From: an uncultured Gammaproteobacteria bacterium | GTDB taxonomy: Bacteria; Pseudomonadota; Gammaproteobacteria; UBA4575 | Direction of reading: 5' to 3' | Length of the DNA stretch: 64,000 bases | Assembly (NCBI GenBank): GCA_905479295.1 | Contig: CAJQLY010000002.1 | Span: 118,887 to 182,886 of the forward strand | Shown: positions 1-64,000 of the stretch, piece by piece | Layout of the letters: each line of letters opens with the position of its first letter | How positions within the stretch are numbered: the stretch's first letter is position 1 | Notes under the pieces: model-generated | What the model was told of the DNA's origin: nothing | The model's input: only the letters and a program-made list of their open reading frames with translations | The model's database searches: none | Translations under genes and position numbers: made by a program

Positions 1-108
1 AAATCGTAAACTATTCGCGGCTAGCTGCCAACGTTTTCAATCAATTAGGGCAAAAAATCATTTTTTACCCTATTGAGCCGTTAACATCAGCCGTTTTTCA
101 ACTACGTT

Positions 109-1785
109 TTAGTCGGTTACTGCACCGCTTGAGGCCGAGCTAACTTGTTTTGCATATTTAGCCAGTACCCCGCGAGTGTAGCGGGCTTTAGGCGCTTTCC
201 ACGCCGTTTTACGTTTCTTCAATTCGCTTGCGCTAACGTGTAGATTCATTTCACCACGCTCAGCATCAATGGTAATTTTGTCACCATTTTTGACTAGGGC
301 GAGCGGACCGCCAACAGCTGCTTCTGGGGTGATATGGCCAACAACAAAGCCATGACTACCACCAGAAAAACGACCATCAGTGATTAATGCGACATCTTTT
401 CCGAGACCTTTACCCATTACAGCCGAGGTTGGTGAGAGCATTTCACGCATGCCGGGGCCACCAACTGGGCCTTCATAGCGAATAACGATGACATCACCTT
501 TCTTAATGCCACCATCGAGAATCTTCTTCAGAGCTGTTTCTTCCGAGGCGAAGACTTTGGCCTTGCCGGTGAAAGAAAGCCCTTCTTTACCTGAAATTTT
601 AGCGACGGCACCTTCTGGTGCTAGATTGCCATATAGGATGACCAAGTGGCCATCTTTCTTAATTGGGTTGCTGAATGGGCGGATGATGTCCTGTCCTTTT
701 GGATAGGCTTTCACCTTGGCTAGGTTTTGCGCCATGGTCTTACCGGTCACGGTTAGACAATCGCCATAGAGTAGACCTTTTTTCAGTAGCATCTTCATTA
801 ATGGCTGAATTCCACCAATCTCAATAAGTTCTGACATCATGTATTTGCCACTAGGGCGCAAGTCGGCCATTACCGGTACTTTCTTACCGATACGGGTAAA
901 GTCATCGATAGATAGTTTTACACCCATGGAGTAGGCCATGGCGAGCATGTGTAGCACTGCATTAGTGGAGCCGCCTAGGGCAGTAATGATCGTAATGGCA
1001 TTCAAAAAGGCCTTACGCGTCATGATGTCGCTAGGACGCATGTCTTTTTCTAATAGGTTTAAAACAGCCTTGCCAGCATTACGGCAATCATCTTCTTTTG
1101 ATTTTGAGATGGCGGCTTGAGCTGAACTGCCTGGTAGGCTCATGCCTAAGGCTTCAATCGCTGATGCCATGGTGTTGGCGGTATACATACCACCACAGGA
1201 GCCGGCGCCTGGAATGGCTTTTGATTCAATTTGTTTTAATTCTTTGTCACCTATCTCTTGCTTGGCATGTTGACCAACAGCTTCAAATACAGAGACAACA
1301 TCGATCTTAATACCTTTATGTACGCCCGGCATGATGGTGCCACCATAGACGAATACAGCAGGTCGATTTAAGCGCGCTAGGGCCATCATGCAGCCCGGCA
1401 TGTTTTTATCACAACCACCAATCGCAACAACGCCATCAAAACCTTCACAGCCAGTTACGGTTTCAATCGAATCAGCAATCACTTCACGTGAAACTAGTGA
1501 GTACTTCATACCCTCTGAACCCATCGAGATACCGTCTGAGATGGTGATGGTGTTAAAAATTACACCCTTGCCACCCGCGCTATTAGCCCCTGCGGCTGCT
1601 TTTTCGGCCAGAGTGTTAATGTGCATATTACATGGCGTTACCATGCTCCAGGTGGAGGCAATACCGATCTGTGGCTTTTGAAAGTCGCCATCTTTAAAGC
1701 CAACGGCGCGTAGCATGGCACGACTAGGTGCACGCTCGGTGCCATCGACAACTATTGAAGAATGGGTGCGAAGTTTTTTGCTCAT
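109..1785 (-). CDS. ilvD: dihydroxy-acid dehydratase
   Basis: 558-aa ORF with IlvD/Edd family motifs ([38 protein letters not shown]). Confidence 0.95.
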
Positions 1786-1940
1786 AAGTTTATAGCGGGT
1801 TATTGGGCTTAAGAGACTGCACTATACCGAATGCGGCGAATTGGAACGAGCCTTCGCTAGAGATATTCAGTCTGTTTTAGGTTTGTGGGGTGACCATTTG
1901 ATCTATACCCCACAGAATAATAGGTACTACGTAAGGTGGT

Positions 1941-2561
1941 TTAGCTTTCTTCTACGAAGCTAGCTGATAGTTCGACGTAGTCAGCCATTGATTGTTCGAT
2001 CACTTTTATCGCGTGATCACGACCATAGCCTGGGCCTACCTGAACCTTAGAGTCTTCACCTGGTAAGCACTTATAAGTGCTGAAGTAGTGACGTAATCGC
2101 TCAACAATCGAGCTAGGTAATTCTGCAATGTCCTCAACGTGTGACCAAATGTGATCACCTTCGAGTACGGCGAGGATTTTATCGTCGGCTTCACCGCCGT
2201 CGATCATCGGTAAACCACCGACAACGCGGGCATTTAAAATTAACTCGGCACGGTCGACAGGACGGTCACTGATTACACAGATGTCTAATGGATCCTCATC
2301 ACCTTGTAGGTCATCACCCATCAATGCACCAACGCATGCACCACAATAAGTGCGAGGAATAAAGCCATAGAGAGTCGGTGGTAGTGAAGAGGTGCGATGT
2401 GGACGATCTACACGCAGGTAACCGGTCTGTTTATCGACTTCATATTTGACGTGATCAAATGGCGTGCTCTCAATGTAGGCATGTACTACGCTAGGCGCAT
2501 CTGGGCCTACTTCGATACCGTGCCAAGGGTGTGGGCGCCAGCGATTAAATGTTGATGACAA
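1941..2561 (-). CDS. ppa: inorganic pyrophosphatase (family I, long form)
   Basis: 206-aa ORF. Has PPase-like [23 protein letters not shown] and DDKILAV acidic metal-binding motifs. Confidence 0.85.
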
Positions 2562-2718
2562 AGCGTGTTACTCCTCTTATATATCGTGACTGCTGGGTGG
2601 TGATACTGATCAAGCAAGCAGCCAATTTAATTGTGTACTATTTAGTTCGTAATGCTACCGCATTCAGTCTGTATAGGACTACGGTTTTTTAACATAACGT
2701 TATGCTTTGGCCAATGGT

Positions 2719-3030
2719 TTATATGACAGTAGCCCAAAGTCTTAGTCCTAATTGTGCAAAAAGTACTGCTAAGACCAGATTGCTTACCGCACTGACAAGG
2801 TTACGAAAGGTGATTTTTTGAAGACATTGTCGTGCCCCGGCATAAGCGCCAATGGCGGTAACGAAGAATCCAAACTCAGACATCAGTAGCAAAGTCAGCA
2901 ACGGTAAAGTGCTGAGCCCTTGAGGATCGGTTTTACCACCTAGGGTGACGGCTACTAATAATGCGCTGCCAAGGAATAAAGCGACGCTGGGATACAGTTC
3001 TTTTTTCATACTAGACCTATAAAAAATCAA
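2719..3030 (-). CDS. small integral membrane protein, unknown function
   Basis: About 100-aa ORF with 3 hydrophobic segments. An internal Met (MKKE, start 3009) is equally possible. Lies last in a co-directional trio with the two upstream genes. Confidence 0.5.
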   Translation of the reverse strand: MIFYRSSMKKELYPSVALFLGSALLVAVTLGGKTDPQGLSTLPLLTLLLMSEFGFFVTAIGAYAGARQCLQKITFRNLVSAVSNLVLAVLFAQLGLRLWATVI

Positions 3031-3101
3031 AAAATGATAAGCCTTACGGTAACAGATTATTTTCTGTGCGGGAGCCGTTAACGTAGATCGACCTGATTAT
3101 A

Positions 3102-4094
3102 TTAAGGGTGATGTTTGCATTGGATTTTTGGGCATCTACCAGTGTTCTGTGCATTTGGGTACTTTGCGGTGAGTTCATTCAAAGTGTTTTGGATGGTATT
3201 ACTTTTTGCCTGACTCATCTCGATAGCGCATCTAGCGGCATCTATAGCGCTGCGATGGCAACCCAAGGCAGCAGCACTATAAGCAAAGTTATTTAGCGCC
3301 TGAGCTGAATGTGGATTAAGACTTAAAGCCTTACGATAAGCACGATTAGCCGCTAAGGGCTCATTCAATTGCATGTGACTATTGGCCAAACCTAAATGCG
3401 CAGGAAAATGATCAGGCCAACGGCGTAGTGCGGTGCTATAGGTAATTTGTGCTGCACGTGTATGTCCTAGATGCTCAAGATCAATGGCAGCAGCCATGAC
3501 CCTATCGATATCGGCATCCTCTGGGATGTCGGTCATAGGGGATAGCACTAATGACCAGTGTGAGGCACGTGACCAGGTGTTCTCAAAGGTTTTACGTGCG
3601 GCTCGATAGTATTCATGGCGACCACTGTGAAGTAACACAAAATTCCTATCTGCCGAATAACCGACGACGACGGCATAGTGCCAGACTGGGTAGGCATCAA
3701 TCGCTAAGTTTTGTAAGACAATGACAGGGCGTTGTTGATCAATCGCGTTAAACAGGCTGTCCATGTCATTTGCTTGATGGTAACTCTGTAGGCCAATCTC
3801 ACGGGCAGTAGCTAGCATCTCTAATTGTAAGCCACCGGTTTTGTTGGGGCTGCTTTTGAAGCGATGTAATTTGCCTGGGCGTATTGGCAGGATATAAAAG
3901 TTAGCGACCATCGATAGCGCGGCGGGGCCGGAATAAAAAGCAGCTTGATCAAAGAATGGCACTTGTAAAACGATGTCTGAGGCTTGGTCTTGCGGTTCCT
4001 TTGGTAAGAGATGGTCGGCCACTGTTGTGCAGCCATTCATAAGGGGGCTACTGAGTATAAATAATAGGGCTATTAAGTGGCAGTTGAGTGGCAT
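3102..4094 (-). CDS. C39-like (PA2778-type) peptidase-fold lipoprotein with C-terminal TPR repeats
   Basis: Lipobox-like LMNGC. Has a papain-like/C39-like core (xGPAAL ... WHYAVVVGY ... LLHSG) and TPR-like helices in the C-terminal third. The nucleophile position reads Ser (YSGPAAL). Confidence 0.7.
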   Translation of the reverse strand: MPLNCHLIALLFILSSPLMNGCTTVADHLLPKEPQDQASDIVLQVPFFDQAAFYSGPAALSMVANFYILPIRPGKLHRFKSSPNKTGGLQLEMLATAREIGLQSYHQANDMDSLFNAIDQQRPVIVLQNLAIDAYPVWHYAVVVGYSADRNFVLLHSGRHEYYRAARKTFENTWSRASHWSLVLSPMTDIPEDADIDRVMAAAIDLEHLGHTRAAQITYSTALRRWPDHFPAHLGLANSHMQLNEPLAANRAYRKALSLNPHSAQALNNFAYSAAALGCHRSAIDAARCAIEMSQAKSNTIQNTLNELTAKYPNAQNTGRCPKIQCKHHP

Positions 4095-4104
4095 GATGTC
4101 GACG

Positions 4105-4479
4105 TTAGAATGAGGTCGAGATATCAGTGTAGCCGGTCAGCTCTAGTAATAAGATCAAAGGGCTGGGTGCTAATGCGACTAGATTTGAGCTGTCTGTCTC
4201 TGGCATGTCTGCAATCTGATCAGCTAGATTTTGTAATTCACTAGGGGCCAGCTTGGGTAGGCGTTGACGGATATCAGCAGCTGTAATTTTATGCTTGAGT
4301 AGCATACCTTTAACATCTTCGCGCTTTAGCAGAAGGTCAATGCGTTCGATATTTTCCTGGCTAGTGACTGCAGCAACTATTTGTTCTGTAGTGAACATCT
4401 CTGCCTTTAGCGACAGACTGATGAACAGTCCAAATAGGACTATTAATAGAGATCGAAACAATGTTCTTGAAGGGCTCAA
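4105..4479 (-). CDS. small secreted protein, PA2779-like partner of the adjacent peptidase
   Basis: 124 aa with a signal peptide (LFISLSLKA/E). Sits 10 nt upstream of the peptidase gene. The family assignment is from memory of the PA2778/PA2779 gene pair, not from a search. Confidence 0.5.
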   Translation of the reverse strand: MSPSRTLFRSLLIVLFGLFISLSLKAEMFTTEQIVAAVTSQENIERIDLLLKREDVKGMLLKHKITAADIRQRLPKLAPSELQNLADQIADMPETDSSNLVALAPSPLILLLELTGYTDISTSF

Positions 4480-4557
4480 GTAGTTGCTCTCGGAGATAAG
4501 GTGTAGCCTGATTGTTCGCTTTTAAGCGAATTGGGTCAAGCCTTATTAGTACGGTGT

Positions 4558-5619
4558 TTATTCTCGCTCAAACAACATCAAGTGCTCTAAGTCCAGACGG
4601 ATACCTAGTGGTTTGCCAATGCTGTGATCATGATGGCTTGGGGCATAACAAAGCACACGATAATCATTTGGTAGACGCAATGTGTAGAGAAACTGGGCCC
4701 CTAAGAAACGCTTTTCCTCAACGATGGCGCTAACCTGACTATTGTCATCGTGTGGGATGTCATCAGGCCTTACTAGCAGGTCGATTTGACTGCCTGGGGT
4801 GAAGCGTTTTTCGCTGTTATTAGGCAGGGTACCAAAGACTGTTTCAACATCTCCTGCGGCATTGATCTCGACTGGAATAAATGTACCGAGTCCAACAAAG
4901 TCAGCAACAAATCTAGAATTGGGTTCGTGATAGATATTGTAAGGTGAATCAAACTGCACAATAGCACCCTGCTGCATGACGCCAATGGAGTCAGCGATTG
5001 AAAAAGCCTCATCCTGATCATGAGTGACTAATAGTGCGGTGATTTTTTCTAACTTGAGAATGTTGCGTACCTCTAGCACTAACTGATGACGCAGTTCCGG
5101 GTCTAGGCTAGAAAAAGGTTCGTCTAATAAGAGTAGTGATGGTTTCGGTGCTAATGCTCTAGCTAAGGCCACGCGCTGCTGTTGCCCACCAGATAATTCG
5201 TGCGGATATTTTTGATCACTAGTGACAGGGATTTCTACTAAATCTAAGACATGTCGGACCTGTTTTTGAATATAGCGCTGTTCCATCTTGCGAATGCCAT
5301 AAGCCACATTGTCAAAGATGGTCATATGCGGGAACAGGGCGAGGTCTTGAAACATCATGCCAACACCACGTGACTGCAGTGGTGCTTGTGATTGTTGTGA
5401 GCTAATAAGCCGTTGATTGAGCTGGATCGTGCCATGGTCGATAGGGTGTAGGCCGGCAATAGAACGGAGCAGAGTAGTCTTACCGCAGCCACTGGGCCCG
5501 AGTAAGCAGACAATATCTTGCGCTTGGATTTTCAGCTCGACCTCTTGCAGGATTTTCTGCTTGTGATGCGAGGTTGAAAGCTGCGCTACTTCTAGTAAGG
5601 GAGGTGATTGAATGGCCAT
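4558..5619 (-). CDS. Fe3+/polyamine-type ABC transporter ATP-binding protein
   Basis: Walker A GPSGCGKTT, signature LSGGQQQRVALARAL, Walker B LLLLDEP and a C-terminal TOBE-like extension. Operon with the permease and binding protein. Confidence 0.9.
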   Translation of the reverse strand: MAIQSPPLLEVAQLSTSHHKQKILQEVELKIQAQDIVCLLGPSGCGKTTLLRSIAGLHPIDHGTIQLNQRLISSQQSQAPLQSRGVGMMFQDLALFPHMTIFDNVAYGIRKMEQRYIQKQVRHVLDLVEIPVTSDQKYPHELSGGQQQRVALARALAPKPSLLLLDEPFSSLDPELRHQLVLEVRNILKLEKITALLVTHDQDEAFSIADSIGVMQQGAIVQFDSPYNIYHEPNSRFVADFVGLGTFIPVEINAAGDVETVFGTLPNNSEKRFTPGSQIDLLVRPDDIPHDDNSQVSAIVEEKRFLGAQFLYTLRLPNDYRVLCYAPSHHDHSIGKPLGIRLDLEHLMLFERE

Positions 5620-5624
5620 GGCAA

Positions 5625-7301
5625 TTATTTCTTTCGGATCGAAATGTTTAATAGAATGACCGGTATTATACCTGTCATTACGATAGCTAATGCGGCGGTT
5701 GAAGCGTCTGCTAGACGCTCGTCAGATGCTAGTTCATAGGCGCGCACGGCGAGGGTGTTGAAGTTGAAGGGGCGCATAATTAAAGTTGCTGGTAGTTCCT
5801 TCATGACCTCGACAAAGACGAGCAAAGCAGCGCTGAGCAGACCACCACCAATCAGCGGTACGTGGATGCGGCGTAGGGTCTGGCCAATCGAGTTACCTAA
5901 TAAACGTGAAGCTTCATCGATTGAATGTGAAATCTTACTAAGGCTGGCATCTACTGTTTGTAAGGCCAATGATAAGAAACGCACAGTATGCGCAAAGACT
6001 AGAGCAAAGATAGTACCGGTTAAGAGCAAGCCTGATTCAATAGAAAATTGTTCGCGTAGTGTATCGATCAACCAATTATCTACACTACTTAATAAAATAA
6101 TTGCACCTACTGCGATCACCGTACCGGGAACAGCATAGCCCATGGCGCATAGATTAATCATCGATTTTAGTAACGTGCTTTTGCTGATACGTCTTGCGTA
6201 AGCCAGGATGGTTGCAATGACCAAGGTTAGTGCAGCAGCAGAGATGGCCAACAGGAGGCTGTTCCATGTTAGCTGCCAGAAGTGTGCATCCAACATTTCA
6301 TCGGCAGTTTCGATTGCCCAGCTGATTAATTGCAGTAATGGAATAATAAAGCCGAAGATCGCTGGGATAAGGCAAAGGCTTATAGCTGCAGCAGCTGCCT
6401 TACCGTGAAGTGTGAGTACCTCACGCGATCGTTCAGCACTGGTGTTGCCATTAAAGCGGATGCGCCCACGCAGGTATTTTTCAACTAAGAAAAGCATGAA
6501 AACAGCTGCCATCAACAGGCTGGATAATTGTGCCGCTGTGACTGCTTCGCCATAGCCAAACCAGGTGCGGAAAATGCCAGTAGTAAAGGTGCTGATGCCA
6601 AAGTATTGCACCGTGCCGTAATCTGCCAAGGTCTCCATTAAGACTAGGATGACACCAGCTGCAATCGATGGTCGTGCTAATGGCAGGATCACCGAGGAAT
6701 AGCATTGCCAACGGCTAGCACCTAATAGGCGTGCAGCATCGACAATATTTGCTGACTGATTTAGCAGGGATGAGCGTGTCAGCAGGAAGACATAGGGGTA
6801 GAGGACAAAAGAGAACATGACAATAGCACCCTCTAATGAACGGATCTCGGGGAACCAATATTCACCATAACTAAGATCAAAGCTATCGCGTAACAGTTGC
6901 TGTACGGGGCCACCCACTTCCAACATGCCAGTATAGGTATAGGCAATAATATAGGCTGGCATAGATAAGGGTAGTAGCAATAATAACTCGATTAAACCTT
7001 TGCCTGGAAAGCGATAGAGCGCACAGATACAAGCTGCAGGCACACCGATAATAAAGGTGCCAAAGGCGACTCCAAGACCTAGAAGGATGGAGTTTTTGAC
7101 ATAATCCCAGAGTAGATAATCTATTAAATGTTGCCAAGTATCACTACGCGCATGGAGATTAAACTGCAGCACGATTAAGAGCGGTAGGATAATCAGTGCG
7201 GCAATGATAAAGACACTTAGGAACCAGCCTTGATCAGAACCTAAGCGCGCAAGGCTTAACGCACGCAAAGGCTTAAGACGATCTAGCATTTCAGTTCCCA
7301 A
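5625..7301 (-). CDS. iron(III) ABC transporter permease (fused double permease, FbpB-like)
   Basis: 558 aa with about 12 hydrophobic segments in two MalFG-type halves. Lies between the ATPase and the binding protein. Confidence 0.85.
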   Translation of the reverse strand: MGTEMLDRLKPLRALSLARLGSDQGWFLSVFIIAALIILPLLIVLQFNLHARSDTWQHLIDYLLWDYVKNSILLGLGVAFGTFIIGVPAACICALYRFPGKGLIELLLLLPLSMPAYIIAYTYTGMLEVGGPVQQLLRDSFDLSYGEYWFPEIRSLEGAIVMFSFVLYPYVFLLTRSSLLNQSANIVDAARLLGASRWQCYSSVILPLARPSIAAGVILVLMETLADYGTVQYFGISTFTTGIFRTWFGYGEAVTAAQLSSLLMAAVFMLFLVEKYLRGRIRFNGNTSAERSREVLTLHGKAAAAAISLCLIPAIFGFIIPLLQLISWAIETADEMLDAHFWQLTWNSLLLAISAAALTLVIATILAYARRISKSTLLKSMINLCAMGYAVPGTVIAVGAIILLSSVDNWLIDTLREQFSIESGLLLTGTIFALVFAHTVRFLSLALQTVDASLSKISHSIDEASRLLGNSIGQTLRRIHVPLIGGGLLSAALLVFVEVMKELPATLIMRPFNFNTLAVRAYELASDERLADASTAALAIVMTGIIPVILLNISIRKK

Positions 7302-7334
7302 TTCCTTTGGTTAATCTTAAGTCTATGGCAAGAT

Positions 7335-8354
7335 CTAACGCCAACCTGCACGATCCATGATGCGCACGGCCTCGGCGTTCAATTCGCCAAGGCGAGTGAG
7401 GTTGAGCGTGTCAGCTTTGAATGGCCCCCATTGCTGCAAGATGTTATTAATCTCAATGCCATCGCGAACAGGGTATTCTAAATTAACCTCACCATACCAG
7501 GCTTGTGATGCATCGGTGAGTAAAAAGGCAACGAGTTTGCTAGCTAGCTCTGGCTGCTTGCTGTGGGCGGTGATGCCAACACCACTCACATTGACGTGCA
7601 CACCACGATCATCTTGATTGGCCCAGAATAAAGTAGCTTCACTGGCAGCGGCTTGTTGCGCAGCATCAGCAGTCATCATCTTACCTAAGTAGTAAGTGTT
7701 GATTACCGCCAAATCACATTGACCCGCAGCTAGGGCCTTGATTTGATCGCGGTCACCGCCCTGTGGTTTACGAGCAAAATTAGCGACCAGGCCATCGGCC
7801 CATGCTTGGGTTGCTTGCTCACCATGATGAGCAAGCATCGCGGCAACTAATGATTGGTTATAAATATTGTTTGAGGAGCGGATGCAGATACGGTTTTTCC
7901 AGCTTGCATTTGTTAGCGCTTCATAGTTGCTAAGCTCTTCTTCTTTAACGTTTTTATGGCGATAAGCCAGCGTTCGAGCGCGTACTGAAAGGCCGACCCA
8001 CTGGGCGTCAGCATCTTGGTACTGATGCGGTACCTGGCTGAGGATTGCTGGGTCTTTGATCGCTTGTAAGAGACCTGCCTGCTTGGCGCGATGTAAGCGA
8101 CCGGCATCGACCGTGATAAAGACATCGGCCGGAGTGTTCTTACCCTCATTAAGTAAACGCTGAATCAATGCATCTGCTTTGGCCGTGATTAAATTGACCT
8201 GGACATTGTGGGTCTGGCCAAATTGGTCTAACAATGGCTTGATATAAGCCTCTTTACGCGCGCTATAGACATTGATTTCATCAGTAGCGTGTGCAAATTG
8301 CGAGCAAATTAGTGTGATACTGATGTAAAGTATTGATTTAAAATTACATTTCAT
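7335..8354 (-). CDS. Fe3+ ABC transporter periplasmic substrate-binding protein (FbpA/AfuA-like)
   Basis: 339 aa with a signal peptide (CSQFAHA/T). N-terminal INVYSARKE..I.P motif typical of ferric-binding proteins. First gene of the operon. Confidence 0.85.
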   Translation of the reverse strand: MKCNFKSILYISITLICSQFAHATDEINVYSARKEAYIKPLLDQFGQTHNVQVNLITAKADALIQRLLNEGKNTPADVFITVDAGRLHRAKQAGLLQAIKDPAILSQVPHQYQDADAQWVGLSVRARTLAYRHKNVKEEELSNYEALTNASWKNRICIRSSNNIYNQSLVAAMLAHHGEQATQAWADGLVANFARKPQGGDRDQIKALAAGQCDLAVINTYYLGKMMTADAAQQAAASEATLFWANQDDRGVHVNVSGVGITAHSKQPELASKLVAFLLTDASQAWYGEVNLEYPVRDGIEINNILQQWGPFKADTLNLTRLGELNAEAVRIMDRAGWR

Positions 8355-8406
8355 GGTTTGTCCTAAGCAATAAAATCACAAGGGTGACGTCAAATAATGG
8401 TAGCAC

Positions 8407-8457
8407 AAATGATATGCATTCGTATTTTAAGCCTGAAAATGAATGATACAAATTATT
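8407..8457 (-). promoter_or_regulatory. candidate Fur-box-like AT-rich elements upstream of the iron transporter operon
   Basis: aaatgatatgcattcgtatttt and gaaaatgaatgatacaaattatt partially resemble the GATAATGATAATCATTATC consensus by eye. The first matches about 11 of 16 positions. Confidence 0.25.
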
Positions 8458-8511
8458 GGCACTGGACTCGTGAAATTCACCATAGCCAAGTTCTTTTAGA
8501 TGTGAGTTCGG

Positions 8512-11337
8512 ATGACGAATAAGGTCGTTATTAACGACTCGGTCCGTGCTCGCTGGCAGTCTCTTAAAACAGGCTATGCGTTTCCTCCAGCAGTGCTGGC
8601 AGCTGAAGCCCAGATTGAATGCCTGTTGAGTCAGAGTCGATTTTGCGAACAGGTGATTCGACAGCAGCCTGAATGCTTGCAGGCGATCATTCAGCAAGAG
8701 GGATTACAGCCGACGACCTACCGTACTCTATTAGAGCAAGAGTTACAGGGGGCTGGTGACGAGGCACAGTTACGTCATGGCTTAGCACGCTTTCGCAATC
8801 GTCAGATGCTGGCTATTTGTTGGCATGATTTGATCTTGCAATGTGATGTGCAGTCGGTGTTGCTAGCACTATCCGAGCTGGCTGATGTCTGTGTGCAGAT
8901 CGCTTGTCACTGTTTGCAGCAAAGCTTGAGCCAACAACATGGTGTCCCGAGAGTGGTCGCAACACCAGCAGATAATGTTGTAGAAGCAAAACAGGCGGAG
9001 TTTATTGTTGTCGCCCTAGGTAAGCTGGGTGGCCGTGAGCTTAACTTTTCATCAGATATTGATGTCATGTTTTGTTTTGATCATAACGGCTACTGTGATG
9101 GTGTTAAGGCGCTATCAAATAAAGAGTTTTTCACTAAATTAGGGCAAGCCTTGGTGCGTGTGCTGAATGACCGAGCTCAGCTGGTTTATCGCGTCGATTG
9201 TCGACTACGCCCTTTTGGTGACTCTGGTCCACTAGTGGTGAGTTTTGATCATCTACAAGAGTATTACCAAGTCCATGGTAGAGAATGGGAACGTTATGCT
9301 TTGGTTAAGGCGCGCTCTTTAAATGGTAGTGTAGCGGCACAAGAAGTGCTTAGCGCTATCTTAAAACCATTTGTTTATCGACAATATATTGATTTCACAG
9401 TGCTTCAGACCTTGCGGGAAATGAAGCATAAAATTGCGCAACAAGTGAGTCGTAAGCAACAAGTCGACCATCTCAAATTAGGGCCTGGCGGTATTCGCGA
9501 GATTGAATTTATCGCCCAACTATTACAGTTAATCAATGCTGGGCCAATGATGAGTCTGCAGACTCAATCGTTGTATAAGGCGTTGGAAGCTATCGAACAG
9601 ATGGCGTATTTATCACCACTGGAAGTAACCCGACTGTTGCAAAGCTATGAGTTTTTGCGACGTGCTGAAAATAGGCTGCAAATGTGGGATGACCGACAAG
9701 TGCATGAATTACCACGTGATGCTGAACAGCTGACCGTGCTAGCCCAGTCTATGGGCTACGATGATGTATTAGCATTCCGTTCAGCCTTGCAGGACTATCA
9801 GCAACAAGTGTCTGTCATTTTTGACAATATTGCAGCGGCACCATCAAAGGATCTACAGCCGACCGATATAGCGGAAGATTTTTGGCAAGAGTTGGTTGAA
9901 TCAGAGGATCAGTCTAAGTCAGAAGATGAGCTTGATTTACCACAGCTGTTCTTTCAGCAAGATGAAATCTTACAGCGTCTGAAGGGATTACTGAGTAGTC
10001 CGATCTATCGGACACAAGACGAAGTGGGTAGAGCACGTTTGCATGGCTTTATGCCAATTCTATTGCAACAACTGAGCAAGCGTGACGATGCAGTAGTTGT
10101 ATTGTCCCGATTGCTACCTGTATTACTCGCTATTTTGCGACGCTCAGCTTACCTACTCTTGCTGACAGAAAATGTTGGTATATTACGGCAATTAATTGCG
10201 GTGGTGGCGAGTAGCCCTTGGATTGCTAAACACGTCAGTAGTAATCCTATTCTGCTAGATGATTTGATTACAGCTGATAGTGATAAGCACCACAGAGCTG
10301 AACTACAGCAGCAATTTAAGCTCAGTATTCTGTCTCAAAAAGGGCTGGATGACGAACAAGTGCTAGAGCGAGTGAGGTTGTTTAAACATGCGGCCGAGTT
10401 ACGTATTGCCTGTGCTGATGTGCAAGGAGTGCTGCCACTGATGCAAGTGAGTGATCGTTTGAGTTGGTTGGCAGAGGTTGTGGTACAGGGTTGTTTGCAG
10501 TACCTCCAGCATCGTGAACAGCCAAGTCTGACAGATCAGCCAGCCTTGCCTAATCTGGCCGTGATTGCGTTTGGTAAATTGGGTGGTTTAGAACTAAGTT
10601 ACGGTTCGGACTTGGATTTGGTCTATCTGACAGACAGTCAATCACAGACTGACCCAGCGATGATCAAGCTGACCCGAAAGGCACAGGGTTTGAGCCGCAT
10701 GCTGAGTTTGCGTACGGTATCTGGCCAAATGTATGAAGTTGACCTGCGTTTACGACCAGATGGTAATGCTGGGCCTCTAGTCGCAACACTTCCAGCGATG
10801 CGTGAATATTATCGTTCGAGGGCTTGGTTGTGGGAATTGCAAGCCTTGGTTAGAGCGCGCTGTGTCGCTGGTGATGAAAGCATCGTACAAGCGTTTGAGC
10901 GACTACGACGTGATGTATTGTGTCAGCCACGAGAACAGCAGGCCTTAGCGCAGGAAGTGTTAGCGATGCGGCAAAAATTGATCCTAAATAAAAGCAATAC
11001 AGGCCCTCTACGGTTTAATTTGAAACACGATCTGGGAGGTATCACTGATATTGAATTTATGGTGCAATACGCGATTCTCGCAAATGCGCACCGAGAGCCA
11101 GCCCTATGTCGTTATTCAGATAACGTACGGCAGCTCACGATGCTTGCCGAGGCCGAGTTTATCGCCCCTGAAATGGCGCAGGATTTGAGCGAGATTTATT
11201 GCCAATATCGTAATGCTTCTCACCGTATGGCTTTGCAGACACAGCAAATAGGTGCTGTTGATGATGCGGATTTTTCAACACAGCGTGCGCTAGTGCAAAC
11301 GTATTGGAAGAAGTGTTTTGCGCTTTATCTAGATTAG
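8512..11337 (+). CDS. glnE: bifunctional glutamine synthetase adenylyltransferase/adenylyl-removing enzyme
   Basis: 941 aa with two nucleotidyltransferase halves (GKLGGRELNFSSDIDVMF and GKLGGLELSYGSDLDLVY). Confidence 0.95.
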   Translation: MTNKVVINDSVRARWQSLKTGYAFPPAVLAAEAQIECLLSQSRFCEQVIRQQPECLQAIIQQEGLQPTTYRTLLEQELQGAGDEAQLRHGLARFRNRQMLAICWHDLILQCDVQSVLLALSELADVCVQIACHCLQQSLSQQHGVPRVVATPADNVVEAKQAEFIVVALGKLGGRELNFSSDIDVMFCFDHNGYCDGVKALSNKEFFTKLGQALVRVLNDRAQLVYRVDCRLRPFGDSGPLVVSFDHLQEYYQVHGREWERYALVKARSLNGSVAAQEVLSAILKPFVYRQYIDFTVLQTLREMKHKIAQQVSRKQQVDHLKLGPGGIREIEFIAQLLQLINAGPMMSLQTQSLYKALEAIEQMAYLSPLEVTRLLQSYEFLRRAENRLQMWDDRQVHELPRDAEQLTVLAQSMGYDDVLAFRSALQDYQQQVSVIFDNIAAAPSKDLQPTDIAEDFWQELVESEDQSKSEDELDLPQLFFQQDEILQRLKGLLSSPIYRTQDEVGRARLHGFMPILLQQLSKRDDAVVVLSRLLPVLLAILRRSAYLLLLTENVGILRQLIAVVASSPWIAKHVSSNPILLDDLITADSDKHHRAELQQQFKLSILSQKGLDDEQVLERVRLFKHAAELRIACADVQGVLPLMQVSDRLSWLAEVVVQGCLQYLQHREQPSLTDQPALPNLAVIAFGKLGGLELSYGSDLDLVYLTDSQSQTDPAMIKLTRKAQGLSRMLSLRTVSGQMYEVDLRLRPDGNAGPLVATLPAMREYYRSRAWLWELQALVRARCVAGDESIVQAFERLRRDVLCQPREQQALAQEVLAMRQKLILNKSNTGPLRFNLKHDLGGITDIEFMVQYAILANAHREPALCRYSDNVRQLTMLAEAEFIAPEMAQDLSEIYCQYRNASHRMALQTQQIGAVDDADFSTQRALVQTYWKKCFALYLD

Positions 11338-11412
11338 ATAAGGCGATAACCGCTAAGCAAGTTAGCAATGATTTTTGTTACTTTAATGATGAAAGAGTTT
11401 AGGAGCTAGAAG

Positions 11413-12336
11413 ATGTCGATGTCTGATCGAGATGGCGTAATTTGGAACGATGGCGAGTTAGTAGACTGGCGGTCGGCTGAAACACATGTGCTTACACATA
11501 CCTTGCACTATGGTACAGGTGTATTTGAGGGCGTACGTGCTTATGACGCAAAGCAAGGTCCATCTATATTTCGTTTACAAGATCATACGCAGCGATTGTT
11601 TAACTCTGCAAAAATCATCGGTATGAAGATTCCATATACACAGGATGAGATCAATCAAGCACATCTTGATGTGATTAAACAGAATGGCGTGCGCTTCGGC
11701 TATATTCGTCCAATGTGTTTCTATGGCTCACAGGGTATGGGCTTACGCGCTGACAACCTCAAGGTTCATGTGATGGTGGCTGGCTGGGAGTGGGGCGCAT
11801 ATATGGGTAAGGAAAAACTAGCAGAAGGCATTAAGGTTAGAACATCTTCTTATACCCGACATCATGTGAACACTACGATGTGTAAAGCAAAGGTGAATGG
11901 TCATTACGTTAATTCGATGTTGGCTTTGCAAGAAGCCAATCGCGATGGTTATGATGAGGCGCTGTTACTCGACCCACAGGGTTATGTTGCTGAAGGTAGT
12001 GGCGAAAACGTATTCTTGATTAAAGATGGCTGTCTCGTAACGCCGTCTTTAACCTCTGCTTTGGATGGCATTACGCGCAAAACGATTCTCGCAATCGCTG
12101 CTGATTTCGGTATTCCTGTTATTGAAAAACAGATGACACGAGATGAATTTTATGTGGCTGATGAAGCCTTCTTTACCGGTACTGCTGCAGAAGTGACACC
12201 AATTAGAGAGCTAGATGGTCGTACCATCGGTTGTGGCGCACGTGGTCCAATTACAGAGCGGCTGCAAAGTATGTTCTTTCAGATCGTGCATGGCGAAGTT
12301 GAAAAATACCAAGACTGGGTAACACCTATAGCATAG
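11413..12336 (+). CDS. ilvE: branched-chain amino acid aminotransferase
   Basis: 307 aa class IV aminotransferase (HTLHYGTGVFEGVRAY, EGSGENVF, GITR). Confidence 0.93.
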   Translation: MSMSDRDGVIWNDGELVDWRSAETHVLTHTLHYGTGVFEGVRAYDAKQGPSIFRLQDHTQRLFNSAKIIGMKIPYTQDEINQAHLDVIKQNGVRFGYIRPMCFYGSQGMGLRADNLKVHVMVAGWEWGAYMGKEKLAEGIKVRTSSYTRHHVNTTMCKAKVNGHYVNSMLALQEANRDGYDEALLLDPQGYVAEGSGENVFLIKDGCLVTPSLTSALDGITRKTILAIAADFGIPVIEKQMTRDEFYVADEAFFTGTAAEVTPIRELDGRTIGCGARGPITERLQSMFFQIVHGEVEKYQDWVTPIA

Positions 12337-12351
12337 GGTATTAACGCCTTG

Positions 12352-13716
12352 TTATTGCAGCCAAGCTTCAATCTCAAACAAATCAGTACTACTTAAAATA
12401 CCGGCAGCCTGCTTTAAACGTAGGCTGTCGATTAAGTAATCATAACGTGCGCGAGCATGATTCCTCTTAGCTTGAAATAGTCGCCGTTGTGCCAGTAGCA
12501 CATCGACTGAATTGCGAGTGCCCACTTCAAAGCCCAATTCGGTTGCTTCAGCGGCTAATTGAGCTGATTCAGTAGCTCTAGCAAATGCCTCAATGCGACT
12601 AATGTCCGCTACTACGTTGTGATAGGCCGTGCGTGTATCACGAGTCACTTCTCGACGCAGTTGGGCATTTGATTCCTGTGCTGCTTGATAGAGATAGCTG
12701 CCTTCCTTGCTGGTGTAATAGGTACGACCACCTTGGAAGATTGGTAGTGATAATTCGAGGCCAATACGTGAACTTTTGCTATGGCGCGAGCCACTGATAC
12801 CACCGGTATCGCTGTCGTTATAGGTAGCGATAATGTCGAGGGTCGGCAGGTATCCAGCTTGTCGTTTAGCAATTTCTTGCTTAGCGATTTTTGTGTCGTA
12901 ATTGTTGATTAGTAGGCTAAGATTTTGCTGCAAAGCAGTCTCTACCCAGTCTTCAATATAATCTGGGTTGGGTCGACTTAATGGCATCTTGCTAGCTAAT
13001 GGTGTTACTTGCTGAATGCGATCTCCAATGATGACGGCGAGCTCATCGAGTGCCAGCTCGACTGTAATTTTGGCATCAATCTCTGCGGCGACTGCTTGGT
13101 CATAGACGGCTTGCGCATCTTTCATATCAGTGATTGCAGCTAGCCCGACCTCAAAACGAATCTTGGCTTGTTCATGTTGTCGCTGACTTGCCTCTTTTTC
13201 AGAGCGAGCAAATGTCAGCGTATCTTCAGCGCCGAGTACATTAAAGTAGGCCTCTGCCACGCGTAGTATCAGCGTTTGTTCACTAGCATCTAATACGGCC
13301 TGTGCCTTTGCCACCGTATTTTTTGCTTGTCGTAGCTGCACATAAAGGCCGTGATTGTATAGCGGTTGGTCTAGACGTAAGGAAAAACCATGTGAGTTGT
13401 AGTCTGCTGATGAGCCAGGTACACCAAAGGTATTACCAACAGTCTTAATATAGTTGTCAGAAGTTTCTGCCGTTAGGCTGACTTGCGGTAACAATGAAGC
13501 GCGTGCCAAGGGACGTGCTAGGACGCTAGCTTCGAAATTAGCACGCGCCTCTCTAATTTGAGCGTCACGTACTAGGGCCTGGTTAAAGACCTCAGATAAA
13601 CCTTCCGCCTGTAATGAATTAAGTGATGCTGCTAAGCATAGGGTAAATATGTAAAGGAACTTATACATGGCATATCTCATCAAGTGATCACTAATAGCTG
13701 GCCATATGGGGGTCAA
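12352..13716 (-). CDS. tolC: TolC family outer membrane channel
   Basis: Two-repeat OEP architecture. The signal peptide MYKFLYIFTLCLAASLNSLQA begins at the internal Met (start 13668), which removes the overlap with the rhodanese gene. Confidence 0.85.
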   Translation of the reverse strand: MTPIWPAISDHLMRYAMYKFLYIFTLCLAASLNSLQAEGLSEVFNQALVRDAQIREARANFEASVLARPLARASLLPQVSLTAETSDNYIKTVGNTFGVPGSSADYNSHGFSLRLDQPLYNHGLYVQLRQAKNTVAKAQAVLDASEQTLILRVAEAYFNVLGAEDTLTFARSEKEASQRQHEQAKIRFEVGLAAITDMKDAQAVYDQAVAAEIDAKITVELALDELAVIIGDRIQQVTPLASKMPLSRPNPDYIEDWVETALQQNLSLLINNYDTKIAKQEIAKRQAGYLPTLDIIATYNDSDTGGISGSRHSKSSRIGLELSLPIFQGGRTYYTSKEGSYLYQAAQESNAQLRREVTRDTRTAYHNVVADISRIEAFARATESAQLAAEATELGFEVGTRNSVDVLLAQRRLFQAKRNHARARYDYLIDSLRLKQAAGILSSTDLFEIEAWLQ

Positions 13717-14104
13717 CTTGTTTGGCCCATTGATCTATACCGCCGGATAAATTTATGACGCGCGAAAAATCTTGTTGGGCCATGTAGTTTGCTACCGCAC
13801 GGCTACGAATACCATGATGACAAATGATTACGATTTCGGCGTCAAGGTCAAACTGACTGAGGGTACTGGGGATTTCACGCATAGGTACATGTACAGTATG
13901 GGGTAGCTGACATTTCTCAAGCTCCCAGGCCTCACGCACATCTAAAAGGATGGGTTGATTGGCCGAATCTTCTAGGTGCTGTTGCAGCTCTAACGCTGAC
14001 ATTTCAGTAAAACTCAAAACACTACTCCAGTTTGGCCGATAGGCCTCTATCTGCGCAATATCATACCGAATTAAGTGCTGCATAGTAATTGCACAAAGTT
14101 TCAC
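13691..14104 (-). CDS. rhodanese-like sulfurtransferase domain protein
   Basis: Active-site loop CHHGIRS. A single rhodanese domain probably starts at the internal Met (14002, MSALELQQ). Confidence 0.8.
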   Translation of the reverse strand: MKLCAITMQHLIRYDIAQIEAYRPNWSSVLSFTEMSALELQQHLEDSANQPILLDVREAWELEKCQLPHTVHVPMREIPSTLSQFDLDAEIVIICHHGIRSRAVANYMAQQDFSRVINLSGGIDQWAKQVDPHMASY

Positions 14105-14142
14105 TATTGAAAAGACTTAGATAGAGGTTATAGTCACCTTAA

Positions 14143-16080
<1,938 letters not shown>

Positions 16081-16127
16081 ATCGGGGCATACTTTTCTTA
16101 GTCTGTTGAGCTACTCATCACTGCAGG

Positions 16128-16496
16128 TTAATCCCAGCTGGTGGGTATCTCATAACCGTTATCAACTAAGGCGTCGGTCAATTCTTGGCCGTCGTATCCA
16201 TGAAGAATACTGTCGCCAATAATAATGATTGGCACGCCGCTAGATCCTAGTTTTTTATAATCCGTGCGGCCTTTCTCACTGTGTTCTACATCGTAGTCGT
16301 GGTAATTGATTTGGTATTGTTTGAGTGTTGCTCGCAGGCTGACACAAAAGTCACACCAGTCTGTGGTGTAAATCACGATAGGGCTTGTAATAGTGGAGCT
16401 CTCAGCGGTTATATGGCCTAGATTATTGTGTTCAGAAAGCAGCCATAGGCCTAGCGCAAATAGTATGCCAAGGCTTGCTATGAGGTTCTTTTTCAC
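16128..16496 (-). CDS. membrane-anchored/secreted glutaredoxin-like protein
   Basis: N-terminal hydrophobic helix. Thioredoxin-fold CxxC (WCDFC) plus a GVPIIIIG glutaredoxin-like motif. Confidence 0.6.
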   Translation of the reverse strand: MKKNLIASLGILFALGLWLLSEHNNLGHITAESSTITSPIVIYTTDWCDFCVSLRATLKQYQINYHDYDVEHSEKGRTDYKKLGSSGVPIIIIGDSILHGYDGQELTDALVDNGYEIPTSWD

Positions 16497-16604
16497 GAGT
16501 GTCTCCTAAATGCAGCGGTGTTGTTGACAGGCCTATATTAGTAATTCATTATATACTATAACTAGTGCTATAATGACTCATTAAATTAACAGAGGAATTG
16601 TTCT

Positions 16605-16994
16605 ATGTTCAATGCACTATCCATCCCATTTGGCTGTGTCATGTTATACAACGTGGTTAAGCTTAAAGAAGGGGTTCCACTCGAAGCGGTTGAAATGGCA
16701 CTAGGCGAAATGTGCAATGTCGTTAAAAACACTTATGGTGATGATAACGGTGGCTTCATTGGTGGCCAGGTCTATAAATTTGGTGGTTTCATCTCTGAGC
16801 AAGGCTCGGTTGGCTCAAGTAAGAAAGCCGATGATCATTTGGCTATAGTGACTTATTGGCAGTCGTATGAGCAGCATGAGAAGTCACATGCCGATGCAAC
16901 TTTTAAAGAAAAGTTTGATGCCTTAGCTGAGTTCGCAACAGATACCTATGAAATGGGCTATGAAATGTTGTGGCAGGGTGATGCTAACGAGTAG
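16605..16994 (+). CDS. hypothetical protein (possibly ferredoxin-like/ABM fold)
   Basis: 129-aa ORF with a good intergenic context and no diagnostic motif. The fold guess is weak. Confidence 0.4.
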   Translation: MFNALSIPFGCVMLYNVVKLKEGVPLEAVEMALGEMCNVVKNTYGDDNGGFIGGQVYKFGGFISEQGSVGSSKKADDHLAIVTYWQSYEQHEKSHADATFKEKFDALAEFATDTYEMGYEMLWQGDANE

Positions 16995-17072
16995 CTGGTG
17001 TTAAGGCATTTAATGCCGACTTAAATGTAAAGCTGGTTATTAGCCACTTTCATGGTGCACTCTAATATTCTA

Positions 17073-17849
17073 TCAATTAGAACTAGCGAGTTTAGTTAAG
17101 ACATAAGCTGAGGCATGGATGCCAAAGCCTGCTGTCACAGCCATTAAAGAGCCAAAGCCAGTAGCGCAGTTCAAGCCACCTGTGGTATCTGACTGTTCTT
17201 TTTTATAGGTTACGCCAGCGTCTGCCGTTGGGTAGCGTAACGCCTCTGCTGAAAAGACACAGGGGATATCAAAACGTCTCTTTATATTTCTTGGAAAATT
17301 AAAATCGGTACGTAATAATTTGCGTGTGCGTGAGAGTAAGGCATCACCTTCTGACCGCGTGAGGTCTACCACTTGAATACGACTGGGATCGATGCGGCCA
17401 CCAGCGCCACCAACGGTGAGTAGTTTTTGTTTTTTGCGATGGCAGTAATTGATTAATGCCGCCTTGGTACGAAAGTCATCGATGCAATCAACAACATAGC
17501 TGAACTCCCGATCGATCAGTTGTTCAATATTGTCATTGCTGAGATGTTCGTCAATTAGTCGCAGCTCGCAATCTGGATTAATCTCTCGAATACGTTCAGC
17601 CATAGCTTCAATTTTAGACTGACCTATTGTGCTGCTCATGGCTTGGATCTGACGATTAATATTGGACTCACTAACATGATCTAAGTCGATCAGTGTCAGT
17701 GTACCGACACCACTACGTGCAAGTGACTCGACAACCCAAGAGCCAACACCGCCAATGCCAATCACACAGACATGGCTGGAGAAGATACCTTGTGCTGCAA
17801 CAGCACCATAAAGTTTTTCAATTCCGCTAAAACGTTTACTCGTCGACAT
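17073..17849 (-). CDS. tcdA: tRNA threonylcarbamoyladenosine dehydratase (ThiF/MoeB-family, TcdA/CsdL-like)
   Basis: 258 aa. Rossmann motif VIGIGGVGSW, then DLDHV..SNINRQ, as in E1-like TcdA. Confidence 0.8.
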   Translation of the reverse strand: MSTSKRFSGIEKLYGAVAAQGIFSSHVCVIGIGGVGSWVVESLARSGVGTLTLIDLDHVSESNINRQIQAMSSTIGQSKIEAMAERIREINPDCELRLIDEHLSNDNIEQLIDREFSYVVDCIDDFRTKAALINYCHRKKQKLLTVGGAGGRIDPSRIQVVDLTRSEGDALLSRTRKLLRTDFNFPRNIKRRFDIPCVFSAEALRYPTADAGVTYKKEQSDTTGGLNCATGFGSLMAVTAGFGIHASAYVLTKLASSN

Positions 17850-17902
17850 TGATTGCTGAATTCACTAGGCTGTAGGGGTACTCAGATTTTATAGTAGATT
17901 GC

Positions 17903-18667
17903 ATGAAGCTGATAGACACTCACTGCCACCTTGATTTTGAAGTCTTTGCTGATGATCGTCAGCAAGTGATGACACGTGCGCAGGCCTTGGGGGTAGATCA
18001 CTTTGTTGTACCTGCGGTGCAACAGAGTAGCTGGCAGCAGCTTTTAGCATTGTTTCAGCGGCAAGATTTTGTGCATGTAGCGCTAGGGATGCACCCGATG
18101 TTTATGTCGCAACATGAAGAGTCACATATCGCGTTATTAGACCATGCCTTACAGCAACAGCGGCCGGCCGCAGTGGGCGAAATCGGCCTTGATTTTTACT
18201 CTGCTGAGAGTGATCGTCAGGCGCAATTAAAGCTATTCAGGGCGCAGTTACAGTTGGCGGCTGAATATGAACTACCAGTTATTCTGCATGTGCGTAAGGC
18301 ACATGATGAGGTCTTGCAGTGCCTGCGTGATATACCGGTAGTGGCCGGTATTGTGCATGCTTTTAATGGCAGCCTGCAGCAGGCCGGGCACTATATTGGA
18401 ATGAACTTCAAACTAGGTTTTGGTGGCATGCTGACCTATTCGCATTCGACTAAACTACGTCATCTCGCGCAGCAGTTACCATTAGAAGCCTTGGTTCTAG
18501 AGACGGATGCTCCTGATATGACGGTGATGCAATATCGAGGACAGCGGAATAGCCCTGAATATCTACCCTATTGTCTAGAAGCATTGGCGACAGTACGTGG
18601 CCAGTCTAAAGCAGCTATTGCTGAAGCGACTTCAGCTAATGCACGACAGCTATTAGGGATTATTTGA
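17903..18667 (+). CDS. TatD family metal-dependent hydrolase
   Basis: DTHCHLDF at the N-terminus, plus EIGLD, ILHVR, VHAF and ETDAP motifs. Confidence 0.85.
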   Translation: MKLIDTHCHLDFEVFADDRQQVMTRAQALGVDHFVVPAVQQSSWQQLLALFQRQDFVHVALGMHPMFMSQHEESHIALLDHALQQQRPAAVGEIGLDFYSAESDRQAQLKLFRAQLQLAAEYELPVILHVRKAHDEVLQCLRDIPVVAGIVHAFNGSLQQAGHYIGMNFKLGFGGMLTYSHSTKLRHLAQQLPLEALVLETDAPDMTVMQYRGQRNSPEYLPYCLEALATVRGQSKAAIAEATSANARQLLGII

Positions 18668-19152
18668 TGGCAAGTTTGATAAGTCGTGTCAGCTCTTTTT
18701 TATCAGCACCTAGAGCAGGTGTTCATGTTTTGCTTAGGCAAAAGCCCACCTTACAGGCAAGTGCTGAGGCACTGCGACAACCACTTGTTTTAGGCGAGGT
18801 TGAAGCCTTGGAACAAGCCTGCCAACAATTAGTTGATCAGCTCTGTGATGCCTTAAATTGCGTTAGAGTAAAGGTACATATTATGGAGCGTAGACCGCAT
18901 GATCGGCGTGGTGAACTGCATGGTCTTTATGAGGTCAAGCAACGAGGTATGCGTCAGGCACGTATCTATGTTTGGATGCGTACGGCTAAGCGGCAGCAGC
19001 TGGTTGCCTATAAAACATTTTTACGAACTTTAGCGCATGAGTGTTGCCACCATTTAGATCTTACGCATTACCACTTGGCAGATTCCCTACACACGAGTAA
19101 TTTCTATAAACGAGAATCTAGCTTATATAAGCAATTGCTAGGTAACGATTAA
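18667..19152 (+). CDS. hypothetical protein with HExxH motif
   Basis: The ATG overlaps the tatD stop (TGATG). Contains [10 protein letters not shown], a putative zinc-metallopeptidase-like motif. Confidence 0.55.
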
Positions 19153-19172
19153 ATATACAAAAAAGAGAAAGC

Positions 19173-19829
19173 ATGGCCATTTTCAATCCATCTGAAAGAC
19201 TAATGATGCCGACGGCAGAACAAGCCTTACCTGGTCGTTCTCAGGCGATGCCTGTGTCTGCACCACATCACGTACTTGGTACGCCGTTGCAAGGCCCCTT
19301 TGCTGAAGGCAGTAAAAAACTGTTATTAGGCATGGGTTGTTTCTGGGGGGTTGAACGTAAGCTATGGCAGCAGCAGGGCGTCTTAGTGACTGCTGTTGGT
19401 TACGCTGGTGGGCTCACTCCAAATGCAACCTATGACGAGGTATGCACTGGTATGACTGGGCATAACGAAGTAGTGCTTGTGGTCTATGATCCAGCGCAAA
19501 CCACATTGGAAACGTTGCTTGCAGTCTTTTGGCAATCACATAATCCAACCCAAGGCATGCGCCAAGGCAACGATATGGGTACGCAATATCGTTCGGGTCT
19601 TTATCTCTATAGTGAATCAGATTTACAGCTGGCAGAGGCTGCACGTATGACTTATGCAAGCTGTTTGAAACAAGCGGGTGTAACTGTAGCGATCACGACT
19701 GAGATCATGCCAGCCCCTGAGTTTTACTATGCTGAAGAGTATCACCAGCAATATCTAGCAAAAAACCCTGCGGGCTACTGTGGCTTGGCTGGGATCGGTG
19801 TCGACTATTCACAGACAGCACAGGTATAG
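19173..19829 (+). CDS. msrA: peptide-methionine (S)-S-oxide reductase
   Basis: GMGCFWGVE active-site motif; 218 aa. Confidence 0.95.
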
Positions 19830-19901
19830 CTTCTTGTGCAGTGCAAGCGTACTCGTGTTTTTACTGGCTTGGCGTATATTTACATCTAATTAATAAAGAT
19901 A

Positions 19902-20567
19902 GTGATAGAAAATATTATGAGTGATGAATCAATCTCGGATTTACGGAAGGACTACCAAAAAGACAGTCTGACTCGAGCCGACCTATTAGCTGACCCAATA
20001 CAGCAATTTCAGTTGTGGCTGGATGTTGCGCGTAAAGCCAAAGTGCTGGAGCCAACTGCGATGAACCTGGCAACCTCTTCTGCTGATGGTGTTATTTCTT
20101 CACGCATGGTTTTGTTGAAGGATTTGGACCAACGTGGTTTTTCTTTCTTCACCAATTATGAAAGTCGTAAGGCGAATGATCTTGCTGAGCATAGTCGTGC
20201 CGCACTATGTTTTTGGTGGGGTGACTTAGAGCGACAAGTACGCATTGAAGGTGTGATTGAAAAAGTCAGTGCGGCTGAGAGTGACCATTATTATAGTCGT
20301 CGTCCACGTGGTAGTCGGATTGGAGCGATTGCTTCACGCCAAAGTACCAAGCTGAGTTCACATGCAGAATTAGAGCAACAGGTGCAGGTGGTAGAACAGC
20401 AGTATGCGGATGGCGAAGAGATTCAACGTCCAGACTACTGGGGTGGCTACCGTGTTTTACCAAATAGTCTCGAGTTTTGGCAGGGTCGTCCTAGTCGCTT
20501 GCACGATCGATTCTGTTATCAACTAGCAGAAGATGGTCAATGGCAGATCACACGTTTGTCACCTTAG
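19902..20567 (+). CDS. pdxH: pyridoxamine 5'-phosphate oxidase
   Basis: PdxH motifs (RMVLLK, FFTNYESRK, RIEG, EFWQGRPSRLHDR). The ATG at 19917 is also possible. Confidence 0.93.
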   Translation: MIENIMSDESISDLRKDYQKDSLTRADLLADPIQQFQLWLDVARKAKVLEPTAMNLATSSADGVISSRMVLLKDLDQRGFSFFTNYESRKANDLAEHSRAALCFWWGDLERQVRIEGVIEKVSAAESDHYYSRRPRGSRIGAIASRQSTKLSSHAELEQQVQVVEQQYADGEEIQRPDYWGGYRVLPNSLEFWQGRPSRLHDRFCYQLAEDGQWQITRLSP

Positions 20568-20586
20568 AATAGCCATGGCTAGTGAC

Positions 20587-22689
20587 CTAGTCTAAGTCAG
20601 TTAGTCCATGCATTTTTAAGACGAAGGCATACATTAGCGCGACTTCTTTCAGGCTGTCATAACGACCAGATGCACCAGCGTGGCCTGCATCCATATGTGT
20701 CTTCAACAACAAGGTATGGTCGCTGCTGCTGTATGCACGTAATTTAGCGACCCATTTTGCCGGCTCCCAATAGGTCACACGTGGATCGGTTAGACCGGCA
20801 GTAACTAGAATATGTGGATAGGCCTGCGCGCTAACATTTTCATAAGGCGAATAGGATTTGATGTAATCGTAGGCTGCTTGATCTTTAATCGGATTACCCC
20901 ATTCTGGCCATTCGGGTGGTGTCAGCGGTAGGCTATCATCTGACATTGTATTTAAGACATCGACAAATGGGACATCGGCAATCGCACTATGATACAGCGT
21001 TGGCTCGATATTAAGTACTGCACCGATCAGCATGCCGCCGGCTGATCCACCATGTATAGTGATCTTGTCAGCATGCGCATAAGATTCCTTTACTAAGTGT
21101 TTGCTTGCGCTAATAAAATCAGCAAAGGTATTCTTTTTCTGCATTAGCTTACCTTGTCGATACCAGTCGTAACCCAATTCCATGCCGCCACGGATATGCG
21201 CAATCGCATAGATAAAGCCACGCTTGACCAAGGATAAGCGCGTTGTGGAAAAGCTTGCTGGCATGCTACTGCCATAGGAGCCATAGGCATATAAGAGTAA
21301 GGGGGCGCTGCCATCTAGAGGAGTATCGTGGTGATAGAGCAGAGAGATTGGGACCTGGCAACCATTGTTGTCGGCAAAAATACGGCGTGTGCAAAAATCA
21401 TCTTTATCATGACCACTTGGAACTTCTTGTTCTTTACGCAATTCACGTTTTCGGCTGAGCATGTCAAAGTCGAAAATCTGGGTTGGTGTGGTCATTGAGG
21501 TGTAAGAAAAACGTAGCAAGTTAGAGCTAAACTCACTGCCACCATCAACACCTAGCTCATAGGCCTCTTCATCGAAATCGATGGCATAGGCATCAGCTGT
21601 TAATTCACCATCGACCACTGCCTGAATAGTAATCTTAGGCAAGCCTTCACGGCGTTCAGTACGAACTAAATAATGCTCATACAAAAACATATTCTTAAGC
21701 AGGCTCCCTTTAGCTGGTAGATAATAGTCTTGCCAATGTTCGGCCTGTGTCTGATCAAATGAACAGCGCATGATTTTATAATTCTCACAGCCATTTGCAT
21801 TGGTCATTATCAGCCAGTGGCCGGCTTGATCACTGGGATAGTATTCGATGCCTTCTACTCTAGGCTGAAAACACTGAGGTGCTACTGTCGGCTGGTCAGC
21901 AGGGATGTAATGTGATTCTGAGGTGTTGTGATCATGTGCTGAGATAAGGATAAAATTATCTGATTCGGTGCGGTCTAAACTAACAAAGAATCCCTTATCC
22001 GCTTCGGTATAAACCAAAGTGTCATAGCTGGTAGCGGAATACAGCGTATGTCGGAACACTTTATCGGCGCGATGATGGTCATCTAAAGTGGTGTAGAACA
22101 GGGTTTGATTGTCCATCGCCCAAACAATATCACCCTGCACATTATTAATTGTCTCAGTCAGGAGTGTGTTGGAGCTCAAATCAAGGATATACAGTTGGTA
22201 GAATTCAGAGCCTTTAGTATCTATTGAGTAAGCAAGGTAGCGATGATCTGGACTGTGTTCACAGCCACCCATATCAAAATAATCATAGTCAGCGGCCAGT
22301 GCGTTGGCATCTAATATGCATTCTTCTGTTTGGTCTGGGTCGTTAGCGCGATAGCGGCAAAGGCGAGGGTGCTCAGCAGCATCTTCATAGCGAAGGTAAT
22401 AGAAGTAATCTCCATCTTTTGTTGGCACAGTGGATTCATCTGATTTGATGCGGGCCTTAAGTTCGGTAAATAAATCTTCCTGCAAAGCCTGTGTATCTTG
22501 CATGTAATCTTCGGTATAAGAATTTTCAGCCTCAAGATATGCTCTAATATCAGATCGTAACTGATCGGGCTGTTTCATTACGGCTTGCCAGTTAGGATCG
22601 CGTAACCAGGCATAATCGTCGACGCGAGTTTCCTTGTGTTGTTCTATCGAAGCGGCGATCTTGTGTGCAATGGGTGCAGGTAGGCTCAT
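20587..22689 (-). CDS. ptrB: oligopeptidase B (S9A prolyl oligopeptidase family)
   Basis: 700 aa with an N-terminal beta-propeller region. Catalytic GGSAGG serine motif and a C-terminal GH. Confidence 0.9.
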   Translation of the reverse strand: MSLPAPIAHKIAASIEQHKETRVDDYAWLRDPNWQAVMKQPDQLRSDIRAYLEAENSYTEDYMQDTQALQEDLFTELKARIKSDESTVPTKDGDYFYYLRYEDAAEHPRLCRYRANDPDQTEECILDANALAADYDYFDMGGCEHSPDHRYLAYSIDTKGSEFYQLYILDLSSNTLLTETINNVQGDIVWAMDNQTLFYTTLDDHHRADKVFRHTLYSATSYDTLVYTEADKGFFVSLDRTESDNFILISAHDHNTSESHYIPADQPTVAPQCFQPRVEGIEYYPSDQAGHWLIMTNANGCENYKIMRCSFDQTQAEHWQDYYLPAKGSLLKNMFLYEHYLVRTERREGLPKITIQAVVDGELTADAYAIDFDEEAYELGVDGGSEFSSNLLRFSYTSMTTPTQIFDFDMLSRKRELRKEQEVPSGHDKDDFCTRRIFADNNGCQVPISLLYHHDTPLDGSAPLLLYAYGSYGSSMPASFSTTRLSLVKRGFIYAIAHIRGGMELGYDWYRQGKLMQKKNTFADFISASKHLVKESYAHADKITIHGGSAGGMLIGAVLNIEPTLYHSAIADVPFVDVLNTMSDDSLPLTPPEWPEWGNPIKDQAAYDYIKSYSPYENVSAQAYPHILVTAGLTDPRVTYWEPAKWVAKLRAYSSSDHTLLLKTHMDAGHAGASGRYDSLKEVALMYAFVLKMHGLTDLD

Positions 22690-22730
22690 ATTTAAATTAC
22701 TGTGTTAAATTATTTTATGGTGTATCAAAG

Positions 22731-23399
22731 ATGTTGTTAGGGCAGTCGCCAAAGATAGAGAGCTCGCAGCTGGCACCACATAAAAACTTAGCGAAAGTGG
22801 TGGCGCGTCACGCTCAACATGACTACCGTAATACTATACCGCAATATGCGCATGAGGCTTTTGCTGAGTTAGACAAAACCGTGCGGGCAGATGGTCGACC
22901 GATCATCCTAGATAGTGGCTGTGGTGTTGGTGAAAGCAGTTGGCAGCTGGCCTTGCAGTATCCTGATCATTTGATTATTGCGATAGATAAATCAGCGCAG
23001 CGCTTGGATAAGTCTAAGAATCATGCACTGGTCTCTGCTGCGGTAATATTTTTGCGCGCAGATCTGGTTCATTTCTGGCAATTGCTGGAGCGGAGTCAGT
23101 GGCCAATCGAGAAACACTATTTGCTTTACCCCAATCCCTGGCCTAAACCTAGCCATCTACAACGTCGTTGGCATGGTCATCCTATTTTCCCTAGTCTATT
23201 AAAGACTAGCCCCGAGTTTATACTGCGCACAAACTGGCAGATCTATGCGCAAGAGTTTGCCTTGGCAGTGGAGTACTTAAGGGCTGAACGCTTTCTTGTA
23301 CAGCCTTTAAAAATCACTACGCCGATAACACCATTTGAGCGAAAATACCAAGCCAGTGGTCACGAATTGTTCGAGCTTATGATCCGTTTCGCTCAGTAG
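22731..23399 (+). CDS. TrmB-like SAM-dependent methyltransferase (Methyltransf_4-like)
   Basis: LDSGCGVGES SAM motif and the YPNPWPK..H..RR motif typical of tRNA m7G46 methyltransferase-like proteins. The start is moved to the ATG at 22731 to avoid overlap with ptrB. Confidence 0.65.
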   Translation: MLLGQSPKIESSQLAPHKNLAKVVARHAQHDYRNTIPQYAHEAFAELDKTVRADGRPIILDSGCGVGESSWQLALQYPDHLIIAIDKSAQRLDKSKNHALVSAAVIFLRADLVHFWQLLERSQWPIEKHYLLYPNPWPKPSHLQRRWHGHPIFPSLLKTSPEFILRTNWQIYAQEFALAVEYLRAERFLVQPLKITTPITPFERKYQASGHELFELMIRFAQ

Positions 23400-23426
23400 C
23401 GGCTAACCCTAGTTCAGCTGACTGGT

Positions 23427-23825
23427 TTATTTTATCAATGGCTGCGCGTTAAGTGTTATTGACCATTCAGCGCGGACTACATTGTTACTGGCAATGCTTA
23501 AGCCTTTAGGTCCACTATGACTGGCGGTTCGATTTTGAGGACCCGTGATAAAGGTATAATATTGTATGGCTGCTTGAGGAAAGTCATCGCAGACAAAAGG
23601 TAAGCGCCGGCGTACTTCAAAATACTCTTGCCCATCTTGTTCGATCTGTTCGATATCGGCCATTAGATGAGAGTGAAATTGGTCTTCGAATTCAACGTCA
23701 AATAACACTTTAATGATGGTGGCAGCGGGTGATTTAATACCAAGATCTGATGCCTGATGCGTATTTTTCGGTTTTTGAGTGACATCGGGGTACATGCCAT
23801 GAAAAATAAACTTTGCAGTGCTCAT
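23427..23825 (-). CDS. hypothetical protein
   Basis: 132-aa ORF filling the interval, with no recognisable motif. Confidence 0.45.
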   Translation of the reverse strand: MSTAKFIFHGMYPDVTQKPKNTHQASDLGIKSPAATIIKVLFDVEFEDQFHSHLMADIEQIEQDGQEYFEVRRRLPFVCDDFPQAAIQYYTFITGPQNRTASHSGPKGLSIASNNVVRAEWSITLNAQPLIK

Positions 23826-23886
23826 GGTTTTCTCTTTGAATTAGACTAATGATTAATAAAGTATACAACTCGCTTGGGAGAAATCT

Positions 23887-24117
23887 ATGCTTGAATACCG
23901 TTTAGACACAGAAGTAGCTAAGTTTGTTATCCGTAGTGAACCCTTGGGCCTATGGGACTTATGGGTAGATGAGATGCCGACATTAACCTTTGCAACAGCG
24001 GAAGATGCAGCTAGAGCTGTTTTTGTACAAAATACTGGTTATGTGGTGTGGGATCAGTTAATAGAGCATTCAGCACCAGCAGAGTTAGATGGCTGGGTAG
24101 AGGATAAAGACGCCTAG
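23887..24117 (+). CDS. hypothetical protein
   Basis: 76-aa ORF ending 2 nt before greB, with no recognisable motif. Confidence 0.4.
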   Translation: MLEYRLDTEVAKFVIRSEPLGLWDLWVDEMPTLTFATAEDAARAVFVQNTGYVVWDQLIEHSAPAELDGWVEDKDA

Positions 24118-24119
24118 TC

Positions 24120-24617
24120 ATGGGTCGTTATCGCCCACCGGTTACACCTGGCTCAAAGTACATCACACCGGTTGGAAAAGAAAAATTACAGCAAGAGCAT
24201 GATTATCTCTGGCAAGAGAAGCGCCCACAGATAACTCGGTCAGTGCAAGAGGCGGCAGCACAGGGTGACCGTTCAGAGAATGCTGAATATATCTATGGTA
24301 AAAAGCAATTACGTGAAATTGACTATAGAGTGCGTCATTTACGCAAGCGCCTAGCTGATATAACGGTGGTTGATGCGATTCCAGAAGAGCAAGATCGGGT
24401 GTTTTTTGGCGCCTGGGTATCTCTAGAAGATGAAGCTGGTGAAATCAACGAATACCGGATTGTTGGACCAGATGAATTTGATGATGCAGATGAATATATT
24501 AGTATGGACGCACCCTTGGCTAAGGCGCTACTTAAGCGGCGATTAGACGATGAGGTCGTGGTGCACTTGCCGCAGGGTGAAAAGCGCTATTTTATTACAG
24601 CGATTCGCTATTGCTAG
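24120..24617 (+). CDS. greB: transcription elongation factor GreB
   Basis: 165 aa with GreB-type YLW.EKRP and GDRSENAEY.YGKKQLREID.RVR motifs. Confidence 0.9.
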   Translation: MGRYRPPVTPGSKYITPVGKEKLQQEHDYLWQEKRPQITRSVQEAAAQGDRSENAEYIYGKKQLREIDYRVRHLRKRLADITVVDAIPEEQDRVFFGAWVSLEDEAGEINEYRIVGPDEFDDADEYISMDAPLAKALLKRRLDDEVVVHLPQGEKRYFITAIRYC

Positions 24618-24731
24618 ATCGTCGATTCAAGCTAGCGTTGCTGCGGTGACGATAAGGATCTATTTTGCTACATTAGGCTTCAAATTTTGACCACTTTTTT
24701 TAGACAACGACATCATGCATGTGAGTAAACA

Positions 24732-25934
24732 ATGGATCAGGTAGTACTACATCTCAGTCCCGAGAATATCGAAGAAGATCTGGAATATTATTTTTCAGGT
24801 GAGCGTGACAAAAACAATCAAGTTCGCCCTGATCGCAATATATACAGTATGACACCTAGCTCTAGTGAAATTGATTTCATGCTAGGTGATGACAAGGTGG
24901 CAAACTTTTTCTTCCCGACAGCGATCAACTCATTGGATCGTATTTATATTGGCATTAGTGTTTCTCTTTATGCTAATTATTGGGGTGCTTCATTCTTGCT
25001 GCAATTGCTCAAGCTAGTAAAACCGGGTGGCTCTATTATCCTGCCAGTTTATCCTGAGGGTCAGGCGGCTGAAAAAGGGTTTTGGTCACGTAGTTTTCTA
25101 GAAAATATTTTTTTAAGTCGTCAGCTTTGGACTGGCTTTAGTAATATCACGGCTGAAAATGATGGTGTGATGTCGCTGCGTGTGGGACGTAAATGGCCTG
25201 CTGAGATGCCTAGTAGTATTGAATGGTTTTTTGCTGAACGCAGTAACTTGATGTTGTCTGATTTGAGTCGAGCTGATGTAAATAGCGAACAACTAGCTAT
25301 CGAATTTCAGGAGATGAGCCAACTGATTTGGGGTGGGTACTCTCTGAGTGCATCCTTAGAAGGTATCATTGCTGATTTTCGTCCAAAGGATAAAGCTACT
25401 CGTGTACTGCATATTGGTCGTGATTATGGGTTGTCAGGGCATGACAGCAAGCTATCGCCATTTGTCACTATTAGTTCTGCCAAGAGTATTCAGTTGGGTC
25501 AGCATAGAGCGAGCTGGTTACAGAGTGTGAATAATTACTTTGCACCTCATACAGGTATTGATTCAGCAACAGTTGCAGTGGAGCAGGTGCAGGCGATTGA
25601 TAACTTTGATGCTGATGTGGTTATGTTCAGCGATGTGCTTGCCGATACTTCGGTTGCAGATTATCAGGCGGTCGTTCAGCGTGCCTGGGATGCGTTGCCT
25701 AATAAGGGCGTGCTGATTTTGCGTGAAGACGCAGTGACACATGCTGGTGGTGTGAGGCAGATGCAGGCAAGTTTAGAGACCTATGGCGAGGTAAATCTTT
25801 ATTCAGCCCTTGCTGCATGTCAGATCAAAGAAAACTATGAGATCAGTCATTACTCTTTAGCAGTAGAGGAAAAATTGCAGCAAGAGAAGGTTAATAAGGC
25901 GCAGGTTCTGCGTGTGTTGCAGAAAGTGACTTAA
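24732..25934 (+). CDS. hypothetical protein with two methyltransferase-like halves
   Basis: 400 aa. Has LVKPGGSIILPV in the N-terminal half. The C-terminal half has VLHIGRDYG ... DVVMFSDVL ... LPNKGVLIL. No clean GxGxG motif. Confidence 0.45.
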   Translation: MDQVVLHLSPENIEEDLEYYFSGERDKNNQVRPDRNIYSMTPSSSEIDFMLGDDKVANFFFPTAINSLDRIYIGISVSLYANYWGASFLLQLLKLVKPGGSIILPVYPEGQAAEKGFWSRSFLENIFLSRQLWTGFSNITAENDGVMSLRVGRKWPAEMPSSIEWFFAERSNLMLSDLSRADVNSEQLAIEFQEMSQLIWGGYSLSASLEGIIADFRPKDKATRVLHIGRDYGLSGHDSKLSPFVTISSAKSIQLGQHRASWLQSVNNYFAPHTGIDSATVAVEQVQAIDNFDADVVMFSDVLADTSVADYQAVVQRAWDALPNKGVLILREDAVTHAGGVRQMQASLETYGEVNLYSALAACQIKENYEISHYSLAVEEKLQQEKVNKAQVLRVLQKVT

Positions 25935-26170
25935 CGCAGGTAGGTTATCAGCGTAAATAGTATCCAGCCGACGCAGGCAATAAAGATGGTCAAGTTGAAT
26001 GCAAGGTGTTTGACGAGCTGAATGTTGGCGTTGCCCTTTATTAACTGACTTGCTAAATGCTGTGCCATATTGCCACTGACAATGGCGGGTACTATTGCGA
26101 TTAATGAGAACAACACCAGACCATAACTGTAAACCGGTAAGGCTGAAAGCTCGATAATAAAATCAAACAT
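25931..26170 (-). CDS. small membrane protein
   Basis: 79 aa with 2-3 hydrophobic helices. Its stop shares a palindromic TTAA with the stop of the convergent upstream gene. Confidence 0.45.
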   Translation of the reverse strand: MFDFIIELSALPVYSYGLVLFSLIAIVPAIVSGNMAQHLASQLIKGNANIQLVKHLAFNLTIFIACVGWILFTLITYLR

Positions 26171-26230
26171 AGTTAATAACCTAGTTCTAGGTGGTTAGTC
26201 GTAAGTCATTTTTAAAGTGGTCTGTATTGT

Positions 26231-27211
26231 TTAGGTAAGTAGGTCTAAGCAATACTGATCAAGCCAGGGGCTAGCAAGTTGTGTGTCCAAAAAGCCACAA
26301 TGCCCACCATGCTCGCTTAGACAGACCTCTAGATTCTGACTCGTGGCCAGTCGCTTATGATCTTGCCAAGGGATAATGGGATCATCTTTGGCTAAAACAA
26401 TATGGCAGTGGGTCTGAAGGTGATCTAGGCGATTGCCGACGACAGAATAACCATCCATATACTGTGTGAGATCAGCAAAGTCGGTACAGCGTTGTACTAG
26501 ATAGTCAGTGCCACTACGTAGATCTTGAATTTGAGCTAGCTTATTTTTTGTATAGAGCTGTGGGAAAGCGCGTTCTTTTCTACGTAAGATCTGACGCCAG
26601 CGATACATAAAGTAATGGCGGTAAAGGGCAGGTCCATTCTCTAATGCGATTAATGAATTCTCTGCTGAGAGCACTGGGCAAAAAGAGATCACACGATGTA
26701 AGCGCAGGCGACTCGGATCGCTATCAGCATTGATTCGTAATACAAAATTGGCCCCCAGGGAAAAACCAATCAGGGATAATGGTTGTTCCGGTAGCTCTTG
26801 TTGCACATGCTCACAGGCCTCGATCATCTCGTGCAAACGACAGGAGTGAAATACCTCAGGGTTCAGCTGTTCACTGTAGCCATGATCACGGAAATTAATA
26901 CGTACGACATTGAAGCCCTGACCAATCAGCGCATGACTTAAAGACACAATGTATGGCGACTCACTGCAACCTAACCAGCCATGTAGTAATACAACTGTGG
27001 CGGCTTGCTTGGGTTGCTCTTGCAGGCTATAAAAGGCAGTTAAACGTACGCCGCTAGCAGTAGTGATGATGCGTGAAACACTGCTAGTACGTACCGTATG
27101 AACAAGTTTAGTATTAAACCAGCGACGTACGGCGGATGACGTTAGGATGCTATTTAGGTGTCCGCCGCGGAGTAAACGCGGCGCTTGATAGGCTGATACT
27201 GTGATTGTAAT
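26231..27211 (-). CDS. YheT-like alpha/beta hydrolase (extended to a non-canonical ATT start)
   Basis: GFSLG nucleophile elbow, DDPIIP and GGHCGF. The ORF track starts at GTG 26947. However, 88 in-frame codons upstream are open and encode the family N-terminus (...LLRGGHLNS...VVLLHGWLGCSESPY). No ATG, GTG or TTG occurs in that stretch. Confidence 0.7.
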   Translation of the reverse strand: MTITVSAYQAPRLLRGGHLNSILTSSAVRRWFNTKLVHTVRTSSVSRIITTASGVRLTAFYSLQEQPKQAATVVLLHGWLGCSESPYIVSLSHALIGQGFNVVRINFRDHGYSEQLNPEVFHSCRLHEMIEACEHVQQELPEQPLSLIGFSLGANFVLRINADSDPSRLRLHRVISFCPVLSAENSLIALENGPALYRHYFMYRWRQILRRKERAFPQLYTKNKLAQIQDLRSGTDYLVQRCTDFADLTQYMDGYSVVGNRLDHLQTHCHIVLAKDDPIIPWQDHKRLATSQNLEVCLSEHGGHCGFLDTQLASPWLDQYCLDLLT

Positions 27212-28485
27212 TAGCTCGCTTTAGTTAACGCTTGTTCGAGGTCAGCAAGGATATCGTCGATATGCTCTATACCGATGGAGAGGCGAATCAGGTCTTCACT
27301 GACACCGGCTGTCTCCATTTCTTCAGGAGATAGTTGTCGATGTGTTGTGCTGGCAGGATGGCAAGCTAATGATTTAGCATCACCAATATTGACCAGACGT
27401 ACAATCAGATCTAGTGCATCGATAAATTTACCACCAGCGACGGCACCTCCCTTGATGCCAAAGCTTAATATGGCTGAGGCTCGCCCGCCCATGTAGCGAT
27501 CAACTAATGGCTTATCTGGGTGGCTGTCTAGCCCGGCATAACGCACCCAGCTGACTTTAGGGTGGGTTTCTAGATACTTGGCCACCAGCATTGCATTCTC
27601 GCAATGACGATCCATGCGTACCGCTAGAGTCTCTATACCCTGCATGATTTGGAAGCTATTAAAAGGTGAGATAGCCGCACCCATATTGCGTAGCGGTACC
27701 ACACGTGCACGCCCAATAAATGCTGCATCCCCCATTTCTCTGGTGTAAACCACACCATGATAGGACGGATCAGGCTCATTCAGCATAGGGAAACGCTCGG
27801 CATGCTCAGCCCAAGGAAATTTACCTGAGTCAACAATAGCGCCACCAATAGAGGTGCCGTGACCCCCCATGTATTTTGTTAGTGCGTGGATCACGATGTC
27901 TGCGCCATGCTCAAAAGGCTGACAGAGATAAGGTGAGGGTACGGTGTTATCGATGATTAAGGGGACACCTTGCGCATGTGCCATATCAGCAACTGGCGTT
28001 ATATCAAAGATATTGCCAGCTGGATTGCCTAATGACTCTGCAAAAATTGCTTTGGTCTTACCGTCGATATTGGCACGCATGGCGTCGATGTCATGATGAT
28101 CAACAAACCGTACCTCTATACCCAGGCGTGGCAGGGTATGTGCAAATAAATTGTAGGTACCACCATAGAGCGATGCGGTTGAAATAATATTATCGCCTTG
28201 CTGTGCAATAGCAAAGATCGCATAGGTAATTGCGGACATCCCCGAGGCAAGTACCAATGCACCTATACCGCCCTCCATGGCTGCTACTCGCTTCTCGAGT
28301 GCGCTACTGGTTGGGTTTCCGATACGCGTATAGATATTACCTTCGACCTTTAAGTCAAATAGGTCAGCACCATGCTGAGTGTCATCAAACGCAAAAGAAG
28401 TGGTTTGATAAATCGGCACAGCGACTGCTTTAGTCGTCGGTTCAGGTGAATAGCCACCATGGATGGCAATTGTTTCTATTTTCAT
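27211..28485 (-). CDS. metY: O-acetylhomoserine aminocarboxypropyltransferase/sulfhydrylase
   Basis: 424 aa Cys/Met-metabolism PLP enzyme (IHGG, YTRIGNPT, HALTKYMGGHG with the PLP lysine). Confidence 0.9.
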   Translation of the reverse strand: MKIETIAIHGGYSPEPTTKAVAVPIYQTTSFAFDDTQHGADLFDLKVEGNIYTRIGNPTSSALEKRVAAMEGGIGALVLASGMSAITYAIFAIAQQGDNIISTASLYGGTYNLFAHTLPRLGIEVRFVDHHDIDAMRANIDGKTKAIFAESLGNPAGNIFDITPVADMAHAQGVPLIIDNTVPSPYLCQPFEHGADIVIHALTKYMGGHGTSIGGAIVDSGKFPWAEHAERFPMLNEPDPSYHGVVYTREMGDAAFIGRARVVPLRNMGAAISPFNSFQIMQGIETLAVRMDRHCENAMLVAKYLETHPKVSWVRYAGLDSHPDKPLVDRYMGGRASAILSFGIKGGAVAGGKFIDALDLIVRLVNIGDAKSLACHPASTTHRQLSPEEMETAGVSEDLIRLSIGIEHIDDILADLEQALTKAS

Positions 28486-28589
28486 AGCACTAATACTGTG
28501 GGTGATCTAAGGGCTAGAGCTTAACGTGTTTGGCGCGATGAGGCTAACGGATGAGTGCGGTTTAAGCGGTTCTGTAGAGGCTGAGGGAG

Positions 28590-29072
28590 TTAATTACGCA
28601 GTTGCCAACTCGGTTGATTATTGGCTAATAGGATCTGTTTTTCGATTAACCACTCGCGTGTGTCTTCGGCATCCTCGGTATACCAACGGATTGCTGAGCC
28701 GAGACGGAAGCTATAGCCCCAGGCATCCATATCTTGAAATAGGCGAGATTGATCATAGCCATCAATAAATTCGCTAAGAATGATCTGAAAAAAGCAACAG
28801 GCATTTTCTTCAGCAGCCGAGCCAGCGGCATCGACTAAATCTTTAGCACGTTCAGTAGCGGGCATACATATGTAATGACAAAGCTCATGTAAGACCGAAT
28901 GTAATGGTGTATCCATACGTACATAGAGCGTATTACCTAAGCGTCCGGCCTCGGTTTCACCCCAAAAACTATAAGGAATGTCCTGATTTTCAGCGAGCTC
29001 TATAATGCGCATCGAATAAGCCGCCAAAACTGGCTTTAGTGCATCATTTTTGAGTTGAGAGTAGTGAAACAT
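28590..29072 (-). CDS. hypothetical protein with HExxH motif
   Basis: 160 aa. Contains VLHELCHYI, a putative metallopeptidase-like motif. Confidence 0.5.
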   Translation of the reverse strand: MFHYSQLKNDALKPVLAAYSMRIIELAENQDIPYSFWGETEAGRLGNTLYVRMDTPLHSVLHELCHYICMPATERAKDLVDAAGSAAEENACCFFQIILSEFIDGYDQSRLFQDMDAWGYSFRLGSAIRWYTEDAEDTREWLIEKQILLANNQPSWQLRN

Positions 29073-29229
29073 AGAGCCTTGCAGTAAATAAGTTTATTTA
29101 TCTATTAGAAAATGTGATTTTATGCTCAAAATACCCCTTAATGCGGGCATATCAAAAAATATATTTCGCGGTATACTAAGCGCCGCAAAATTGCACTCAA
29201 CCCATGATTTTGGATAGGAACGATAACCA

Positions 29230-29550
29230 ATGATCGCAAATCTTCGAAACCTACTAATGATTTCTATGCTGCTAGTCAGCGCTAATGCTCATGCTGCCGG
29301 TGATGCTCAACGTGGTGCCATTAGTGGTGAAACATGTCTCGGCTGTCACGGTATTGTTAGTTACACTAATGTATACCCAACTTACCGCGTCCCGCGTCTT
29401 GGTGGTCAGCATGCTGATTATATCGCAGCAGCATTGAAAGGCTATCGCTCAGGCGAACGTAACCACCCTACTATGCAGGCACAAGCAGCCGGCTTAGATG
29501 ATCAACAAATTGAAGACATTGCAGCATATTTTGCTGCGATGACTAAGTAA
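29230..29550 (+). CDS. monohaem class I cytochrome c (c4-domain-like)
   Basis: Signal peptide ending in AHA, and CLGCH haem motif. The distal Met region (PTMQ) resembles a c4 half-domain. Confidence 0.85.
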   Translation: MIANLRNLLMISMLLVSANAHAAGDAQRGAISGETCLGCHGIVSYTNVYPTYRVPRLGGQHADYIAAALKGYRSGERNHPTMQAQAAGLDDQQIEDIAAYFAAMTK

Positions 29551-29589
29551 CTGGCTGATTTAAATCAGCTTTTTTACCAAGGATATAGA

Positions 29590-29928
29590 ATGAAACTTAG
29601 TAAAATGATGCTTTTAGCCGTTGCCCTGATGGTTTTAGTTAACGGTCAAGCAATGGCGGCAGGTGATGCTGCTGCAGGTGAAGCCAAGTCTCAGGCTTGC
29701 GCGGGTTGTCATGGTGCTGCTGGTGTTAGTGCAATGACCACTTTCCCAATCTTAGCCGGTCAGTTTGAAGATTATCTCTTCAGTGCCCTGAGCCAATATA
29801 AGTTAGGCACGCGTAAGAATGCGATTATGTCAGGTATTGCAGCAGGCTTAAGTAAGCAAGATATGCATGATCTAGCTGCCTACTATAACGGCTTGGAAGG
29901 CGTTTACAGCCTTAACCTACCTAAGTAG
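29590..29928 (+). CDS. monohaem class I cytochrome c (c4-domain-like)
   Basis: Signal peptide ending in AMA, CAGCH haem motif and the ILAGQ...Y...QL motif of cytochrome c4 domains. Confidence 0.85.
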   Translation: MKLSKMMLLAVALMVLVNGQAMAAGDAAAGEAKSQACAGCHGAAGVSAMTTFPILAGQFEDYLFSALSQYKLGTRKNAIMSGIAAGLSKQDMHDLAAYYNGLEGVYSLNLPK

Positions 29929-29944
29929 TAGTTTTAAAGGGATA

Positions 29945-29965
29945 GGCTTCAGTTAGTCTGAAGCC
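29945..29965. terminator. candidate bidirectional terminator hairpin between convergent genes
   Basis: Perfect 8-bp stem ggcttcag/ctgaagcc with loop ttagt. T-rich flank only on the minus-strand side. Confidence 0.45.
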
Positions 29966-29995
29966 AGTAAACTCTGATGAGTGGTGGGTGACAGC

Positions 29996-30232
29996 TTAAA
30001 GCTGTGCCCATTCCTCAGGTGTATACGCCTTGATAGTTAATGCATGTAATTCGCCACTGGCAATTTCTGCATTCACTGTCGCATAGACCAGCTGATGTTC
30101 TTTCAGCATACTCAATCCATCAAAAGCATTACTCACAACGACTGCTTCATACTTACCACCATCACCGGTGACGGTAGCCGTAGAGTCAGCAATACCTGTT
30201 TCGATCAATTTTTTAATATCTTCGCAATTCAT
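29996..30232 (-). CDS. BolA/IbaG family protein
   Basis: 78 aa with a BolA-type pattern (V.GDGGKYEAVVVS..F.G.S.L..H..VY ... LHAL.I.AYTPEEW). Confidence 0.8.
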   Translation of the reverse strand: MNCEDIKKLIETGIADSTATVTGDGGKYEAVVVSNAFDGLSMLKEHQLVYATVNAEIASGELHALTIKAYTPEEWAQL

Positions 30233-30310
30233 AATAGTTAGTCCTTTAAGCGAGCCTGGATTATATAGGCAGGCTGTTTATCTTTGAATAGATGTAACTA
30301 GGCCGACAGC

Positions 30311-31432
30311 CTACTTGATTTGAGTTTCTTCTGTTTCCGAATTTAAAGCTGCAAGCTGTAGCTTTAATGCATCACCTACCACCGCTTTGCGCCAGCCTTG
30401 CTCGACTTTACTTGTTTTACCCATGACTAAGCGATCAATCGATTTGCGATTAGCGAGTAGGGTGCTGGAAGTGCCAATCTCTTCAGCCGTTGCCTTGATA
30501 TGCTGCATCAATTTTTTCACCTTATCTTGATCTTCACGTGCGAGCCGTGGTGGCATGATTTCAAATTCAGGACGACTGGCGATGCTCGCATCGACTAATT
30601 GCAATTGCGCTCGTATCTCATTTTCTTTTGATTTAGCGCTAGGTACTTCGGCTTCTAAATATTGGGTAATCTTATTTGGGTCCATCTGGCAGAGCTCAAT
30701 CAGGTTGAGATCAGGTAATAACCAACGTCTAGGTCGGTTACTTTTTTGCGCGCGTTTTTCACGCCAGGCAGCTAGTTGCTGGACACAGGGTAAATATCTG
30801 CGTTCAACATTGCCGACTCCTTTTAAGGATTTCCAAGCTTGATTAGGGTCAGTGACAAAGGTATCTGTTGCTGTGAGTTGTTGGCACTCTTCTGCCAGCC
30901 ACTGCTCACGGCCAACTTCTTCTAATTGGCTTTTTAACTGTATATAAAGTGTACCGAGGTAATGTACATCATCTAAGGCGTATTCAATTTGTGCTGCGGT
31001 CAGTGGGCGACGTTGCCAGTCAGTACGACTCTCAGTCTTGCTTAAGCGAGTCCCATCGATCTGCTCGACTAAGGCGCCATAGCTCACTTGAGCCTCCATA
31101 CCAAGGATGCTGGCTGCGATTTGAGTGTCGAACAGTGGCTCAATAGAAAGGTTATAACTGGCGTATAAGACTTCTAGATCTTGTCTTGCTGAATGTACGA
31201 TCTTGACCTTTTTTGGGTCTCTCAATATGTTGAGTAGAGCCTCAATATCGGTTAATTCAATCACATCAATACAGCTGGCCACGGTGTCGCTAGCAATCTG
31301 CAATAGACATAGATTTGGGTAATAGGTGGATTCACGCATAAACTCTGTATCTAGAGCGATCCATTGCGCTGCTGCTAAATCAGAGCAGAAAGCGTTTAAT
31401 TGTTCTGTAGTAGTGATGACGTTTGGATGCAT
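30311..31432 (-). CDS. rnd: ribonuclease D
   Basis: 373 aa. DEDD 3'-5' exonuclease motifs (ALDTEF, HSARQDLE, YALDDV) plus an HRDC region. Confidence 0.9.
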   Translation of the reverse strand: MHPNVITTTEQLNAFCSDLAAAQWIALDTEFMRESTYYPNLCLLQIASDTVASCIDVIELTDIEALLNILRDPKKVKIVHSARQDLEVLYASYNLSIEPLFDTQIAASILGMEAQVSYGALVEQIDGTRLSKTESRTDWQRRPLTAAQIEYALDDVHYLGTLYIQLKSQLEEVGREQWLAEECQQLTATDTFVTDPNQAWKSLKGVGNVERRYLPCVQQLAAWREKRAQKSNRPRRWLLPDLNLIELCQMDPNKITQYLEAEVPSAKSKENEIRAQLQLVDASIASRPEFEIMPPRLAREDQDKVKKLMQHIKATAEEIGTSSTLLANRKSIDRLVMGKTSKVEQGWRKAVVGDALKLQLAALNSETEETQIK

Positions 31433-31440
31433 GCTGACAG

Positions 31441-32484
31441 ATGAGGGTAAATATGAAAATCGGTTTAATGAGACTAAGAGACAAGCTTAGAAACAAATGC
31501 TATGGCGTTAACTTTACCAGTGGTGCTGTTATTTCCCTACTGCTTTTGTCCTTCTTTGTGTCTTTTATTTCATTACTGACCGTTACTAGCAGTGCGGAGT
31601 CGGCACCAGCCTGGCAGTCGACTGAATATCTGACGCATCCTTTGGTTGGTAAGATTTACGACAGTAAGCATAAGCAATTTGTCAGTCAATATATGGTTGA
31701 TAGCGCAATGAAAGAGGCCGATATCCTACTTTTAGGGGAAACGCACTCTAACGTCGATCACCATAGAGGCCAGGCGAAGTTGCTTGCACGTTGGCAACGG
31801 CAACAAGCAGCGACCGCCATAGTCTTTGAGATGCTCACTGTGGAGCGCTGGCAACAGCCTGAGCGGTGGAGTGATCGCAGAGTGTTATCTGAAAGGTTAC
31901 AACAACATGCAAAGGAATGGGATTGGCCGATCTATACCCCGATTACTGATTTAGCAGTGATTAAACAACTGCCGATCTTGGCGGCTAATTTGAGTCATCA
32001 GCAACTGCGTGACTATGCTAGAAATGAGCAGTGCAGTTTGCAGCGGGAAGGTTTGGTTTTGGCGTTCTGTGATGTGCTCAAGGCAGAGTCACGCGATCGT
32101 TTGGAAACACTGATTGACCGGTCACATTGCGGCATGTTGCAGCCGAAACATTTACCCCCTCTAGTTAAAATGCAGGCAGCAAAAGACGCTTCTTTTGCCT
32201 TGAGTCTGTGGCAGGCATATGAGGCGGGTTCTGCCCCTGTCCTAATCTCTGGTTCGGTTCATGTGCGTAAAGATATTGGTGTACCCGTTTACCTTTTACA
32301 GACAGGATATTCGGTCATGAGTGTTGCTTTTCTAGAGGTTGATCCTGAGCTGGTTGATGCCACTGACTATGAACTATCTGAAGATGAATCAAGTTATGAC
32401 TTTATATATTTTACGCCAGGCAGTAGGGCGCTGGATCCCTGTGTTGAGTTTAAGCAGCAGTTAGAAAAAATGCGGCATCAATAA
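31441..32484 (+). CDS. ChaN-like (Tiki/haem-binding uptake superfamily) protein
   Basis: N-terminal hydrophobic anchor and an ILLLGETHSNVDHH motif typical of ChaN/DUF399 proteins. Confidence 0.55.
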   Translation: MRVNMKIGLMRLRDKLRNKCYGVNFTSGAVISLLLLSFFVSFISLLTVTSSAESAPAWQSTEYLTHPLVGKIYDSKHKQFVSQYMVDSAMKEADILLLGETHSNVDHHRGQAKLLARWQRQQAATAIVFEMLTVERWQQPERWSDRRVLSERLQQHAKEWDWPIYTPITDLAVIKQLPILAANLSHQQLRDYARNEQCSLQREGLVLAFCDVLKAESRDRLETLIDRSHCGMLQPKHLPPLVKMQAAKDASFALSLWQAYEAGSAPVLISGSVHVRKDIGVPVYLLQTGYSVMSVAFLEVDPELVDATDYELSEDESSYDFIYFTPGSRALDPCVEFKQQLEKMRHQ

Positions 32485-32528
32485 AGATAAAGCAGGCCTG
32501 GTTAGTGAACTCAAGGCTTTAACCAGAT

Positions 32529-33047
32529 TTAAAAGGTTTTTGCACCACGCCAGCTGCCTAGCACAATGGATATAATGGGCCAGACTATAGTGCTACTGAC
32601 TATAGGTAACCAATAGTGCCAGCTACTAGGGGACTGATCTAGGAGACCATAGACCAAATATGACAGGATAAAGTGAGGCAGTAAGGCAAGTGGAATAAGA
32701 ATGCATTGTTGTGGCATTGAGAATAGGTGTGCACGTTGGTGGAACTGCTGACAAAGATAACAGCTAATGACAAAACCCAGTGCATGCTGTCCAAGTAATG
32801 CGCCACGGATAACGTCCAGAATCAGCCCCAGTATCCAGACTGTGCTAAGCCCATAGGTTTCTGGCTTCCGTACTACCCAAAAAATCAGAAACAATAGCAG
32901 CCACTCAGGCTGATATTGTTCGATATTGCTGGGTAAAGGTAATAGGGTGAGTGCCAATGCAATGAGTATTGAAAATAAGAAATTAGAAAGCGTGGCCTGA
33001 CTGCGCTGGTTATTTTTAAGGCCATTAACTGGGTTGGGCTTACTCAT
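32529..33047 (-). CDS. mreD: rod shape-determining protein MreD
   Basis: 172 aa polytopic membrane protein. Has a 4-nt overlap with mreC, in mreBCD order. Confidence 0.8.
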   Translation of the reverse strand: MSKPNPVNGLKNNQRSQATLSNFLFSILIALALTLLPLPSNIEQYQPEWLLLFLIFWVVRKPETYGLSTVWILGLILDVIRGALLGQHALGFVISCYLCQQFHQRAHLFSMPQQCILIPLALLPHFILSYLVYGLLDQSPSSWHYWLPIVSSTIVWPIISIVLGSWRGAKTF

Positions 33048-33907
33048 TTATTATGCCCAATCGGCTGTGACTTCCGCTTAATTCTTTGTTCTGGCCAGAG
33101 TAATAAAACCTCACGAATAGAGTCTAGTTGAGCTAAGGGTTTAGCCGTGACTGTTAAAAAAGCTTCTCCTTCTACACGCCCAATCTCTAGAACACGTGCA
33201 ACGGGGTAGTTGCGTGGATAGAGTCCATCTAAGCCAGATGTCTGAAACAAATCACCGATCTGAATATCAGCAGAGGAAGAGATATTCTGCAGATAGACAC
33301 GGTCAGCCTCACCACTACCTACCAGTAGTGCACGCAAGCCAGTGCGATTGTTTTCTGCCAGCAAGGCATGGCTAGGATCGGAGATCAGTAACACATTAGA
33401 ATGCATCGGGAAGACTTCGACTACTTGACCGATGATTCCCTGTGCACCAACGATAGCCTGACCTTCATACACATTATCTTGTTGTCCGCGATCAATAGCG
33501 ATCAATTTGCGGAAAGGATGCAGATTGACGCGGATAATGTCAGCCAGTAATACACTATTTTTATTTCGTTGTAGCGGTGAATCCAGTAGTTCACGCAAGC
33601 GATTATTCTCAAGCTTTAGTTGGGCCAGTTCTTGTAGTCTGGCCTGCTGAAAAAGGTTTAAGCGTTCTAAGGACTCTACTTGTGATTGCAAGCTGGCACG
33701 GGTGGTGAAGTAAACTGTGAGCCACTTTGAAATGTCACCAGGGGTCGAGACTAAGCGTTCTAAGGGATAGAGTACGCCGCCGATCGTACTGCGAATAAGA
33801 TGGGTTTGTTGGTAACGATGGTCAGAGACCATTAATACGATGGATACCAGTATTAGGCCTAGTAAACGGGCGGGTGTTGATGGATTGAGGGTGAACAAGG
33901 ACTTCAT
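33044..33907 (-). CDS. mreC: rod shape-determining protein MreC
   Basis: 287 aa with an N-terminal anchor, a coiled coil (LENNRLRELL) and beta-barrel domains. Lies downstream of mreB. Confidence 0.9.
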   Translation of the reverse strand: MKSLFTLNPSTPARLLGLILVSIVLMVSDHRYQQTHLIRSTIGGVLYPLERLVSTPGDISKWLTVYFTTRASLQSQVESLERLNLFQQARLQELAQLKLENNRLRELLDSPLQRNKNSVLLADIIRVNLHPFRKLIAIDRGQQDNVYEGQAIVGAQGIIGQVVEVFPMHSNVLLISDPSHALLAENNRTGLRALLVGSGEADRVYLQNISSSADIQIGDLFQTSGLDGLYPRNYPVARVLEIGRVEGEAFLTVTAKPLAQLDSIREVLLLWPEQRIKRKSQPIGHNK

Positions 33908-34008
33908 ATAGGTCTGCCGTCACGCATCAGAGTAAGCATTCTTGCTGATTAACATAATTTAGCCAGCATGTTTAAAGAGGTCTACGAGTATGAGTCGTAG
34001 GTATTAAC

Positions 34009-35064
<1,056 letters not shown>

Positions 35065-35183
35065 CTACAGTTATATTTATTAAGTGGTTAGCGTCCAACT
35101 CTAACAGTGGGTATGGGTTTGGGCAAGACGTTATCTATGGTACCTTTCTACCCTAATATAAGGCTTGGCAGAAGGAATATTTG

Positions 35184-35471
35184 ATGGCATTGACCACAGC
35201 AGAAATCTTAAACATAGCGAAACTGGCACGTTTGCACGTAGAAGAATCAGAACTAGCGGATTATCAGCAAGATTTATCAGCCATATTGGGCTTTGTAGAG
35301 CAGATGGAGCAGGTTAATGTGGATGGCGTTGAGCCTATGGCTCACCCACAAGATATGGCGCAGTCTCTGCGCGAGGATGTGGTCACGGAATCTGACCAAC
35401 GGGACCGCTTTCAGTCGATTGCCCCAGCCACTGCAAATGGCCTCTATTTAGTACCAAAAGTGATTGAGTAA
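35184..35471 (+). CDS. gatC: Asp-tRNA(Asn)/Glu-tRNA(Gln) amidotransferase subunit C
   Basis: 95 aa with a GatC pattern (IAKLARL...E...L..IL.FVEQ). In gatCAB order. Confidence 0.9.
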   Translation: MALTTAEILNIAKLARLHVEESELADYQQDLSAILGFVEQMEQVNVDGVEPMAHPQDMAQSLREDVVTESDQRDRFQSIAPATANGLYLVPKVIE

Positions 35472-35536
35472 GGCTATGACTGATCAGTCAAACGCCGAAT
35501 AACCCGATTCATACAGATCTAATTTAAATTAAGTAT

Positions 35537-36985
35537 ATGCATAACCTTACACTTGCGCAGCAACTACAGGCATTGGCCGCTGGGGAATTTTCCAGTGTCG
35601 AGCTTACACAACACTACATTAATCGGATTGAGAGTCATCAGGATAGCCTGAATGTATTCGTCACTTTTACACCTGAGCGTGCCTTAGAACAAGCACAGGA
35701 AGCAGATCAACGCGGTACTGACAAACCCTTATTAAATGGTGTCCCATTGGCGCTGAAAGATATTTTTTGTACACAGGGAGTCAAGACCAGTTGTGCTTCT
35801 AAGATGCTGGATAATTTTATTGCCCCTTATGACGCCACAGTAGTGGCTAAGCTACAGCAAGCGGGCGCAGTCAGCTTGGGTAAGACAAATATGGACGAGT
35901 TCGCGATGGGCTCGTCTTCTGAATCTAGTTATTACGGTGATGTGAAAAATCCATGGGACTTATCACGTGTGCCTGGCGGGTCATCAGGTGGTTCGGCAGC
36001 GGCCGTTGCTGCACGCTTAGCCAGTGCCAGTATGGGTACTGATACCGGTGGTTCGATCCGTCAACCAGCAGCCTTTTGTGGCATCACTGGACTAAAACCA
36101 ACCTATGGTCGCGTATCGCGCTACGGCATGATTGCCTATGCCTCTAGTCTTGATCAGGCAGGTCCATTTGGACTATCGGCATTAGATTGTGCTTATTTAT
36201 TGCAAGCAATTGCTGGGTATGATGCAAAAGACTCAACTAGTGTTGATCAGCCTGTAGAGGAGTACACCACTAATATTAATAAGGATATTCGTGGGTTGAG
36301 AATTGGTTTGCCAGAAGAATTTTTCCAAGAAGGGTTGGATGCTGATATCCGTGCCAAGATCGATCTAGCCTGTGACCAGTTGCGTGAACTCGGCTGTGTC
36401 ATTAAGCCGATCTCTCTCCCTAATGCCAAGTTAGCTATCGCGGCTTATTACGTTATTGCACCGGCTGAGTGCTCATCCAATCTATCGCGTTTTGATGGGG
36501 TTCGTTTTGGCTATCGTTGTGAAGATCCAGTAGACCTTGCCGATCTCTATAGTCGTTCGCGTAGTGAAGCCTTTGGGGCAGAAGTGAAACGTCGCATTAT
36601 GGTGGGTACTTATGCACTATCTGCGGGTTACTACGATGCATATTATTTGCGCGCACAAAAGATTAGACGTTTGATTAGTGAGGATTACCAAAAAGCCTTT
36701 GCTGAAGTCGATGTTGTATTAAGTCCAACAACGCCAACAACAGCTTTTAAAACCAATGAGAAGGCAGATGATCCGATTACTATGTATCTTTCTGATATTT
36801 ATACAATTGGGGTGAATTTAGCGGGTCTGCCTGGTATCTCAATACCAGTAGGCTTCAGTCAGAAACTACCTGTAGGGATGCAGATGGTAAGTACTTATTT
36901 TGCTGAAGATACGCTGCTACGTATTGCGCATCAGTTTCAGCAGCATACCGACTGGCACCTACAAACACCGGCCAAATTTGAGTAA
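35537..36985 (+). CDS. gatA: Asp-tRNA(Asn)/Glu-tRNA(Gln) amidotransferase subunit A
   Basis: 482 aa with the amidase signature [13 protein letters not shown]....[12 protein letters not shown]. Confidence 0.95.
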
Positions 36986-36991
36986 GACAAT

Positions 36992-38428
36992 ATGAATTGG
37001 GAAGTCGTTATTGGATTAGAGATCCACGTTCAACTAAATACGCAGAGTAAGATTTTCTCTTCTGCAGCTACGGCCTATGGTGCCGATGCAAATACACAAG
37101 CTTGCGCGGTAGATATAGGTCTGCCAGGAGTATTGCCAGTACTGAATAAGGCAGCGGTACGCAAGGCGGTACAGTTTGGTGTGGCAGTAGATGCGGAAAT
37201 TGCATCACAGTCAGTGTTTGCACGTAAAAATTATTTTTATCCAGATTCACCTAAGGGCTATCAAATTAGTCAGTTTGAATTGCCTATAGTGGGTAAGGGT
37301 GAATTGACCATTGATTTAGAAGAAGGCAGCAAGACGATCGGTATCACGCGTGCTCACCTAGAAGAGGATGCAGGTAAATCATTGCATGAGGATTTTGTTG
37401 GTATGACTGGTATTGATCTCAATCGTGCCGGTACTCCATTGTTAGAGATTGTCTCCGAGCCTGAGATGAGTTCAGCTAAAGAGGCAGTTGCCTACATGCG
37501 TAAGATTCATTCTATTGTACGTTACCTGCAGATCTCTGATGGCAATATGCAGGAAGGTTCCTTTCGATGTGATGCCAATGTTTCGGTACGCCCAGCAGGC
37601 GAGAAAACATTAGGTACGCGTACAGAGATCAAAAATCTCAATTCATTTCGTTTTATTGAGCGTGCGATTAATCATGAGGTTGAACGTCAGATCGACGTTA
37701 TTGAAAGTGGCGGTAGAATCGTACAAGAAACCCGCTTGTATGATGCTGATGATGATTCAACGCGGCCTATGCGAAGTAAAGAGGAAGCCAATGATTACCG
37801 TTACTTCCCTGATCCAGATTTACTACCGGTTGTGATTGAAGAGGCCTTGTTGGCGGAAGTTAAGGCGCAGATGCCCGAGTTACCACATGTGCGTACCCTG
37901 CGTTATCAAGATAGCTATGGGCTGGCATTGGAAGAGGCGCAACAACTTACGGTGAGCCAAGAGAGTGCTGCTTACTTCGACGCAGTGGTAACCGTGGTTC
38001 CCGAATCTGCCAAACTGATCGCAAATTGGGTCTGTGGTGATATAGCGGCTAAGTTAAAGCAGGATGAGCTCTCGATTGAGCAGAGTCCAGTTAATGCTGA
38101 GGCAATGGCGCAATTGATGCAACGTATTGCGGACGGTACGATTTCTGGCAAGACTGCGAAAGATGTATTTCAAGCGATGTGGGCAAGCCAGACTAGTGCG
38201 GATGACATTATTCAGCAACAGGGTCTGCAACAGATCTCTGATGTGGGTGAGTTGGAAGCCTTGGTTGTACAGGTTGTAGAGGACAATCCAAAACAGGTTG
38301 AGCAATATCTTTCTGGGAAGGATAAAGTGTTCGGGTTTTTCGTGGGTAAGTTGATGCAGATGACAAAGGGTAAAGCCAATCCGCAACAAGTTACTGATTT
38401 GCTAAAGGCAAAGTTAGTTCGCGATTAG
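36992..38428 (+). CDS. gatB: Asp-tRNA(Asn)/Glu-tRNA(Gln) amidotransferase subunit B
   Basis: 478 aa with [22 protein letters not shown] and RCDANVS motifs. Confidence 0.95.
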
Positions 38429-38464
38429 ATTGCGCAGTAATTGCGCCTTACGCTGAAGATGTTT

Positions 38465-39037
38465 ATGAAATCCCTGATTGTATTTGCTCACCCCAATCCC
38501 AAAAGCTTTAATTATGCCTTGGTCGCTACCGTAGAGAAAAGTCTGCGTGCTCGTGGTGATGAAGTGCGTATGCGTGATCTATATAAAGCAAATTTTAACC
38601 CTATTTTAGACAGTCAGCAGTTAGCTGAAGTGCAGCAGGGCCGTGTACCTGATGATGTTGCGCTGGAGCAAGAGCAGGTGAGTTGGGCTGATAATCTTAT
38701 TTTTATCTACCCGCTATGGTGGTTTGATCGTCCGGCAGTACTCAAGGGTTGGTTTGATCGTGTCTTTACTAATGGCTTTGCATTTGCCTATGAAGATGGT
38801 CAGTTGCAAGGTCAGCTAAGCTCTAAGCGTGTCATGTTGGTGATTACTACTGGTGGTAATCAGGCCGATTTTGGCATCGAGTCAGATCAACTTTGTACTA
38901 GTGGCACGCGTGCGACCTTGTCGTTTTGTGGGGTTGATCAGATATTGCAAAAAGTGTTTTACGCGGTGCCAGCAGTAGATGATGCAGCTCGTCAGGCAAT
39001 GTTGCTCGAGCTTGAAGGTCTCGCTGAGAGCTTATAA
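38465..39037 (+). CDS. NAD(P)H dehydrogenase (quinone)-like flavodoxin-fold protein
   Basis: MKSLIVFAHPNPKSFN ... PLWWF..PA.LKGW.DRV, typical of the Flavodoxin_2 (MdaB/KefF/NQO-like) family. The start is set at the ATG that gives MKSLIV. Confidence 0.75.
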   Translation: MKSLIVFAHPNPKSFNYALVATVEKSLRARGDEVRMRDLYKANFNPILDSQQLAEVQQGRVPDDVALEQEQVSWADNLIFIYPLWWFDRPAVLKGWFDRVFTNGFAFAYEDGQLQGQLSSKRVMLVITTGGNQADFGIESDQLCTSGTRATLSFCGVDQILQKVFYAVPAVDDAARQAMLLELEGLAESL

Positions 39038-39060
39038 GTAGCGTGTTTGAACTAAACTAC

Positions 39061-39453
39061 TTAGGGTGATTCTCTAACGCTCTTACCACTCTCTATCCAG
39101 TCTTGGAATAACGCCTTCATGGCAAGTGGCACATCAGTCTCAGGGTGTTCGATGCAATACGCTTTTAATAATGTTAATACTTGTTCTGGTCCCATATCGC
39201 CAGCTACATCATACAATGCCGCATCGGCGTAATTAACACCGCTAATAAACCCACTGAGCCAGGCCTCATACATATGTTTGTTCAGGCTTTGGATAGAACT
39301 CGTGTCGGCAGAAGCCAGATCATCCATCATTCCTTGGCAGTTGGTTGCACCCCAACCCTGCGCACTAAAACTCTTTGCTGCTGGTTGTATTGGTGTGCTG
39401 ACACAGCCGCTAACGAGTACGATACTGAATGCAGCGATTACAAAGCGTTTCAT
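39061..39453 (-). CDS. lipoprotein, unknown function
   Basis: 130 aa with lipobox LVSGC. No diagnostic motif. Confidence 0.55.
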   Translation of the reverse strand: MKRFVIAAFSIVLVSGCVSTPIQPAAKSFSAQGWGATNCQGMMDDLASADTSSIQSLNKHMYEAWLSGFISGVNYADAALYDVAGDMGPEQVLTLLKAYCIEHPETDVPLAMKALFQDWIESGKSVRESP

Positions 39454-39489
39454 GGCACCTATCCTTGGTTGTTAATCGACCGCTATAAT

Positions 39490-39810
39490 TTATACGTCCA
39501 GCCACAGTTTACGAGGTAAACGCATGCCAGCTATCTTACAGGCTTGTTGGCCGTAACCATAAGGAAATAGATGATAGACGTATTTGCGTGTGGCTTGATC
39601 AGCACCTAGTTCTGTCTTTAGCCGTTTCATAATGTGACGTAACTCCGGTACAACACCGCTCTGGAAGTAGAGCTCACGTACAAGATGGATAATACGCCAG
39701 TGATCTTCTTGCAAGTCTATTGATTCCTCTTTGGCTAAAGTGGCAGCAAGGGTCTCATCCCAATCATCTGGGTCGACTAAAAAACCACTATCATCACGCT
39801 CTACATTCAT
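39490..39810 (-). CDS. TusE/DsrC/DsvC family protein lacking the penultimate Cys
   Basis: 106 aa with the family core HW..I..(V)R..Y ... LFP.G...QACKIAG. The C-terminal arm reads MRLPRKLWLDV instead of LPKPxGCV. Confidence 0.8.
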   Translation of the reverse strand: MNVERDDSGFLVDPDDWDETLAATLAKEESIDLQEDHWRIIHLVRELYFQSGVVPELRHIMKRLKTELGADQATRKYVYHLFPYGYGQQACKIAGMRLPRKLWLDV

Positions 39811-39827
39811 CTTATTTATTTCCCATT

Positions 39828-40688
39828 TTATCTGACATGCGAACTATATTGCGCCATGCTGACCCGTTCATGACCCTGTAGATCGGCGCGTGTTTCTATC
39901 GCGCTAAAGCCTTGTTGTCGTAGTGCATTTTGCACCTGGCCCGCCTGTTGCCAACCATGTTCTAAGATAAGATGACCAGCCTCTAAAAGGTAGTCGCCAG
40001 CCTGTTGAATTATTTTATTCAGGTCAGCTAAACCTTGATCTTGTGCGATAAGTGCGTAGGTCGGCTCGTATTCAGCGACGTTAGAGGCTAGGTCGGGATC
40101 ATCGGCTGCGATATAGGGGGGGTTGCTCACTATCAGGTCATAGGGTTTTACACTCAGCGCACTAAACCAGTCACTTTCATGCCAGCTAATATTTTCCAAG
40201 CCTAGATTTTTTGCATTCTGCTGTGCGATGTTTAAACAGGCTGGACTTCGATCACAGGCAGTGATCTGAGCTTGAGGCAATTCAGAGGCTAGTGCTAAAG
40301 CGATACAACCGCTACCTGTGCCTAGGTCGAGGATGTTGGCCTGCTGTTTATTCGCGAGTACAGCCAGTGCCGTTTCAACTAAAAGTTCGGTGTCGCTGCG
40401 TGGGATTAATACATCAGCTGTCACTTTTAAGGGTAACGACCAAAATTCCTTTTCCTCGATAATGTATGCACTGGGTTCGCCAGCAGCTCGTCGCTCTAAT
40501 AGTTGTATAAAGCGTTGATACTGTTCTACTTCTAGTAACTCTTCATCAAAGGCGAGTAATTTGACCTTAGTTTTTTGTGTAACATTTTGTAGCAAGATAA
40601 GGCATTCATGAGTGGCCTGATCACCGAGGTTGGCTAGCCTATGTTTACCGGTAAGCAGCGCTTGCCGGATGTTAGGCACCTCGGTCAT
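39828..40688 (-). CDS. prmC: peptide chain release factor N5-glutamine methyltransferase
   Basis: DLGTGSGCIA SAM motif and NPPY catalytic motif (SNPPYI). Lies 3 nt downstream of prfA. Confidence 0.9.
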   Translation of the reverse strand: MTEVPNIRQALLTGKHRLANLGDQATHECLILLQNVTQKTKVKLLAFDEELLEVEQYQRFIQLLERRAAGEPSAYIIEEKEFWSLPLKVTADVLIPRSDTELLVETALAVLANKQQANILDLGTGSGCIALALASELPQAQITACDRSPACLNIAQQNAKNLGLENISWHESDWFSALSVKPYDLIVSNPPYIAADDPDLASNVAEYEPTYALIAQDQGLADLNKIIQQAGDYLLEAGHLILEHGWQQAGQVQNALRQQGFSAIETRADLQGHERVSMAQYSSHVR

Positions 40689-40691
40689 TAT

Positions 40692-41780
40692 TTATTCTTC
40701 AGTGCTCATGGAGGCGAGTAGGTCGGCCTGATGCTCATTGATCAGTGGCTCGATTATTTGATCTAAGTAGCCCTGCATTAACTCATCAAGTTTGTATAGA
40801 GTCAGATTGATACGATGATCAGTGATACGTCCTTGCGGAAAATTGTATGTACGAATACGTTCAGAACGATCACCACTCCCAACTAGATTGCGTCTAGTGG
40901 CTGCCTGCTCTGACGATTGTTTTGCACGTTCAGCATCTAATAGACGAGCACTTAATAGAGATAAGGCACGTGCCTTATTTTTATGTTGTGAACGTTCATC
41001 CTGACACTCAACCACAACACCAGTTGGTAAGTGGGTAATGCGAATTGCAGAGTCAGTTTTGTTGACGTGCTGACCACCGGCACCGGAGGCGCGGAAGGTA
41101 TCAATTCTTAGGTCTGAAGTATTAATATCAACCGAATCAACCGCATCGACTTCGGGCATGATAACGACGGTTGCAGCTGACGTGTGTACGCGACCTTGGG
41201 ATTCTGTATCTGGTACTCGTTGCACACGATGCGCACCCGATTCAAATTTTAAAATAGAATAAGCGCCATGGCCGATGATGCGAGTGACAATCTCTTTATA
41301 GCCGCCATGATCGCCTTCATTGCTATTGATGACTTCCATTTCCCAACGTTTCTTTTCAGCATAACGGCTATACATGCGAAATAGATCACCAGCAAAGATT
41401 GCTGCCTCATCGCCACCGGTTCCAGCACGGATTTCAATAAAGACATTACTGCCATCCAATGGGTCTTTGGGTAGTAGTAGTTTTTGCAGGTCTAATTCTA
41501 ATTGTGCTTGTTTTTCTTCTAGCTCAGACAGCTCCATCTGCGCCATTTCACGCATGCTGCTATCACTGTCATTCATCATCTCTCGTGCTGCCAGCATGTC
41601 ATCATCTACCTCTATATATTGCGTGAAGGCCTTAACAACTGGTTCTAGCTGGGCATACTCCATCGAGTATTGGCGAAATTGATTTTGATCAGCAATGACC
41701 CCTGGGTCAGACAGTAAGGCTGCAATTTCTTCATGCCGGTCCCGTAGGGCTTCAAGTTTGAGTGAGATCGATTCTTTCAT
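40692..41780 (-). CDS. prfA: peptide chain release factor 1
   Basis: 362 aa with [16 protein letters not shown] (GGQ) and an RF1-type domain order. Confidence 0.97.
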
Positions 41781-41839
41781 AAATTCCGGGGTGCTTAAAT
41801 TAGGCCTACTGAATAATCAGGGTAGGGCATATGAAGACT

Positions 41840-43102
41840 TTATTCGTCATCAATGCCGAGTATGGTTTTGGCAGTGCGAATAGTCTCTCTCTGTCCTTTT
41901 GCACTAGCAGCTTTAATCGCTTCAGTGGGTTTGTGTAATAACTTATTGGTTAACAGGGTACCCAATTGCTGCAGGGCTTCCTCTGCTGATTTCCCTTGTT
42001 TAAGCGATCGTAATGCTTTCTCGGTTGCAAGTTCTCGCTGCTGATTAGCCTCTTCACGATAACGACGAATGACTTCACTTGCATCTTGTCCACGCAACCA
42101 ATGGAAAAAATTATCTACTTCGACTTGAATGATACCTTCTGCTCGAGCCGCTGCATCAGTACGAGACTGCATGTTTTGTTGAATAACTTTTTGTAGATCA
42201 TCGACACTATACAGATAGATGTCACGGAGTTGAGCTGCTTCTGGTTCAACATCACGAGGTATCGCTAAATCCAATACTAATATAGGTTTATGTTTTCTCT
42301 GTTTTAGACTCTGCTCTAACAAACCCTTGCCTAGGATAGGGAGCTGACTAGCTGTGGCAGTAATGACAATGTCACTATTAGGCAATGCAGTATGGATGTC
42401 TGCTAACTCAATCGCCTGGCCTTGATAAAGTTTTGATAACTGTTGTGCTTTTTGTAGGCTGCGATTGGCAATAGTGATGTCTCTAGTACCATTGGCATGC
42501 ATATGCTGAGCGGCTAATTCAATCGTCTCACCAGCACCGATAAAGAGCGCGCGTTGTTCTCCAAGATCGGCGAAGATTTGTTTTGCGAGTGATACAGCGG
42601 TTGAGGCTACCGAGACTGGGTTGGCACCAATAGCAGTATGTGTACGCACTTTCTTAGCCACATTAAAGCATTGTTGAAACAGCTGATTAAGGTCTTTGCC
42701 TAGGGTTTCAGCATCTGCCGCCTTGGTGTAGGCCTGTTTCAGTTGCCCTAAGATCTGTGGCTCGCCTAGCACCATGGAATCTAAGCCACTGCCGACACGA
42801 AACAGATGCTTAGCCACATCTTCATCGCTATAAGAATAAAGGTAAGGTTGCAGCTGTTCGATTGCTAGCTGTTTAAAATCACTCAGCCATTGAGTCAGTA
42901 CATGCTCACCCTGCGCAGTAGAGTCGACACTGCAATAAATTTCGATGCGATTACAGGTGGAGATGATGGCTGCTTCAGAAATGGGTGCAAGATCGGTCAA
43001 TGAACGCAGTGCCTGAGGCAGCGTTTGATCCGCAATCGCTAGGTGCTCACGGATCTGAATCGGTGCGCTAGCGTGGTTTACACCTAAGATGAGTAATGAC
43101 AT
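41840..43102 (-). CDS. hemA: glutamyl-tRNA reductase
   Basis: 420 aa with STCNRIEIY and GAGETIEL NADPH motifs. Classic hemA-prfA-prmC order. Confidence 0.95.
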   Translation of the reverse strand: MSLLILGVNHASAPIQIREHLAIADQTLPQALRSLTDLAPISEAAIISTCNRIEIYCSVDSTAQGEHVLTQWLSDFKQLAIEQLQPYLYSYSDEDVAKHLFRVGSGLDSMVLGEPQILGQLKQAYTKAADAETLGKDLNQLFQQCFNVAKKVRTHTAIGANPVSVASTAVSLAKQIFADLGEQRALFIGAGETIELAAQHMHANGTRDITIANRSLQKAQQLSKLYQGQAIELADIHTALPNSDIVITATASQLPILGKGLLEQSLKQRKHKPILVLDLAIPRDVEPEAAQLRDIYLYSVDDLQKVIQQNMQSRTDAAARAEGIIQVEVDNFFHWLRGQDASEVIRRYREEANQQRELATEKALRSLKQGKSAEEALQQLGTLLTNKLLHKPTEAIKAASAKGQRETIRTAKTILGIDDE

Positions 43103-43292
43103 GTACGGTATTTTAACCTAAGCAATCCGCGCTAAAGCAGTTTATTCAATATCATGGCTATAATCTGTCTTCAGCCCTAGTCTCAAACTAACATGTAAGA
43201 GGCTGAGTGATTCAATATAGCCTTATGAATTAGCAGTAGAAATAACGTAGAATCGAAGTTCATCACGTCATTCGGTTGCCAAAAGCGTAATT

Positions 43293-45044
43293 ATGCCTCA
43301 TTTAACTTGTCTGAAGCACCTGCCCCATTTGTCTAGTCTCCTCATAGTGGCCAGTTTCCTTACTGGTTGTGCCGGTGGACCTGGTTCGAGAGCATATTCT
43401 GGTGATGAGATATTGGAACAGGACTTAAATATTCTTCCCCAGACGGAAGTGCTGGCTGATCCACGTGCCGATGTCATGTATCAGCTATTAGTTGCTGAAC
43501 TGGCAGGGAAGCGTGGTCAAGCTGAACTAGCCAGAGAACATTACGCACGTGCAGCAGAGCTAACAGACGACGTTGAAGTATTAGAGCGTGCCATGCGTAT
43601 CGCAATTTTTGCAAAAGACTGGCCGTTAGCCTTGGAGACGACCCGTCGTTGGGCACAAAAGCAGGGTTTTAATAGTGAGAATCGGCAGGTTCTCGGCCTC
43701 CTCTATATACGTACAGGCGATATCGATGCTGCCGAAGAGCAATTTTTAGCCTTAATTAAAGAAGCACAAGAGACAGTCAATGATGTTTATAGTCTGATCG
43801 CCAACACCCTGCGTCAGGTCGATGAGAAGGAACGCAGTCTAATATTGATGGATCGACTGGTGATAAAAGACTTTACTAATGCGAAGGCCCACTATGTCTA
43901 CGCTGATCTAGCTATGCGTGCAGGGCAATACCACCTAGCAATTGATCAAGCCGAGCTTGCGATTGGCTTTGACCCCAACCTAACTGTTGCCAAAACCTTG
44001 CGGGTGCAAGGTTTATCTAAGCTTGGTGAGAGTGAAATAGCCTTTGCTGAGATGGCTAATATGGTGGCAGAGGATGCAGATAACTTCGCACTACGCTTAG
44101 CCTATTCACGGCTACTGCTACAGGATGAACGTTATAGCGATGCAATTAAACAGCTGCAAGTCTTGCTTAAACGGCGCACTGATGACTCTGATTTACTCTA
44201 TACCATTGCACTGGCTCATCTGCAGATGCAGGAGTTAGAGCCGGCTAAAAAGTACTTGGAACAATTAGTGGATGCGAATCAACGTCTAGATGAATCACAT
44301 TATTATCTTGCTCGCATCGCACAACAACAAAACGACCTAGACGCGGCAATTGGGCATTTTAGTCGTGTTGCCTATGGTGAGCTGTTCCTTGATTCTATGA
44401 TTCGATTGACGGATCTTTATGCTGAGACAGAAGGTATCGATAGGGCGCGAGAACATATTGGCTTAGTTCGAAAGAATGCACGCAATACGTCAGATATTAT
44501 CCGCTTGTTTATGGCTGAAGGCGGCCTTTTATATAATATGGCCGAATATGAAATGGGCTATAAGGTTTATAGCGAAGGTTTATTGGAGTATCCACGACAT
44601 CCAGATTTACTCTATGCGCGTGCACTAATAGCAGAGAAGCTAGGCCGCTTAGATAGGCTTGAAGCTGATCTGAAAAATATCTTAGAGATCGACCCTGAAA
44701 ATGCAAATGCACTGAATGCCTTAGGCTTTACCTTGGCTGACCATAATCTGCGTTTAGATGAAGCACGTAGTTTCATTGAGCGGGCCTATGCACTGAACTC
44801 AGGTGATCCAGCGATCATAGATAGTATGGGTTGGCTCAACTACCGTATCGGCAGATTGAGTGAGGCTGAAAACTATCTGCGTAAGGCCTTCGCTCTTATG
44901 CCAGAAGCTGAAATTATTGGCCATCTGGTTGAAGTGCTATGGGCACAGGATCAACAAGCACAGGCACGTCAGCTGTTACAACAGGGCTTGCAGGATTTCC
45001 CAACTGATGTTTATTTGCAACGGTTGCAGCAAAGTTATCCTTAA
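43293..45044 (+). CDS. TPR-repeat lipoprotein (conserved upstream partner of lolB)
   Basis: Lipobox FLTGC and multiple TPR-like helix pairs. Its position upstream of lolB-ispE matches Pseudomonas-type synteny. Confidence 0.8.
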   Translation: MPHLTCLKHLPHLSSLLIVASFLTGCAGGPGSRAYSGDEILEQDLNILPQTEVLADPRADVMYQLLVAELAGKRGQAELAREHYARAAELTDDVEVLERAMRIAIFAKDWPLALETTRRWAQKQGFNSENRQVLGLLYIRTGDIDAAEEQFLALIKEAQETVNDVYSLIANTLRQVDEKERSLILMDRLVIKDFTNAKAHYVYADLAMRAGQYHLAIDQAELAIGFDPNLTVAKTLRVQGLSKLGESEIAFAEMANMVAEDADNFALRLAYSRLLLQDERYSDAIKQLQVLLKRRTDDSDLLYTIALAHLQMQELEPAKKYLEQLVDANQRLDESHYYLARIAQQQNDLDAAIGHFSRVAYGELFLDSMIRLTDLYAETEGIDRAREHIGLVRKNARNTSDIIRLFMAEGGLLYNMAEYEMGYKVYSEGLLEYPRHPDLLYARALIAEKLGRLDRLEADLKNILEIDPENANALNALGFTLADHNLRLDEARSFIERAYALNSGDPAIIDSMGWLNYRIGRLSEAENYLRKAFALMPEAEIIGHLVEVLWAQDQQAQARQLLQQGLQDFPTDVYLQRLQQSYP

Positions 45045-45068
45045 GTTGAACGCATATTACGTTTCGTT

Positions 45069-45686
45069 ATGAATTCAATCTTAAAATTAATCGCCGTTAG
45101 TACTGTTCTATGCCTAATCATTAGCTGTGCTGGCCCCCAGTCTGTGCTGCGGACAGAGGCCCCAGTGCTGGATTGGTCAACGCACTTGAAACAGATGCAA
45201 ACGCTAGCAGAATGGCAGGCGCAGATGATTATTTATGGCCAAGACCGCACCGAGAAATTTAAGCTGCGCCTATTATGGAAGCAACAAGGCGATCGCTATC
45301 AAATTAAGATTAAGGATTTTATTGGTCGCACGGCTGCAGTCTTAGAAGGTGTTCCTGGGCAGGTCAGTCTAAAGACTTCCAAGGGTCAGCATTATCAAGG
45401 TGAAAATGCTGACCAGTTGCTAGAGGAGTTGCTTGATCTACCAATTCATATCAGTGGTATGCGTTATTGGTTGCTGGGTGTGCCAGCGCCTGAAAGCTCA
45501 CATCAACTACTGCAGGTTAGCACTGATGGTCTGGCCGCTCAGATCGAGCAACAGGGCTGGCAGCTCAAATACTTAGCCTATAGCCAGCAATCTGGGCAAC
45601 GGTTGCCGAGTCAGGCTGAGTTCTCTATTGATCAGGTGCGTTTACGTGCAGAAATTAGTCAATGGCAATTACCGGCAGTTGAATGA
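45069..45686 (+). CDS. lolB: outer membrane lipoprotein LolB
   Basis: 205 aa with lipobox IISC. Position and size match lolB, upstream of ispE. Confidence 0.8.
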   Translation: MNSILKLIAVSTVLCLIISCAGPQSVLRTEAPVLDWSTHLKQMQTLAEWQAQMIIYGQDRTEKFKLRLLWKQQGDRYQIKIKDFIGRTAAVLEGVPGQVSLKTSKGQHYQGENADQLLEELLDLPIHISGMRYWLLGVPAPESSHQLLQVSTDGLAAQIEQQGWQLKYLAYSQQSGQRLPSQAEFSIDQVRLRAEISQWQLPAVE

Positions 45687-45695
45687 GCTAAAGCG

Positions 45696-46538
45696 ATGAA
45701 TGCACCTACTGTCTGGTTGGCGCCAGCCAAAATTAACCTGTTTTTACATATCACTGGCCAGCGCAGCGATGGTATGCATGAGTTACAGACCGTATTCCAG
45801 TTTTTAACGTTATCTGATCAATTGCATTTTACACCTTTATCAGATGGTCGGATTAAACAAGCTTCAGTGATCCCATCGGTGCCACCAGAACAGGATTTAT
45901 GTCTGCGTGCCGCACATTTATTGCGCGATCAGGGTGGATTGACGGTAGGTGTTGAAATTGCGCTAGAAAAAAATATTCCAATTGGTGGTGGCCTAGGTGG
46001 GGCTAGTTCAGATGCTGCCACCACCTTGCATGCCTTAAATCAGCTTTGGGATTTAGCTGCAAGTGAGGATGATTTAGCCGCTTTAGGCCTGCAATTAGGC
46101 GCCGATGTGCCAATTTTTGTTAGAGGTTTAGCCGCTTGGGCCGAGGGAGTGGGTGAAAAAATTACGCCTTTGACCTTGCCGCAACCCTGGTATGCGGTAG
46201 TTGATACGGGCGTACACGTTAGCAGCGCTGAAATGTTTGTAAATTCGCAATTGACACGGAATTGTCCGCGCCTCACAATGTGCCCCCCTCAAGTAGGGAC
46301 TCATGCTAATGTTTTTGAGCCATTGGTGAGAAAACGTTACGCTCAAGTCGACAGGGTTTTTGATTGGTTAGCATCATTTGGTACGCCATTTTTAACGGGT
46401 ACTGGGGGATGTGTTGTAGTCGCTTGTGAGAGTGAGCAGGATGCTCTAGCGATTCAGGCGCAAGCAATATACGATGTGCGCGTTCTGATAGCGAAGGGAA
46501 GAAATATTTCCCCATTGCATCAACAGCTAACTCGATAG
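45696..46538 (+). CDS. ispE: 4-(cytidine 5'-diphospho)-2-C-methyl-D-erythritol kinase
   Basis: APAKINLFLHI plus the GHMP kinase motif IPIGGGLGGASSDAA. Confidence 0.92.
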   Translation: MNAPTVWLAPAKINLFLHITGQRSDGMHELQTVFQFLTLSDQLHFTPLSDGRIKQASVIPSVPPEQDLCLRAAHLLRDQGGLTVGVEIALEKNIPIGGGLGGASSDAATTLHALNQLWDLAASEDDLAALGLQLGADVPIFVRGLAAWAEGVGEKITPLTLPQPWYAVVDTGVHVSSAEMFVNSQLTRNCPRLTMCPPQVGTHANVFEPLVRKRYAQVDRVFDWLASFGTPFLTGTGGCVVVACESEQDALAIQAQAIYDVRVLIAKGRNISPLHQQLTR

Positions 46539-46569
46539 AAAATAACCCTTCAAGTAAGAAGTAAAAGAT

Positions 46570-46644
46570 TGGGCCGTCGCCAAGTGGTAAGGCACGGGGT
46601 TTTGATCTCCGCATTCGTAGGTTCGAACCCTACCGGCCCAGCCA
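46570..46644 (+). tRNA. tRNA-Gln (anticodon UUG)
   Basis: 75 nt. Acceptor tgggccg/cggccca, anticodon loop ttTTGat, T-loop ggttcgaaccc and encoded CCA. Closely resembles E. coli tRNA-Gln. Confidence 0.93.
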
Positions 46645-46672
46645 TCCATATTTTACCTAGGTAGTATGAAAC

Positions 46673-47647
46673 ATGGCTATAAATAGTCGATTACGCGACG
46701 ATGGTCGCTTGATGGTATTTGCAGGTACTGCGCATACCCAATTAGCGAAAGATATCTCTGAGAAATTAGGAATCCCTCTCGGTAAAGCGTTGATCAGCCA
46801 GTTTAGTGATGGCGAAGTTCGAGTAGAAATTCAAGAAAACGTACGCGGTGGCGACGTTTTTGTGGTGCAGCCAACCTGTGCGCCCACCAACGACAGCATT
46901 ATGGAGCTGTTGATTATGATCGATGCGCTGAAGCGCTCATCAGCAGAGCGGATTACCGCTGTTATCCCTTATTTTGGATACTCCAGACAAGATCGTCGTG
47001 TGCGCTCTTTACGGGTGCCAATCTCGGCCAAGGTGGTCGCGAATATGATTTCGTCAGTAGGCGCTGATCGTGTCTTGACGGTAGATTTACATGCGGATCA
47101 GATTCAGGGCTTTTTTGATGTGCCAGTGGATAATATATATGCCTCACCGGTACTATTAGGCGATATTTATCGCCAAAAGCATAAAAACCTCATCGTTGTA
47201 TCTCCTGATGTTGGTGGTGTAGTTCGTGCCCGTGCTGTCGCTAAACGTTTAGATGATGCTGATTTAGCAATCATTGATAAACGTCGACCGCAGGCTAATG
47301 TGGCGCAAGTAATGCATATTATTGGTGAGGTTAAGGGTAAAACCTGTCTCATCGTTGATGACTTAGTCGATACCGCAGGTACCTTGTGTAAGGCGGCACA
47401 GGCCTTAAAAGAGCATGGTGCTGAGTCTGTAATCGCCTATGCCACGCACCCTGTATTGTCAGGTCGAGCGGTAGAAAATATTGAAGGATCAGTACTCGAC
47501 GAGCTAGTTGTTACTGATTCTATTCCATTAAGTGAAGAAGCTAGATATTGTCCGCGCATTCGTCAGTTGAGCGTTGCCGGTCTAATGGCTGAAACCATTC
47601 GCCGTATTAGTAGTGGTGAGTCGGTTAGTTCGCTCTTTATGGATTAA
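46673..47647 (+). CDS. prs: ribose-phosphate pyrophosphokinase
   Basis: PRPP synthetase motifs ([29 protein letters not shown]). The likely true start is MVFAG at 46712. Confidence 0.95.
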
Positions 47648-47661
47648 ACCGAAGTAAACCG

Positions 47662-47696
47662 CAGTATGACTGGTCGCAAGTCATGCTGAATTTTTT
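47662..47696 (+). terminator. rho-independent terminator after prs
   Basis: 10-bp stem cagtatgact/agtcatgctg (one G-U pair) with loop ggtcgca, followed by aattttttaa. Confidence 0.7.
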
Positions 47697-47728
47697 AATG
47701 AAGATGCGTAAAGCATTAGGAGTTAGTC

Positions 47729-48391
47729 ATGAGTTCTAGTTTTTTAATTAATGCAGAGATGCGTGAGGACTTGGGGAAAGGTGCGAGCCGCCGCCTACGT
47801 CATGCTGGTAAAGTACCTGCAATTATTTACGGCTGTGGTGGTGAGCCCGTCTCTATTGCGTTAGAGCACAGCAAAATCATCCACAATCTTGAAGAAGAGA
47901 CCTTCTACTCGCAGATTTTAGAAGTCAGTCTGGATGGTAAAATAGAGAAAGTTGTGTTGCGTGACCTACAACGTCATCCAGCTAAGCCTGTAATCATGCA
48001 TATGGACTTTCAACGTGTGAATGAAAACGAAGCTATGCACGTACACATTCCACTACACTTCATCGGTGAAGATATTTGTCCTGGTGTTAAGTTGGAATCA
48101 GGTGCTGTTAGTCACCAGACCACAGAAGTTGAAATTAGCTGTCTACCTAAAGATCTGATTGAGTTCATCGAAGTCGATGTATCTGCATTGAATATCGGTG
48201 ATTCTATTCACTTAACAGACCTTAAACTGCCAGAAGGTGTTTCATTGGTGGCTCTAAGCCATGGTGAAGGTCATGATCAAACAGTAGTTACCGTTCACGT
48301 CACCAAGACTGTCGAAGTTGAAGAAGGTGCTCCAGAAGCACCATCTAATGACGTCGAAGGTGAAGAAGAAGGTGAAGGTGACAGCGAGTAA
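47729..48391 (+). CDS. rplY: 50S ribosomal protein L25/general stress protein Ctc
   Basis: 220 aa with the Ctc-type RR.G.VPA..YG motif, two domains and an acidic tail. In prs-ctc-pth order. Confidence 0.9.
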   Translation: MSSSFLINAEMREDLGKGASRRLRHAGKVPAIIYGCGGEPVSIALEHSKIIHNLEEETFYSQILEVSLDGKIEKVVLRDLQRHPAKPVIMHMDFQRVNENEAMHVHIPLHFIGEDICPGVKLESGAVSHQTTEVEISCLPKDLIEFIEVDVSALNIGDSIHLTDLKLPEGVSLVALSHGEGHDQTVVTVHVTKTVEVEEGAPEAPSNDVEGEEEGEGDSE

Positions 48392-48418
48392 TCGCTCAAG
48401 CTTAAGGAGTAATAAAAC

Positions 48419-49000
48419 GTGGTTGCCAATAGCCCAATCAAACTGATTGTTGGCCTCGGGAATCCCGGTGCTAAATATACTGAAACCCGGCACAATGCCG
48501 GGTTTTGGTTTTTAGACCGACTGGCCCAGTATCATGGCGTCAGTTTTCGTGAAGAAAGCAAATTCAAAACAGAAGTGGCGGCAGTCGATCTGCCGAGTCA
48601 TCGTCTCTGGTTACTAAAGCCAACAACGTTCATGAATCTTAGCGGTGAAGCGCTGGGACCCTTCGCAAAGTATTATCAAATAGAGCCTGAAAACACACTG
48701 GTTGTGCATGATGAACTTGATCTGCCAACAGGGGTTTCACGTCTTAAGCGTGCCGGTGGCCACGGTGGTCATAATGGCTTACGCGATATTTTCAAACATT
48801 ACAGCAAAGACTTCTGGCGCCTACGTATTGGTATTGGCCATCCTGGGCACAAAGATCAGGTGTTAACTTTTGTCATGAAGTCACCATCGGCCAAAGAAAG
48901 ACAAATGGTTGATGACTCTATTGAGCAAGTGCTCGATACTTTTAACGACGTACTTGCAGGCGATCATGAAGCTGCCATGCGCGTCTTACATGTGAAATAG
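48419..49000 (+). CDS. pth: peptidyl-tRNA hydrolase
   Basis: GTG start. Has [17 protein letters not shown] and GGH.GHNGL motifs. Confidence 0.95.
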
Positions 49001-49005
49001 TCGCT

Positions 49006-50100
49006 ATGGGATTTAAGTGTGGAATTGTCGGTTTACCAAATGTTGGTAAATCAACATTATTTAATGCCTTAACTCGCGCAGAAATTGCTGCTGAGAATTA
49101 CCCATTCTGCACCATCGAGCCTAATGTGGGTATCGTGCCGGTGCCAGATCCGCGCTTAGATGCATTGGCTGCAATAGCTAAGTCAGAAAAAGTGATTCCA
49201 GCAGTGATGGAGTTTGTCGACATCGCAGGTTTAGTTGCAGGTGCGTCTAAGGGTGAAGGCTTGGGTAATCAGTTCCTAGCTAATATTCGTGAGACTGATG
49301 CCATTGCACAGGTTGTGCGCTGCTTTGAAGACGATGACGTAGTACATGTTGATGGCCGAGTTGATCCATTGAGTGATGTTGAAACTATTAACACTGAATT
49401 GATCTTGGCCGATGTTGATTCAGTTGATAAAGGCATGCTGCGATATCAAAAAGTTGCCCGCTCAGGTGATAAAGAAGCGTTGGCAAATATCGATTTATTA
49501 GAAAAGCTGGCAGCCCACCTAAACGAAGGCAAACCAGCGCGTAGTTTTGATGTTGCAGAAGACCAACGCAAAATGGTGCGTGATCTACATCTAATCACTG
49601 CAAAGCCGATGATGTACATTGCCAACATCGATGAAGACGCTTTACAAGGCAGTACTGAGTTAGCAGATCGTCTCGCGGCATTAGCGGCTGAAGAAAAAGC
49701 CCAGTTTGTCACTGTTTGCGCTCAAATCGAGGCCGAAATTATCCAATTAGAGGATGATGAGCGTGATGAGTTTCTGGCAGACCTTAATCTAACCGAGCCT
49801 GGTCTAAATCGCGTTATTCGTGCTGGCTATGAGCTACTAGGCCTGCAGACTTATTTCACCGCTGGGCCAAAAGAGGCAAGGGCATGGACTGTACGAGTAG
49901 GTGCTACTGGCCCACAAGCGGCTGGTGTGATTCACACCGACTTTGAAAAAGGATTTATCCGTGCCGAAGTTATCGCTTTTCAAGATTATATTGATGGCAA
50001 TGGTGAACAGGGTGCAAAAGATGCAGGTAAATGGCGTTTAGAGGGTAAGGAATACATCATGGTCGAAGCCGATGTTGTGCACTTCCGCTTCAATGTTTGA
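49006..50100 (+). CDS. ychF: redox-regulated ribosome-binding ATPase YchF
   Basis: 364 aa with [18 protein letters not shown] and a C-terminal TGS-like region ending in RFNV. Confidence 0.95.
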
Positions 50101-50177
50101 TATTCTACTGCGTTAGTTAAGCCCTCTTATTTGACAGGGTTTCAGTGGTCGCGTATGTTGCGGCTTCACTTCGAAAA

Positions 50178-50254
50178 GGCTATGTAGCTCAGTTGGTTAG
50201 AGCACAGCATTCATAATGCTGGGGTCGGTGGTTCGAGTCCACCCATAGCCACCA
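50178..50254 (+). tRNA. tRNA-Met (elongator, anticodon CAU)
   Basis: 77 nt. Acceptor ggctatg/catagcc, anticodon loop ttCATaa, T-arm ggtgg-ttcgagt-ccacc and encoded CCA. Near-identical in pattern to E. coli metT/metU. Confidence 0.93.
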
Positions 50255-50284
50255 TTTATACCTCCAGAATCTTCCTTTATCGTA

Positions 50285-50506
50285 TTGATTAGCTTGAGTT
50301 TTCAACTTAATGCTCAGGAGTATGGTAGACAATACGGAAGACAAACAATAATCCAATCTATACGTTCGTTGACTAAGCGTGGCATCTGTTATTTTTCACA
50401 ACTAGTTCCGTTTGATGTTCGGCATCAATATAAAAAATTTAAAATCGTTCAATCACTTAAAGTATATTTTAGGAGAGCTGCGGCAGCTTGTGCAAGGTTA
50501 TGGTGA
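50285..50506 (+). pseudogene. integrase N-terminal fragment (remnant)
   Basis: The ORF starts 31 nt after the tRNA. KRGICYFSQLVPFDVRHQYKKFKIVQSLKV resembles the RGxxYF(R)xxVPxDL...K.I..SLKT N-terminal motif of tyrosine integrases. No catalytic domain follows. Confidence 0.35.
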
Positions 50507-50707
50507 TGGGTATCAGCTAGAGCAGATGCATCTTACGATGAAGATATTATGCGCTGAGTAGTTGTTCGTATAATCATTCTTCAAACTAATACGACAGCCA
50601 TGATTAAAGTAGCTTTAGTTTACTAAGATAAAGTCAAGTATAAATAACCTGAAATCTATTTTATCTGTAAGATAGTATGCATAAATAATCACCACAAGCA
50701 CTGATAG

Positions 50708-51232
50708 ATGTTCCCAGCAAACTCAAAAACCACTGAACAAAAGCCTAACTTAACACATCATTATTTGACTGCTGTATTAGCGCTTACTGCCTTAATAACG
50801 TCACCACAAATAAAAGCTGAGGATTATTTTACTGACTTAGGCTTTTTGCCTAATGTTACTTATGAACGAAGCGTTACTTATGGCGTCTCTGCCGATGGCT
50901 CAGTAGTTGTTGGTTATAGTTACAACGCTAATAGTGATATGAAAGCGTTCCGCTGGACACTGGAAACTGGCATGGAAAGCGTGGAAGACTGGCTGAGCAA
51001 TGCGGGTGTCAGCATTGCTGCCTGAGTCAGTGGTAGTGCCAACATACTCAATGCCGTCAACATGCCTTTTAACATCAAGGGCAATGATGTCGAGCAAGAC
51101 TGGGTACGTGTGGCTGCCGAGGTCGTACATCGCTTCAGCCGTAGTAACAGACTATCGCTATCAACGACTGCTGCTAGTGTAGGCGAAGACGCTGACTTTA
51201 GTGTTGGTGCAAACTGGACTATGTTGTTTTAA
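50708..51232 (+). pseudogene. autotransporter relic (HAF-repeat N-terminus fused to barrel C-terminus, in-frame TGA)
   Basis: Signal-like N-terminus plus one HAF-type repeat (GVSADGSVVVGYS....AFRWT...GM). A TGA lies at 51023-51025. The same frame then continues to 51232 and ends in ...DFSVGANWTMLF, an autotransporter-type terminal beta-strand. Confidence 0.5.
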
Positions 51233-51339
51233 GTGCTCAGTTAGTTTGAATTGATGACTAGGCAGACCATAAGGCGATGAAAGAATTAAAACTTCATCAT
51301 TAGTCAGGGATGTTAAAAGAAGGTTAGTTGGTACTTAGC

Positions 51340-51411
51340 GGCTCTGCTGGGTCAATAGGCGCAACATTCATACTGCTGGAGTCGGTTGTTCGAGTCCGGC
51401 CATAGCCAGCA
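51340..51411 (+). pseudogene. degenerate tRNA-Met copy (att-like repeat)
   Basis: The 3' 48 nt match tRNA-Met at 41 of 48 positions by hand alignment. The T-stem pairing is broken, the end is AGCA rather than ACCA, and the 5' half has diverged. Confidence 0.7.
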
Positions 51412-51531
51412 TATTCCAAAAGCAGTAAAATCAAAAATTTCTTTTAAGCACGGCCATAATTTTTATAGCCGTTCTATTATTAGGTGTTTGCGTACTTAAC
51501 AAGGAATTGAGTTAAGTGTTGGGAGAAGGAA

Positions 51532-51981
51532 ATGTTTGAACAGATTACAGAACAGCAAATCTTACTACGATTATCTTTGGCGATGGTTGTGGGCATGCTG
51601 ATAGGGATTGATTCTTGGTATAATCGAAGAAATGCAAGTATTCGGATTTATTGTGTTGTCGCAGTAACCTCAGCGATGACTATGATGTTGATAGCCAATC
51701 AAACTGGAAATCACCCAGAAGCATTTAGTCGAGTGCTAGCGGGTTTAATTACTGGCTTTGGATTTTTAGGTGGTGGCATTATTATGCGACAGTCTGAAAC
51801 GCATCAATTATTTGGATTAACTACTGCAGCAACAATTTGGGGTTGTGGCTTAATCGGTGCTTGCTTGGGTGCTGGGCAATACAGTATTGCAGCGCATGCA
51901 ACAGTAGCAATGATCATGGTTCTCTATATTAATTTGGATAGCCTGATGCAGCGTATTGGGATTAGAAGAAAATCTAATTAA
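51532..51981 (+). CDS. MgtC/SapB family membrane protein (membrane domain only)
   Basis: 149 aa with LRLSLAMVVGMLIGID, GFGFLGGGIIMR and GLTTAATIWGCGLIGACLGAG motifs. Confidence 0.8.
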   Translation: MFEQITEQQILLRLSLAMVVGMLIGIDSWYNRRNASIRIYCVVAVTSAMTMMLIANQTGNHPEAFSRVLAGLITGFGFLGGGIIMRQSETHQLFGLTTAATIWGCGLIGACLGAGQYSIAAHATVAMIMVLYINLDSLMQRIGIRRKSN

Positions 51982-52131
51982 GGTAAGATTCAAATAGGAA
52001 AGATATGGAGGCCTGTTGCTGAGCTATATCACTTTGCTAGCTTAGGCCCTATGCGTATTAGCTATAGTTTGAGCTTAAATACCTAATTATAAGGTTAATA
52101 TAGAACTTACCGTAACCACGTAGACAGATAT

Positions 52132-52791
52132 ATGACTATTTCTGACTCAGTAGTATTTAGTATGGCTCACCATCCTTACGTGGTGGGTGGTCTTAAGTTG
52201 TTTCCTTTCCCCTTGTTTATCACATTCATACTCCTTTTTTCTTCGGCGTTTGCAGCAGAACCTATCAGTCGTGCTACTGATTGTACTGAAATGGAAGTTC
52301 AGGCAGATATTAATCCAGAATTAAGTAGAGATGAAAATCTGCAGCAATTATCTGAAATATTTTATGAGTCGTTGAATACAGTCACACATTGTGAATCTAC
52401 TGAAGATTCAGCGGATGGAGTACAATCCTCTATTGATGGGGAGGCGGCAGATTCTATGGCTAGTATTGCTGCTTCAGATATCAGTGGAACGGAAAGTGAT
52501 GAGTCCCTGTCAGAGAGTAATGCTGATATGGAGCAAAATGCCTTCGAAGATAATACTGAGTATGCGTCTGATATGGATGATCTTGAAATAACTGAGAGTG
52601 ATACAAAAGGAAAAGAGAACGGGACTCAGGCGCCTGGTGATATCCCGCCGAGTGATAATGACTCGATTTTTGAAAAGCAAATACGCGAAGCAGCAGAAAA
52701 TGAAACCGATCCAGAGGTTAGAGAACGTCTTTGGAATGAATACCGAAAGTATAAAGGCTTACCGGTAAAACCAGTTAAGGAGAAGTCATAG
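52132..52791 (+). CDS. secreted, extremely acidic low-complexity protein (system gene 1)
   Basis: Hydrophobic signal sequence ending in SSAFA/AEP. A long D/E/S-rich segment is followed by a conserved-looking basic tail, ETDPEVRERLWNEYRKYKG. The stop overlaps the next start (TAGTG). Confidence 0.7.
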   Translation: MTISDSVVFSMAHHPYVVGGLKLFPFPLFITFILLFSSAFAAEPISRATDCTEMEVQADINPELSRDENLQQLSEIFYESLNTVTHCESTEDSADGVQSSIDGEAADSMASIAASDISGTESDESLSESNADMEQNAFEDNTEYASDMDDLEITESDTKGKENGTQAPGDIPPSDNDSIFEKQIREAAENETDPEVRERLWNEYRKYKGLPVKPVKEKS

Positions 52792-54095
52792 TGTGGATCT
52801 GGGTTAAGCAAGTAATCATTTATTTGCTAGTGCTGAGTATGGTGGGTTGTAATTCACAAGCGATGTTTAACACTAAAGATGATTCGATAGACCAGTCGGA
52901 TGTCGGTCCTGCTACTTCGTCAAAGATTGAAGCATCTATAGTTGAAGAGCAGCCGATTAATCGTGGACGTAAATTAGATGTCATTATCCCTATATTTGAT
53001 TCAGGGCTAGATGATGAGGTTATTGGTGAGACCGTATGGGCAGAGCTGCGGCGTTCAGAAGCAACTATTTTCGCCAATCAATTAAAAGCAACATTAGATG
53101 CGACTGGCCAGTTTGCTGCAGTTAGAGTAACGCCAGATGCCACTGCAACAGGTGAGCTCTATATTCAAGGCAGAATAGAACAGTCTACGGGTCATGATGT
53201 TGAAATCTCATTAAGTGTTTCAAGTATTACTGGTGAAGATGTAATTGCACGCTCTGCTGCAGGTAGTTTCTCATTTGCCAAACTAATTAATCGTGATGGA
53301 CGTACTATTAAAAGCTTCGAACATACTGTCGATAAAAATTATTTTACGAATCTTAGGAATGATAAGCAGCAAGCCTATCAGCCTGTTTTTGATCAAGCCT
53401 CTGACTTTGTTGTGTCACTTTTGAAAAAATATTCGGAAGCTGAAAAGGCAGAGCTGGGCAATCTGTCTGATTTGCGTTTTGCAGCTAGTTTTTCTGAAGA
53501 TGCATTCTCTGAGTATATGGTGATTGAAAAGGGTGAGACCCATTTAGTCGGTATGCCCAGTATGGATGATCCAATGTATCAAAAAGTCAGGGCGCTTCGA
53601 GTACGAGATCAACTGTTTATCGATAATCTTCAGAATGAATATCAAGGCTTTAACCAACAGATTAATGAAAGCTATTTGTTATGGCAGGAGCAAAGCTTAG
53701 AAGAGCATGTCCTAAAGAAAGAGGCTAAAGCACGTTCAACCAAAAAGATATTAGGCGGCATCGCTTTAATCGGCTTAGCGATATTATCTGCCTCATCTAA
53801 TTCTGGGAGTAACAGTGTTGGTGATAATGCAGCTGCAACAGCTACAGTGGCAGCCGGGGTGGCTGCTGTTGGCCTAATTTCATCAGGTATCCATGATCGT
53901 AAAGAAGCCGCGATGCATAACGAAACGATCAAAGAGTTAGGTCAGTCAGTTGATATTGAGATGTCTCCACAAGTGGTTGCCTTTGAAGAGCGTGAAAAAG
54001 AGTTAGTGGGTGACTCAGCAGAGCAATTTCAACAGTGGCGTTCATTTTTAAAGACCATCTATGAGCTAGAAAAAACACCGGATGTTCAGTTGTAA
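52791..54095 (+). CDS. lipoprotein with C-terminal Gly/Ala-rich hydrophobic hairpin (system gene 2)
   Basis: GTG start and lipobox LSMVGC. The N-terminal part has a CsgG/LpoB-like pattern (weak). The C-terminal region has ILGGIALIGLAILSA...VAAGVAAVGLISSGI. Confidence 0.75.
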   Translation: MWIWVKQVIIYLLVLSMVGCNSQAMFNTKDDSIDQSDVGPATSSKIEASIVEEQPINRGRKLDVIIPIFDSGLDDEVIGETVWAELRRSEATIFANQLKATLDATGQFAAVRVTPDATATGELYIQGRIEQSTGHDVEISLSVSSITGEDVIARSAAGSFSFAKLINRDGRTIKSFEHTVDKNYFTNLRNDKQQAYQPVFDQASDFVVSLLKKYSEAEKAELGNLSDLRFAASFSEDAFSEYMVIEKGETHLVGMPSMDDPMYQKVRALRVRDQLFIDNLQNEYQGFNQQINESYLLWQEQSLEEHVLKKEAKARSTKKILGGIALIGLAILSASSNSGSNSVGDNAAATATVAAGVAAVGLISSGIHDRKEAAMHNETIKELGQSVDIEMSPQVVAFEEREKELVGDSAEQFQQWRSFLKTIYELEKTPDVQL

Positions 54096-54100
54096 ATGCT

Positions 54101-55558
54101 ATGTTGACGGAAGAGGTTGAGCTAGCAAAAGGTAATCAGCGTCAAGGTATCTTGAAGCTCTTGCTAGTATTCCTGCTGACTGGTTTTTTATTGATGGTGG
54201 TTTTTTGGTTACTGCCAAAATTAGTTTCAGAGCCAGATATAGACAATGACGAGCTAAGTAAAATAACAAATCAAAGCGCACCTTATTCATTAAAAGATAA
54301 GACGAATAATGAAACACCTGTTATCAGCTCTGAATACACACAAGAACAAGCATTGGATGCGATTAAGGCATTGGATCAGCAGTTGTTGTTAATGGCTCCT
54401 TATCAGTCTTTGCAGAATGATATAGGGCTTATGCAAACCATTGATAGTGTGCAGACGCAGGTGACTGAAGCCTTTACCCGGGCCGATTACGATGCGGTAG
54501 TGCTTGCCCTGAAAGAGCTGAGCCTTGATATTGATCAGGCAATCAATGCTGCACAATCGACAGTAGAACAAGGTTTGGAAAAGGCTAGGCAGTTATGGCG
54601 TGAGAAGCAGTTGTCGCAGTTGCAGTTAGAATTAAAGCAGATCCAGGCGATTCAAGCCGATCTGCCAGAGTGGTTAGAGCTAAATGATTTACTCATGGCA
54701 TGGCCTGAAGTGGAATCTCTATTAAGGATTTCAAAGACAGCAGGACTTGAAGGGCGCTATCAAGAGCAGCTACAAGCGTTGATCAAAATTAGTCGCTTAT
54801 CAAATGACCTACCTGAATTGGCTCAGCAGATTGCAGGAGTAAAAAGGGAGGTAGCAGAAGATCAATATAGACAAGCTATTACCAAGGCTGACGTTGCTAA
54901 GCGCATACCTGATTTAGCGCGGATGCAGGCTGCAATTAAGTTGGCTCGTGACGTGTACCCTCAACGCCCTGAGGTGACTCGTTTGACTCAAGAGCTGGCT
55001 GAGTTAAAGCGTCAGCGAGACTATCAATTATACCTAAGTCAGGCCGAGCTAAGTTTGACTAAGGATCAATGGGCATCGGCATTTAAAGATTTAAGTGCGG
55101 CTCATGATTTATATCCTAATCAACGAGACACCCTGGATAAAAAAGCCTTTGTTGCTGCATATCTTAAATTAATGCAAGAAAGTACTGAGATCTTAAATCA
55201 ACCAAGCCTGCTTACCTCTGCAGTTAAGAGAAAGCGTTCTGCAGATATATTGGATGGGATGGTTTTATATCGTAGCCTCAGTCTTCGTATGGTGAATATT
55301 GAAAAAGAACTGAGTAAACAGCTTCGACGTTATTCGAAAAAAGTAGCATTGAAGGTGCTGTCAGATAATGAGACCTATATTGAAGTTCGTAGTATTGGCA
55401 AGGTGGGTGTTGTGGCAGAGAAGATGATCTCGCTACTGCCTGGCAACTATCTATTTGAGGGTAAACGCGTTGGCTATGTAACAAAAACAGTCAAGGTGAC
55501 TATTACTCCTGAGGATTTTGATAAACAAGTGAAGGTGATTGCTAATGAGCGAATTTGA
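54101..55558 (+). CDS. N-terminally anchored helical/coiled-coil protein with C-terminal PEGA-like domain (system gene 3)
   Basis: TM helix LLLVFLLTGFLLMVVFWLL, then about 350 aa of helical repeats. The C-terminus (LLPGNYLFEGKRVGYVTKTVKVTI) is PEGA-like. Confidence 0.75.
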   Translation: MLTEEVELAKGNQRQGILKLLLVFLLTGFLLMVVFWLLPKLVSEPDIDNDELSKITNQSAPYSLKDKTNNETPVISSEYTQEQALDAIKALDQQLLLMAPYQSLQNDIGLMQTIDSVQTQVTEAFTRADYDAVVLALKELSLDIDQAINAAQSTVEQGLEKARQLWREKQLSQLQLELKQIQAIQADLPEWLELNDLLMAWPEVESLLRISKTAGLEGRYQEQLQALIKISRLSNDLPELAQQIAGVKREVAEDQYRQAITKADVAKRIPDLARMQAAIKLARDVYPQRPEVTRLTQELAELKRQRDYQLYLSQAELSLTKDQWASAFKDLSAAHDLYPNQRDTLDKKAFVAAYLKLMQESTEILNQPSLLTSAVKRKRSADILDGMVLYRSLSLRMVNIEKELSKQLRRYSKKVALKVLSDNETYIEVRSIGKVGVVAEKMISLLPGNYLFEGKRVGYVTKTVKVTITPEDFDKQVKVIANERI

Positions 55559-57518
55559 AGATCAGATTAAGCAAGCATCTTCACATCAAAATGCACGTTG
55601 GCTGATCTCTAGCATTAGCATTTCGCTGCTATTGTTGTTTATTGGCTTATACATTTTTTCTTTAACAGTCTATACCATTCAGATTGAACCACTTGCAGCA
55701 GATGAGGTTTCGACGCAGTCGATTGAGTCAGGATTCGGGTTTAGCTATAAACAAAAAGTCTTTGCCTTTTCAGATGGGACTAGCCTGCGTGTTAGTGCCG
55801 TAGGCTTTAAAGATAAAGAACTAGTCTTGAAAAGCCATGTTGAGAACGGCATTGTTAGCTTTAATCTAGAGCCTAAGTTAGCACTGGTTTCATTACAGAC
55901 CAAGTCGATGACTGTTGTTGATTGGTATCTTGATGGGCGTTTTGTTGAACGTGCTTCAAGCCTGCAACGAGAGCTCGATCCAGGTGAGTATGTATTCAGC
56001 GTGCAGTCTAATTATCATCAAGTGATCGATGATAGTGTCAGTGTTAAAGCGGGTTTAGACGTTAATCGCACGTACTCTTTATTGCCATTGGAAGGCACAC
56101 TGACGATCCATGCAGATGTATCATCAGCAAAGCTTACGGTTGATGCGATGCCTTATAAGTTAGGGGATGTGCTGAGTAAGCAGGCAGCTAAGTATGCGAT
56201 TGAGGTTAGTGCGCCGGGTTACTATCCTATCGAAGAAGATATCTCGTTAGATAAGAAAGATCTCAGGGTTCAACGACATTATAAACTTCGACCTAAACCT
56301 ATTGCGTTGACGCTTAAGCTACAACCTAAGGGTGGTGTATTATTAGCTAATGGCCTTCAGCTCAAGCCTGATAGCGCTATAAAATTACCGTATCAAAATC
56401 AGTTTATCTTTGAATATGCAAAACCAGGCTATGTTAGCCAAGTGCTACAGCGTAGCTTTAAACCTGGAGAACAGTTCAAGCTGGATTTCTCACTAGTAGA
56501 ACAAAAGGCTGCGGTTAGTATTAGTGCGAATGTTGAATCAGATATTTATATTCAAGGGCAGCGTGTTGCGACGACCCCTGCAACATTACAGCTACTGACA
56601 AAGAAACAGACTATAGAGCTGCGTAAAAAAGGCTATCGCAGTGTTAAGCAGACGATCATGCCGAATGCTAAACAGCTGACTAAGTTGCAAATGACACTGT
56701 ATACCGAGACACAGGCACGGTTGTTAGAGGCAAAGAATGTCTACATCAATTCGGTGGGCATTGAGTTTCAATTGGTCAAGCCACAGGGCCAGCAATTTAC
56801 CATGGGTGGGTCACGTGATGAGCCGGGGCAGAGGGCGAACGAATTCCAGCGTAAAGTGCGATTAGAGCGACCTTTTTATGTTGCTAGTACTGAATTGACG
56901 GAATATCAATTTTCAGCCCGCAACGCGAATTCTAATCAACCACTAGTGAACACTGCATGGGAACAGGTTGCCGTATTTTGTAATCAGTTAAGCCTGAAAG
57001 AAGGATTGCAGCCGTTCTATTTATTTCGTGGTACTAAATACATCGGTTTTGAAGCTAAGGCGAATGGCTATAGGATGATCACTGAAGCAGAGTGGGAGTT
57101 TATGGCGCGTGTTTATCAGCGTGACAAGAAAACTACATTTGCTTGGGGGAATCAGGATCAAGTACCAGCCGAGGCGGGTAATCTTGCTGATGCCGAAAGC
57201 CAATTAGCGCGCTATATTCCACGTTATAAAGATGGTGTCAGTGGCCTAGCTAATATTAGAAGCTATGCAGTGGAATTGTCAGGCCTGTTTGATCAGATTG
57301 GTAATGCCAGTGAATGGGTACATGATATTTATGACCTAACACCGGCTGATCAACGAGTGGTGTATGTTGACCCTTTGGGACTGTCTAAAGGTAATAACCA
57401 TGTGATTAAAGGTTCAAGTTATTTGTCTGCCTCTAAGACTGAAGTTAGGGCAGCCTTTCGGGATGGCTCTGCTAGCCCAAGGCCTGAGCTAGGTTTTCGT
57501 TTAGCCCGGTATTTATAA
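55545..57518 (+). CDS. membrane-anchored PEGA-repeat protein with C-terminal FGE-sulfatase (SUMF1) fold (system gene 4)
   Basis: TM helix ISISLLLLFIGLYIFSLTVY and about 5 PEGA-like repeats (e.g. IYIQGQRVATTPATLQL...KKGYRSVKQTI). The FGE fold shows FTMGG, GYRMITEAEWEF, GNASEWVHD, VIKGSSY and LGFRLAR. The ATG at 55545 overlaps the upstream gene by 14 nt. Confidence 0.85.
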   Translation: MSEFEDQIKQASSHQNARWLISSISISLLLLFIGLYIFSLTVYTIQIEPLAADEVSTQSIESGFGFSYKQKVFAFSDGTSLRVSAVGFKDKELVLKSHVENGIVSFNLEPKLALVSLQTKSMTVVDWYLDGRFVERASSLQRELDPGEYVFSVQSNYHQVIDDSVSVKAGLDVNRTYSLLPLEGTLTIHADVSSAKLTVDAMPYKLGDVLSKQAAKYAIEVSAPGYYPIEEDISLDKKDLRVQRHYKLRPKPIALTLKLQPKGGVLLANGLQLKPDSAIKLPYQNQFIFEYAKPGYVSQVLQRSFKPGEQFKLDFSLVEQKAAVSISANVESDIYIQGQRVATTPATLQLLTKKQTIELRKKGYRSVKQTIMPNAKQLTKLQMTLYTETQARLLEAKNVYINSVGIEFQLVKPQGQQFTMGGSRDEPGQRANEFQRKVRLERPFYVASTELTEYQFSARNANSNQPLVNTAWEQVAVFCNQLSLKEGLQPFYLFRGTKYIGFEAKANGYRMITEAEWEFMARVYQRDKKTTFAWGNQDQVPAEAGNLADAESQLARYIPRYKDGVSGLANIRSYAVELSGLFDQIGNASEWVHDIYDLTPADQRVVYVDPLGLSKGNNHVIKGSSYLSASKTEVRAAFRDGSASPRPELGFRLARYL

Positions 57519-57543
57519 AATATCCGAAAAAGGATGCAATATT

Positions 57544-57666
57544 ATGAATAAAAAATTATTAGTAGGGTTTCTGTGTTTTCTGATGCTTTGCCTAACGGCT
57601 GTTGGTATTACCTATGCAGCTAAATTGAGTGTAGGTGTTCCTGTTAGCTTTCCGGTAGATATTTAA
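57544..57666 (+). CDS. unannotated 40-aa hydrophobic peptide (system gene 5)
   Basis: MNKKLLVGFLCFLMLCLTAVGITYAAKLSVGVPVSFPVDI. It is below the ORF-track length cutoff. The stop overlaps the MotA/ExbB start (TAATG). Confidence 0.5.
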   Translation: MNKKLLVGFLCFLMLCLTAVGITYAAKLSVGVPVSFPVDI

Positions 57667-58433
57667 TGACTAAATCAATTCAAGGCATTATCGCCTTAAC
57701 GCTGTCTGCAATTTTAGTCCATGGCTTTTATGTGGTTTTAGTAGAGCCTAATGTTGCGCTAGCACAAGCCTTAATTATACAGGGTGATGGTGAGCAACAA
57801 CGCTCTATTTGGATTATTTTAAAAGACTTTGAGCAGGAAGCATGTCTGATCTTAATGTTCTGGGCGATCTATCTGATTGCTGAGAAATTCATTCATATCA
57901 CGAAGACTAATTATTTATTTGAGGTCGACTTCTTCAAGAACTGTGATATGAGCAGTACTGCTATTAGTACGGTAGTTGATGATCTAGAAGACTTAAAAGG
58001 TGGCATCGCTAACACGCCCTTAATCCGTACACTTAAAGTATCACTACGACGATTTTTGTTGTCGCAAGATATTCATGCAACGGCAGAGGTTATCGAGGCA
58101 GAGTGTGTTGCCCTAGGTAACAAAAATGAAGCCGAGAATTCAATGATCCGTTATTTGATATGGGCGATTCCATCAATAGGTTTCATCGGTACGGTGCGGG
58201 GTATTGGTCAGGCCTTAGCGCAGGCTGATAAAGCTTTAGCTGGTGATATATCTGGTATGACAAATAGTTTGGGTGTCGCTTTCAATTCGACCTTGGTTGC
58301 ATTATTCGTCAGTATGATCCTGATGTTTCTGCTATATCAATTGCAACGTGCGCAAGACTCCTTAACCGTATCAGTGAATGATTATTGCCAGAATAAAGTA
58401 TTAGATCCGCTAAGCCGAAGCCGTCTTAACTAG
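57666..58433 (+). CDS. MotA/TolQ/ExbB proton-channel family protein (system gene 6)
   Basis: 255 aa with 3 TM helices. Has the family C-terminal signature IPSIGFIGTVRGIGQAL ... GVAFNSTLVALFVSMILMFL. Confidence 0.88.
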   Translation: MTKSIQGIIALTLSAILVHGFYVVLVEPNVALAQALIIQGDGEQQRSIWIILKDFEQEACLILMFWAIYLIAEKFIHITKTNYLFEVDFFKNCDMSSTAISTVVDDLEDLKGGIANTPLIRTLKVSLRRFLLSQDIHATAEVIEAECVALGNKNEAENSMIRYLIWAIPSIGFIGTVRGIGQALAQADKALAGDISGMTNSLGVAFNSTLVALFVSMILMFLLYQLQRAQDSLTVSVNDYCQNKVLDPLSRSRLN

Positions 58434-58442
58434 ATAGATAAG

Positions 58443-59504
58443 ATGCGCCGCAATCCTACCTCTAACTTAGCGTTCATCGATATCATGAGTTGTGGTTTAG
58501 GGGCGGTTATCCTGATCTTGGTATTATTAAAAAATCAGCAGACAACACCAGATGAGCTGGTTGAGTTGGAGCATGCTGGTTTAGATCAGCAGATAGCAGC
58601 TTTGCTGAGTCAGCGACAAGCGGCTATGGCAAAGACTGAAGCTAAACAATCAGCGTTGTCAAAGCTAGACCAAGAGATCAATGATTTACGCGCTAGACAG
58701 TCAGTTATTGCTTCTATTAAGAGCACTACACTGAGTACGATTGAACGCCTGCAATTAAAGATTCAATCCAGTCAGCAAGGCCTCAGTAGCTTACTTGAAA
58801 AAGAGAAGATCAATCCGATCGAGACACAAACAATACGACAGCAAGATTATTTGGTTGGCCTGAATATAGAAGGCCAACGTATTGCTATATTGGTCGATAG
58901 TAGTGCGTCAATGACTGCACGTGAGCTGATTAGCATTACGAACTACAAGGTTCAATCAGAGGCTAAACGTAGATCAGCAGCTAAATGGAAAAGAACTTTA
59001 CGCATAGTTCAGTGGCTGATGGCGAGAGCTCCGGAAGACTCAGAGCTACTGGTGATGTCGTTTTCTGATCAGGCAATTATACAAAGTCAGCCTAAGTGGA
59101 TCTCAGTTAAAGATGAGAAAGCATTGGCAGTGACTCAGAAAGCAATACGCTCAGTCACACCTTATGGTGCAACAAATTTAGAGAAGGCAATGGCTAAGGT
59201 GCTGAAGCAGCGCCCAGACGCGATTTATCTGATAACCGATGGCTTGCCAACTCGAGGTTTAAGTGAGTCATCCATCTTATCCTCTGGCGGCTGTGGTGGT
59301 ATGACAGCATTAAAGAAAACTGTATCTGGTGAGTGTCGTGTCACACTATTGCGGCAGGCAGCTAGTCTAACAAATCCATTCCGCGGCAAACTTTCAATTA
59401 TCTTGTTACCTTTAGAGGGTGATCCCCAGGCGGCTCCAGAGCTGTCTAAATGGGTGTTAAGTACAGGTGGTACTTTAATTAGCCCGGCGGCTACTTGGCC
59501 ATGA
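58443..59504 (+). CDS. ExbD/TolR-like TM anchor - coiled coil - vWA domain protein (system gene 7)
   Basis: The N-terminus LAFIDIMSCGLGAVILILVLL parallels ExbD PFIDVMLVLLIIF, including the Asp. A coiled coil spans about aa 45-125. The vWA domain has MIDAS elements DSSAS, GATN and ITDG. Confidence 0.85.
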   Translation: MRRNPTSNLAFIDIMSCGLGAVILILVLLKNQQTTPDELVELEHAGLDQQIAALLSQRQAAMAKTEAKQSALSKLDQEINDLRARQSVIASIKSTTLSTIERLQLKIQSSQQGLSSLLEKEKINPIETQTIRQQDYLVGLNIEGQRIAILVDSSASMTARELISITNYKVQSEAKRRSAAKWKRTLRIVQWLMARAPEDSELLVMSFSDQAIIQSQPKWISVKDEKALAVTQKAIRSVTPYGATNLEKAMAKVLKQRPDAIYLITDGLPTRGLSESSILSSGGCGGMTALKKTVSGECRVTLLRQAASLTNPFRGKLSIILLPLEGDPQAAPELSKWVLSTGGTLISPAATWP

Positions 59505-60424
59505 TGCGCAGAGAAGCACCAGATGCATTTGGTACTGCCTTTCTGGATATTATTTCCTGTGGCTTTGGTGCAATTGTATTGTTGATTCTTATCTTTAAAT
59601 TTGAGCCTGATGTCAGTGGTCTTATTTCGGTTGAAAGCGATGATGCAAAGGCTAAGATTAAACAGCTCTATGGTCTTATGGATGAGCTGAAAACAGAATC
59701 AGCAGTCGATAGTGAGCAGTCTACTAAGGCCAAAGCAGAAATATTAAAGGCAGCACGGGCTAAACTTGAATATGCAATGACTGAGACTGCCAAATTGCAA
59801 CAGACCTCAACTGAGCTTAAGAAGCAACTTGGTGCATTGCAAAAAAAGGTTAAGAAGCAACAGATTGCAGGCACCTCAGAGGGTGATCAATCACGTCAGG
59901 ATGATGAAGTTGGTGGTATTCCAGTCGATCGTGATTATGTCATTTTTATTGTTGATACCTCCGGCAGTATGAAAGAGATCTGGCGTAAGGTGATGCGTGA
60001 GATAGAGGATATATTGACCGTCCACCCCCAAGTGAAGGGCTTCCAGATCATTAATGATAATGGCAACTATCTGGTTAGTGGCTATGCTGGTAAGTGGATG
60101 AAAGATACACCGAGTATGAGAAAACGTGTAATGAAGCTGTTTAGCTCTTGGGCAAGCATCTCAAATAGTAGCCCAGTTGAAGGGATTGAAACCGCCTTAA
60201 CACGGTATTCAAAATACACTAAAAATCTTTCGATTTATGTCATCGGTGATGATTTCACCGGCGCAAATTTTGATCAGGTTATTTCACGTACGCGCCAGCT
60301 GAATAAAGGACGCGCGCGTATCCATGCACTCAACTTTATCTCACCTAATGCATCTACTGATCGCTTCAGTACTTTGATGCGAGAGATCTGTCGCGAAAAC
60401 CAAGGGACCTTCCTGACTTTTTAA
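59501..60424 (+). CDS. ExbD/TolR-like TM anchor - coiled coil - vWA domain protein, paralog (system gene 8)
   Basis: The ATG overlaps the upstream stop (ATGA). N-terminus is AFLDIISCGFGAIVLLILIF. It has a Lys/Gln-rich coiled coil and a vWA domain with DTSGS and VIGDD. Confidence 0.85.
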   Translation: MMRREAPDAFGTAFLDIISCGFGAIVLLILIFKFEPDVSGLISVESDDAKAKIKQLYGLMDELKTESAVDSEQSTKAKAEILKAARAKLEYAMTETAKLQQTSTELKKQLGALQKKVKKQQIAGTSEGDQSRQDDEVGGIPVDRDYVIFIVDTSGSMKEIWRKVMREIEDILTVHPQVKGFQIINDNGNYLVSGYAGKWMKDTPSMRKRVMKLFSSWASISNSSPVEGIETALTRYSKYTKNLSIYVIGDDFTGANFDQVISRTRQLNKGRARIHALNFISPNASTDRFSTLMREICRENQGTFLTF

Positions 60425-60441
60425 TCCTAAGATAAAGCTGG

Positions 60442-60903
60442 CTACTGTTTAGCTGAGAAGTGTTTACTCAGGTATCTATCTAATTCGTTTGCAAAGGATT
60501 TTCGGTCGGTTTGTCCGTAAGGGGCTTGGCCACCTGACTGGATACCACTGCCACGCAAGGTATCCATGAAGTCACGCATGCTGAGTATCGATTTGATGGT
60601 GTTCGCTGTGTACATCTCACCACGTGGGTTTAATGCAGCTGCATTTTTCTCAATGACTTCAGCAGCTAAGGGAATATCACTAGTAATTACCAGATCACCA
60701 GCAGTCACTTGCCTTACAATCTCATCATCTGCTACATCAAAGCCATCAGGAACCTGTAGCATTTTGATATTGCTTAGTCGCGGTTTATTAATAGCTTGAT
60801 TGGCGACTAAAATAACTTCAACACCAGTACGTTCTGCTGCACGAAATAGAATATCTTTGGCAGGTACTGGGCATGCATCTGCATCTACCCAAATCTTCAT
60901 CAT
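60442..60903 (-). CDS. yaiI: YaiI/YqxD family protein (UPF0178)
   Basis: 153 aa with the family hallmark [12 protein letters not shown]. Confidence 0.85.
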
Positions 60904-60918
60904 TAAGGCCTGAGTAAG

Positions 60919-62511
60919 TTATTGATCATCAACAGTAAGTAGGTATTCATCATAGGTACCATGAAAATTAATCATTTTCTTATCCTTGATTTCAACGATA
61001 TGAGTGGCTAATGAGGAAACGAATTCACGGTCATGGCTGACAAAAATTAGTGTTCCCTCATAATTCGCTAGGGCAAGGTTGAGTGCTTCGATTGATTCCA
61101 TATCTAAATGATTGGTTGGCTCATCCATAATCAGGACATTGGTTTCCAACATCATCAGTTTTCCAAATAGTAGGCGATTCTTTTCACCGCCTGAGCAGAC
61201 TGCTGCCTTCTTGTTGAAATCATCAGTTGAAAACAATAAGCGACCAAGAGTTGCACGTACAATCTCTTCATTATGATGAGGTTTACGCCATTGACTCATC
61301 CAGTCAAATAGATTCATGTCATGATCAAAATCGTTATTACTATCTTGAGGGCAATAGCCTAAGGTCGCATTTTCTGACCATTTAATGACGCCAGTATTAG
61401 CCTTTAATTCGTCTATTAAGCAACGTAGAAAAGTACTTTTTCCAGTGCCGTTCTCACCAATAACAGCCATGCGACTACCAGCTTCAATGATGAATCCACC
61501 ATCACTGAATAGAGTCTCATCATCATAGCCATGACTGAGTTTTTCTACTGTTAGGGCTTGGCGTTGTATCTTCTTACTTTGCGTAAAGCGAATAAACGGA
61601 TTGACACGGCTTGACGGTTTGATGTCTTCGAGTTTTATCTTCTCGATTTGCTTGGCACGTGAAGTAGCCTGTTTTGCCTTTGATGCATTTGCTGAAAAAC
61701 GGCTGACAAATTGCTGTAGATCAGCAATCTGTGCCTTTTTCTTTGCATTCTCATTCTGTGAATGTTCGCGTACAGCGGTTGAAGCAATCATGAAATCATC
61801 ATAGTTGCCTGGGTAAACGCGTAATTCACCAAAATCCATATCTGCAATATGGGTGCAGACGGAGTTCAGGAAGTGTCTATCATGAGAGATGATGATAATA
61901 GTGCTTTTACGTTCAACAATAACGTTTTCTAACCAACGGATGGTGTGGATATCTAAGTTATTGGTTGGCTCATCAAGTAATAGAATATCTGGATCAGCAA
62001 ACAAAGCCTGTGCTAATAGTACGCGTAACTTCCAACCGGGAGCGACTTCACTCATTGGCCCACTATGGAATGATTCGGCGATGCCGGCACTCATTAGTAG
62101 TTCACCAGCACGACTGTCCGCACTATAGCCATCTAATTCAGCAAATTCGACCTCAAGGTCAGCGACTTTCATGCCATCTTCATCGCTCATCTCGGGTAAT
62201 GAATAAATGCGATCTCGTTCTTTTTTGACTTCCCATAAGCGACTATGCCCCATGATTACTGTGTCGACTACGTTATAGTCTTCAAAGGCAAATTGATCTT
62301 GGTGTAATTTACCAACACGCTCATTTGGTGTGATTGAGACATTGCCTGCACTGGGTGCAAGTGTGCCATCCAGAATCTTCATGAAAGTGGATTTACCACA
62401 ACCATTGGCACCGATCAGGCCATAACGATTACCTTCTCCAAACTTTACTGAGATGTCTTCAAATAAAGGTTTGGCGCCAAATTGCATAGTGATGTTTGCA
62501 GTAGAGATCAA
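60919..62511 (-). CDS. ybiT: ABC-F family ATPase, YbiT-like
   Basis: 530 aa with two ABC cassettes (GANGCGKST / GENGTGKST; LSGG-type CSGGEKNR). Collinear with my recollection of E. coli YbiT along its whole length. Confidence 0.9.
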
Positions 62512-62781
62512 AACAGAGGCCTTAAAATATAATAGGGATACGAGGTATCATTTCTTGAATATTCGACGAATTTAACTGCTCGAATAACGAGGAGCTTTCG
62601 CCGAGCAAGATGATAGCAAAATAAAGGCAGGCAGAGGCATTTAATCTCTATAGTTGGCTTAGTCGAAAAGTTGAGAATTGACCGAGATAAGACTGGATTT
62701 AGTGTTAAGACATCGTGAGAGAAGAAGGCCGTGTTCTTATAGGCGCCAGCTATGATTAGCCAAGGAATGTCATAAAAAGAC

Positions 62782-62812
62782 AATAAGTGAGGGCCATATA
62801 TCCTCACTTATT
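62782..62812 (-). terminator. orphan intrinsic-terminator-like hairpin in a long intergenic region
   Basis: Perfect 11-bp inverted repeat aataagtgagg / cctcacttatt with a 9-nt loop. On the minus strand it is followed by gtctttttat. No annotated minus-strand gene lies upstream of it. Confidence 0.45.
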
Positions 62813-62962
62813 AGATGGTAGATGATCAAAATTTAAATAGTTAAAGCTTTAGACATTCCATTGATAGGCTTCTTCACCTGCGATGGTAAAAAACAGCCAG
62901 ACATCAATCAATAAAGTGACTAAGAAGGCCAGGGAGCTACCCAGTGCCCAGAAGACTTACTG

Positions 62963-63601
62963 ATGCTTGATGCGTCTATTAGTAAGTATAAAACCCTATA
63001 TAAGGCTGATGCGATCTTTCACCAAGGTACTGAATCGAGTTGTATTTATGCGATACGTTCAGGAGCAGTGCGGACCTACACCACGGCAAAAAATGGTGAT
63101 CAACAGACCTTAGGCTTTCATTTGCCAGGAGATATTCTTGGGTTGAATGGTTTAGATAATAAGATTCATAGCTGTTCTGGTGTAACACTCGCTACATCGA
63201 CGATCTGTGAAATTCCCATCAAAACACTACACATGCTCTGTATTAAAATGCCCGGTTTGCAAAGGCAGTTGTTGCGTGTGCTAGGCGAAGAGATCAGTAA
63301 GGATTACACCATGCTGCTAATGTTGGCACGATGTAATGCCGATCAAAAGCTAGCTATATTCTTCACTAACCTCTCTGAGAGGTTTGGAAAACGTGGGTTT
63401 TCTACACGCGAATTTGAACTAACGATGACCCGTAGTGAAATAGCGAACTACCTAGGTTTGGCCGATGAGACCATCAGTCGCTTAATTGCACGATTCAAGG
63501 ATAAGAAGCTGATTCAGGTGCAGAGAAAAAGCATTAAAATTATAGCGAAACAACGCATGATTGAAATCGCTGAAGGGGAGTGCACTTTAGATGAGGTTTA
63601 G
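62963..63601 (+). CDS. Crp/Fnr family transcriptional regulator, FNR-like but without N-terminal Cys cluster
   Basis: Collinear with FNR from the cNMP-like barrel (IYAIRSGAV..YT....G..Q..GFHLPGDILG) to the HTH (MTRSEIANYLGLADETISRLIARF, E--SR helix). The ICEIP Cys is retained. No CxxxCxxC region is present. Confidence 0.85.
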   Translation: MLDASISKYKTLYKADAIFHQGTESSCIYAIRSGAVRTYTTAKNGDQQTLGFHLPGDILGLNGLDNKIHSCSGVTLATSTICEIPIKTLHMLCIKMPGLQRQLLRVLGEEISKDYTMLLMLARCNADQKLAIFFTNLSERFGKRGFSTREFELTMTRSEIANYLGLADETISRLIARFKDKKLIQVQRKSIKIIAKQRMIEIAEGECTLDEV

Positions 63602-63662
63602 CCGTAGTAGTTAGGCTGTATGTCTAAGCCAGAATTTATATTTGCTTCGTTATTACAAGCGT

Positions 63663-64000
63663 TTAAACGTACTCGCGTCTCACATGGGCTGCGATACGGC
63701 AGAGTAATTCATATGTAATGGTGTTAGCAGCTTCAGCAATATCGGCTACTGGAACATCGTCTCCCCAGAGTTCTATGTGTTCACCAATCTCGCAATCACA
63801 ATCACTCAGATCAATAGTGATCATATCCATGGAGACACGACCTAGTACATCACAGAGATGACCTCGTACGCTGACTGGGACTGTTTTTTCTAAGCTACGT
63901 GGATAGCCATCAGCATAGCCCATAGCTACGATGCCTATACGCATGTTCTGTGGGCAGGTATAGCTACCACCATAACCGATACGGTCGCCTTGCTTGACCT
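63663..64000 (-). CDS. alr: alanine racemase, C-terminal part (gene runs off the window)
   Basis: GYADGYPR and GRVSMDMITIDL motifs. The ORF is open to the window edge (…GDRIGYGGSY upstream of the listed Met). Confidence 0.85.
   Translation of the reverse strand, partial: VKQGDRIGYGGSYTCPQNMRIGIVAMGYADGYPRSLEKTVPVSVRGHLCDVLGRVSMDMITIDLSDCDCEIGEHIELWGDDVPVADIAEAANTITYELLCRIAAHVRREYV

Follow-up and report, generated by a model that had tools for sequence, protein, structure and literature searches.

What kind of machine is encoded by an operon that combines a MotA/ExbB-type channel with two vWA proteins and an FGE/PEGA protein, and has it been described before? The operon comprises positions 52132-60424 of the window, i.e. 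the whole 64,000-nucleotide stretch of DNA from an uncultured gammaproteobacterium that was analysed here.

The operon encodes eight envelope proteins

According to the ORF list, the operon consists of eight genes on the plus strand: G1 (52132-52791, 219 aa), G2 (52791-54095, 434 aa, GTG start), G3 (54101-55558, 485 aa), G4 (55545-57518, 657 aa, ATG start, the first in-frame start being a TTG at 55539), G5 (57544-57666, 40 aa), G6 (57666-58433, 255 aa), G7 (58443-59504, 353 aa) and G8 (59501-60424, 307 aa, ATG start, the first in-frame start being a TTG at 59495). This list confirms the co-directional arrangement and all seven junctions given in the initial annotation, which are, from G1/G2 to G3/G4, a 1-nt TAGTG overlap, a 5-nt gap and a 14-nt overlap and, from G4/G5 to G7/G8, a 25-nt gap, a TAATG overlap, a 9-nt gap and an ATGA overlap. 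The same eight genes were called independently on six metagenome contigs that carry this DNA. The envelope location proposed for the whole set is also borne out, in that envelope targeting is predicted from each of the eight translations: G1 and G5 carry a signal peptide, G2 a lipobox (LSMVGC), G3, G4, G7 and G8 an N-terminal TM helix, and G6 has four hydrophobic segments.

A predicted ion channel subunit is paired with two vWA proteins

G6 matches the Pfam family MotA_ExbB (E 1.9e-12) and retains the TolQ/ExbB pore motif PxxGxxGT as well as the second Thr. When E. coli TolQ and ExbB are included in the alignment, P169, G172, G175, T176 and T209 do not vary, and these residues, together with N207 and S208, are kept in 77/77 G6 orthologs, which includes both essential Thr. 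The best PDB sequence match of the G6 profile is MotA (E 0.057), and weak matches were obtained to ZorA (PADLOC, 5.7e-5; NCBIfam ZorA_4, 14.9 bits). Judged by its sequence, G6 is a divergent channel subunit of the MotA/TolQ/ExbB family, in line with the channel identity assigned to it before, and it presumably forms a pentameric stator ring.

G7 is composed of an N-terminal helix with Asp13, a coiled coil of about 85 residues and a vWA domain (Pfam VWA_2, E 1e-8) with a MIDAS (D152, S154, S156, T244 and D266); it also contains a conserved Cys pair. Its AF2 model displays a long helix (residues 37-121) followed by a vWA fold, for which Foldseek returned vWA matches to CMG2, the PilB pilin, ITIH1 and the BatA-like 4jdu, and the pore helix has low confidence in this monomer model. 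In G8, for which Pfam yielded no match, an N-terminal helix with Asp16 and a coiled coil precede a vWA domain that is divergent and contains the motifs DTSGS and GDD. The profile-profile comparison of G8 with the G7 family (hhalign, 99.5% probability, E 2e-23) and BLASTP of G8 against G7 (1e-9) indicate that the two proteins are paralogs. Homologs of G8 are found in 677 cluster representatives at E ≤ 1e-3 and in 176 at E ≤ 1e-30. D16, D152, S154, S156 and D250 of G8 are kept in 80/80 orthologs. The MIDAS residues are invariant (100%) in both families, and the pore-helix Asp is kept in all 80 G8 sequences and in all 55 G7 sequences with a captured N-terminus.

This Asp aligns with D23 of TolR and D25 of ExbD. 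The ExbD/TolR-like label that had been given to G7 and G8 holds for the position of the Asp helix but not at the level of families, where no match to ExbD, TolR or MotB was obtained at E ≤ 1. Since the N-terminal profiles of G7 and G8 did not retrieve ExbD, TolR or MotB from the PDB either, and G6 reached MotA at E 0.057, the homology of the pore helices to those of TolR/ExbD is positional. The earlier proposal of a pmf-type channel with two vWA proteins as pore-inserting partners agrees with the invariant Asp and Thr residues, the alignments, the vWA model of G7 and the MIDAS.

Five partner genes are located upstream of the channel gene

G1 is a secreted, acidic, low-complexity protein with two conserved Cys, which is present in nearly all loci and for which no Pfam family was found in 26 orthologs. 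It ends in the conserved motif PEDIPxADNDSVLxAQIRxAAExETDPxxKxxLWNEYRKYKG, with P168, N176, D177, A187, A188, E191, P194, Y204 and R205 being invariant in the ortholog alignment. In G2, the lipobox Cys20 is invariant and carries an Asn at +2, which by the +2 rule makes the protein a candidate outer-membrane partner lipoprotein. The N-terminal alpha/beta domain of G2 is followed by a long helix, a hydrophobic segment rich in Gly and Ala, and a conserved C-terminal helical region. Sequence searches yielded a weak glycine-zipper YiaD match for the protein and none from Pfam or the PDB. Its AF2 model (pLDDT 67.7, one third at low confidence) weakly matched the PelC dodecamer in Foldseek (5t11_D, E 5.9e-3, TM 0.54) and the TolB N-domain at E about 0.1.

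G3 is an N-terminally anchored, TPR-like helical protein with a PEGA-like beta domain at its C-terminus: TPR families of Pfam match 8/26 orthologs, there are weak TPR matches in the PDB, and the C-terminal 65 residues resemble the PEGA repeat of G4 (hhalign E 7e-5, probability 62%). Through the 14-nt overlap, G3 is predicted to be translationally coupled to G4. The latter has an N-terminal anchor, PEGA-type beta-sandwich repeats (Pfam PEGA, 6e-14) and a C-terminal FGE/SUMF1-fold domain (FGE-sulfatase, 9e-25), and it matches FGE (3e-8) and solved PorK structures (8.5e-5) in the PDB. Both catalytic Cys positions lack a Cys in 69/69 orthologs, which points to a non-catalytic FGE-fold domain. An analogy to GldK had been drawn for this protein, and the domain does match GldK (NCBIfam TIGR03525, 4e-13); however, its 49 bits are far below the membership cut-off of 350. 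Finally, in G5, a putatively cleaved segment that resembles a signal peptide or TM helix and contains an AxA motif precedes the conserved C-terminus (I)SLNSPVSFPVDI, ending in SFPVDI. In most loci from the various phyla, as well as in Idiomarina, the interval from G4 to G6 contains a small ORF with this C-terminal motif.

The gene arrangement is widely conserved

Of the 59 loci with enough upstream DNA for a gene-order test, 53 have the seven larger genes in the same order, and four of the six others contain a divergent G1 after all. The 14-nt G3/G4 overlap is kept in 51 loci and the ATGA overlap of G7/G8 in 60. From the colinearity and the recurrence of these overlaps we conclude that the eight-gene arrangement is real, widely conserved and not due to chance; in the neighbourhood comparison, the postulated co-conservation of the channel and the two vWA genes with the FGE/PEGA gene proves to be very strong, and the vWA genes are tightly and invariably linked to the MotA-like gene. 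The conserved loci belong to alpha-, beta-, gamma- and zetaproteobacteria, Nitrospirales and Desulfobacula.

The operon probably encodes an ion-driven motor and its envelope partners

The eight products probably comprise an ion-driven motor that belongs, like MotA/ExbB/TolQ, to the 5:2 class, and the envelope proteins that work with it. Domain and family searches revealed no TolR, ExbD or MotB gene in the operon, and the Asp-bearing N-terminal helices of G7 and G8, supplied in equal amounts by their overlapping genes, would replace these proteins within the G6 membrane ring, giving a complex with a putative 5:1:1 stoichiometry. Ion flow at the Asp/Thr site may then turn or pull the G7-G8 coiled coil, with rotation being the mode of action that we infer, and the coil, whose roughly 85 residues would amount to a length of about 12 nm, would place a pair of vWA heads, metal-dependent through their MIDAS, in the periplasm. 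There, the heads might engage membrane-anchored G4 with its PEGA stalk and FGE-fold head, as well as the TPR-PEGA protein G3 and the lipoprotein G2; the acidic G1 or the SFPVDI peptide G5 could be further partners. The putative physiological output would be mechanical work that is powered from the inner membrane and done close to the outer membrane, as in TolQRA and GldLM/PorLM. This reading is supported by the invariant pore Asp and both Thr, since a motor that runs on ion coupling should conserve them. The operon encodes neither a peptidoglycan anchor nor an outer-membrane barrel that could keep one or the other half of the motor fixed, which counts against it, as do the low model confidence of the G7 pore helix, the merely positional homology of the pore helices and the weak structural match of G2.

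Synthase-dependent polysaccharide exporters contain TPR-rich scaffolds, and the TPR-rich G3 as well as the resemblance of the G2 model to PelC, the ring-forming lipoprotein of the Pel exporter, would suit a motor acting on a ring or scaffold (G2, G4) close to the outer membrane, by which a polysaccharide or adhesin is moved or exposed, like GldLM-GldKN or Agl-Glt. We regard this as a rather unlikely explanation. The FGE fold is common to G4 and GldK/PorK, but this likeness is confined to the domain level; about 13 loci have GGDEF genes no more than 10 kb away, but these are not conserved as neighbours and may be there by chance, the domain being common; and, although a GH114 glycosidase adjoins the operon in Idiomarina, the operon itself lacks a glycosyltransferase, an outer-membrane barrel, a secretin and any T9SS component. 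SAR116 and Litoricola, both planktonic lineages, are among the hosts, which also argues against surface transport. On the other hand, vWA domains are reported to act as adhesins in the gliding of Myxococcus (PMC9946355).

It is considerably less probable that the proteins constitute a static, Bat-like scaffold for metal-dependent binding, with G6 having just a role in ion conduction or in assembly and no force being generated. The match of the G7 vWA model to 4jdu, a Bacteroides aerotolerance-related membrane protein, the co-encoded TPR protein and the lack of a stator-anchoring domain in the Pfam search would be consistent with such a scaffold, but the MoxR ATPase and DUF58 genes that define Bat operons are absent, the vWA genes are always linked to the MotA-like gene, and the pore Asp and the two Thr never vary in more than 70 orthologs, as one would expect of a functional ion-coupled motor.

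The genomic context lends no support to an island or defence role

The initial annotation had placed the operon next to a tRNA-Met hotspot with mobile-element debris, as a hint at an accessory function, which our analyses do not support. Neither an integrase nor a transposase is present at the locus, where a HAF-repeat gene fragment is the sole debris, and homologs were found neither on 72,556 plasmids nor on 2.9 million viral contigs. PADLOC returned nothing beyond the weak ZorA match. The flanking sequence is not conserved between genomes in general; in related genomes (79-92% identity), the operon adjoins the same downstream genes, and in one of them (L010) also the same upstream genes, while another relative (L007) carries an integrase about 4 kb downstream. 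An island or defence role is without support, and we consider a constitutive envelope function more likely than defence. A Zorya-type anti-phage or conflict system, in which the MotA-like motor senses envelope perturbation and signals to an effector, might account for the weak ZorA matches of G6, the differing flanks and the integrase in L007, but is very improbable given the absence of a nuclease, helicase or other effector from a set of eight envelope proteins, the lack of plasmid and viral homologs, the chromosomal site shared among relatives and a rigid gene order that differs from the shuffling typical of defence islands.

Comparison with known systems

ZorAB of Zorya resembles the proposed motor in its MotA-like 5:2 build and its long extension, whereas the operon lacks ZorC, ZorD and the peptidoglycan-binding domain of ZorB and does not occur in defence islands. 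BatA/BatB/BatC share the two TM-anchored vWA proteins and the TPR protein, but differ in MoxR and DUF58; to our knowledge, Bat operons contain neither a MotA-like gene nor an Asp-bearing pore helix. With ExbB-ExbD-TonB and MotAB, the operon has the channel family and the Asp/Thr ion-coupling residues in common, while TonB, the ExbD periplasmic domain, the OmpA-like peptidoglycan-binding domain and flagellar genes are missing.

The likeness to Tol-Pal (TolQRA-TolB-Pal-CpoB) includes the channel pore motif, the Asp helix aligning with TolR, a long periplasm-spanning helix comparable to TolA domain II, the TPR partner G3, comparable to CpoB, and the weak resemblance of the G2 N-domain to that of TolB. 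In contrast to Tol-Pal, however, neither TolA nor the beta-propeller of TolB nor the OmpA-like domain of Pal is encoded by the operon, a single polypeptide contains both the pore helix and the putative force-transmitting arm, and the head is a vWA/MIDAS domain. In GldLM/PorLM with GldK/PorK-GldN/PorN, it is also the dimeric axle protein itself that spans the periplasm, and an FGE-fold partner is co-encoded. Here, no GldL, GldM or GldN family match and no T9SS translocon were found, and G4, besides scoring far below the GldK cut-off, is predicted to be held in the membrane by its N-terminal TM helix and to carry a PEGA stalk, unlike the outer-membrane lipoproteins GldK/PorK.

The operon had been regarded as undescribed, which does not apply to its core: an in silico study (Mol Biol Evol 2025;42:msaf138, PMC12204202) reports in its text TolQ-like genes that are paired with heterologous TMH-vWA genes, with Idiomarina loihiensis as an example, and Idiomarina xiamenensis carries the same eight-gene operon. 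The text of that study, which leaves the function of this paired 'TPH-vWA' motor family unknown, deals with the motor core alone and does not mention G1 to G5; no phenotype has been reported for the operon in the literature. The motor core is thus previously predicted, and the five co-conserved partner genes and the function are still undescribed. In independent support of the motor reading, the AF3 5:2 model that the study gives for the Idiomarina homologs places the Asp pair inside the Thr ring. The features shared with our locus are a TolQ/MotA-like gene without tolR/exbD beside it, two heterologous TM-anchored vWA genes, a conserved Asp in the pore helix, a conserved Thr ring and a proteobacterial distribution.

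Organization of the operon and targeting of its products

According to the ORF list of the window, eight co-directional genes (G1 to G8, forward strand) make up the operon at 52132-60424. G1 and G2 overlap by 1 nt (TAGTG), G2 and G3 are 5 nt apart, G3 and G4 share 14 nt (55545-55558), G4 and G5 are separated by 25 nt, G5 and G6 overlap in TAATG, 9 nt lie between G6 and G7, and G7 and G8 overlap in ATGA (59501-59504); this is exactly the tight packing described in the initial annotation. The same eight genes were called on six metagenome contigs of the same DNA (coastal marine time series, ENA), and the encoded proteins comprise 219, 434, 485, 657, 40, 255, 353 and 307 residues in the order G1 to G8. 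A promoter/terminator scan returned fewer sites than were obtained with shuffled sequence and therefore provides no argument against a single operon.

Based on the translations, signal-peptide-like N-termini are present in G1 and G5, a lipobox (LSMVGC) in G2, a single N-terminal transmembrane (TM) helix preceded by basic residues in G3, G4, G7 and G8, and four hydrophobic segments in G6. Each of the eight products thus carries a signal peptide, a lipobox or a hydrophobic helix, as had been proposed for a set of proteins located entirely in the envelope. Pfam families were assigned to G4 (PEGA and FGE-sulfatase), G6 (MotA_ExbB) and G7 (VWA_2), and no significant Pfam family was found for G1, G2, G3, G5 and G8.

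The channel protein and the paired vWA proteins

The match of the channel protein G6 (57666-58433) to MotA_ExbB in Pfam has an E-value of 1.9e-12. Residues P169, G172, G175, T176 and T209 are invariant in an alignment that includes TolQ and ExbB of E. coli, T176 and T209 being the counterparts of the two lumen threonines in TolQ/ExbB, and T176, T209, N207 and S208 are kept in all 77 of the 77 G6 orthologs. A comparison of the G6 family profile with PDB sequences gave nothing at E ≤ 0.01, and the only relevant match at E ≤ 10 was MotA (0.057); judged from its sequence, G6 is a divergent member of the channel family. At 57813-57848, corresponding to G6 residues 50-61, the 77 orthologs contain an invariant K53-D54-x-E56-Q57 stretch and a near-invariant C60. 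This stretch, predicted to form the loop that connects hydrophobic segments 1 and 2, has no counterpart in E. coli TolQ or ExbB and may represent a docking site, for example for the 40-residue peptide G5.

The vWA proteins G7 (58443-59504) and G8 (59501-60424) have the N-terminal motif [AS]F[IL]D[IV][MI][ST]CG[LF]GA in common, and D13 of G7 and D16 of G8 align with TolR D23 and ExbD D25. This Asp of the putative pore helix is present in all orthologs whose N-terminus was captured, and His is absent from the N-terminal helices of both translated proteins. A 41-position profile of the G7/G8 N-termini matched no PDB sequence even at E ≤ 10, ExbD included, and no ExbD, TolR, MotB or OmpA family was detected for G1 to G8 in Pfam and NCBIfam at E ≤ 1. 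The likeness of the predicted pore helix to ExbD/TolR/MotB is positional, with no statistical homology detected in these searches, and the ExbD/TolR-like label given initially refers to the position of the Asp-bearing helix.

G7 and G8 are paralogs (BLASTP 1e-9, 25% identity), and an hhalign comparison of the two families (99.5%, E = 2e-23) includes the DxSxS motif and extends past it. In the AF2 model of G7 (pLDDT 75.9), a single helix covers residues 37-121 and is accompanied by a confident alpha/beta domain. The Foldseek matches of this domain are MIDAS-bearing vWA domains, namely those of CMG2/ANTXR2, the PilB minor pilin, ITIH1, TRAP and a Bacteroides BatA-like protein. Conservation of the MIDAS residues is 100% in G7 (D152, S154, S156, T244, D266) and in G8 (D152, S154, S156, D250). 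A Cys pair of G7 is equally invariant, in keeping with a position in the periplasm. Domains, invariant Asp and Thr residues and paralogy are all in agreement with the earlier assignment of a MotA/ExbB-type channel accompanied by two paralogous vWA proteins.

Relation to a motor family predicted in silico

A core of a TolQ-like protein and paired vWA proteins has been described in silico (PMC12204202; Mol Biol Evol 2025;42:msaf138). According to that article, TM-tethered vWA homologs co-occur tightly with tolQ homologs, without tolR/exbD, are found mostly in heterologous pairs and possess a TolR/ExbD-like trans-pore helix with a conserved Asp, which AF3 models of Idiomarina proteins place inside the Thr ring of a TolQ-like pentamer. 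Idiomarina loihiensis serves as the example there, the range covers Proteobacteria and Verrucomicrobia, and the function is given as unknown.

In the window, a TolQ/MotA/ExbB-family gene is likewise located directly beside the vWA genes, tolR, exbD and motB are missing among the eight products, G7 and G8 constitute a heterologous TM-anchored vWA pair, the trans-pore Asp is conserved and not accompanied by an SHLS/His motif, and the lumen Thr ring (T176, T209) is conserved in 77 orthologs. Homology to the Idiomarina exemplar was found via the operon of Idiomarina xiamenensis, the genome compared in place of I. loihiensis, to which the link was made with a Glaciecola ortholog as query. A full-length alignment of the I. 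xiamenensis protein P0266 with G7 of the window shows 31% identity (E = 2e-56), and the operon has the same eight-gene order with products of 220, 427, 499 (TPR), 665 (PEGA and FGE), 42, 258 (MotA_ExbB), 356 (vWA) and 317 residues.

We conclude that the window operon is a typical member of the motor family predicted in PMC12204202. The initial annotation was largely right in its structural interpretation; its claim of an undescribed system had to be abandoned, since the motor core is already contained in that study and I. xiamenensis has the same operon. New relative to that study appear to be the conserved set of eight genes, the FGE-fold partner without catalytic function, the lipoprotein similar to PelC/TolB-N and the peptide with the SFPVDI end. 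PEGA, FGE, sulfatase and GldK are not mentioned in the main text of PMC12204202, and literature searches with combinations of MotA/ExbB, vWA, PEGA and FGE retrieved no other description or phenotype of the operon.

The accessory proteins G1 to G5

In G4, PEGA-type repeats lie between a TM anchor and a C-terminal FGE fold, which matches catalytic FGEs (3e-8) and PorK/GldK structures (8.5e-5) in the PDB. The best NCBIfam match of G4 is GldK, with 49.4 bits vs a cut-off of 350, so that the GldK analogy drawn earlier holds for the fold and fails on score for membership. After alignment to the Streptomyces and human FGE, no Cys was found at either active-site position in 69 of the 69 G4 orthologs, which rules out a catalytic formylglycine-generating enzyme and argues that the FGE domain is a non-enzymatic binding or structural module. 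TPR families were matched by 8 of the 26 G3 orthologs, and the last 65 residues of G3 align to the G4 PEGA repeat (hhalign E = 7e-5, probability 62%).

For the lipoprotein G2, neither a comparison of the family profile with PDB sequences nor a Pfam scan of 31 orthologs produced a match. A structure prediction using an alignment built from a protein search (pLDDT 67.7) contains a confident N-terminal alpha/beta domain, whose best structural match is PelC, a dodecameric outer-membrane lipoprotein (E = 5.9e-3, TM 0.54), followed by the N-terminal domain of TolB; on the basis of this model, the likeness to PelC and the TolB N-domain can be rated as weak to moderate. A Gly/Ala-rich hydrophobic stretch of G2 gave a faint glycine-zipper match, and Asn at position +2 of the lipid-modified Cys suggests sorting to the outer membrane if the gammaproteobacterial rule applies.

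The acidic, low-complexity protein G1 has two conserved Cys residues and a strongly conserved C-terminal helix motif, and a Pfam scan of 26 orthologs assigned no family. Across the sampled phyla, G6 is directly preceded by a small ORF whose product begins with a hydrophobic segment, contains an AxA-type site and ends in (I)SLNSPVSFPVDI-stop, a recurrence that we take to mean that G5 is a real gene; if cleaved, its product would be a periplasmic peptide of about 12-20 residues (15 in the window).

Conservation and genomic context

More than 1,700 significant relatives of G7 were found in the protein collection, and a species scan with one genome each revealed at least 528 species with a G7 relative, most among those listed being from marine or aquatic samples. 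Hosts among these at least 528 species genomes include methylotrophs, nitrifiers, iron oxidisers and SAR116-type bacteria. For the locus comparisons we used the best 80 of the at least 528 species matches, which belong to Gamma-, Alpha-, Beta- and Zetaproteobacteria, Nitrospirales and Desulfobacula, with Methylophaga, Glaciecola, Litoricola, Arenicellales, Thiotrichaceae, Methylomonas, Magnetovibrio, Aestuariispira, Sneathiella, SAR116, Rhodospirillales, Nitrosomonadaceae and Mariprofundus among the taxa.

In tblastn searches with the eight window proteins as queries, the order G1-G2-G3-G4-(G5)-G6-G7-G8 was kept in 53 of the 59 loci with sufficient upstream DNA; of the remaining six, four are loci of the Glaciecola type, and in these a divergent G1 was recovered with the Idiomarina G1 as query. 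The channel, the two vWA and the FGE-PEGA genes hence co-occur, which was one of the checks proposed initially. Gene lengths are almost invariable between loci, and the G6-G7 adjacency (9 nt in the window) is present in every locus with sequence. The 14-nt G3/G4 overlap (ATGARCNNATTTGA) was found again in 51 loci and the G7/G8 ATGA overlap in 60, which argues for a production in pairs and in equimolar amounts. Clustering of the flanks of 48 loci identified no ninth conserved gene; a GGDEF protein (9 of 48) and an ABC-F protein (8 of 48) were dismissed as lineage effects or common families.

A contig of Candidatus Kentrum encodes only G5-G6-G7-G8, with G1-G4 absent from the 10 kb upstream, which suggests a four-gene core that can exist without accessory genes nearby. 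An insertion at 9265-10004 of this contig places a PIN-domain toxin gene, together with a small gene upstream of it, between the MotA-like and the first vWA gene. With G8 alone as query, 677 cluster representatives (50% identity) among 1.84 billion were found, of which 176 reach E ≤ 1e-30; the family is of modest size and wide spread. One protein of 699 aa (P0466), composed of an N-terminal part of UvrC and a G8-like C-terminal part, was rejected as a G7-G8 fusion and probably arose from chimeric assembly or gene calling rather than from a biological fusion.

The tRNA-Met gene at 50178-50254 is followed by a HAF-repeat gene fragment, an MgtC gene and the operon. No integrase or transposase is located at this site in the window, and the closest genome relative (L010), whose housekeeping genes are 98% identical to those of the window, harbors pth-ychF-MgtC-operon-YaiI-ABC-F at the same site; another relative (L012, 79% G7 identity) has downstream genes in common with the window. 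Operon homologs were detected neither in 72,556 plasmids nor in the viral contig collection. The accessory function suggested initially from an island location is not supported by these results. The G+C content is 0.41-0.44 at 50001-64000 vs 0.44-0.47 elsewhere in the window; since the lower values extend over the housekeeping genes that follow the operon, they do not mark the operon alone as an island.

Several further features were observed at these loci. The HAF-repeat ORF (50708-51025, forward strand; 105 aa; TIGR02913, 1.5e-7), between tRNA-Met and the MgtC gene, resembles a piece of a gene for a larger surface protein and has no match in L010, where the ychF-MgtC spacing is much shorter; this suggests a small indel beside the tRNA gene. 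Between the window and L010, the identity of the operon products ranges from 73% (G1) to 98% (G6), most of them being at 82-92%; because flanking housekeeping proteins reach 98%, most operon proteins are faster-evolving than their neighbours. In one genome only, a 2.85-Mb chromosome (L007), a mobile element is adjacent, with a phage-type integrase, a DUF1233 protein and a REP_ORF2-G2P replication protein at 15727-19998, about 4 kb downstream of the operon. Two reverse-strand genes of I. xiamenensis, at 12060-12905 and 15248-16591, encode a GH114 glycoside hydrolase, which is the immediate downstream neighbour of the operon, and a CHASE-GGDEF protein close by. About 13 of 60 loci have GGDEF-domain genes no more than 10 kb away.

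Proposed mechanism

We consider it likely that the operon encodes an ion motor of the MotA/TolQ class, in which a G7-G8 heterodimer would take the place of TolR/ExbD/MotB inside a G6 pentamer. The G7-G8 coiled coil, about 12 nm in length, would bring two MIDAS heads into the periplasm, where they would act on a complex of G2, G3 and G4, with G1 or G5 as possible ligands. The observations at hand are the identified domains, the conserved residues, the paralogy, the translational coupling of genes and their co-conservation; from them we infer motor stoichiometry, rotation, binding partners and physiological output. As a sub-case of this motor, an output in adhesion, transport or exopolymers seems rather unlikely to us; the GH114 and GGDEF neighbours could indicate an exopolymer or c-di-GMP link, or could reflect chance, since GGDEF is common.

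More tentatively, and with somewhat less than even confidence, the eight genes may be read as one complete trans-envelope machine. This would comprise a heteromeric 5:1:1 ion motor with an axle ending in two MIDAS heads, G4 as a GldK-like stalk that is, however, anchored in the inner membrane and partnered by the TPR-PEGA protein G3, the PelC/TolB-N-like lipoprotein G2, a periplasmic acidic G1 and a processed G5 peptide of about 15 residues with the SFPVDI end as cofactor or ligand. If true, it would represent a further route, beside Ton, Tol and GldLM, for inner-membrane energy to the outer envelope. Our analysis adds a fixed eight-protein parts list with conserved residues that can be mutated and with gene couplings, and Idiomarina, Pseudoalteromonas, Alteromonas, Glaciecola, Methylophaga, Magnetovibrio and Sneathiella are cultured hosts in which the motor role could be tested.

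Comparison with known systems

A static Bat-like scaffold is improbable, since MoxR and DUF58 are absent from the operon and its 10-kb flanks in the window record, which also argues against membership in the Bat systems. A Zorya-like defence system is hardly credible: PADLOC gave only a weak ZorA match (5.7e-5 over 90 residues) and no other Zor match, NCBIfam scored 14.9 bits vs a cut-off of 500, plasmid and viral homologs are lacking, and L010 has the operon at the same site.

Of the absences listed in the initial annotation, those of TonB, TolA, TolB, Pal, OmpA, MoxR, DUF58 and GldM/N were borne out in Pfam and NCBIfam. The operon is accordingly not a Tol-Pal system (no TolA, TolB beta-propeller or Pal OmpA-like lipoprotein families), not ExbBD-TonB (no TonB or ExbD match), not MotAB/PomAB (no OmpA/MotB match; G6 with 12.8 bits vs the 340-bit MotA equivalog cut-off) and not GldLM-GldKN of the T9SS (no GldL, GldM or GldN families; the G4 match to GldK is at the domain level only).

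To our knowledge, only a handful of machines carry inner-membrane ion energy outward, namely Ton, Tol-Pal, flagellar stators, GldLM/PorLM, Agl and Zorya. The family would add another one, in which the TolR/ExbD role and a force-transmitting arm are fused in vWA proteins. It resembles Tol-Pal in having a TPR partner and a TolB-N-like lipoprotein, the latter by a weak fold match of the G2 N-domain, and GldLM-GldK in its predicted periplasm-spanning axle and its FGE-fold partner, although GldK is a lipoprotein, whereas G4 is TM-anchored and has no lipobox.

Follow-up and report, generated by a model that had tools for sequence, protein, structure and literature searches.

The window analysed here is the whole stretch of 64,000 nucleotides from an uncultured Gammaproteobacteria bacterium (GCA_905479295.1 CAJQLY010000002.1:118887-182886). 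It contains a run of seven genes on one strand, numbered g1 to g7, with the features listed below (nucleotide positions refer to the window, residue numbers to the encoded protein).

52132..52791, + strand: g1, secreted acidic protein, 219 aa as listed, with Met11 as a possible true start
52791..54095, + strand: g2, predicted lipoprotein, 434 aa, without known family
54101..55558, + strand: g3, N-terminal membrane helix, long helical/TPR region and C-terminal PEGA-like beta domain, 485 aa
55539..57518, + strand: g4, N-terminal membrane helix, PEGA beta-sandwich repeats and C-terminal FGE-sulfatase-like domain, 659 aa
57666..58433, + strand: g5, MotA/TolQ/ExbB-family channel subunit, 255 aa, predicted pentameric motor part
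58443..59504, + strand: g6, first TPH-vWA paralog, 353 aa, ATG start
58467-58529, + strand: g6 membrane helix, about residues 9-29
58479-58481, + strand: g6 Asp13 codon
58572-58802, + strand: g6 coiled coil, residues 44-120
58878-59501, + strand: g6 vWA domain, residues 146-353; MIDAS D152/S154/S156, T244, D266
59501..60424, + strand: g7, second TPH-vWA paralog, 307 aa counted from ATG 59501
59534-59596, + strand: g7 membrane helix, about residues 12-32
59546-59548, + strand: g7 Asp16 codon
59636-59866, + strand: g7 coiled coil, residues 46-122
59936-60421, + strand: g7 divergent vWA domain, residues 146-307; DTSGS 152-156, S221-N-S223, G249-D250-D251

Both g6 and g7 were found where they had been placed from the sequence alone, and their N-termini had been quoted correctly. 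The mechanical ORF call for g7 begins at a TTG codon (59495); the gene is likely to span 59501-60424, because the orthologs are 307 aa long and the ATG at 59501 overlaps the stop codon of g6 as ATGA. Gene g6 begins 10 nt after g5, the order g5-g6-g7 is retained in all loci with enough flank, and the ORF map of the window leaves no space for an additional gene between g4 and the end of g7.

Judged by profile matches and alignment, g5 is a protein of the MotA/TolQ/ExbB family that keeps both pore threonines. It matched Pfam PF01618 (MotA_ExbB) over residues 117-232 with 47.5 bits against a cut-off of 22.9 (E = 1.9e-12), and its comparison with TolQ/ExbB by hhalign (E = 8.8e-5) aligned T176 and T209 with TolQ T145/T178 and ExbB T148/T181. 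Among 79 orthologs, conservation of the two Thr motifs is 98% or higher, and in known motors the pore-lining Thr pair of TolQ/ExbB faces the Asp of the inner subunit. Three hydrophobic segments lie above a crude threshold, and four, as in MotA, are possible. The only likeness of g5 to a defence component was a weak match to ZorA (PADLOC E = 5.7e-5; NCBIfam E = 0.009), which would fit a Zorya-like anti-phage cluster with the MotA-like channel as sensor, as would the genes beyond g1-g7, which are not conserved and vary between genomes, and the slightly lower G+C over 50-62 kb. However, the ZorA match is limited to the common MotA/ExbB channel region, no likeness to ZorB, ZorC, ZorD, a nuclease or another effector was found with the Pfam, NCBIfam and PADLOC models, the partner proteins all look periplasmic or envelope-located, and the seven-gene order is fixed across several phyla (all seven colinear in 53 of the 57 loci with enough flank). 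With the defence models giving nothing beyond this channel match for g5, a defence system was rejected as highly improbable.

The proteins g6 and g7 each start with a membrane helix in which an Asp sits near the cytoplasmic end. The sequence-only reading had likened this residue to the essential proton-relay Asp of ExbD and TolR, a role that presupposes its conservation, and the Asp of the F-[LI]-D-[IV]-[MIV] pattern is indeed present in both paralogs at all 80 loci (other species in which the motif could be parsed). In an alignment of 22 sequences, the F, D, C, G, G and A of FxDxxxCGxGA were invariant across the g6 and g7 families together, and a profile of the helix only recovered 1736 representative proteins (clusters at 50% identity; E ≤ 0.001) among 1.84 billion, so that this conservation is not due to chance. 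As read from these alignments, the motif is conserved far beyond the needs of a plain anchor helix.

The family membership of these helices was evaluated with several profile searches. Full-length g6 and g7 gave no match to Pfam ExbD (PF02472) at E ≤ 1, and their N-termini (41–47 residues) gave none to ExbD or MotB_plug (PF13677) at E ≤ 10; the positive controls, the N-termini of E. coli ExbD and TolR, scored about 35 bits against Pfam ExbD, and MotB scored 63.7 bits against MotB_plug. No peptidoglycan-binding OmpA-like domain was found in either protein with Pfam. Searched against Protein Data Bank sequences, the helix-only profile returned no ExbD, TolR or MotB chain and only a chance match to cohesin SA-2, and the full-length g6 profile returned only coiled-coil noise among sequences of solved structures. 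When the helices were compared by hhalign with ExbD/TolR and MotB, scores of 11–15 (P 0.008–0.06) were obtained, the Asp being in register each of the four times and the hhalign probabilities staying below 6%. The ExbD/TolR scores were 14.3 and 11.2 (P of 0.01 and 0.06, respectively), from a profile of three sequences only, the solved-structure search having given too few diverse helices; the MotB score was about 14.5, also weak, with the Asp aligned with MotB D32. Four control helix families scored 7.5–12.4 overall (P 0.08–0.27), and 7.7–10.4 when set against the ExbD/TolR comparison. At the level of sequence, the similarity of g6 and g7 to ExbD, TolR and MotB is thus marginal and not significant. 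Of the earlier description of an ExbD/TolR-type helix, the invariant Asp, weakly in register with ExbD D25, was retained. Because Pfam gave no match and the scores were only marginally above those of control helices, "ExbD/TolR-type" is best read as an analogy of function, or remote homology at most, with family membership not demonstrable.

The context of the two genes is more telling. The locus resembles ExbB-ExbD and TolQ-TolR in the Pfam family of the channel and in its two pore threonines, and g6 and g7 share with ExbD/TolR the single-pass form, the N-terminus predicted inside, the Asp near the cytoplasmic helix end and a gene immediately downstream of the channel gene. They differ in the helix itself, which is small-residue-rich (FxDxxxCGxGA) instead of the PFIDVMLVLL type, and in that two different inner subunits are encoded. 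The similarity to MotA-MotB and PomA-PomB lies in the weak register of the Asp with MotB D32 and in the possible four-segment topology of g5; unlike MotB/PomB, g6 and g7 lack a MotB_plug match and an OmpA-like domain, and no flagellar genes lie nearby. A tblastn search with E. coli TolR, ExbD and MotB against the window and the 80 loci of about 21 kb gave no match, in a search so insensitive that E. coli TolQ, ExbB and MotA gave none either and missed even g5; at this BLAST sensitivity, neither the cluster nor the surrounding 10 kb in the 80 loci held another candidate inner subunit. Mainly on account of this context, g6 and g7 probably serve as inner subunits of a 5:2-type motor, equivalent to ExbD/TolR.

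In place of the periplasmic domain of ExbD/TolR, both proteins carry a coiled coil followed by a vWA domain, as had been proposed and as Pfam, AlphaFold2, Foldseek and sequence periodicity agree. AlphaFold2 predicted one long helix in g6 (residues 44-120) and a helix in two parts in g7 (46-68 and 74-122), with low confidence in this region of both single-chain models. The family-averaged hydrophobicity peaked at a period of 3.5 in g6 and 3.55 in g7, and the power at period 3.5 (52 and 35, respectively) was reached by none of 2000 shuffles (4 ± 4), so that the heptad-like stretch noticed earlier is borne out as a strong, continuous signal over about 77 residues in each paralog. The spacing from Asp to MIDAS was 130–144 residues in g6 (median 135) and 130–142 in g7 (median 136), and was equal within ±3 residues between the paralogs in 66 of 80 loci. 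Counted from the Asp, the heptad frames of g6 and g7 agree to 0–1 residue, an agreement with a sizeable probability of arising by chance.

The vWA domain of g6 matched Pfam VWA_2 with 35.8 bits against a cut-off of 27, was modelled with pLDDT above 90, and gave Foldseek matches to vWA domains that included CMG2, ITIH1, TRAP and BatB. Its MIDAS had been described as complete-looking, and D152, S154, S156, T244 and D266 are all invariant among orthologs, as are Cys284 and Cys298. No vWA match was obtained for g7 in Pfam, but profile–profile comparison by hhalign joined it to the g6 family over a stretch that begins in the helix, spans the coil and ends at the TDG/GDD strand (99.3% probability, E = 2.9e-20), which upholds the two as paralogs, and almost all of the 50 Foldseek matches listed for g7 were vWA-fold proteins; its single-chain model (pLDDT 57 overall, about 50–83 in the domain) was used for the fold class only. 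DTSGSM was found in all 80 loci and G249-D250-D251 is invariant, and the place of the middle Thr, which had seemed unclear, is taken by an invariant S221-x-S223 segment. Judged from the alignments, the MIDAS of g7 is therefore atypical and lacks the canonical Thr.

This architecture is widespread, as a pattern scan found at least 600 stretches, of which at least 582 were confirmed, each in a genome representing one species. The hosts include members of the alpha-, beta-, gamma- and zetaproteobacteria, of the Binatia and of the Nitrospirales, and database labels for the proteins read only "VWA domain-containing" or "hypothetical". A family of this kind has been described computationally (PMC12204202; Mol Biol Evol 2025), with paired TPH-vWA genes beside tolQ homologs, a conserved Asp and AlphaFold 3 models that put the Asp pair inside a Thr ring, and the idea of a motor is thus not new, the same reading having been reached independently. 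The present genes fit every feature given in that text: heterologous pairs of single-helix-tethered vWA genes lie directly beside a tolQ homolog, no tolR, exbD or motB gene accompanies them, the conserved Asp is present in the helix and the SHLS/His motif absent, the TolQ-like protein keeps the Thr ring, and Proteobacteria are among the hosts. The match was made on these described features; the seed of the study is a pair from Idiomarina loihiensis, for which its text gives no accession.

The same study reports a separate class of vWA proteins with TolA/TonB-like helices (PMC12204202), and g6 and g7 might likewise be peripheral partners, or be held by ordinary anchors as in BatA/BatB, with the Asp used otherwise and g5 paired with an ExbD/TolR protein encoded elsewhere or with none. 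Such a role would agree with the lack of a significant match to ExbD, TolR or MotB profiles and with the BatB-type vWA proteins among the fold matches, and the Bat proteins are also membrane-tethered vWA proteins encoded beside a TPR protein. Anchors, however, are not normally invariant over several phyla, and here the six motif residues are fixed in both paralogs; a charged Asp would be costly in a helix of 21 residues unless used, the alignments contain no His in either helix and hence no SHLS signature of TolA/TonB, an ExbD/TolR gene stands beside g5 in 0 of 80 loci (at BLAST sensitivity), and g5 retains the two Thr that in known motors lie opposite the Asp. Bat operons carry MoxR and DUF58 genes but lack a MotA/ExbB gene, and Bat helices are not known to have such an Asp motif. 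Simple anchoring or peripheral partnership was accordingly considered very unlikely.

With g6 and g7 taken as inner subunits, the sequence-only reading had further suggested a 5:1:1 heterodimeric assembly that transmits force to the MIDAS domains, and the data are consistent with both proposals. All MotB, ExbD and TolR inner subunits characterised structurally are, to our knowledge, homodimers, and g6 and g7 could each follow this rule and form two 5:2 complexes of the same motor. The complete helix motif and full coiled coil in each paralog would allow it, and the covariation of their stalk lengths is weak (Pearson 0.27, Spearman not significant, 80 loci). Nevertheless, g6 and g7 occur together, one to one, in all 80 loci and are translationally coupled, their stalks are almost equal in length and close in heptad frame, and certain helix positions are fixed differently in the two paralogs, namely Met at Asp+2 in 79/79 g6 and Ile/Val in 78/79 g7, and Leu at Asp+6 in 79/79 g6 and Phe in 78/79 g7. 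One channel gene with two inner-subunit genes is also the arrangement of AglR-AglQ-AglS in Myxococcus and of PVC-group loci with tolQ and two tolR-like genes, which suggests a heteromeric axle and provides a precedent in AglQ/AglS, and the published AlphaFold 3 model likewise used the pair (PMC12204202). Separate homodimers were thus regarded as an unlikely alternative. The parallel with Myxococcus does not extend to the domains, as AglQ and AglS are ordinary TolR-like proteins and the vWA adhesin of that system, CglB, is a lipoprotein of the outer membrane in its own right, whereas the vWA domains of g6 and g7 are fused to the helix. Similarly, Ton and Tol deliver their output through a separate TonB or TolA, and g6 and g7 carry their own coiled coil and vWA domain.

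The four genes upstream belong to the same module. Among the 57 loci with enough flank, g5 and g4 were present in all 57, g3 and g2 in 56 and g1 in 54. The product of g1 is acidic (47 Asp+Glu against 15 Lys+Arg). Besides its signal-like helix, it has a pair of conserved Cys, an acidic/Ser/Gly linker of variable sequence, an ASSxxxGTE motif and a strongly conserved C-terminal motif, DIPPxDNDS...QIRxAAxxExDP...LWNEYRKYKG. That of g2 has an invariant Cys20 after a signal-like helix, a Gly/Ala-rich hydrophobic segment (residues 320-367) and a conserved C-terminal tail; a glycine-zipper match to YiaD (E = 0.021) and a match to one unnamed PADLOC model were both weak. Sequences and profiles of g1 and g2 gave no match in Pfam and no relative among sequences of solved structures. 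In g3, a single hydrophobic segment (residues 20-38) and a conserved C-terminal segment of the 'LLPGNYLFEGKRVGY' type were found, and one ortholog barely exceeded the Pfam cut-offs for TPR_2 and TPR_19. The g4 protein matched FGE-sulfatase (E = 8.6e-25) and PEGA (E = 6.5e-14) in Pfam and is weakly similar to GldK, GldJ and PorK, with GldK as the best NCBIfam match and PorK among the solved-structure matches; in alignment to the Streptomyces FGE both catalytic cysteines are replaced.

Proteins g1 to g4 all carry signal, lipoprotein or N-terminal anchor sequences, and these, together with the Arg/Lys that precede the helices and the invariant Cys284 and Cys298 of g6, point to a periplasmic location of the g6 and g7 vWA domains. 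"Adhesion" was the weakest word of the earlier interpretation, since the whole module looks periplasmic, a protein partner within the envelope being a likelier target than a substrate at the surface. The motor genes close a seven-gene module, and literature searches for this combination and for database product names brought up nothing relevant. This placement and its colinearity across several phyla are new, as are the matched stalk lengths and the paralog-specific fixed helix residues; the text of PMC12204202 makes no mention of the four upstream genes ("sulfatase" and "PEGA" do not occur in it), nor of the heptad coiled coil, of stalks matched in length or of the unusual MIDAS in the second paralog.

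Among the systems close in architecture to the module are GldLM and PorLM, which are also inner-membrane motors of the 5:2 type with a long periplasmic shaft on the inner subunit, accompanied by GldK/PorK, in which, as in g4, an FGE-sulfatase fold lacks the catalytic cysteines. The resemblance is architectural only, as GldL and GldM show no sequence relation to g5-g7. GldK and PorK are lipoproteins, unlike g4 with its N-terminal membrane helix and PEGA repeats, and neither GldN/PorN nor other type IX components are found at the g1-g7 locus.

The reading considered likely is that g5, g6 and g7 form a motor of the MotAB/ExbBD/TolQR ("5:2") type driven by the proton motive force, with g6 and g7 as its proposed axle and MIDAS heads. 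A pentamer of g5 would surround two single-pass helices, most likely one of g6 and one of g7, with g6 D13 and g7 D16 opposite g5 T176 and T209. As protons cross the membrane, the Asp residues would be alternately protonated and the pentamer would rotate relative to the dimer. Each inner subunit would continue into a parallel coiled coil of about 11 heptads, roughly 11 nm long by rule-of-thumb geometry, and then through a flexible linker of about 25 residues into the vWA domain, whose MIDAS would bind a partner via a metal ion. The anchor or load held by the vWA heads would probably be one or more of g1-g4.

A broader proposal, which we advance only tentatively, is that all seven genes encode an undescribed envelope-spanning, proton-driven machine with a heterodimeric axle, MIDAS heads engaging g1/g2 and a scaffold of g3 and g4. 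The coiled-coil axle would rotate or pull inside the g5 pentamer, the two non-identical MIDAS heads would grip an acidic partner, either the conserved Asp/Glu-rich motifs of g1 or the lipoprotein g2, and g3 and g4 might form a periplasmic scaffold by analogy with the GldK/PorK rings that accompany GldLM/PorLM.

Motors of the 5:2 type (MotAB, ExbBD, TolQR, GldLM and ZorAB) are the main means by which bacteria convert the proton gradient into mechanical work in the envelope. Inner subunits with their own shaft and metal-dependent heads would deliver this work directly, without an adaptor of the TonB/TolA type. The seven-gene context names four candidate partners, so that ligand and role could be tested in carriers available in culture, for example Methylophaga, Magnetovibrio and Aestuariispira. 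If the broader proposal is true, the module would represent a fourth functional class of 5:2 output, in addition to flagellar rotation, Ton/Tol force transduction and type IX secretion/gliding, and the machine would occur in several hundred species or more, among them streamlined marine plankton.

Seven closely spaced genes, all on the + strand, were found at 52132–60424 in the ORF listing of the window:

52132–52791, + strand, g1 (219 aa): secreted acidic protein with two conserved Cys and a highly conserved C-terminal motif, DIPPxDNDS...QIRxAA..ExDP...LWNEYRKYKG
52791–54095, + strand, g2 (434 aa): lipoprotein with an invariant Cys20 and a Gly/Ala-rich hydrophobic segment
54101–55558, + strand, g3 (485 aa): a single membrane helix, helical sequence of TPR type and an end resembling PEGA
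55539–57518, + strand, g4 (659 aa): one membrane helix, PEGA repeats and an FGE-sulfatase-like domain
57666–58433, + strand, g5 (255 aa): channel protein
58443–59504, + strand, g6 (353 aa): helix, coiled coil and vWA domain
59501–60424, + strand, g7 (307 aa): paralog of g6

The g5 stop lies 10 nt ahead of the g6 start. The coordinates in the sequence-only reading were exact for g6 and g7 except for the start of g7, which was moved from the TTG at 59495 of the mechanical ORF to the ATG at 59501; this is the likely start because the orthologs are 307 aa long and this ATG overlaps the g6 stop (ATGA); g6 and g7 are translationally coupled. The window's own g6 starts with ATG, not CTG. In 15 of 80 related loci from other species, mostly zeta- and alphaproteobacteria (L009, L013, L014, L029, L032, L038, L041, L049, L051, L063, L064, L068, L076, L077 and L080), the stretch that separates the Asp helix of the g6 ortholog from the upstream stop was free of ATG, GTG and TTG. 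About 10–70 nt before position 10001, each of these loci carried a conserved CTG with AAA or AGA as the next codon, in most closely preceded by a purine-rich AGG or GAG, which suggests that CTG is a conserved start codon of these orthologs. The G+C content was 0.41–0.44 at window positions 50001–62000 (the module and close surroundings) versus 0.44–0.47 in the preceding 50 kb, a drop that could reflect horizontal acquisition or merely Lys/Glu/Asn-rich protein composition. Convergent to the module, the − strand at 60919–62511 encodes a protein of 530 aa in which two motifs resemble those of ATP-binding cassettes; homologs lay at most 10 kb from the module in 11 other loci of several classes, including Nitrosomonadaceae, alphaproteobacteria and Binatia, which may be due to chance, the family being common.

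The paralogy of g6 and g7 was confirmed by BLASTP (E = 1e-9 over the first 160 residues) and by profile-profile alignment of their orthologs (99.3% probability, E = 2.9e-20), which extended from the helix across the coil as far as the TDG/GDD strand. In the g6 family (21 aligned sequences, 34–92% identical to g6), A10, F11, D13, M15, C17, G18, L19, G20 and A21 of the helix region, D152, S154, S156, T244 and D266 of the MIDAS, and C284 and C298 were invariant. The g7 family kept F14, L15, D16, I18, S19, C20, G21, F22, G23 and A24 in the helix region and D152-T-S-G-S156, S221, S223, P225, E227, G228 and G249-D250-D251 in the vWA part. The helix Asp, on whose conservation the earlier interpretation depended, was present in both paralogs in 80/80 loci from other species where the motif was parsable, as was DTSGSM in g7 (80/80). 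The proposed vWA domain was matched in g6 by VWA_2 above the Pfam threshold, and g7 was without a Pfam domain. AlphaFold2 models of both consisted of a membrane helix, one long helix (44–120 in g6; 46–68 and 74–122 in g7) and an alpha/beta domain, for which Foldseek returned the vWA fold in each case (CMG2, ITIH1, TRAP, integrin I domains, TFIIH p44, Rpn10 and BatB); the g7 model was used for fold class only because of its low overall confidence (pLDDT 57). The coiled coil was likewise borne out as a true heptad signal, the family-averaged hydrophobicity being maximal at a period of 3.5 (g6) and 3.55 (g7), with power at period 3.5 of 52 and 35, respectively, versus 4 ± 4 in shuffled sequences, a level reached in 0/2000 shuffles. 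The core positions of g6 were Asp+3 and Asp+6 (mod 7), in a register unbroken from offset 27 to 104, or about 11 heptads.

The description of the helix as 'ExbD/TolR-type' could not be demonstrated by sequence. On the N-terminal 45 residues of ExbD and TolR from E. coli, the Pfam ExbD model scored about 35 bits, and MotB_plug scored 64 bits on MotB, whereas neither model reported the N-termini of g6, g7 and two distant orthologs at E ≤ 10. Searched against 177,635 solved-structure sequences, a 36-column helix profile from both families retrieved no chain of ExbD, TolR or MotB; its sole match, cohesin SA-2, was attributed to chance. Local hhalign of g6 and g7 with an ExbD/TolR profile (three sequences only) and with MotB gave scores of 11–15 (P 0.008–0.06), pairing the Asp with ExbD D25 or MotB D32 in all four comparisons, versus 7.5–12.4 (P 0.08–0.27) for control families (N-terminal hydrophobic segments of g1–g4). 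The helix is therefore only marginally, and not significantly, more ExbD/MotB-like than a generic helix. It has a small-residue-rich signature of its own, FxDxxxCGxGA, with the Asp 17 residues ahead of a conserved Lys, and on these comparisons g6 and g7 should not be placed in the ExbD/TolR or MotB families.

The context of the paralogs was more informative. The presumed channel gene, g5, was verified as a MotA/TolQ/ExbB family member (PF01618, 47.5 bits versus a cut-off of 22.9), and its T176 and T209 aligned by hhalign with TolQ T145/T178, equivalent to ExbB T148/T181, so that two pore threonines are kept; both Thr motifs were at least 98% conserved in 79 orthologs. In the N-terminal part of g5 (residues 1–78, window 57666–57900), two hydrophobic segments (8–26 and 60–78) precede the conserved channel region. 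The usual description of TolQ and ExbB from E. coli has a single such N-terminal segment, and g5 may thus have a MotA-like topology of four helices. The ORF listing of the window held no spare ORF between g4 and g7, the genes flanking g1–g7 were not conserved from locus to locus, and E. coli TolR, ExbD and MotB as queries matched nothing in the window and the 80 loci of about 21 kb; by this insensitive search, there is no other candidate inner subunit for g5 at the locus. An invariant six-residue motif with a membrane-buried Asp was shared by both paralogs across alpha-, beta-, gamma- and zetaproteobacteria, Binatia, Nitrospirales and a Desulfobacula bin, a conservation that a passive anchor would not require. 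The same motor reading has already been published, with AlphaFold 3 placing the Asp inside the conserved Thr ring (PMC12204202); every feature named in that paper was found in g5–g7, the match being by description since its Idiomarina seed carries no accession. Because of the g5 threonines, the lack of a rival inner subunit, the conserved Asp motif and this published reading, g6 and g7 most likely work like ExbD/TolR despite their sequence.

Both paralogs were found in 80/80 loci, with Met (79/79 g6) versus Ile/Val (78/79 g7) at Asp+2 and Leu (79/79 g6) versus Phe (78/79 g7) at Asp+6. The Asp-to-MIDAS spacing was 130–144 residues in g6 (median 135) and 130–142 in g7 (median 136), agreeing within ±3 residues in 66/80 loci, and the heptad frames counted from the Asp were the same in the distal half and one residue apart in the proximal half. 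These features are in favour of a heterodimer, within the limits set by a weak covariation of stalk length (Pearson 0.27) and a sizeable chance probability of the frame match. The putative mixed 5:1:1 complex (five g5, one g6 and one g7) is rated more likely than two homodimeric complexes.

The seven genes travel together (tblastn and ORF-level BLAST). Of the loci examined, 57 had an upstream flank of 6.7 kb or more; g4–g7 occurred in every one (57/57), g2 and g3 in 56 each and g1 in 54, and the order of all seven was colinear in 53. In three alphaproteobacterial loci (L040, L060 and L066), g1–g3 were inverted and downstream yet still adjacent, which argues for functional linkage. In a Methylomonas bin (L059), g4–g7 were present and g1–g3 were undetected in the full 10 kb upstream flank, and g1 was undetected in L048 and L055; some lineages may be able to dispense with the upstream half, or it may have diverged or moved elsewhere in them. 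Neither g1 nor g2 matched a Pfam family or had a relative by sequence in the solved-structure set. Both catalytic cysteines of the FGE-sulfatase-like domain of g4 (residues ~500–659, window 57021–57518) are replaced, compared with the Streptomyces and human formylglycine-generating enzymes, and its probable role is binding or scaffolding rather than catalysis, as for GldK/PorK, among the nearest named relatives of g4. The words 'sulfatase' and 'PEGA' are absent from the text of PMC12204202, and this seven-gene combination was not found in literature searches.

The family is widespread: a pattern scan of one genome per species gave at least 600 stretches, with 582 confirmed among the first 600, and a word-indexed search gave at least 1720 clusters at 90% identity for g6 and at least 5812 for g7. 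The helix-only profile matched 1736 representatives at 50% identity (E ≤ 0.001); the full-length matches among the best 150 had 302–369 aa, and no other architecture with this helix was seen among them, as the shorter ones inspected were truncated or frameshifted copies. Two proteins from this search, P0336 and P0372, carried a third Asp-helix variant (FNLSFLDIMSCGFGAVVLVFLIIDH) followed by a different acidic helical region, and may represent a further subfamily; P0336 runs on into sequence similar to that of a sugar-nucleotide transferase, a join that probably reflects an assembly chimera or a frameshift.

The feature is real, and its interpretation as a motor is well supported by context. 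In the mechanism considered most likely, the g6 and g7 helices would be enclosed by five g5 subunits, and protons passing the Asp/Thr site would drive relative rotation. A parallel coiled coil of about 77 residues, for which rule-of-thumb geometry gives roughly 11 nm, and a linker of about 25 residues would bear two different MIDAS heads into the periplasm, a predicted location that fits the basic residues ahead of the helix, the invariant g6 Cys pair and the export signals of g1–g4. The heads would hold a g1–g4-encoded partner or a cell-wall component; with the heads anchored, g5 would turn, and with the heads free, the shaft would turn. Many carriers are planktonic marine bacteria, a lifestyle better matched by envelope maintenance or uptake than by surface adhesion or gliding. 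The agreement with a published computational prediction means that g5–g7 belong to a known, computationally predicted kind and are not a discovery. The testable detail added to it consists of the seven-gene module, the properties of the stalks and the helix residues particular to each paralog.
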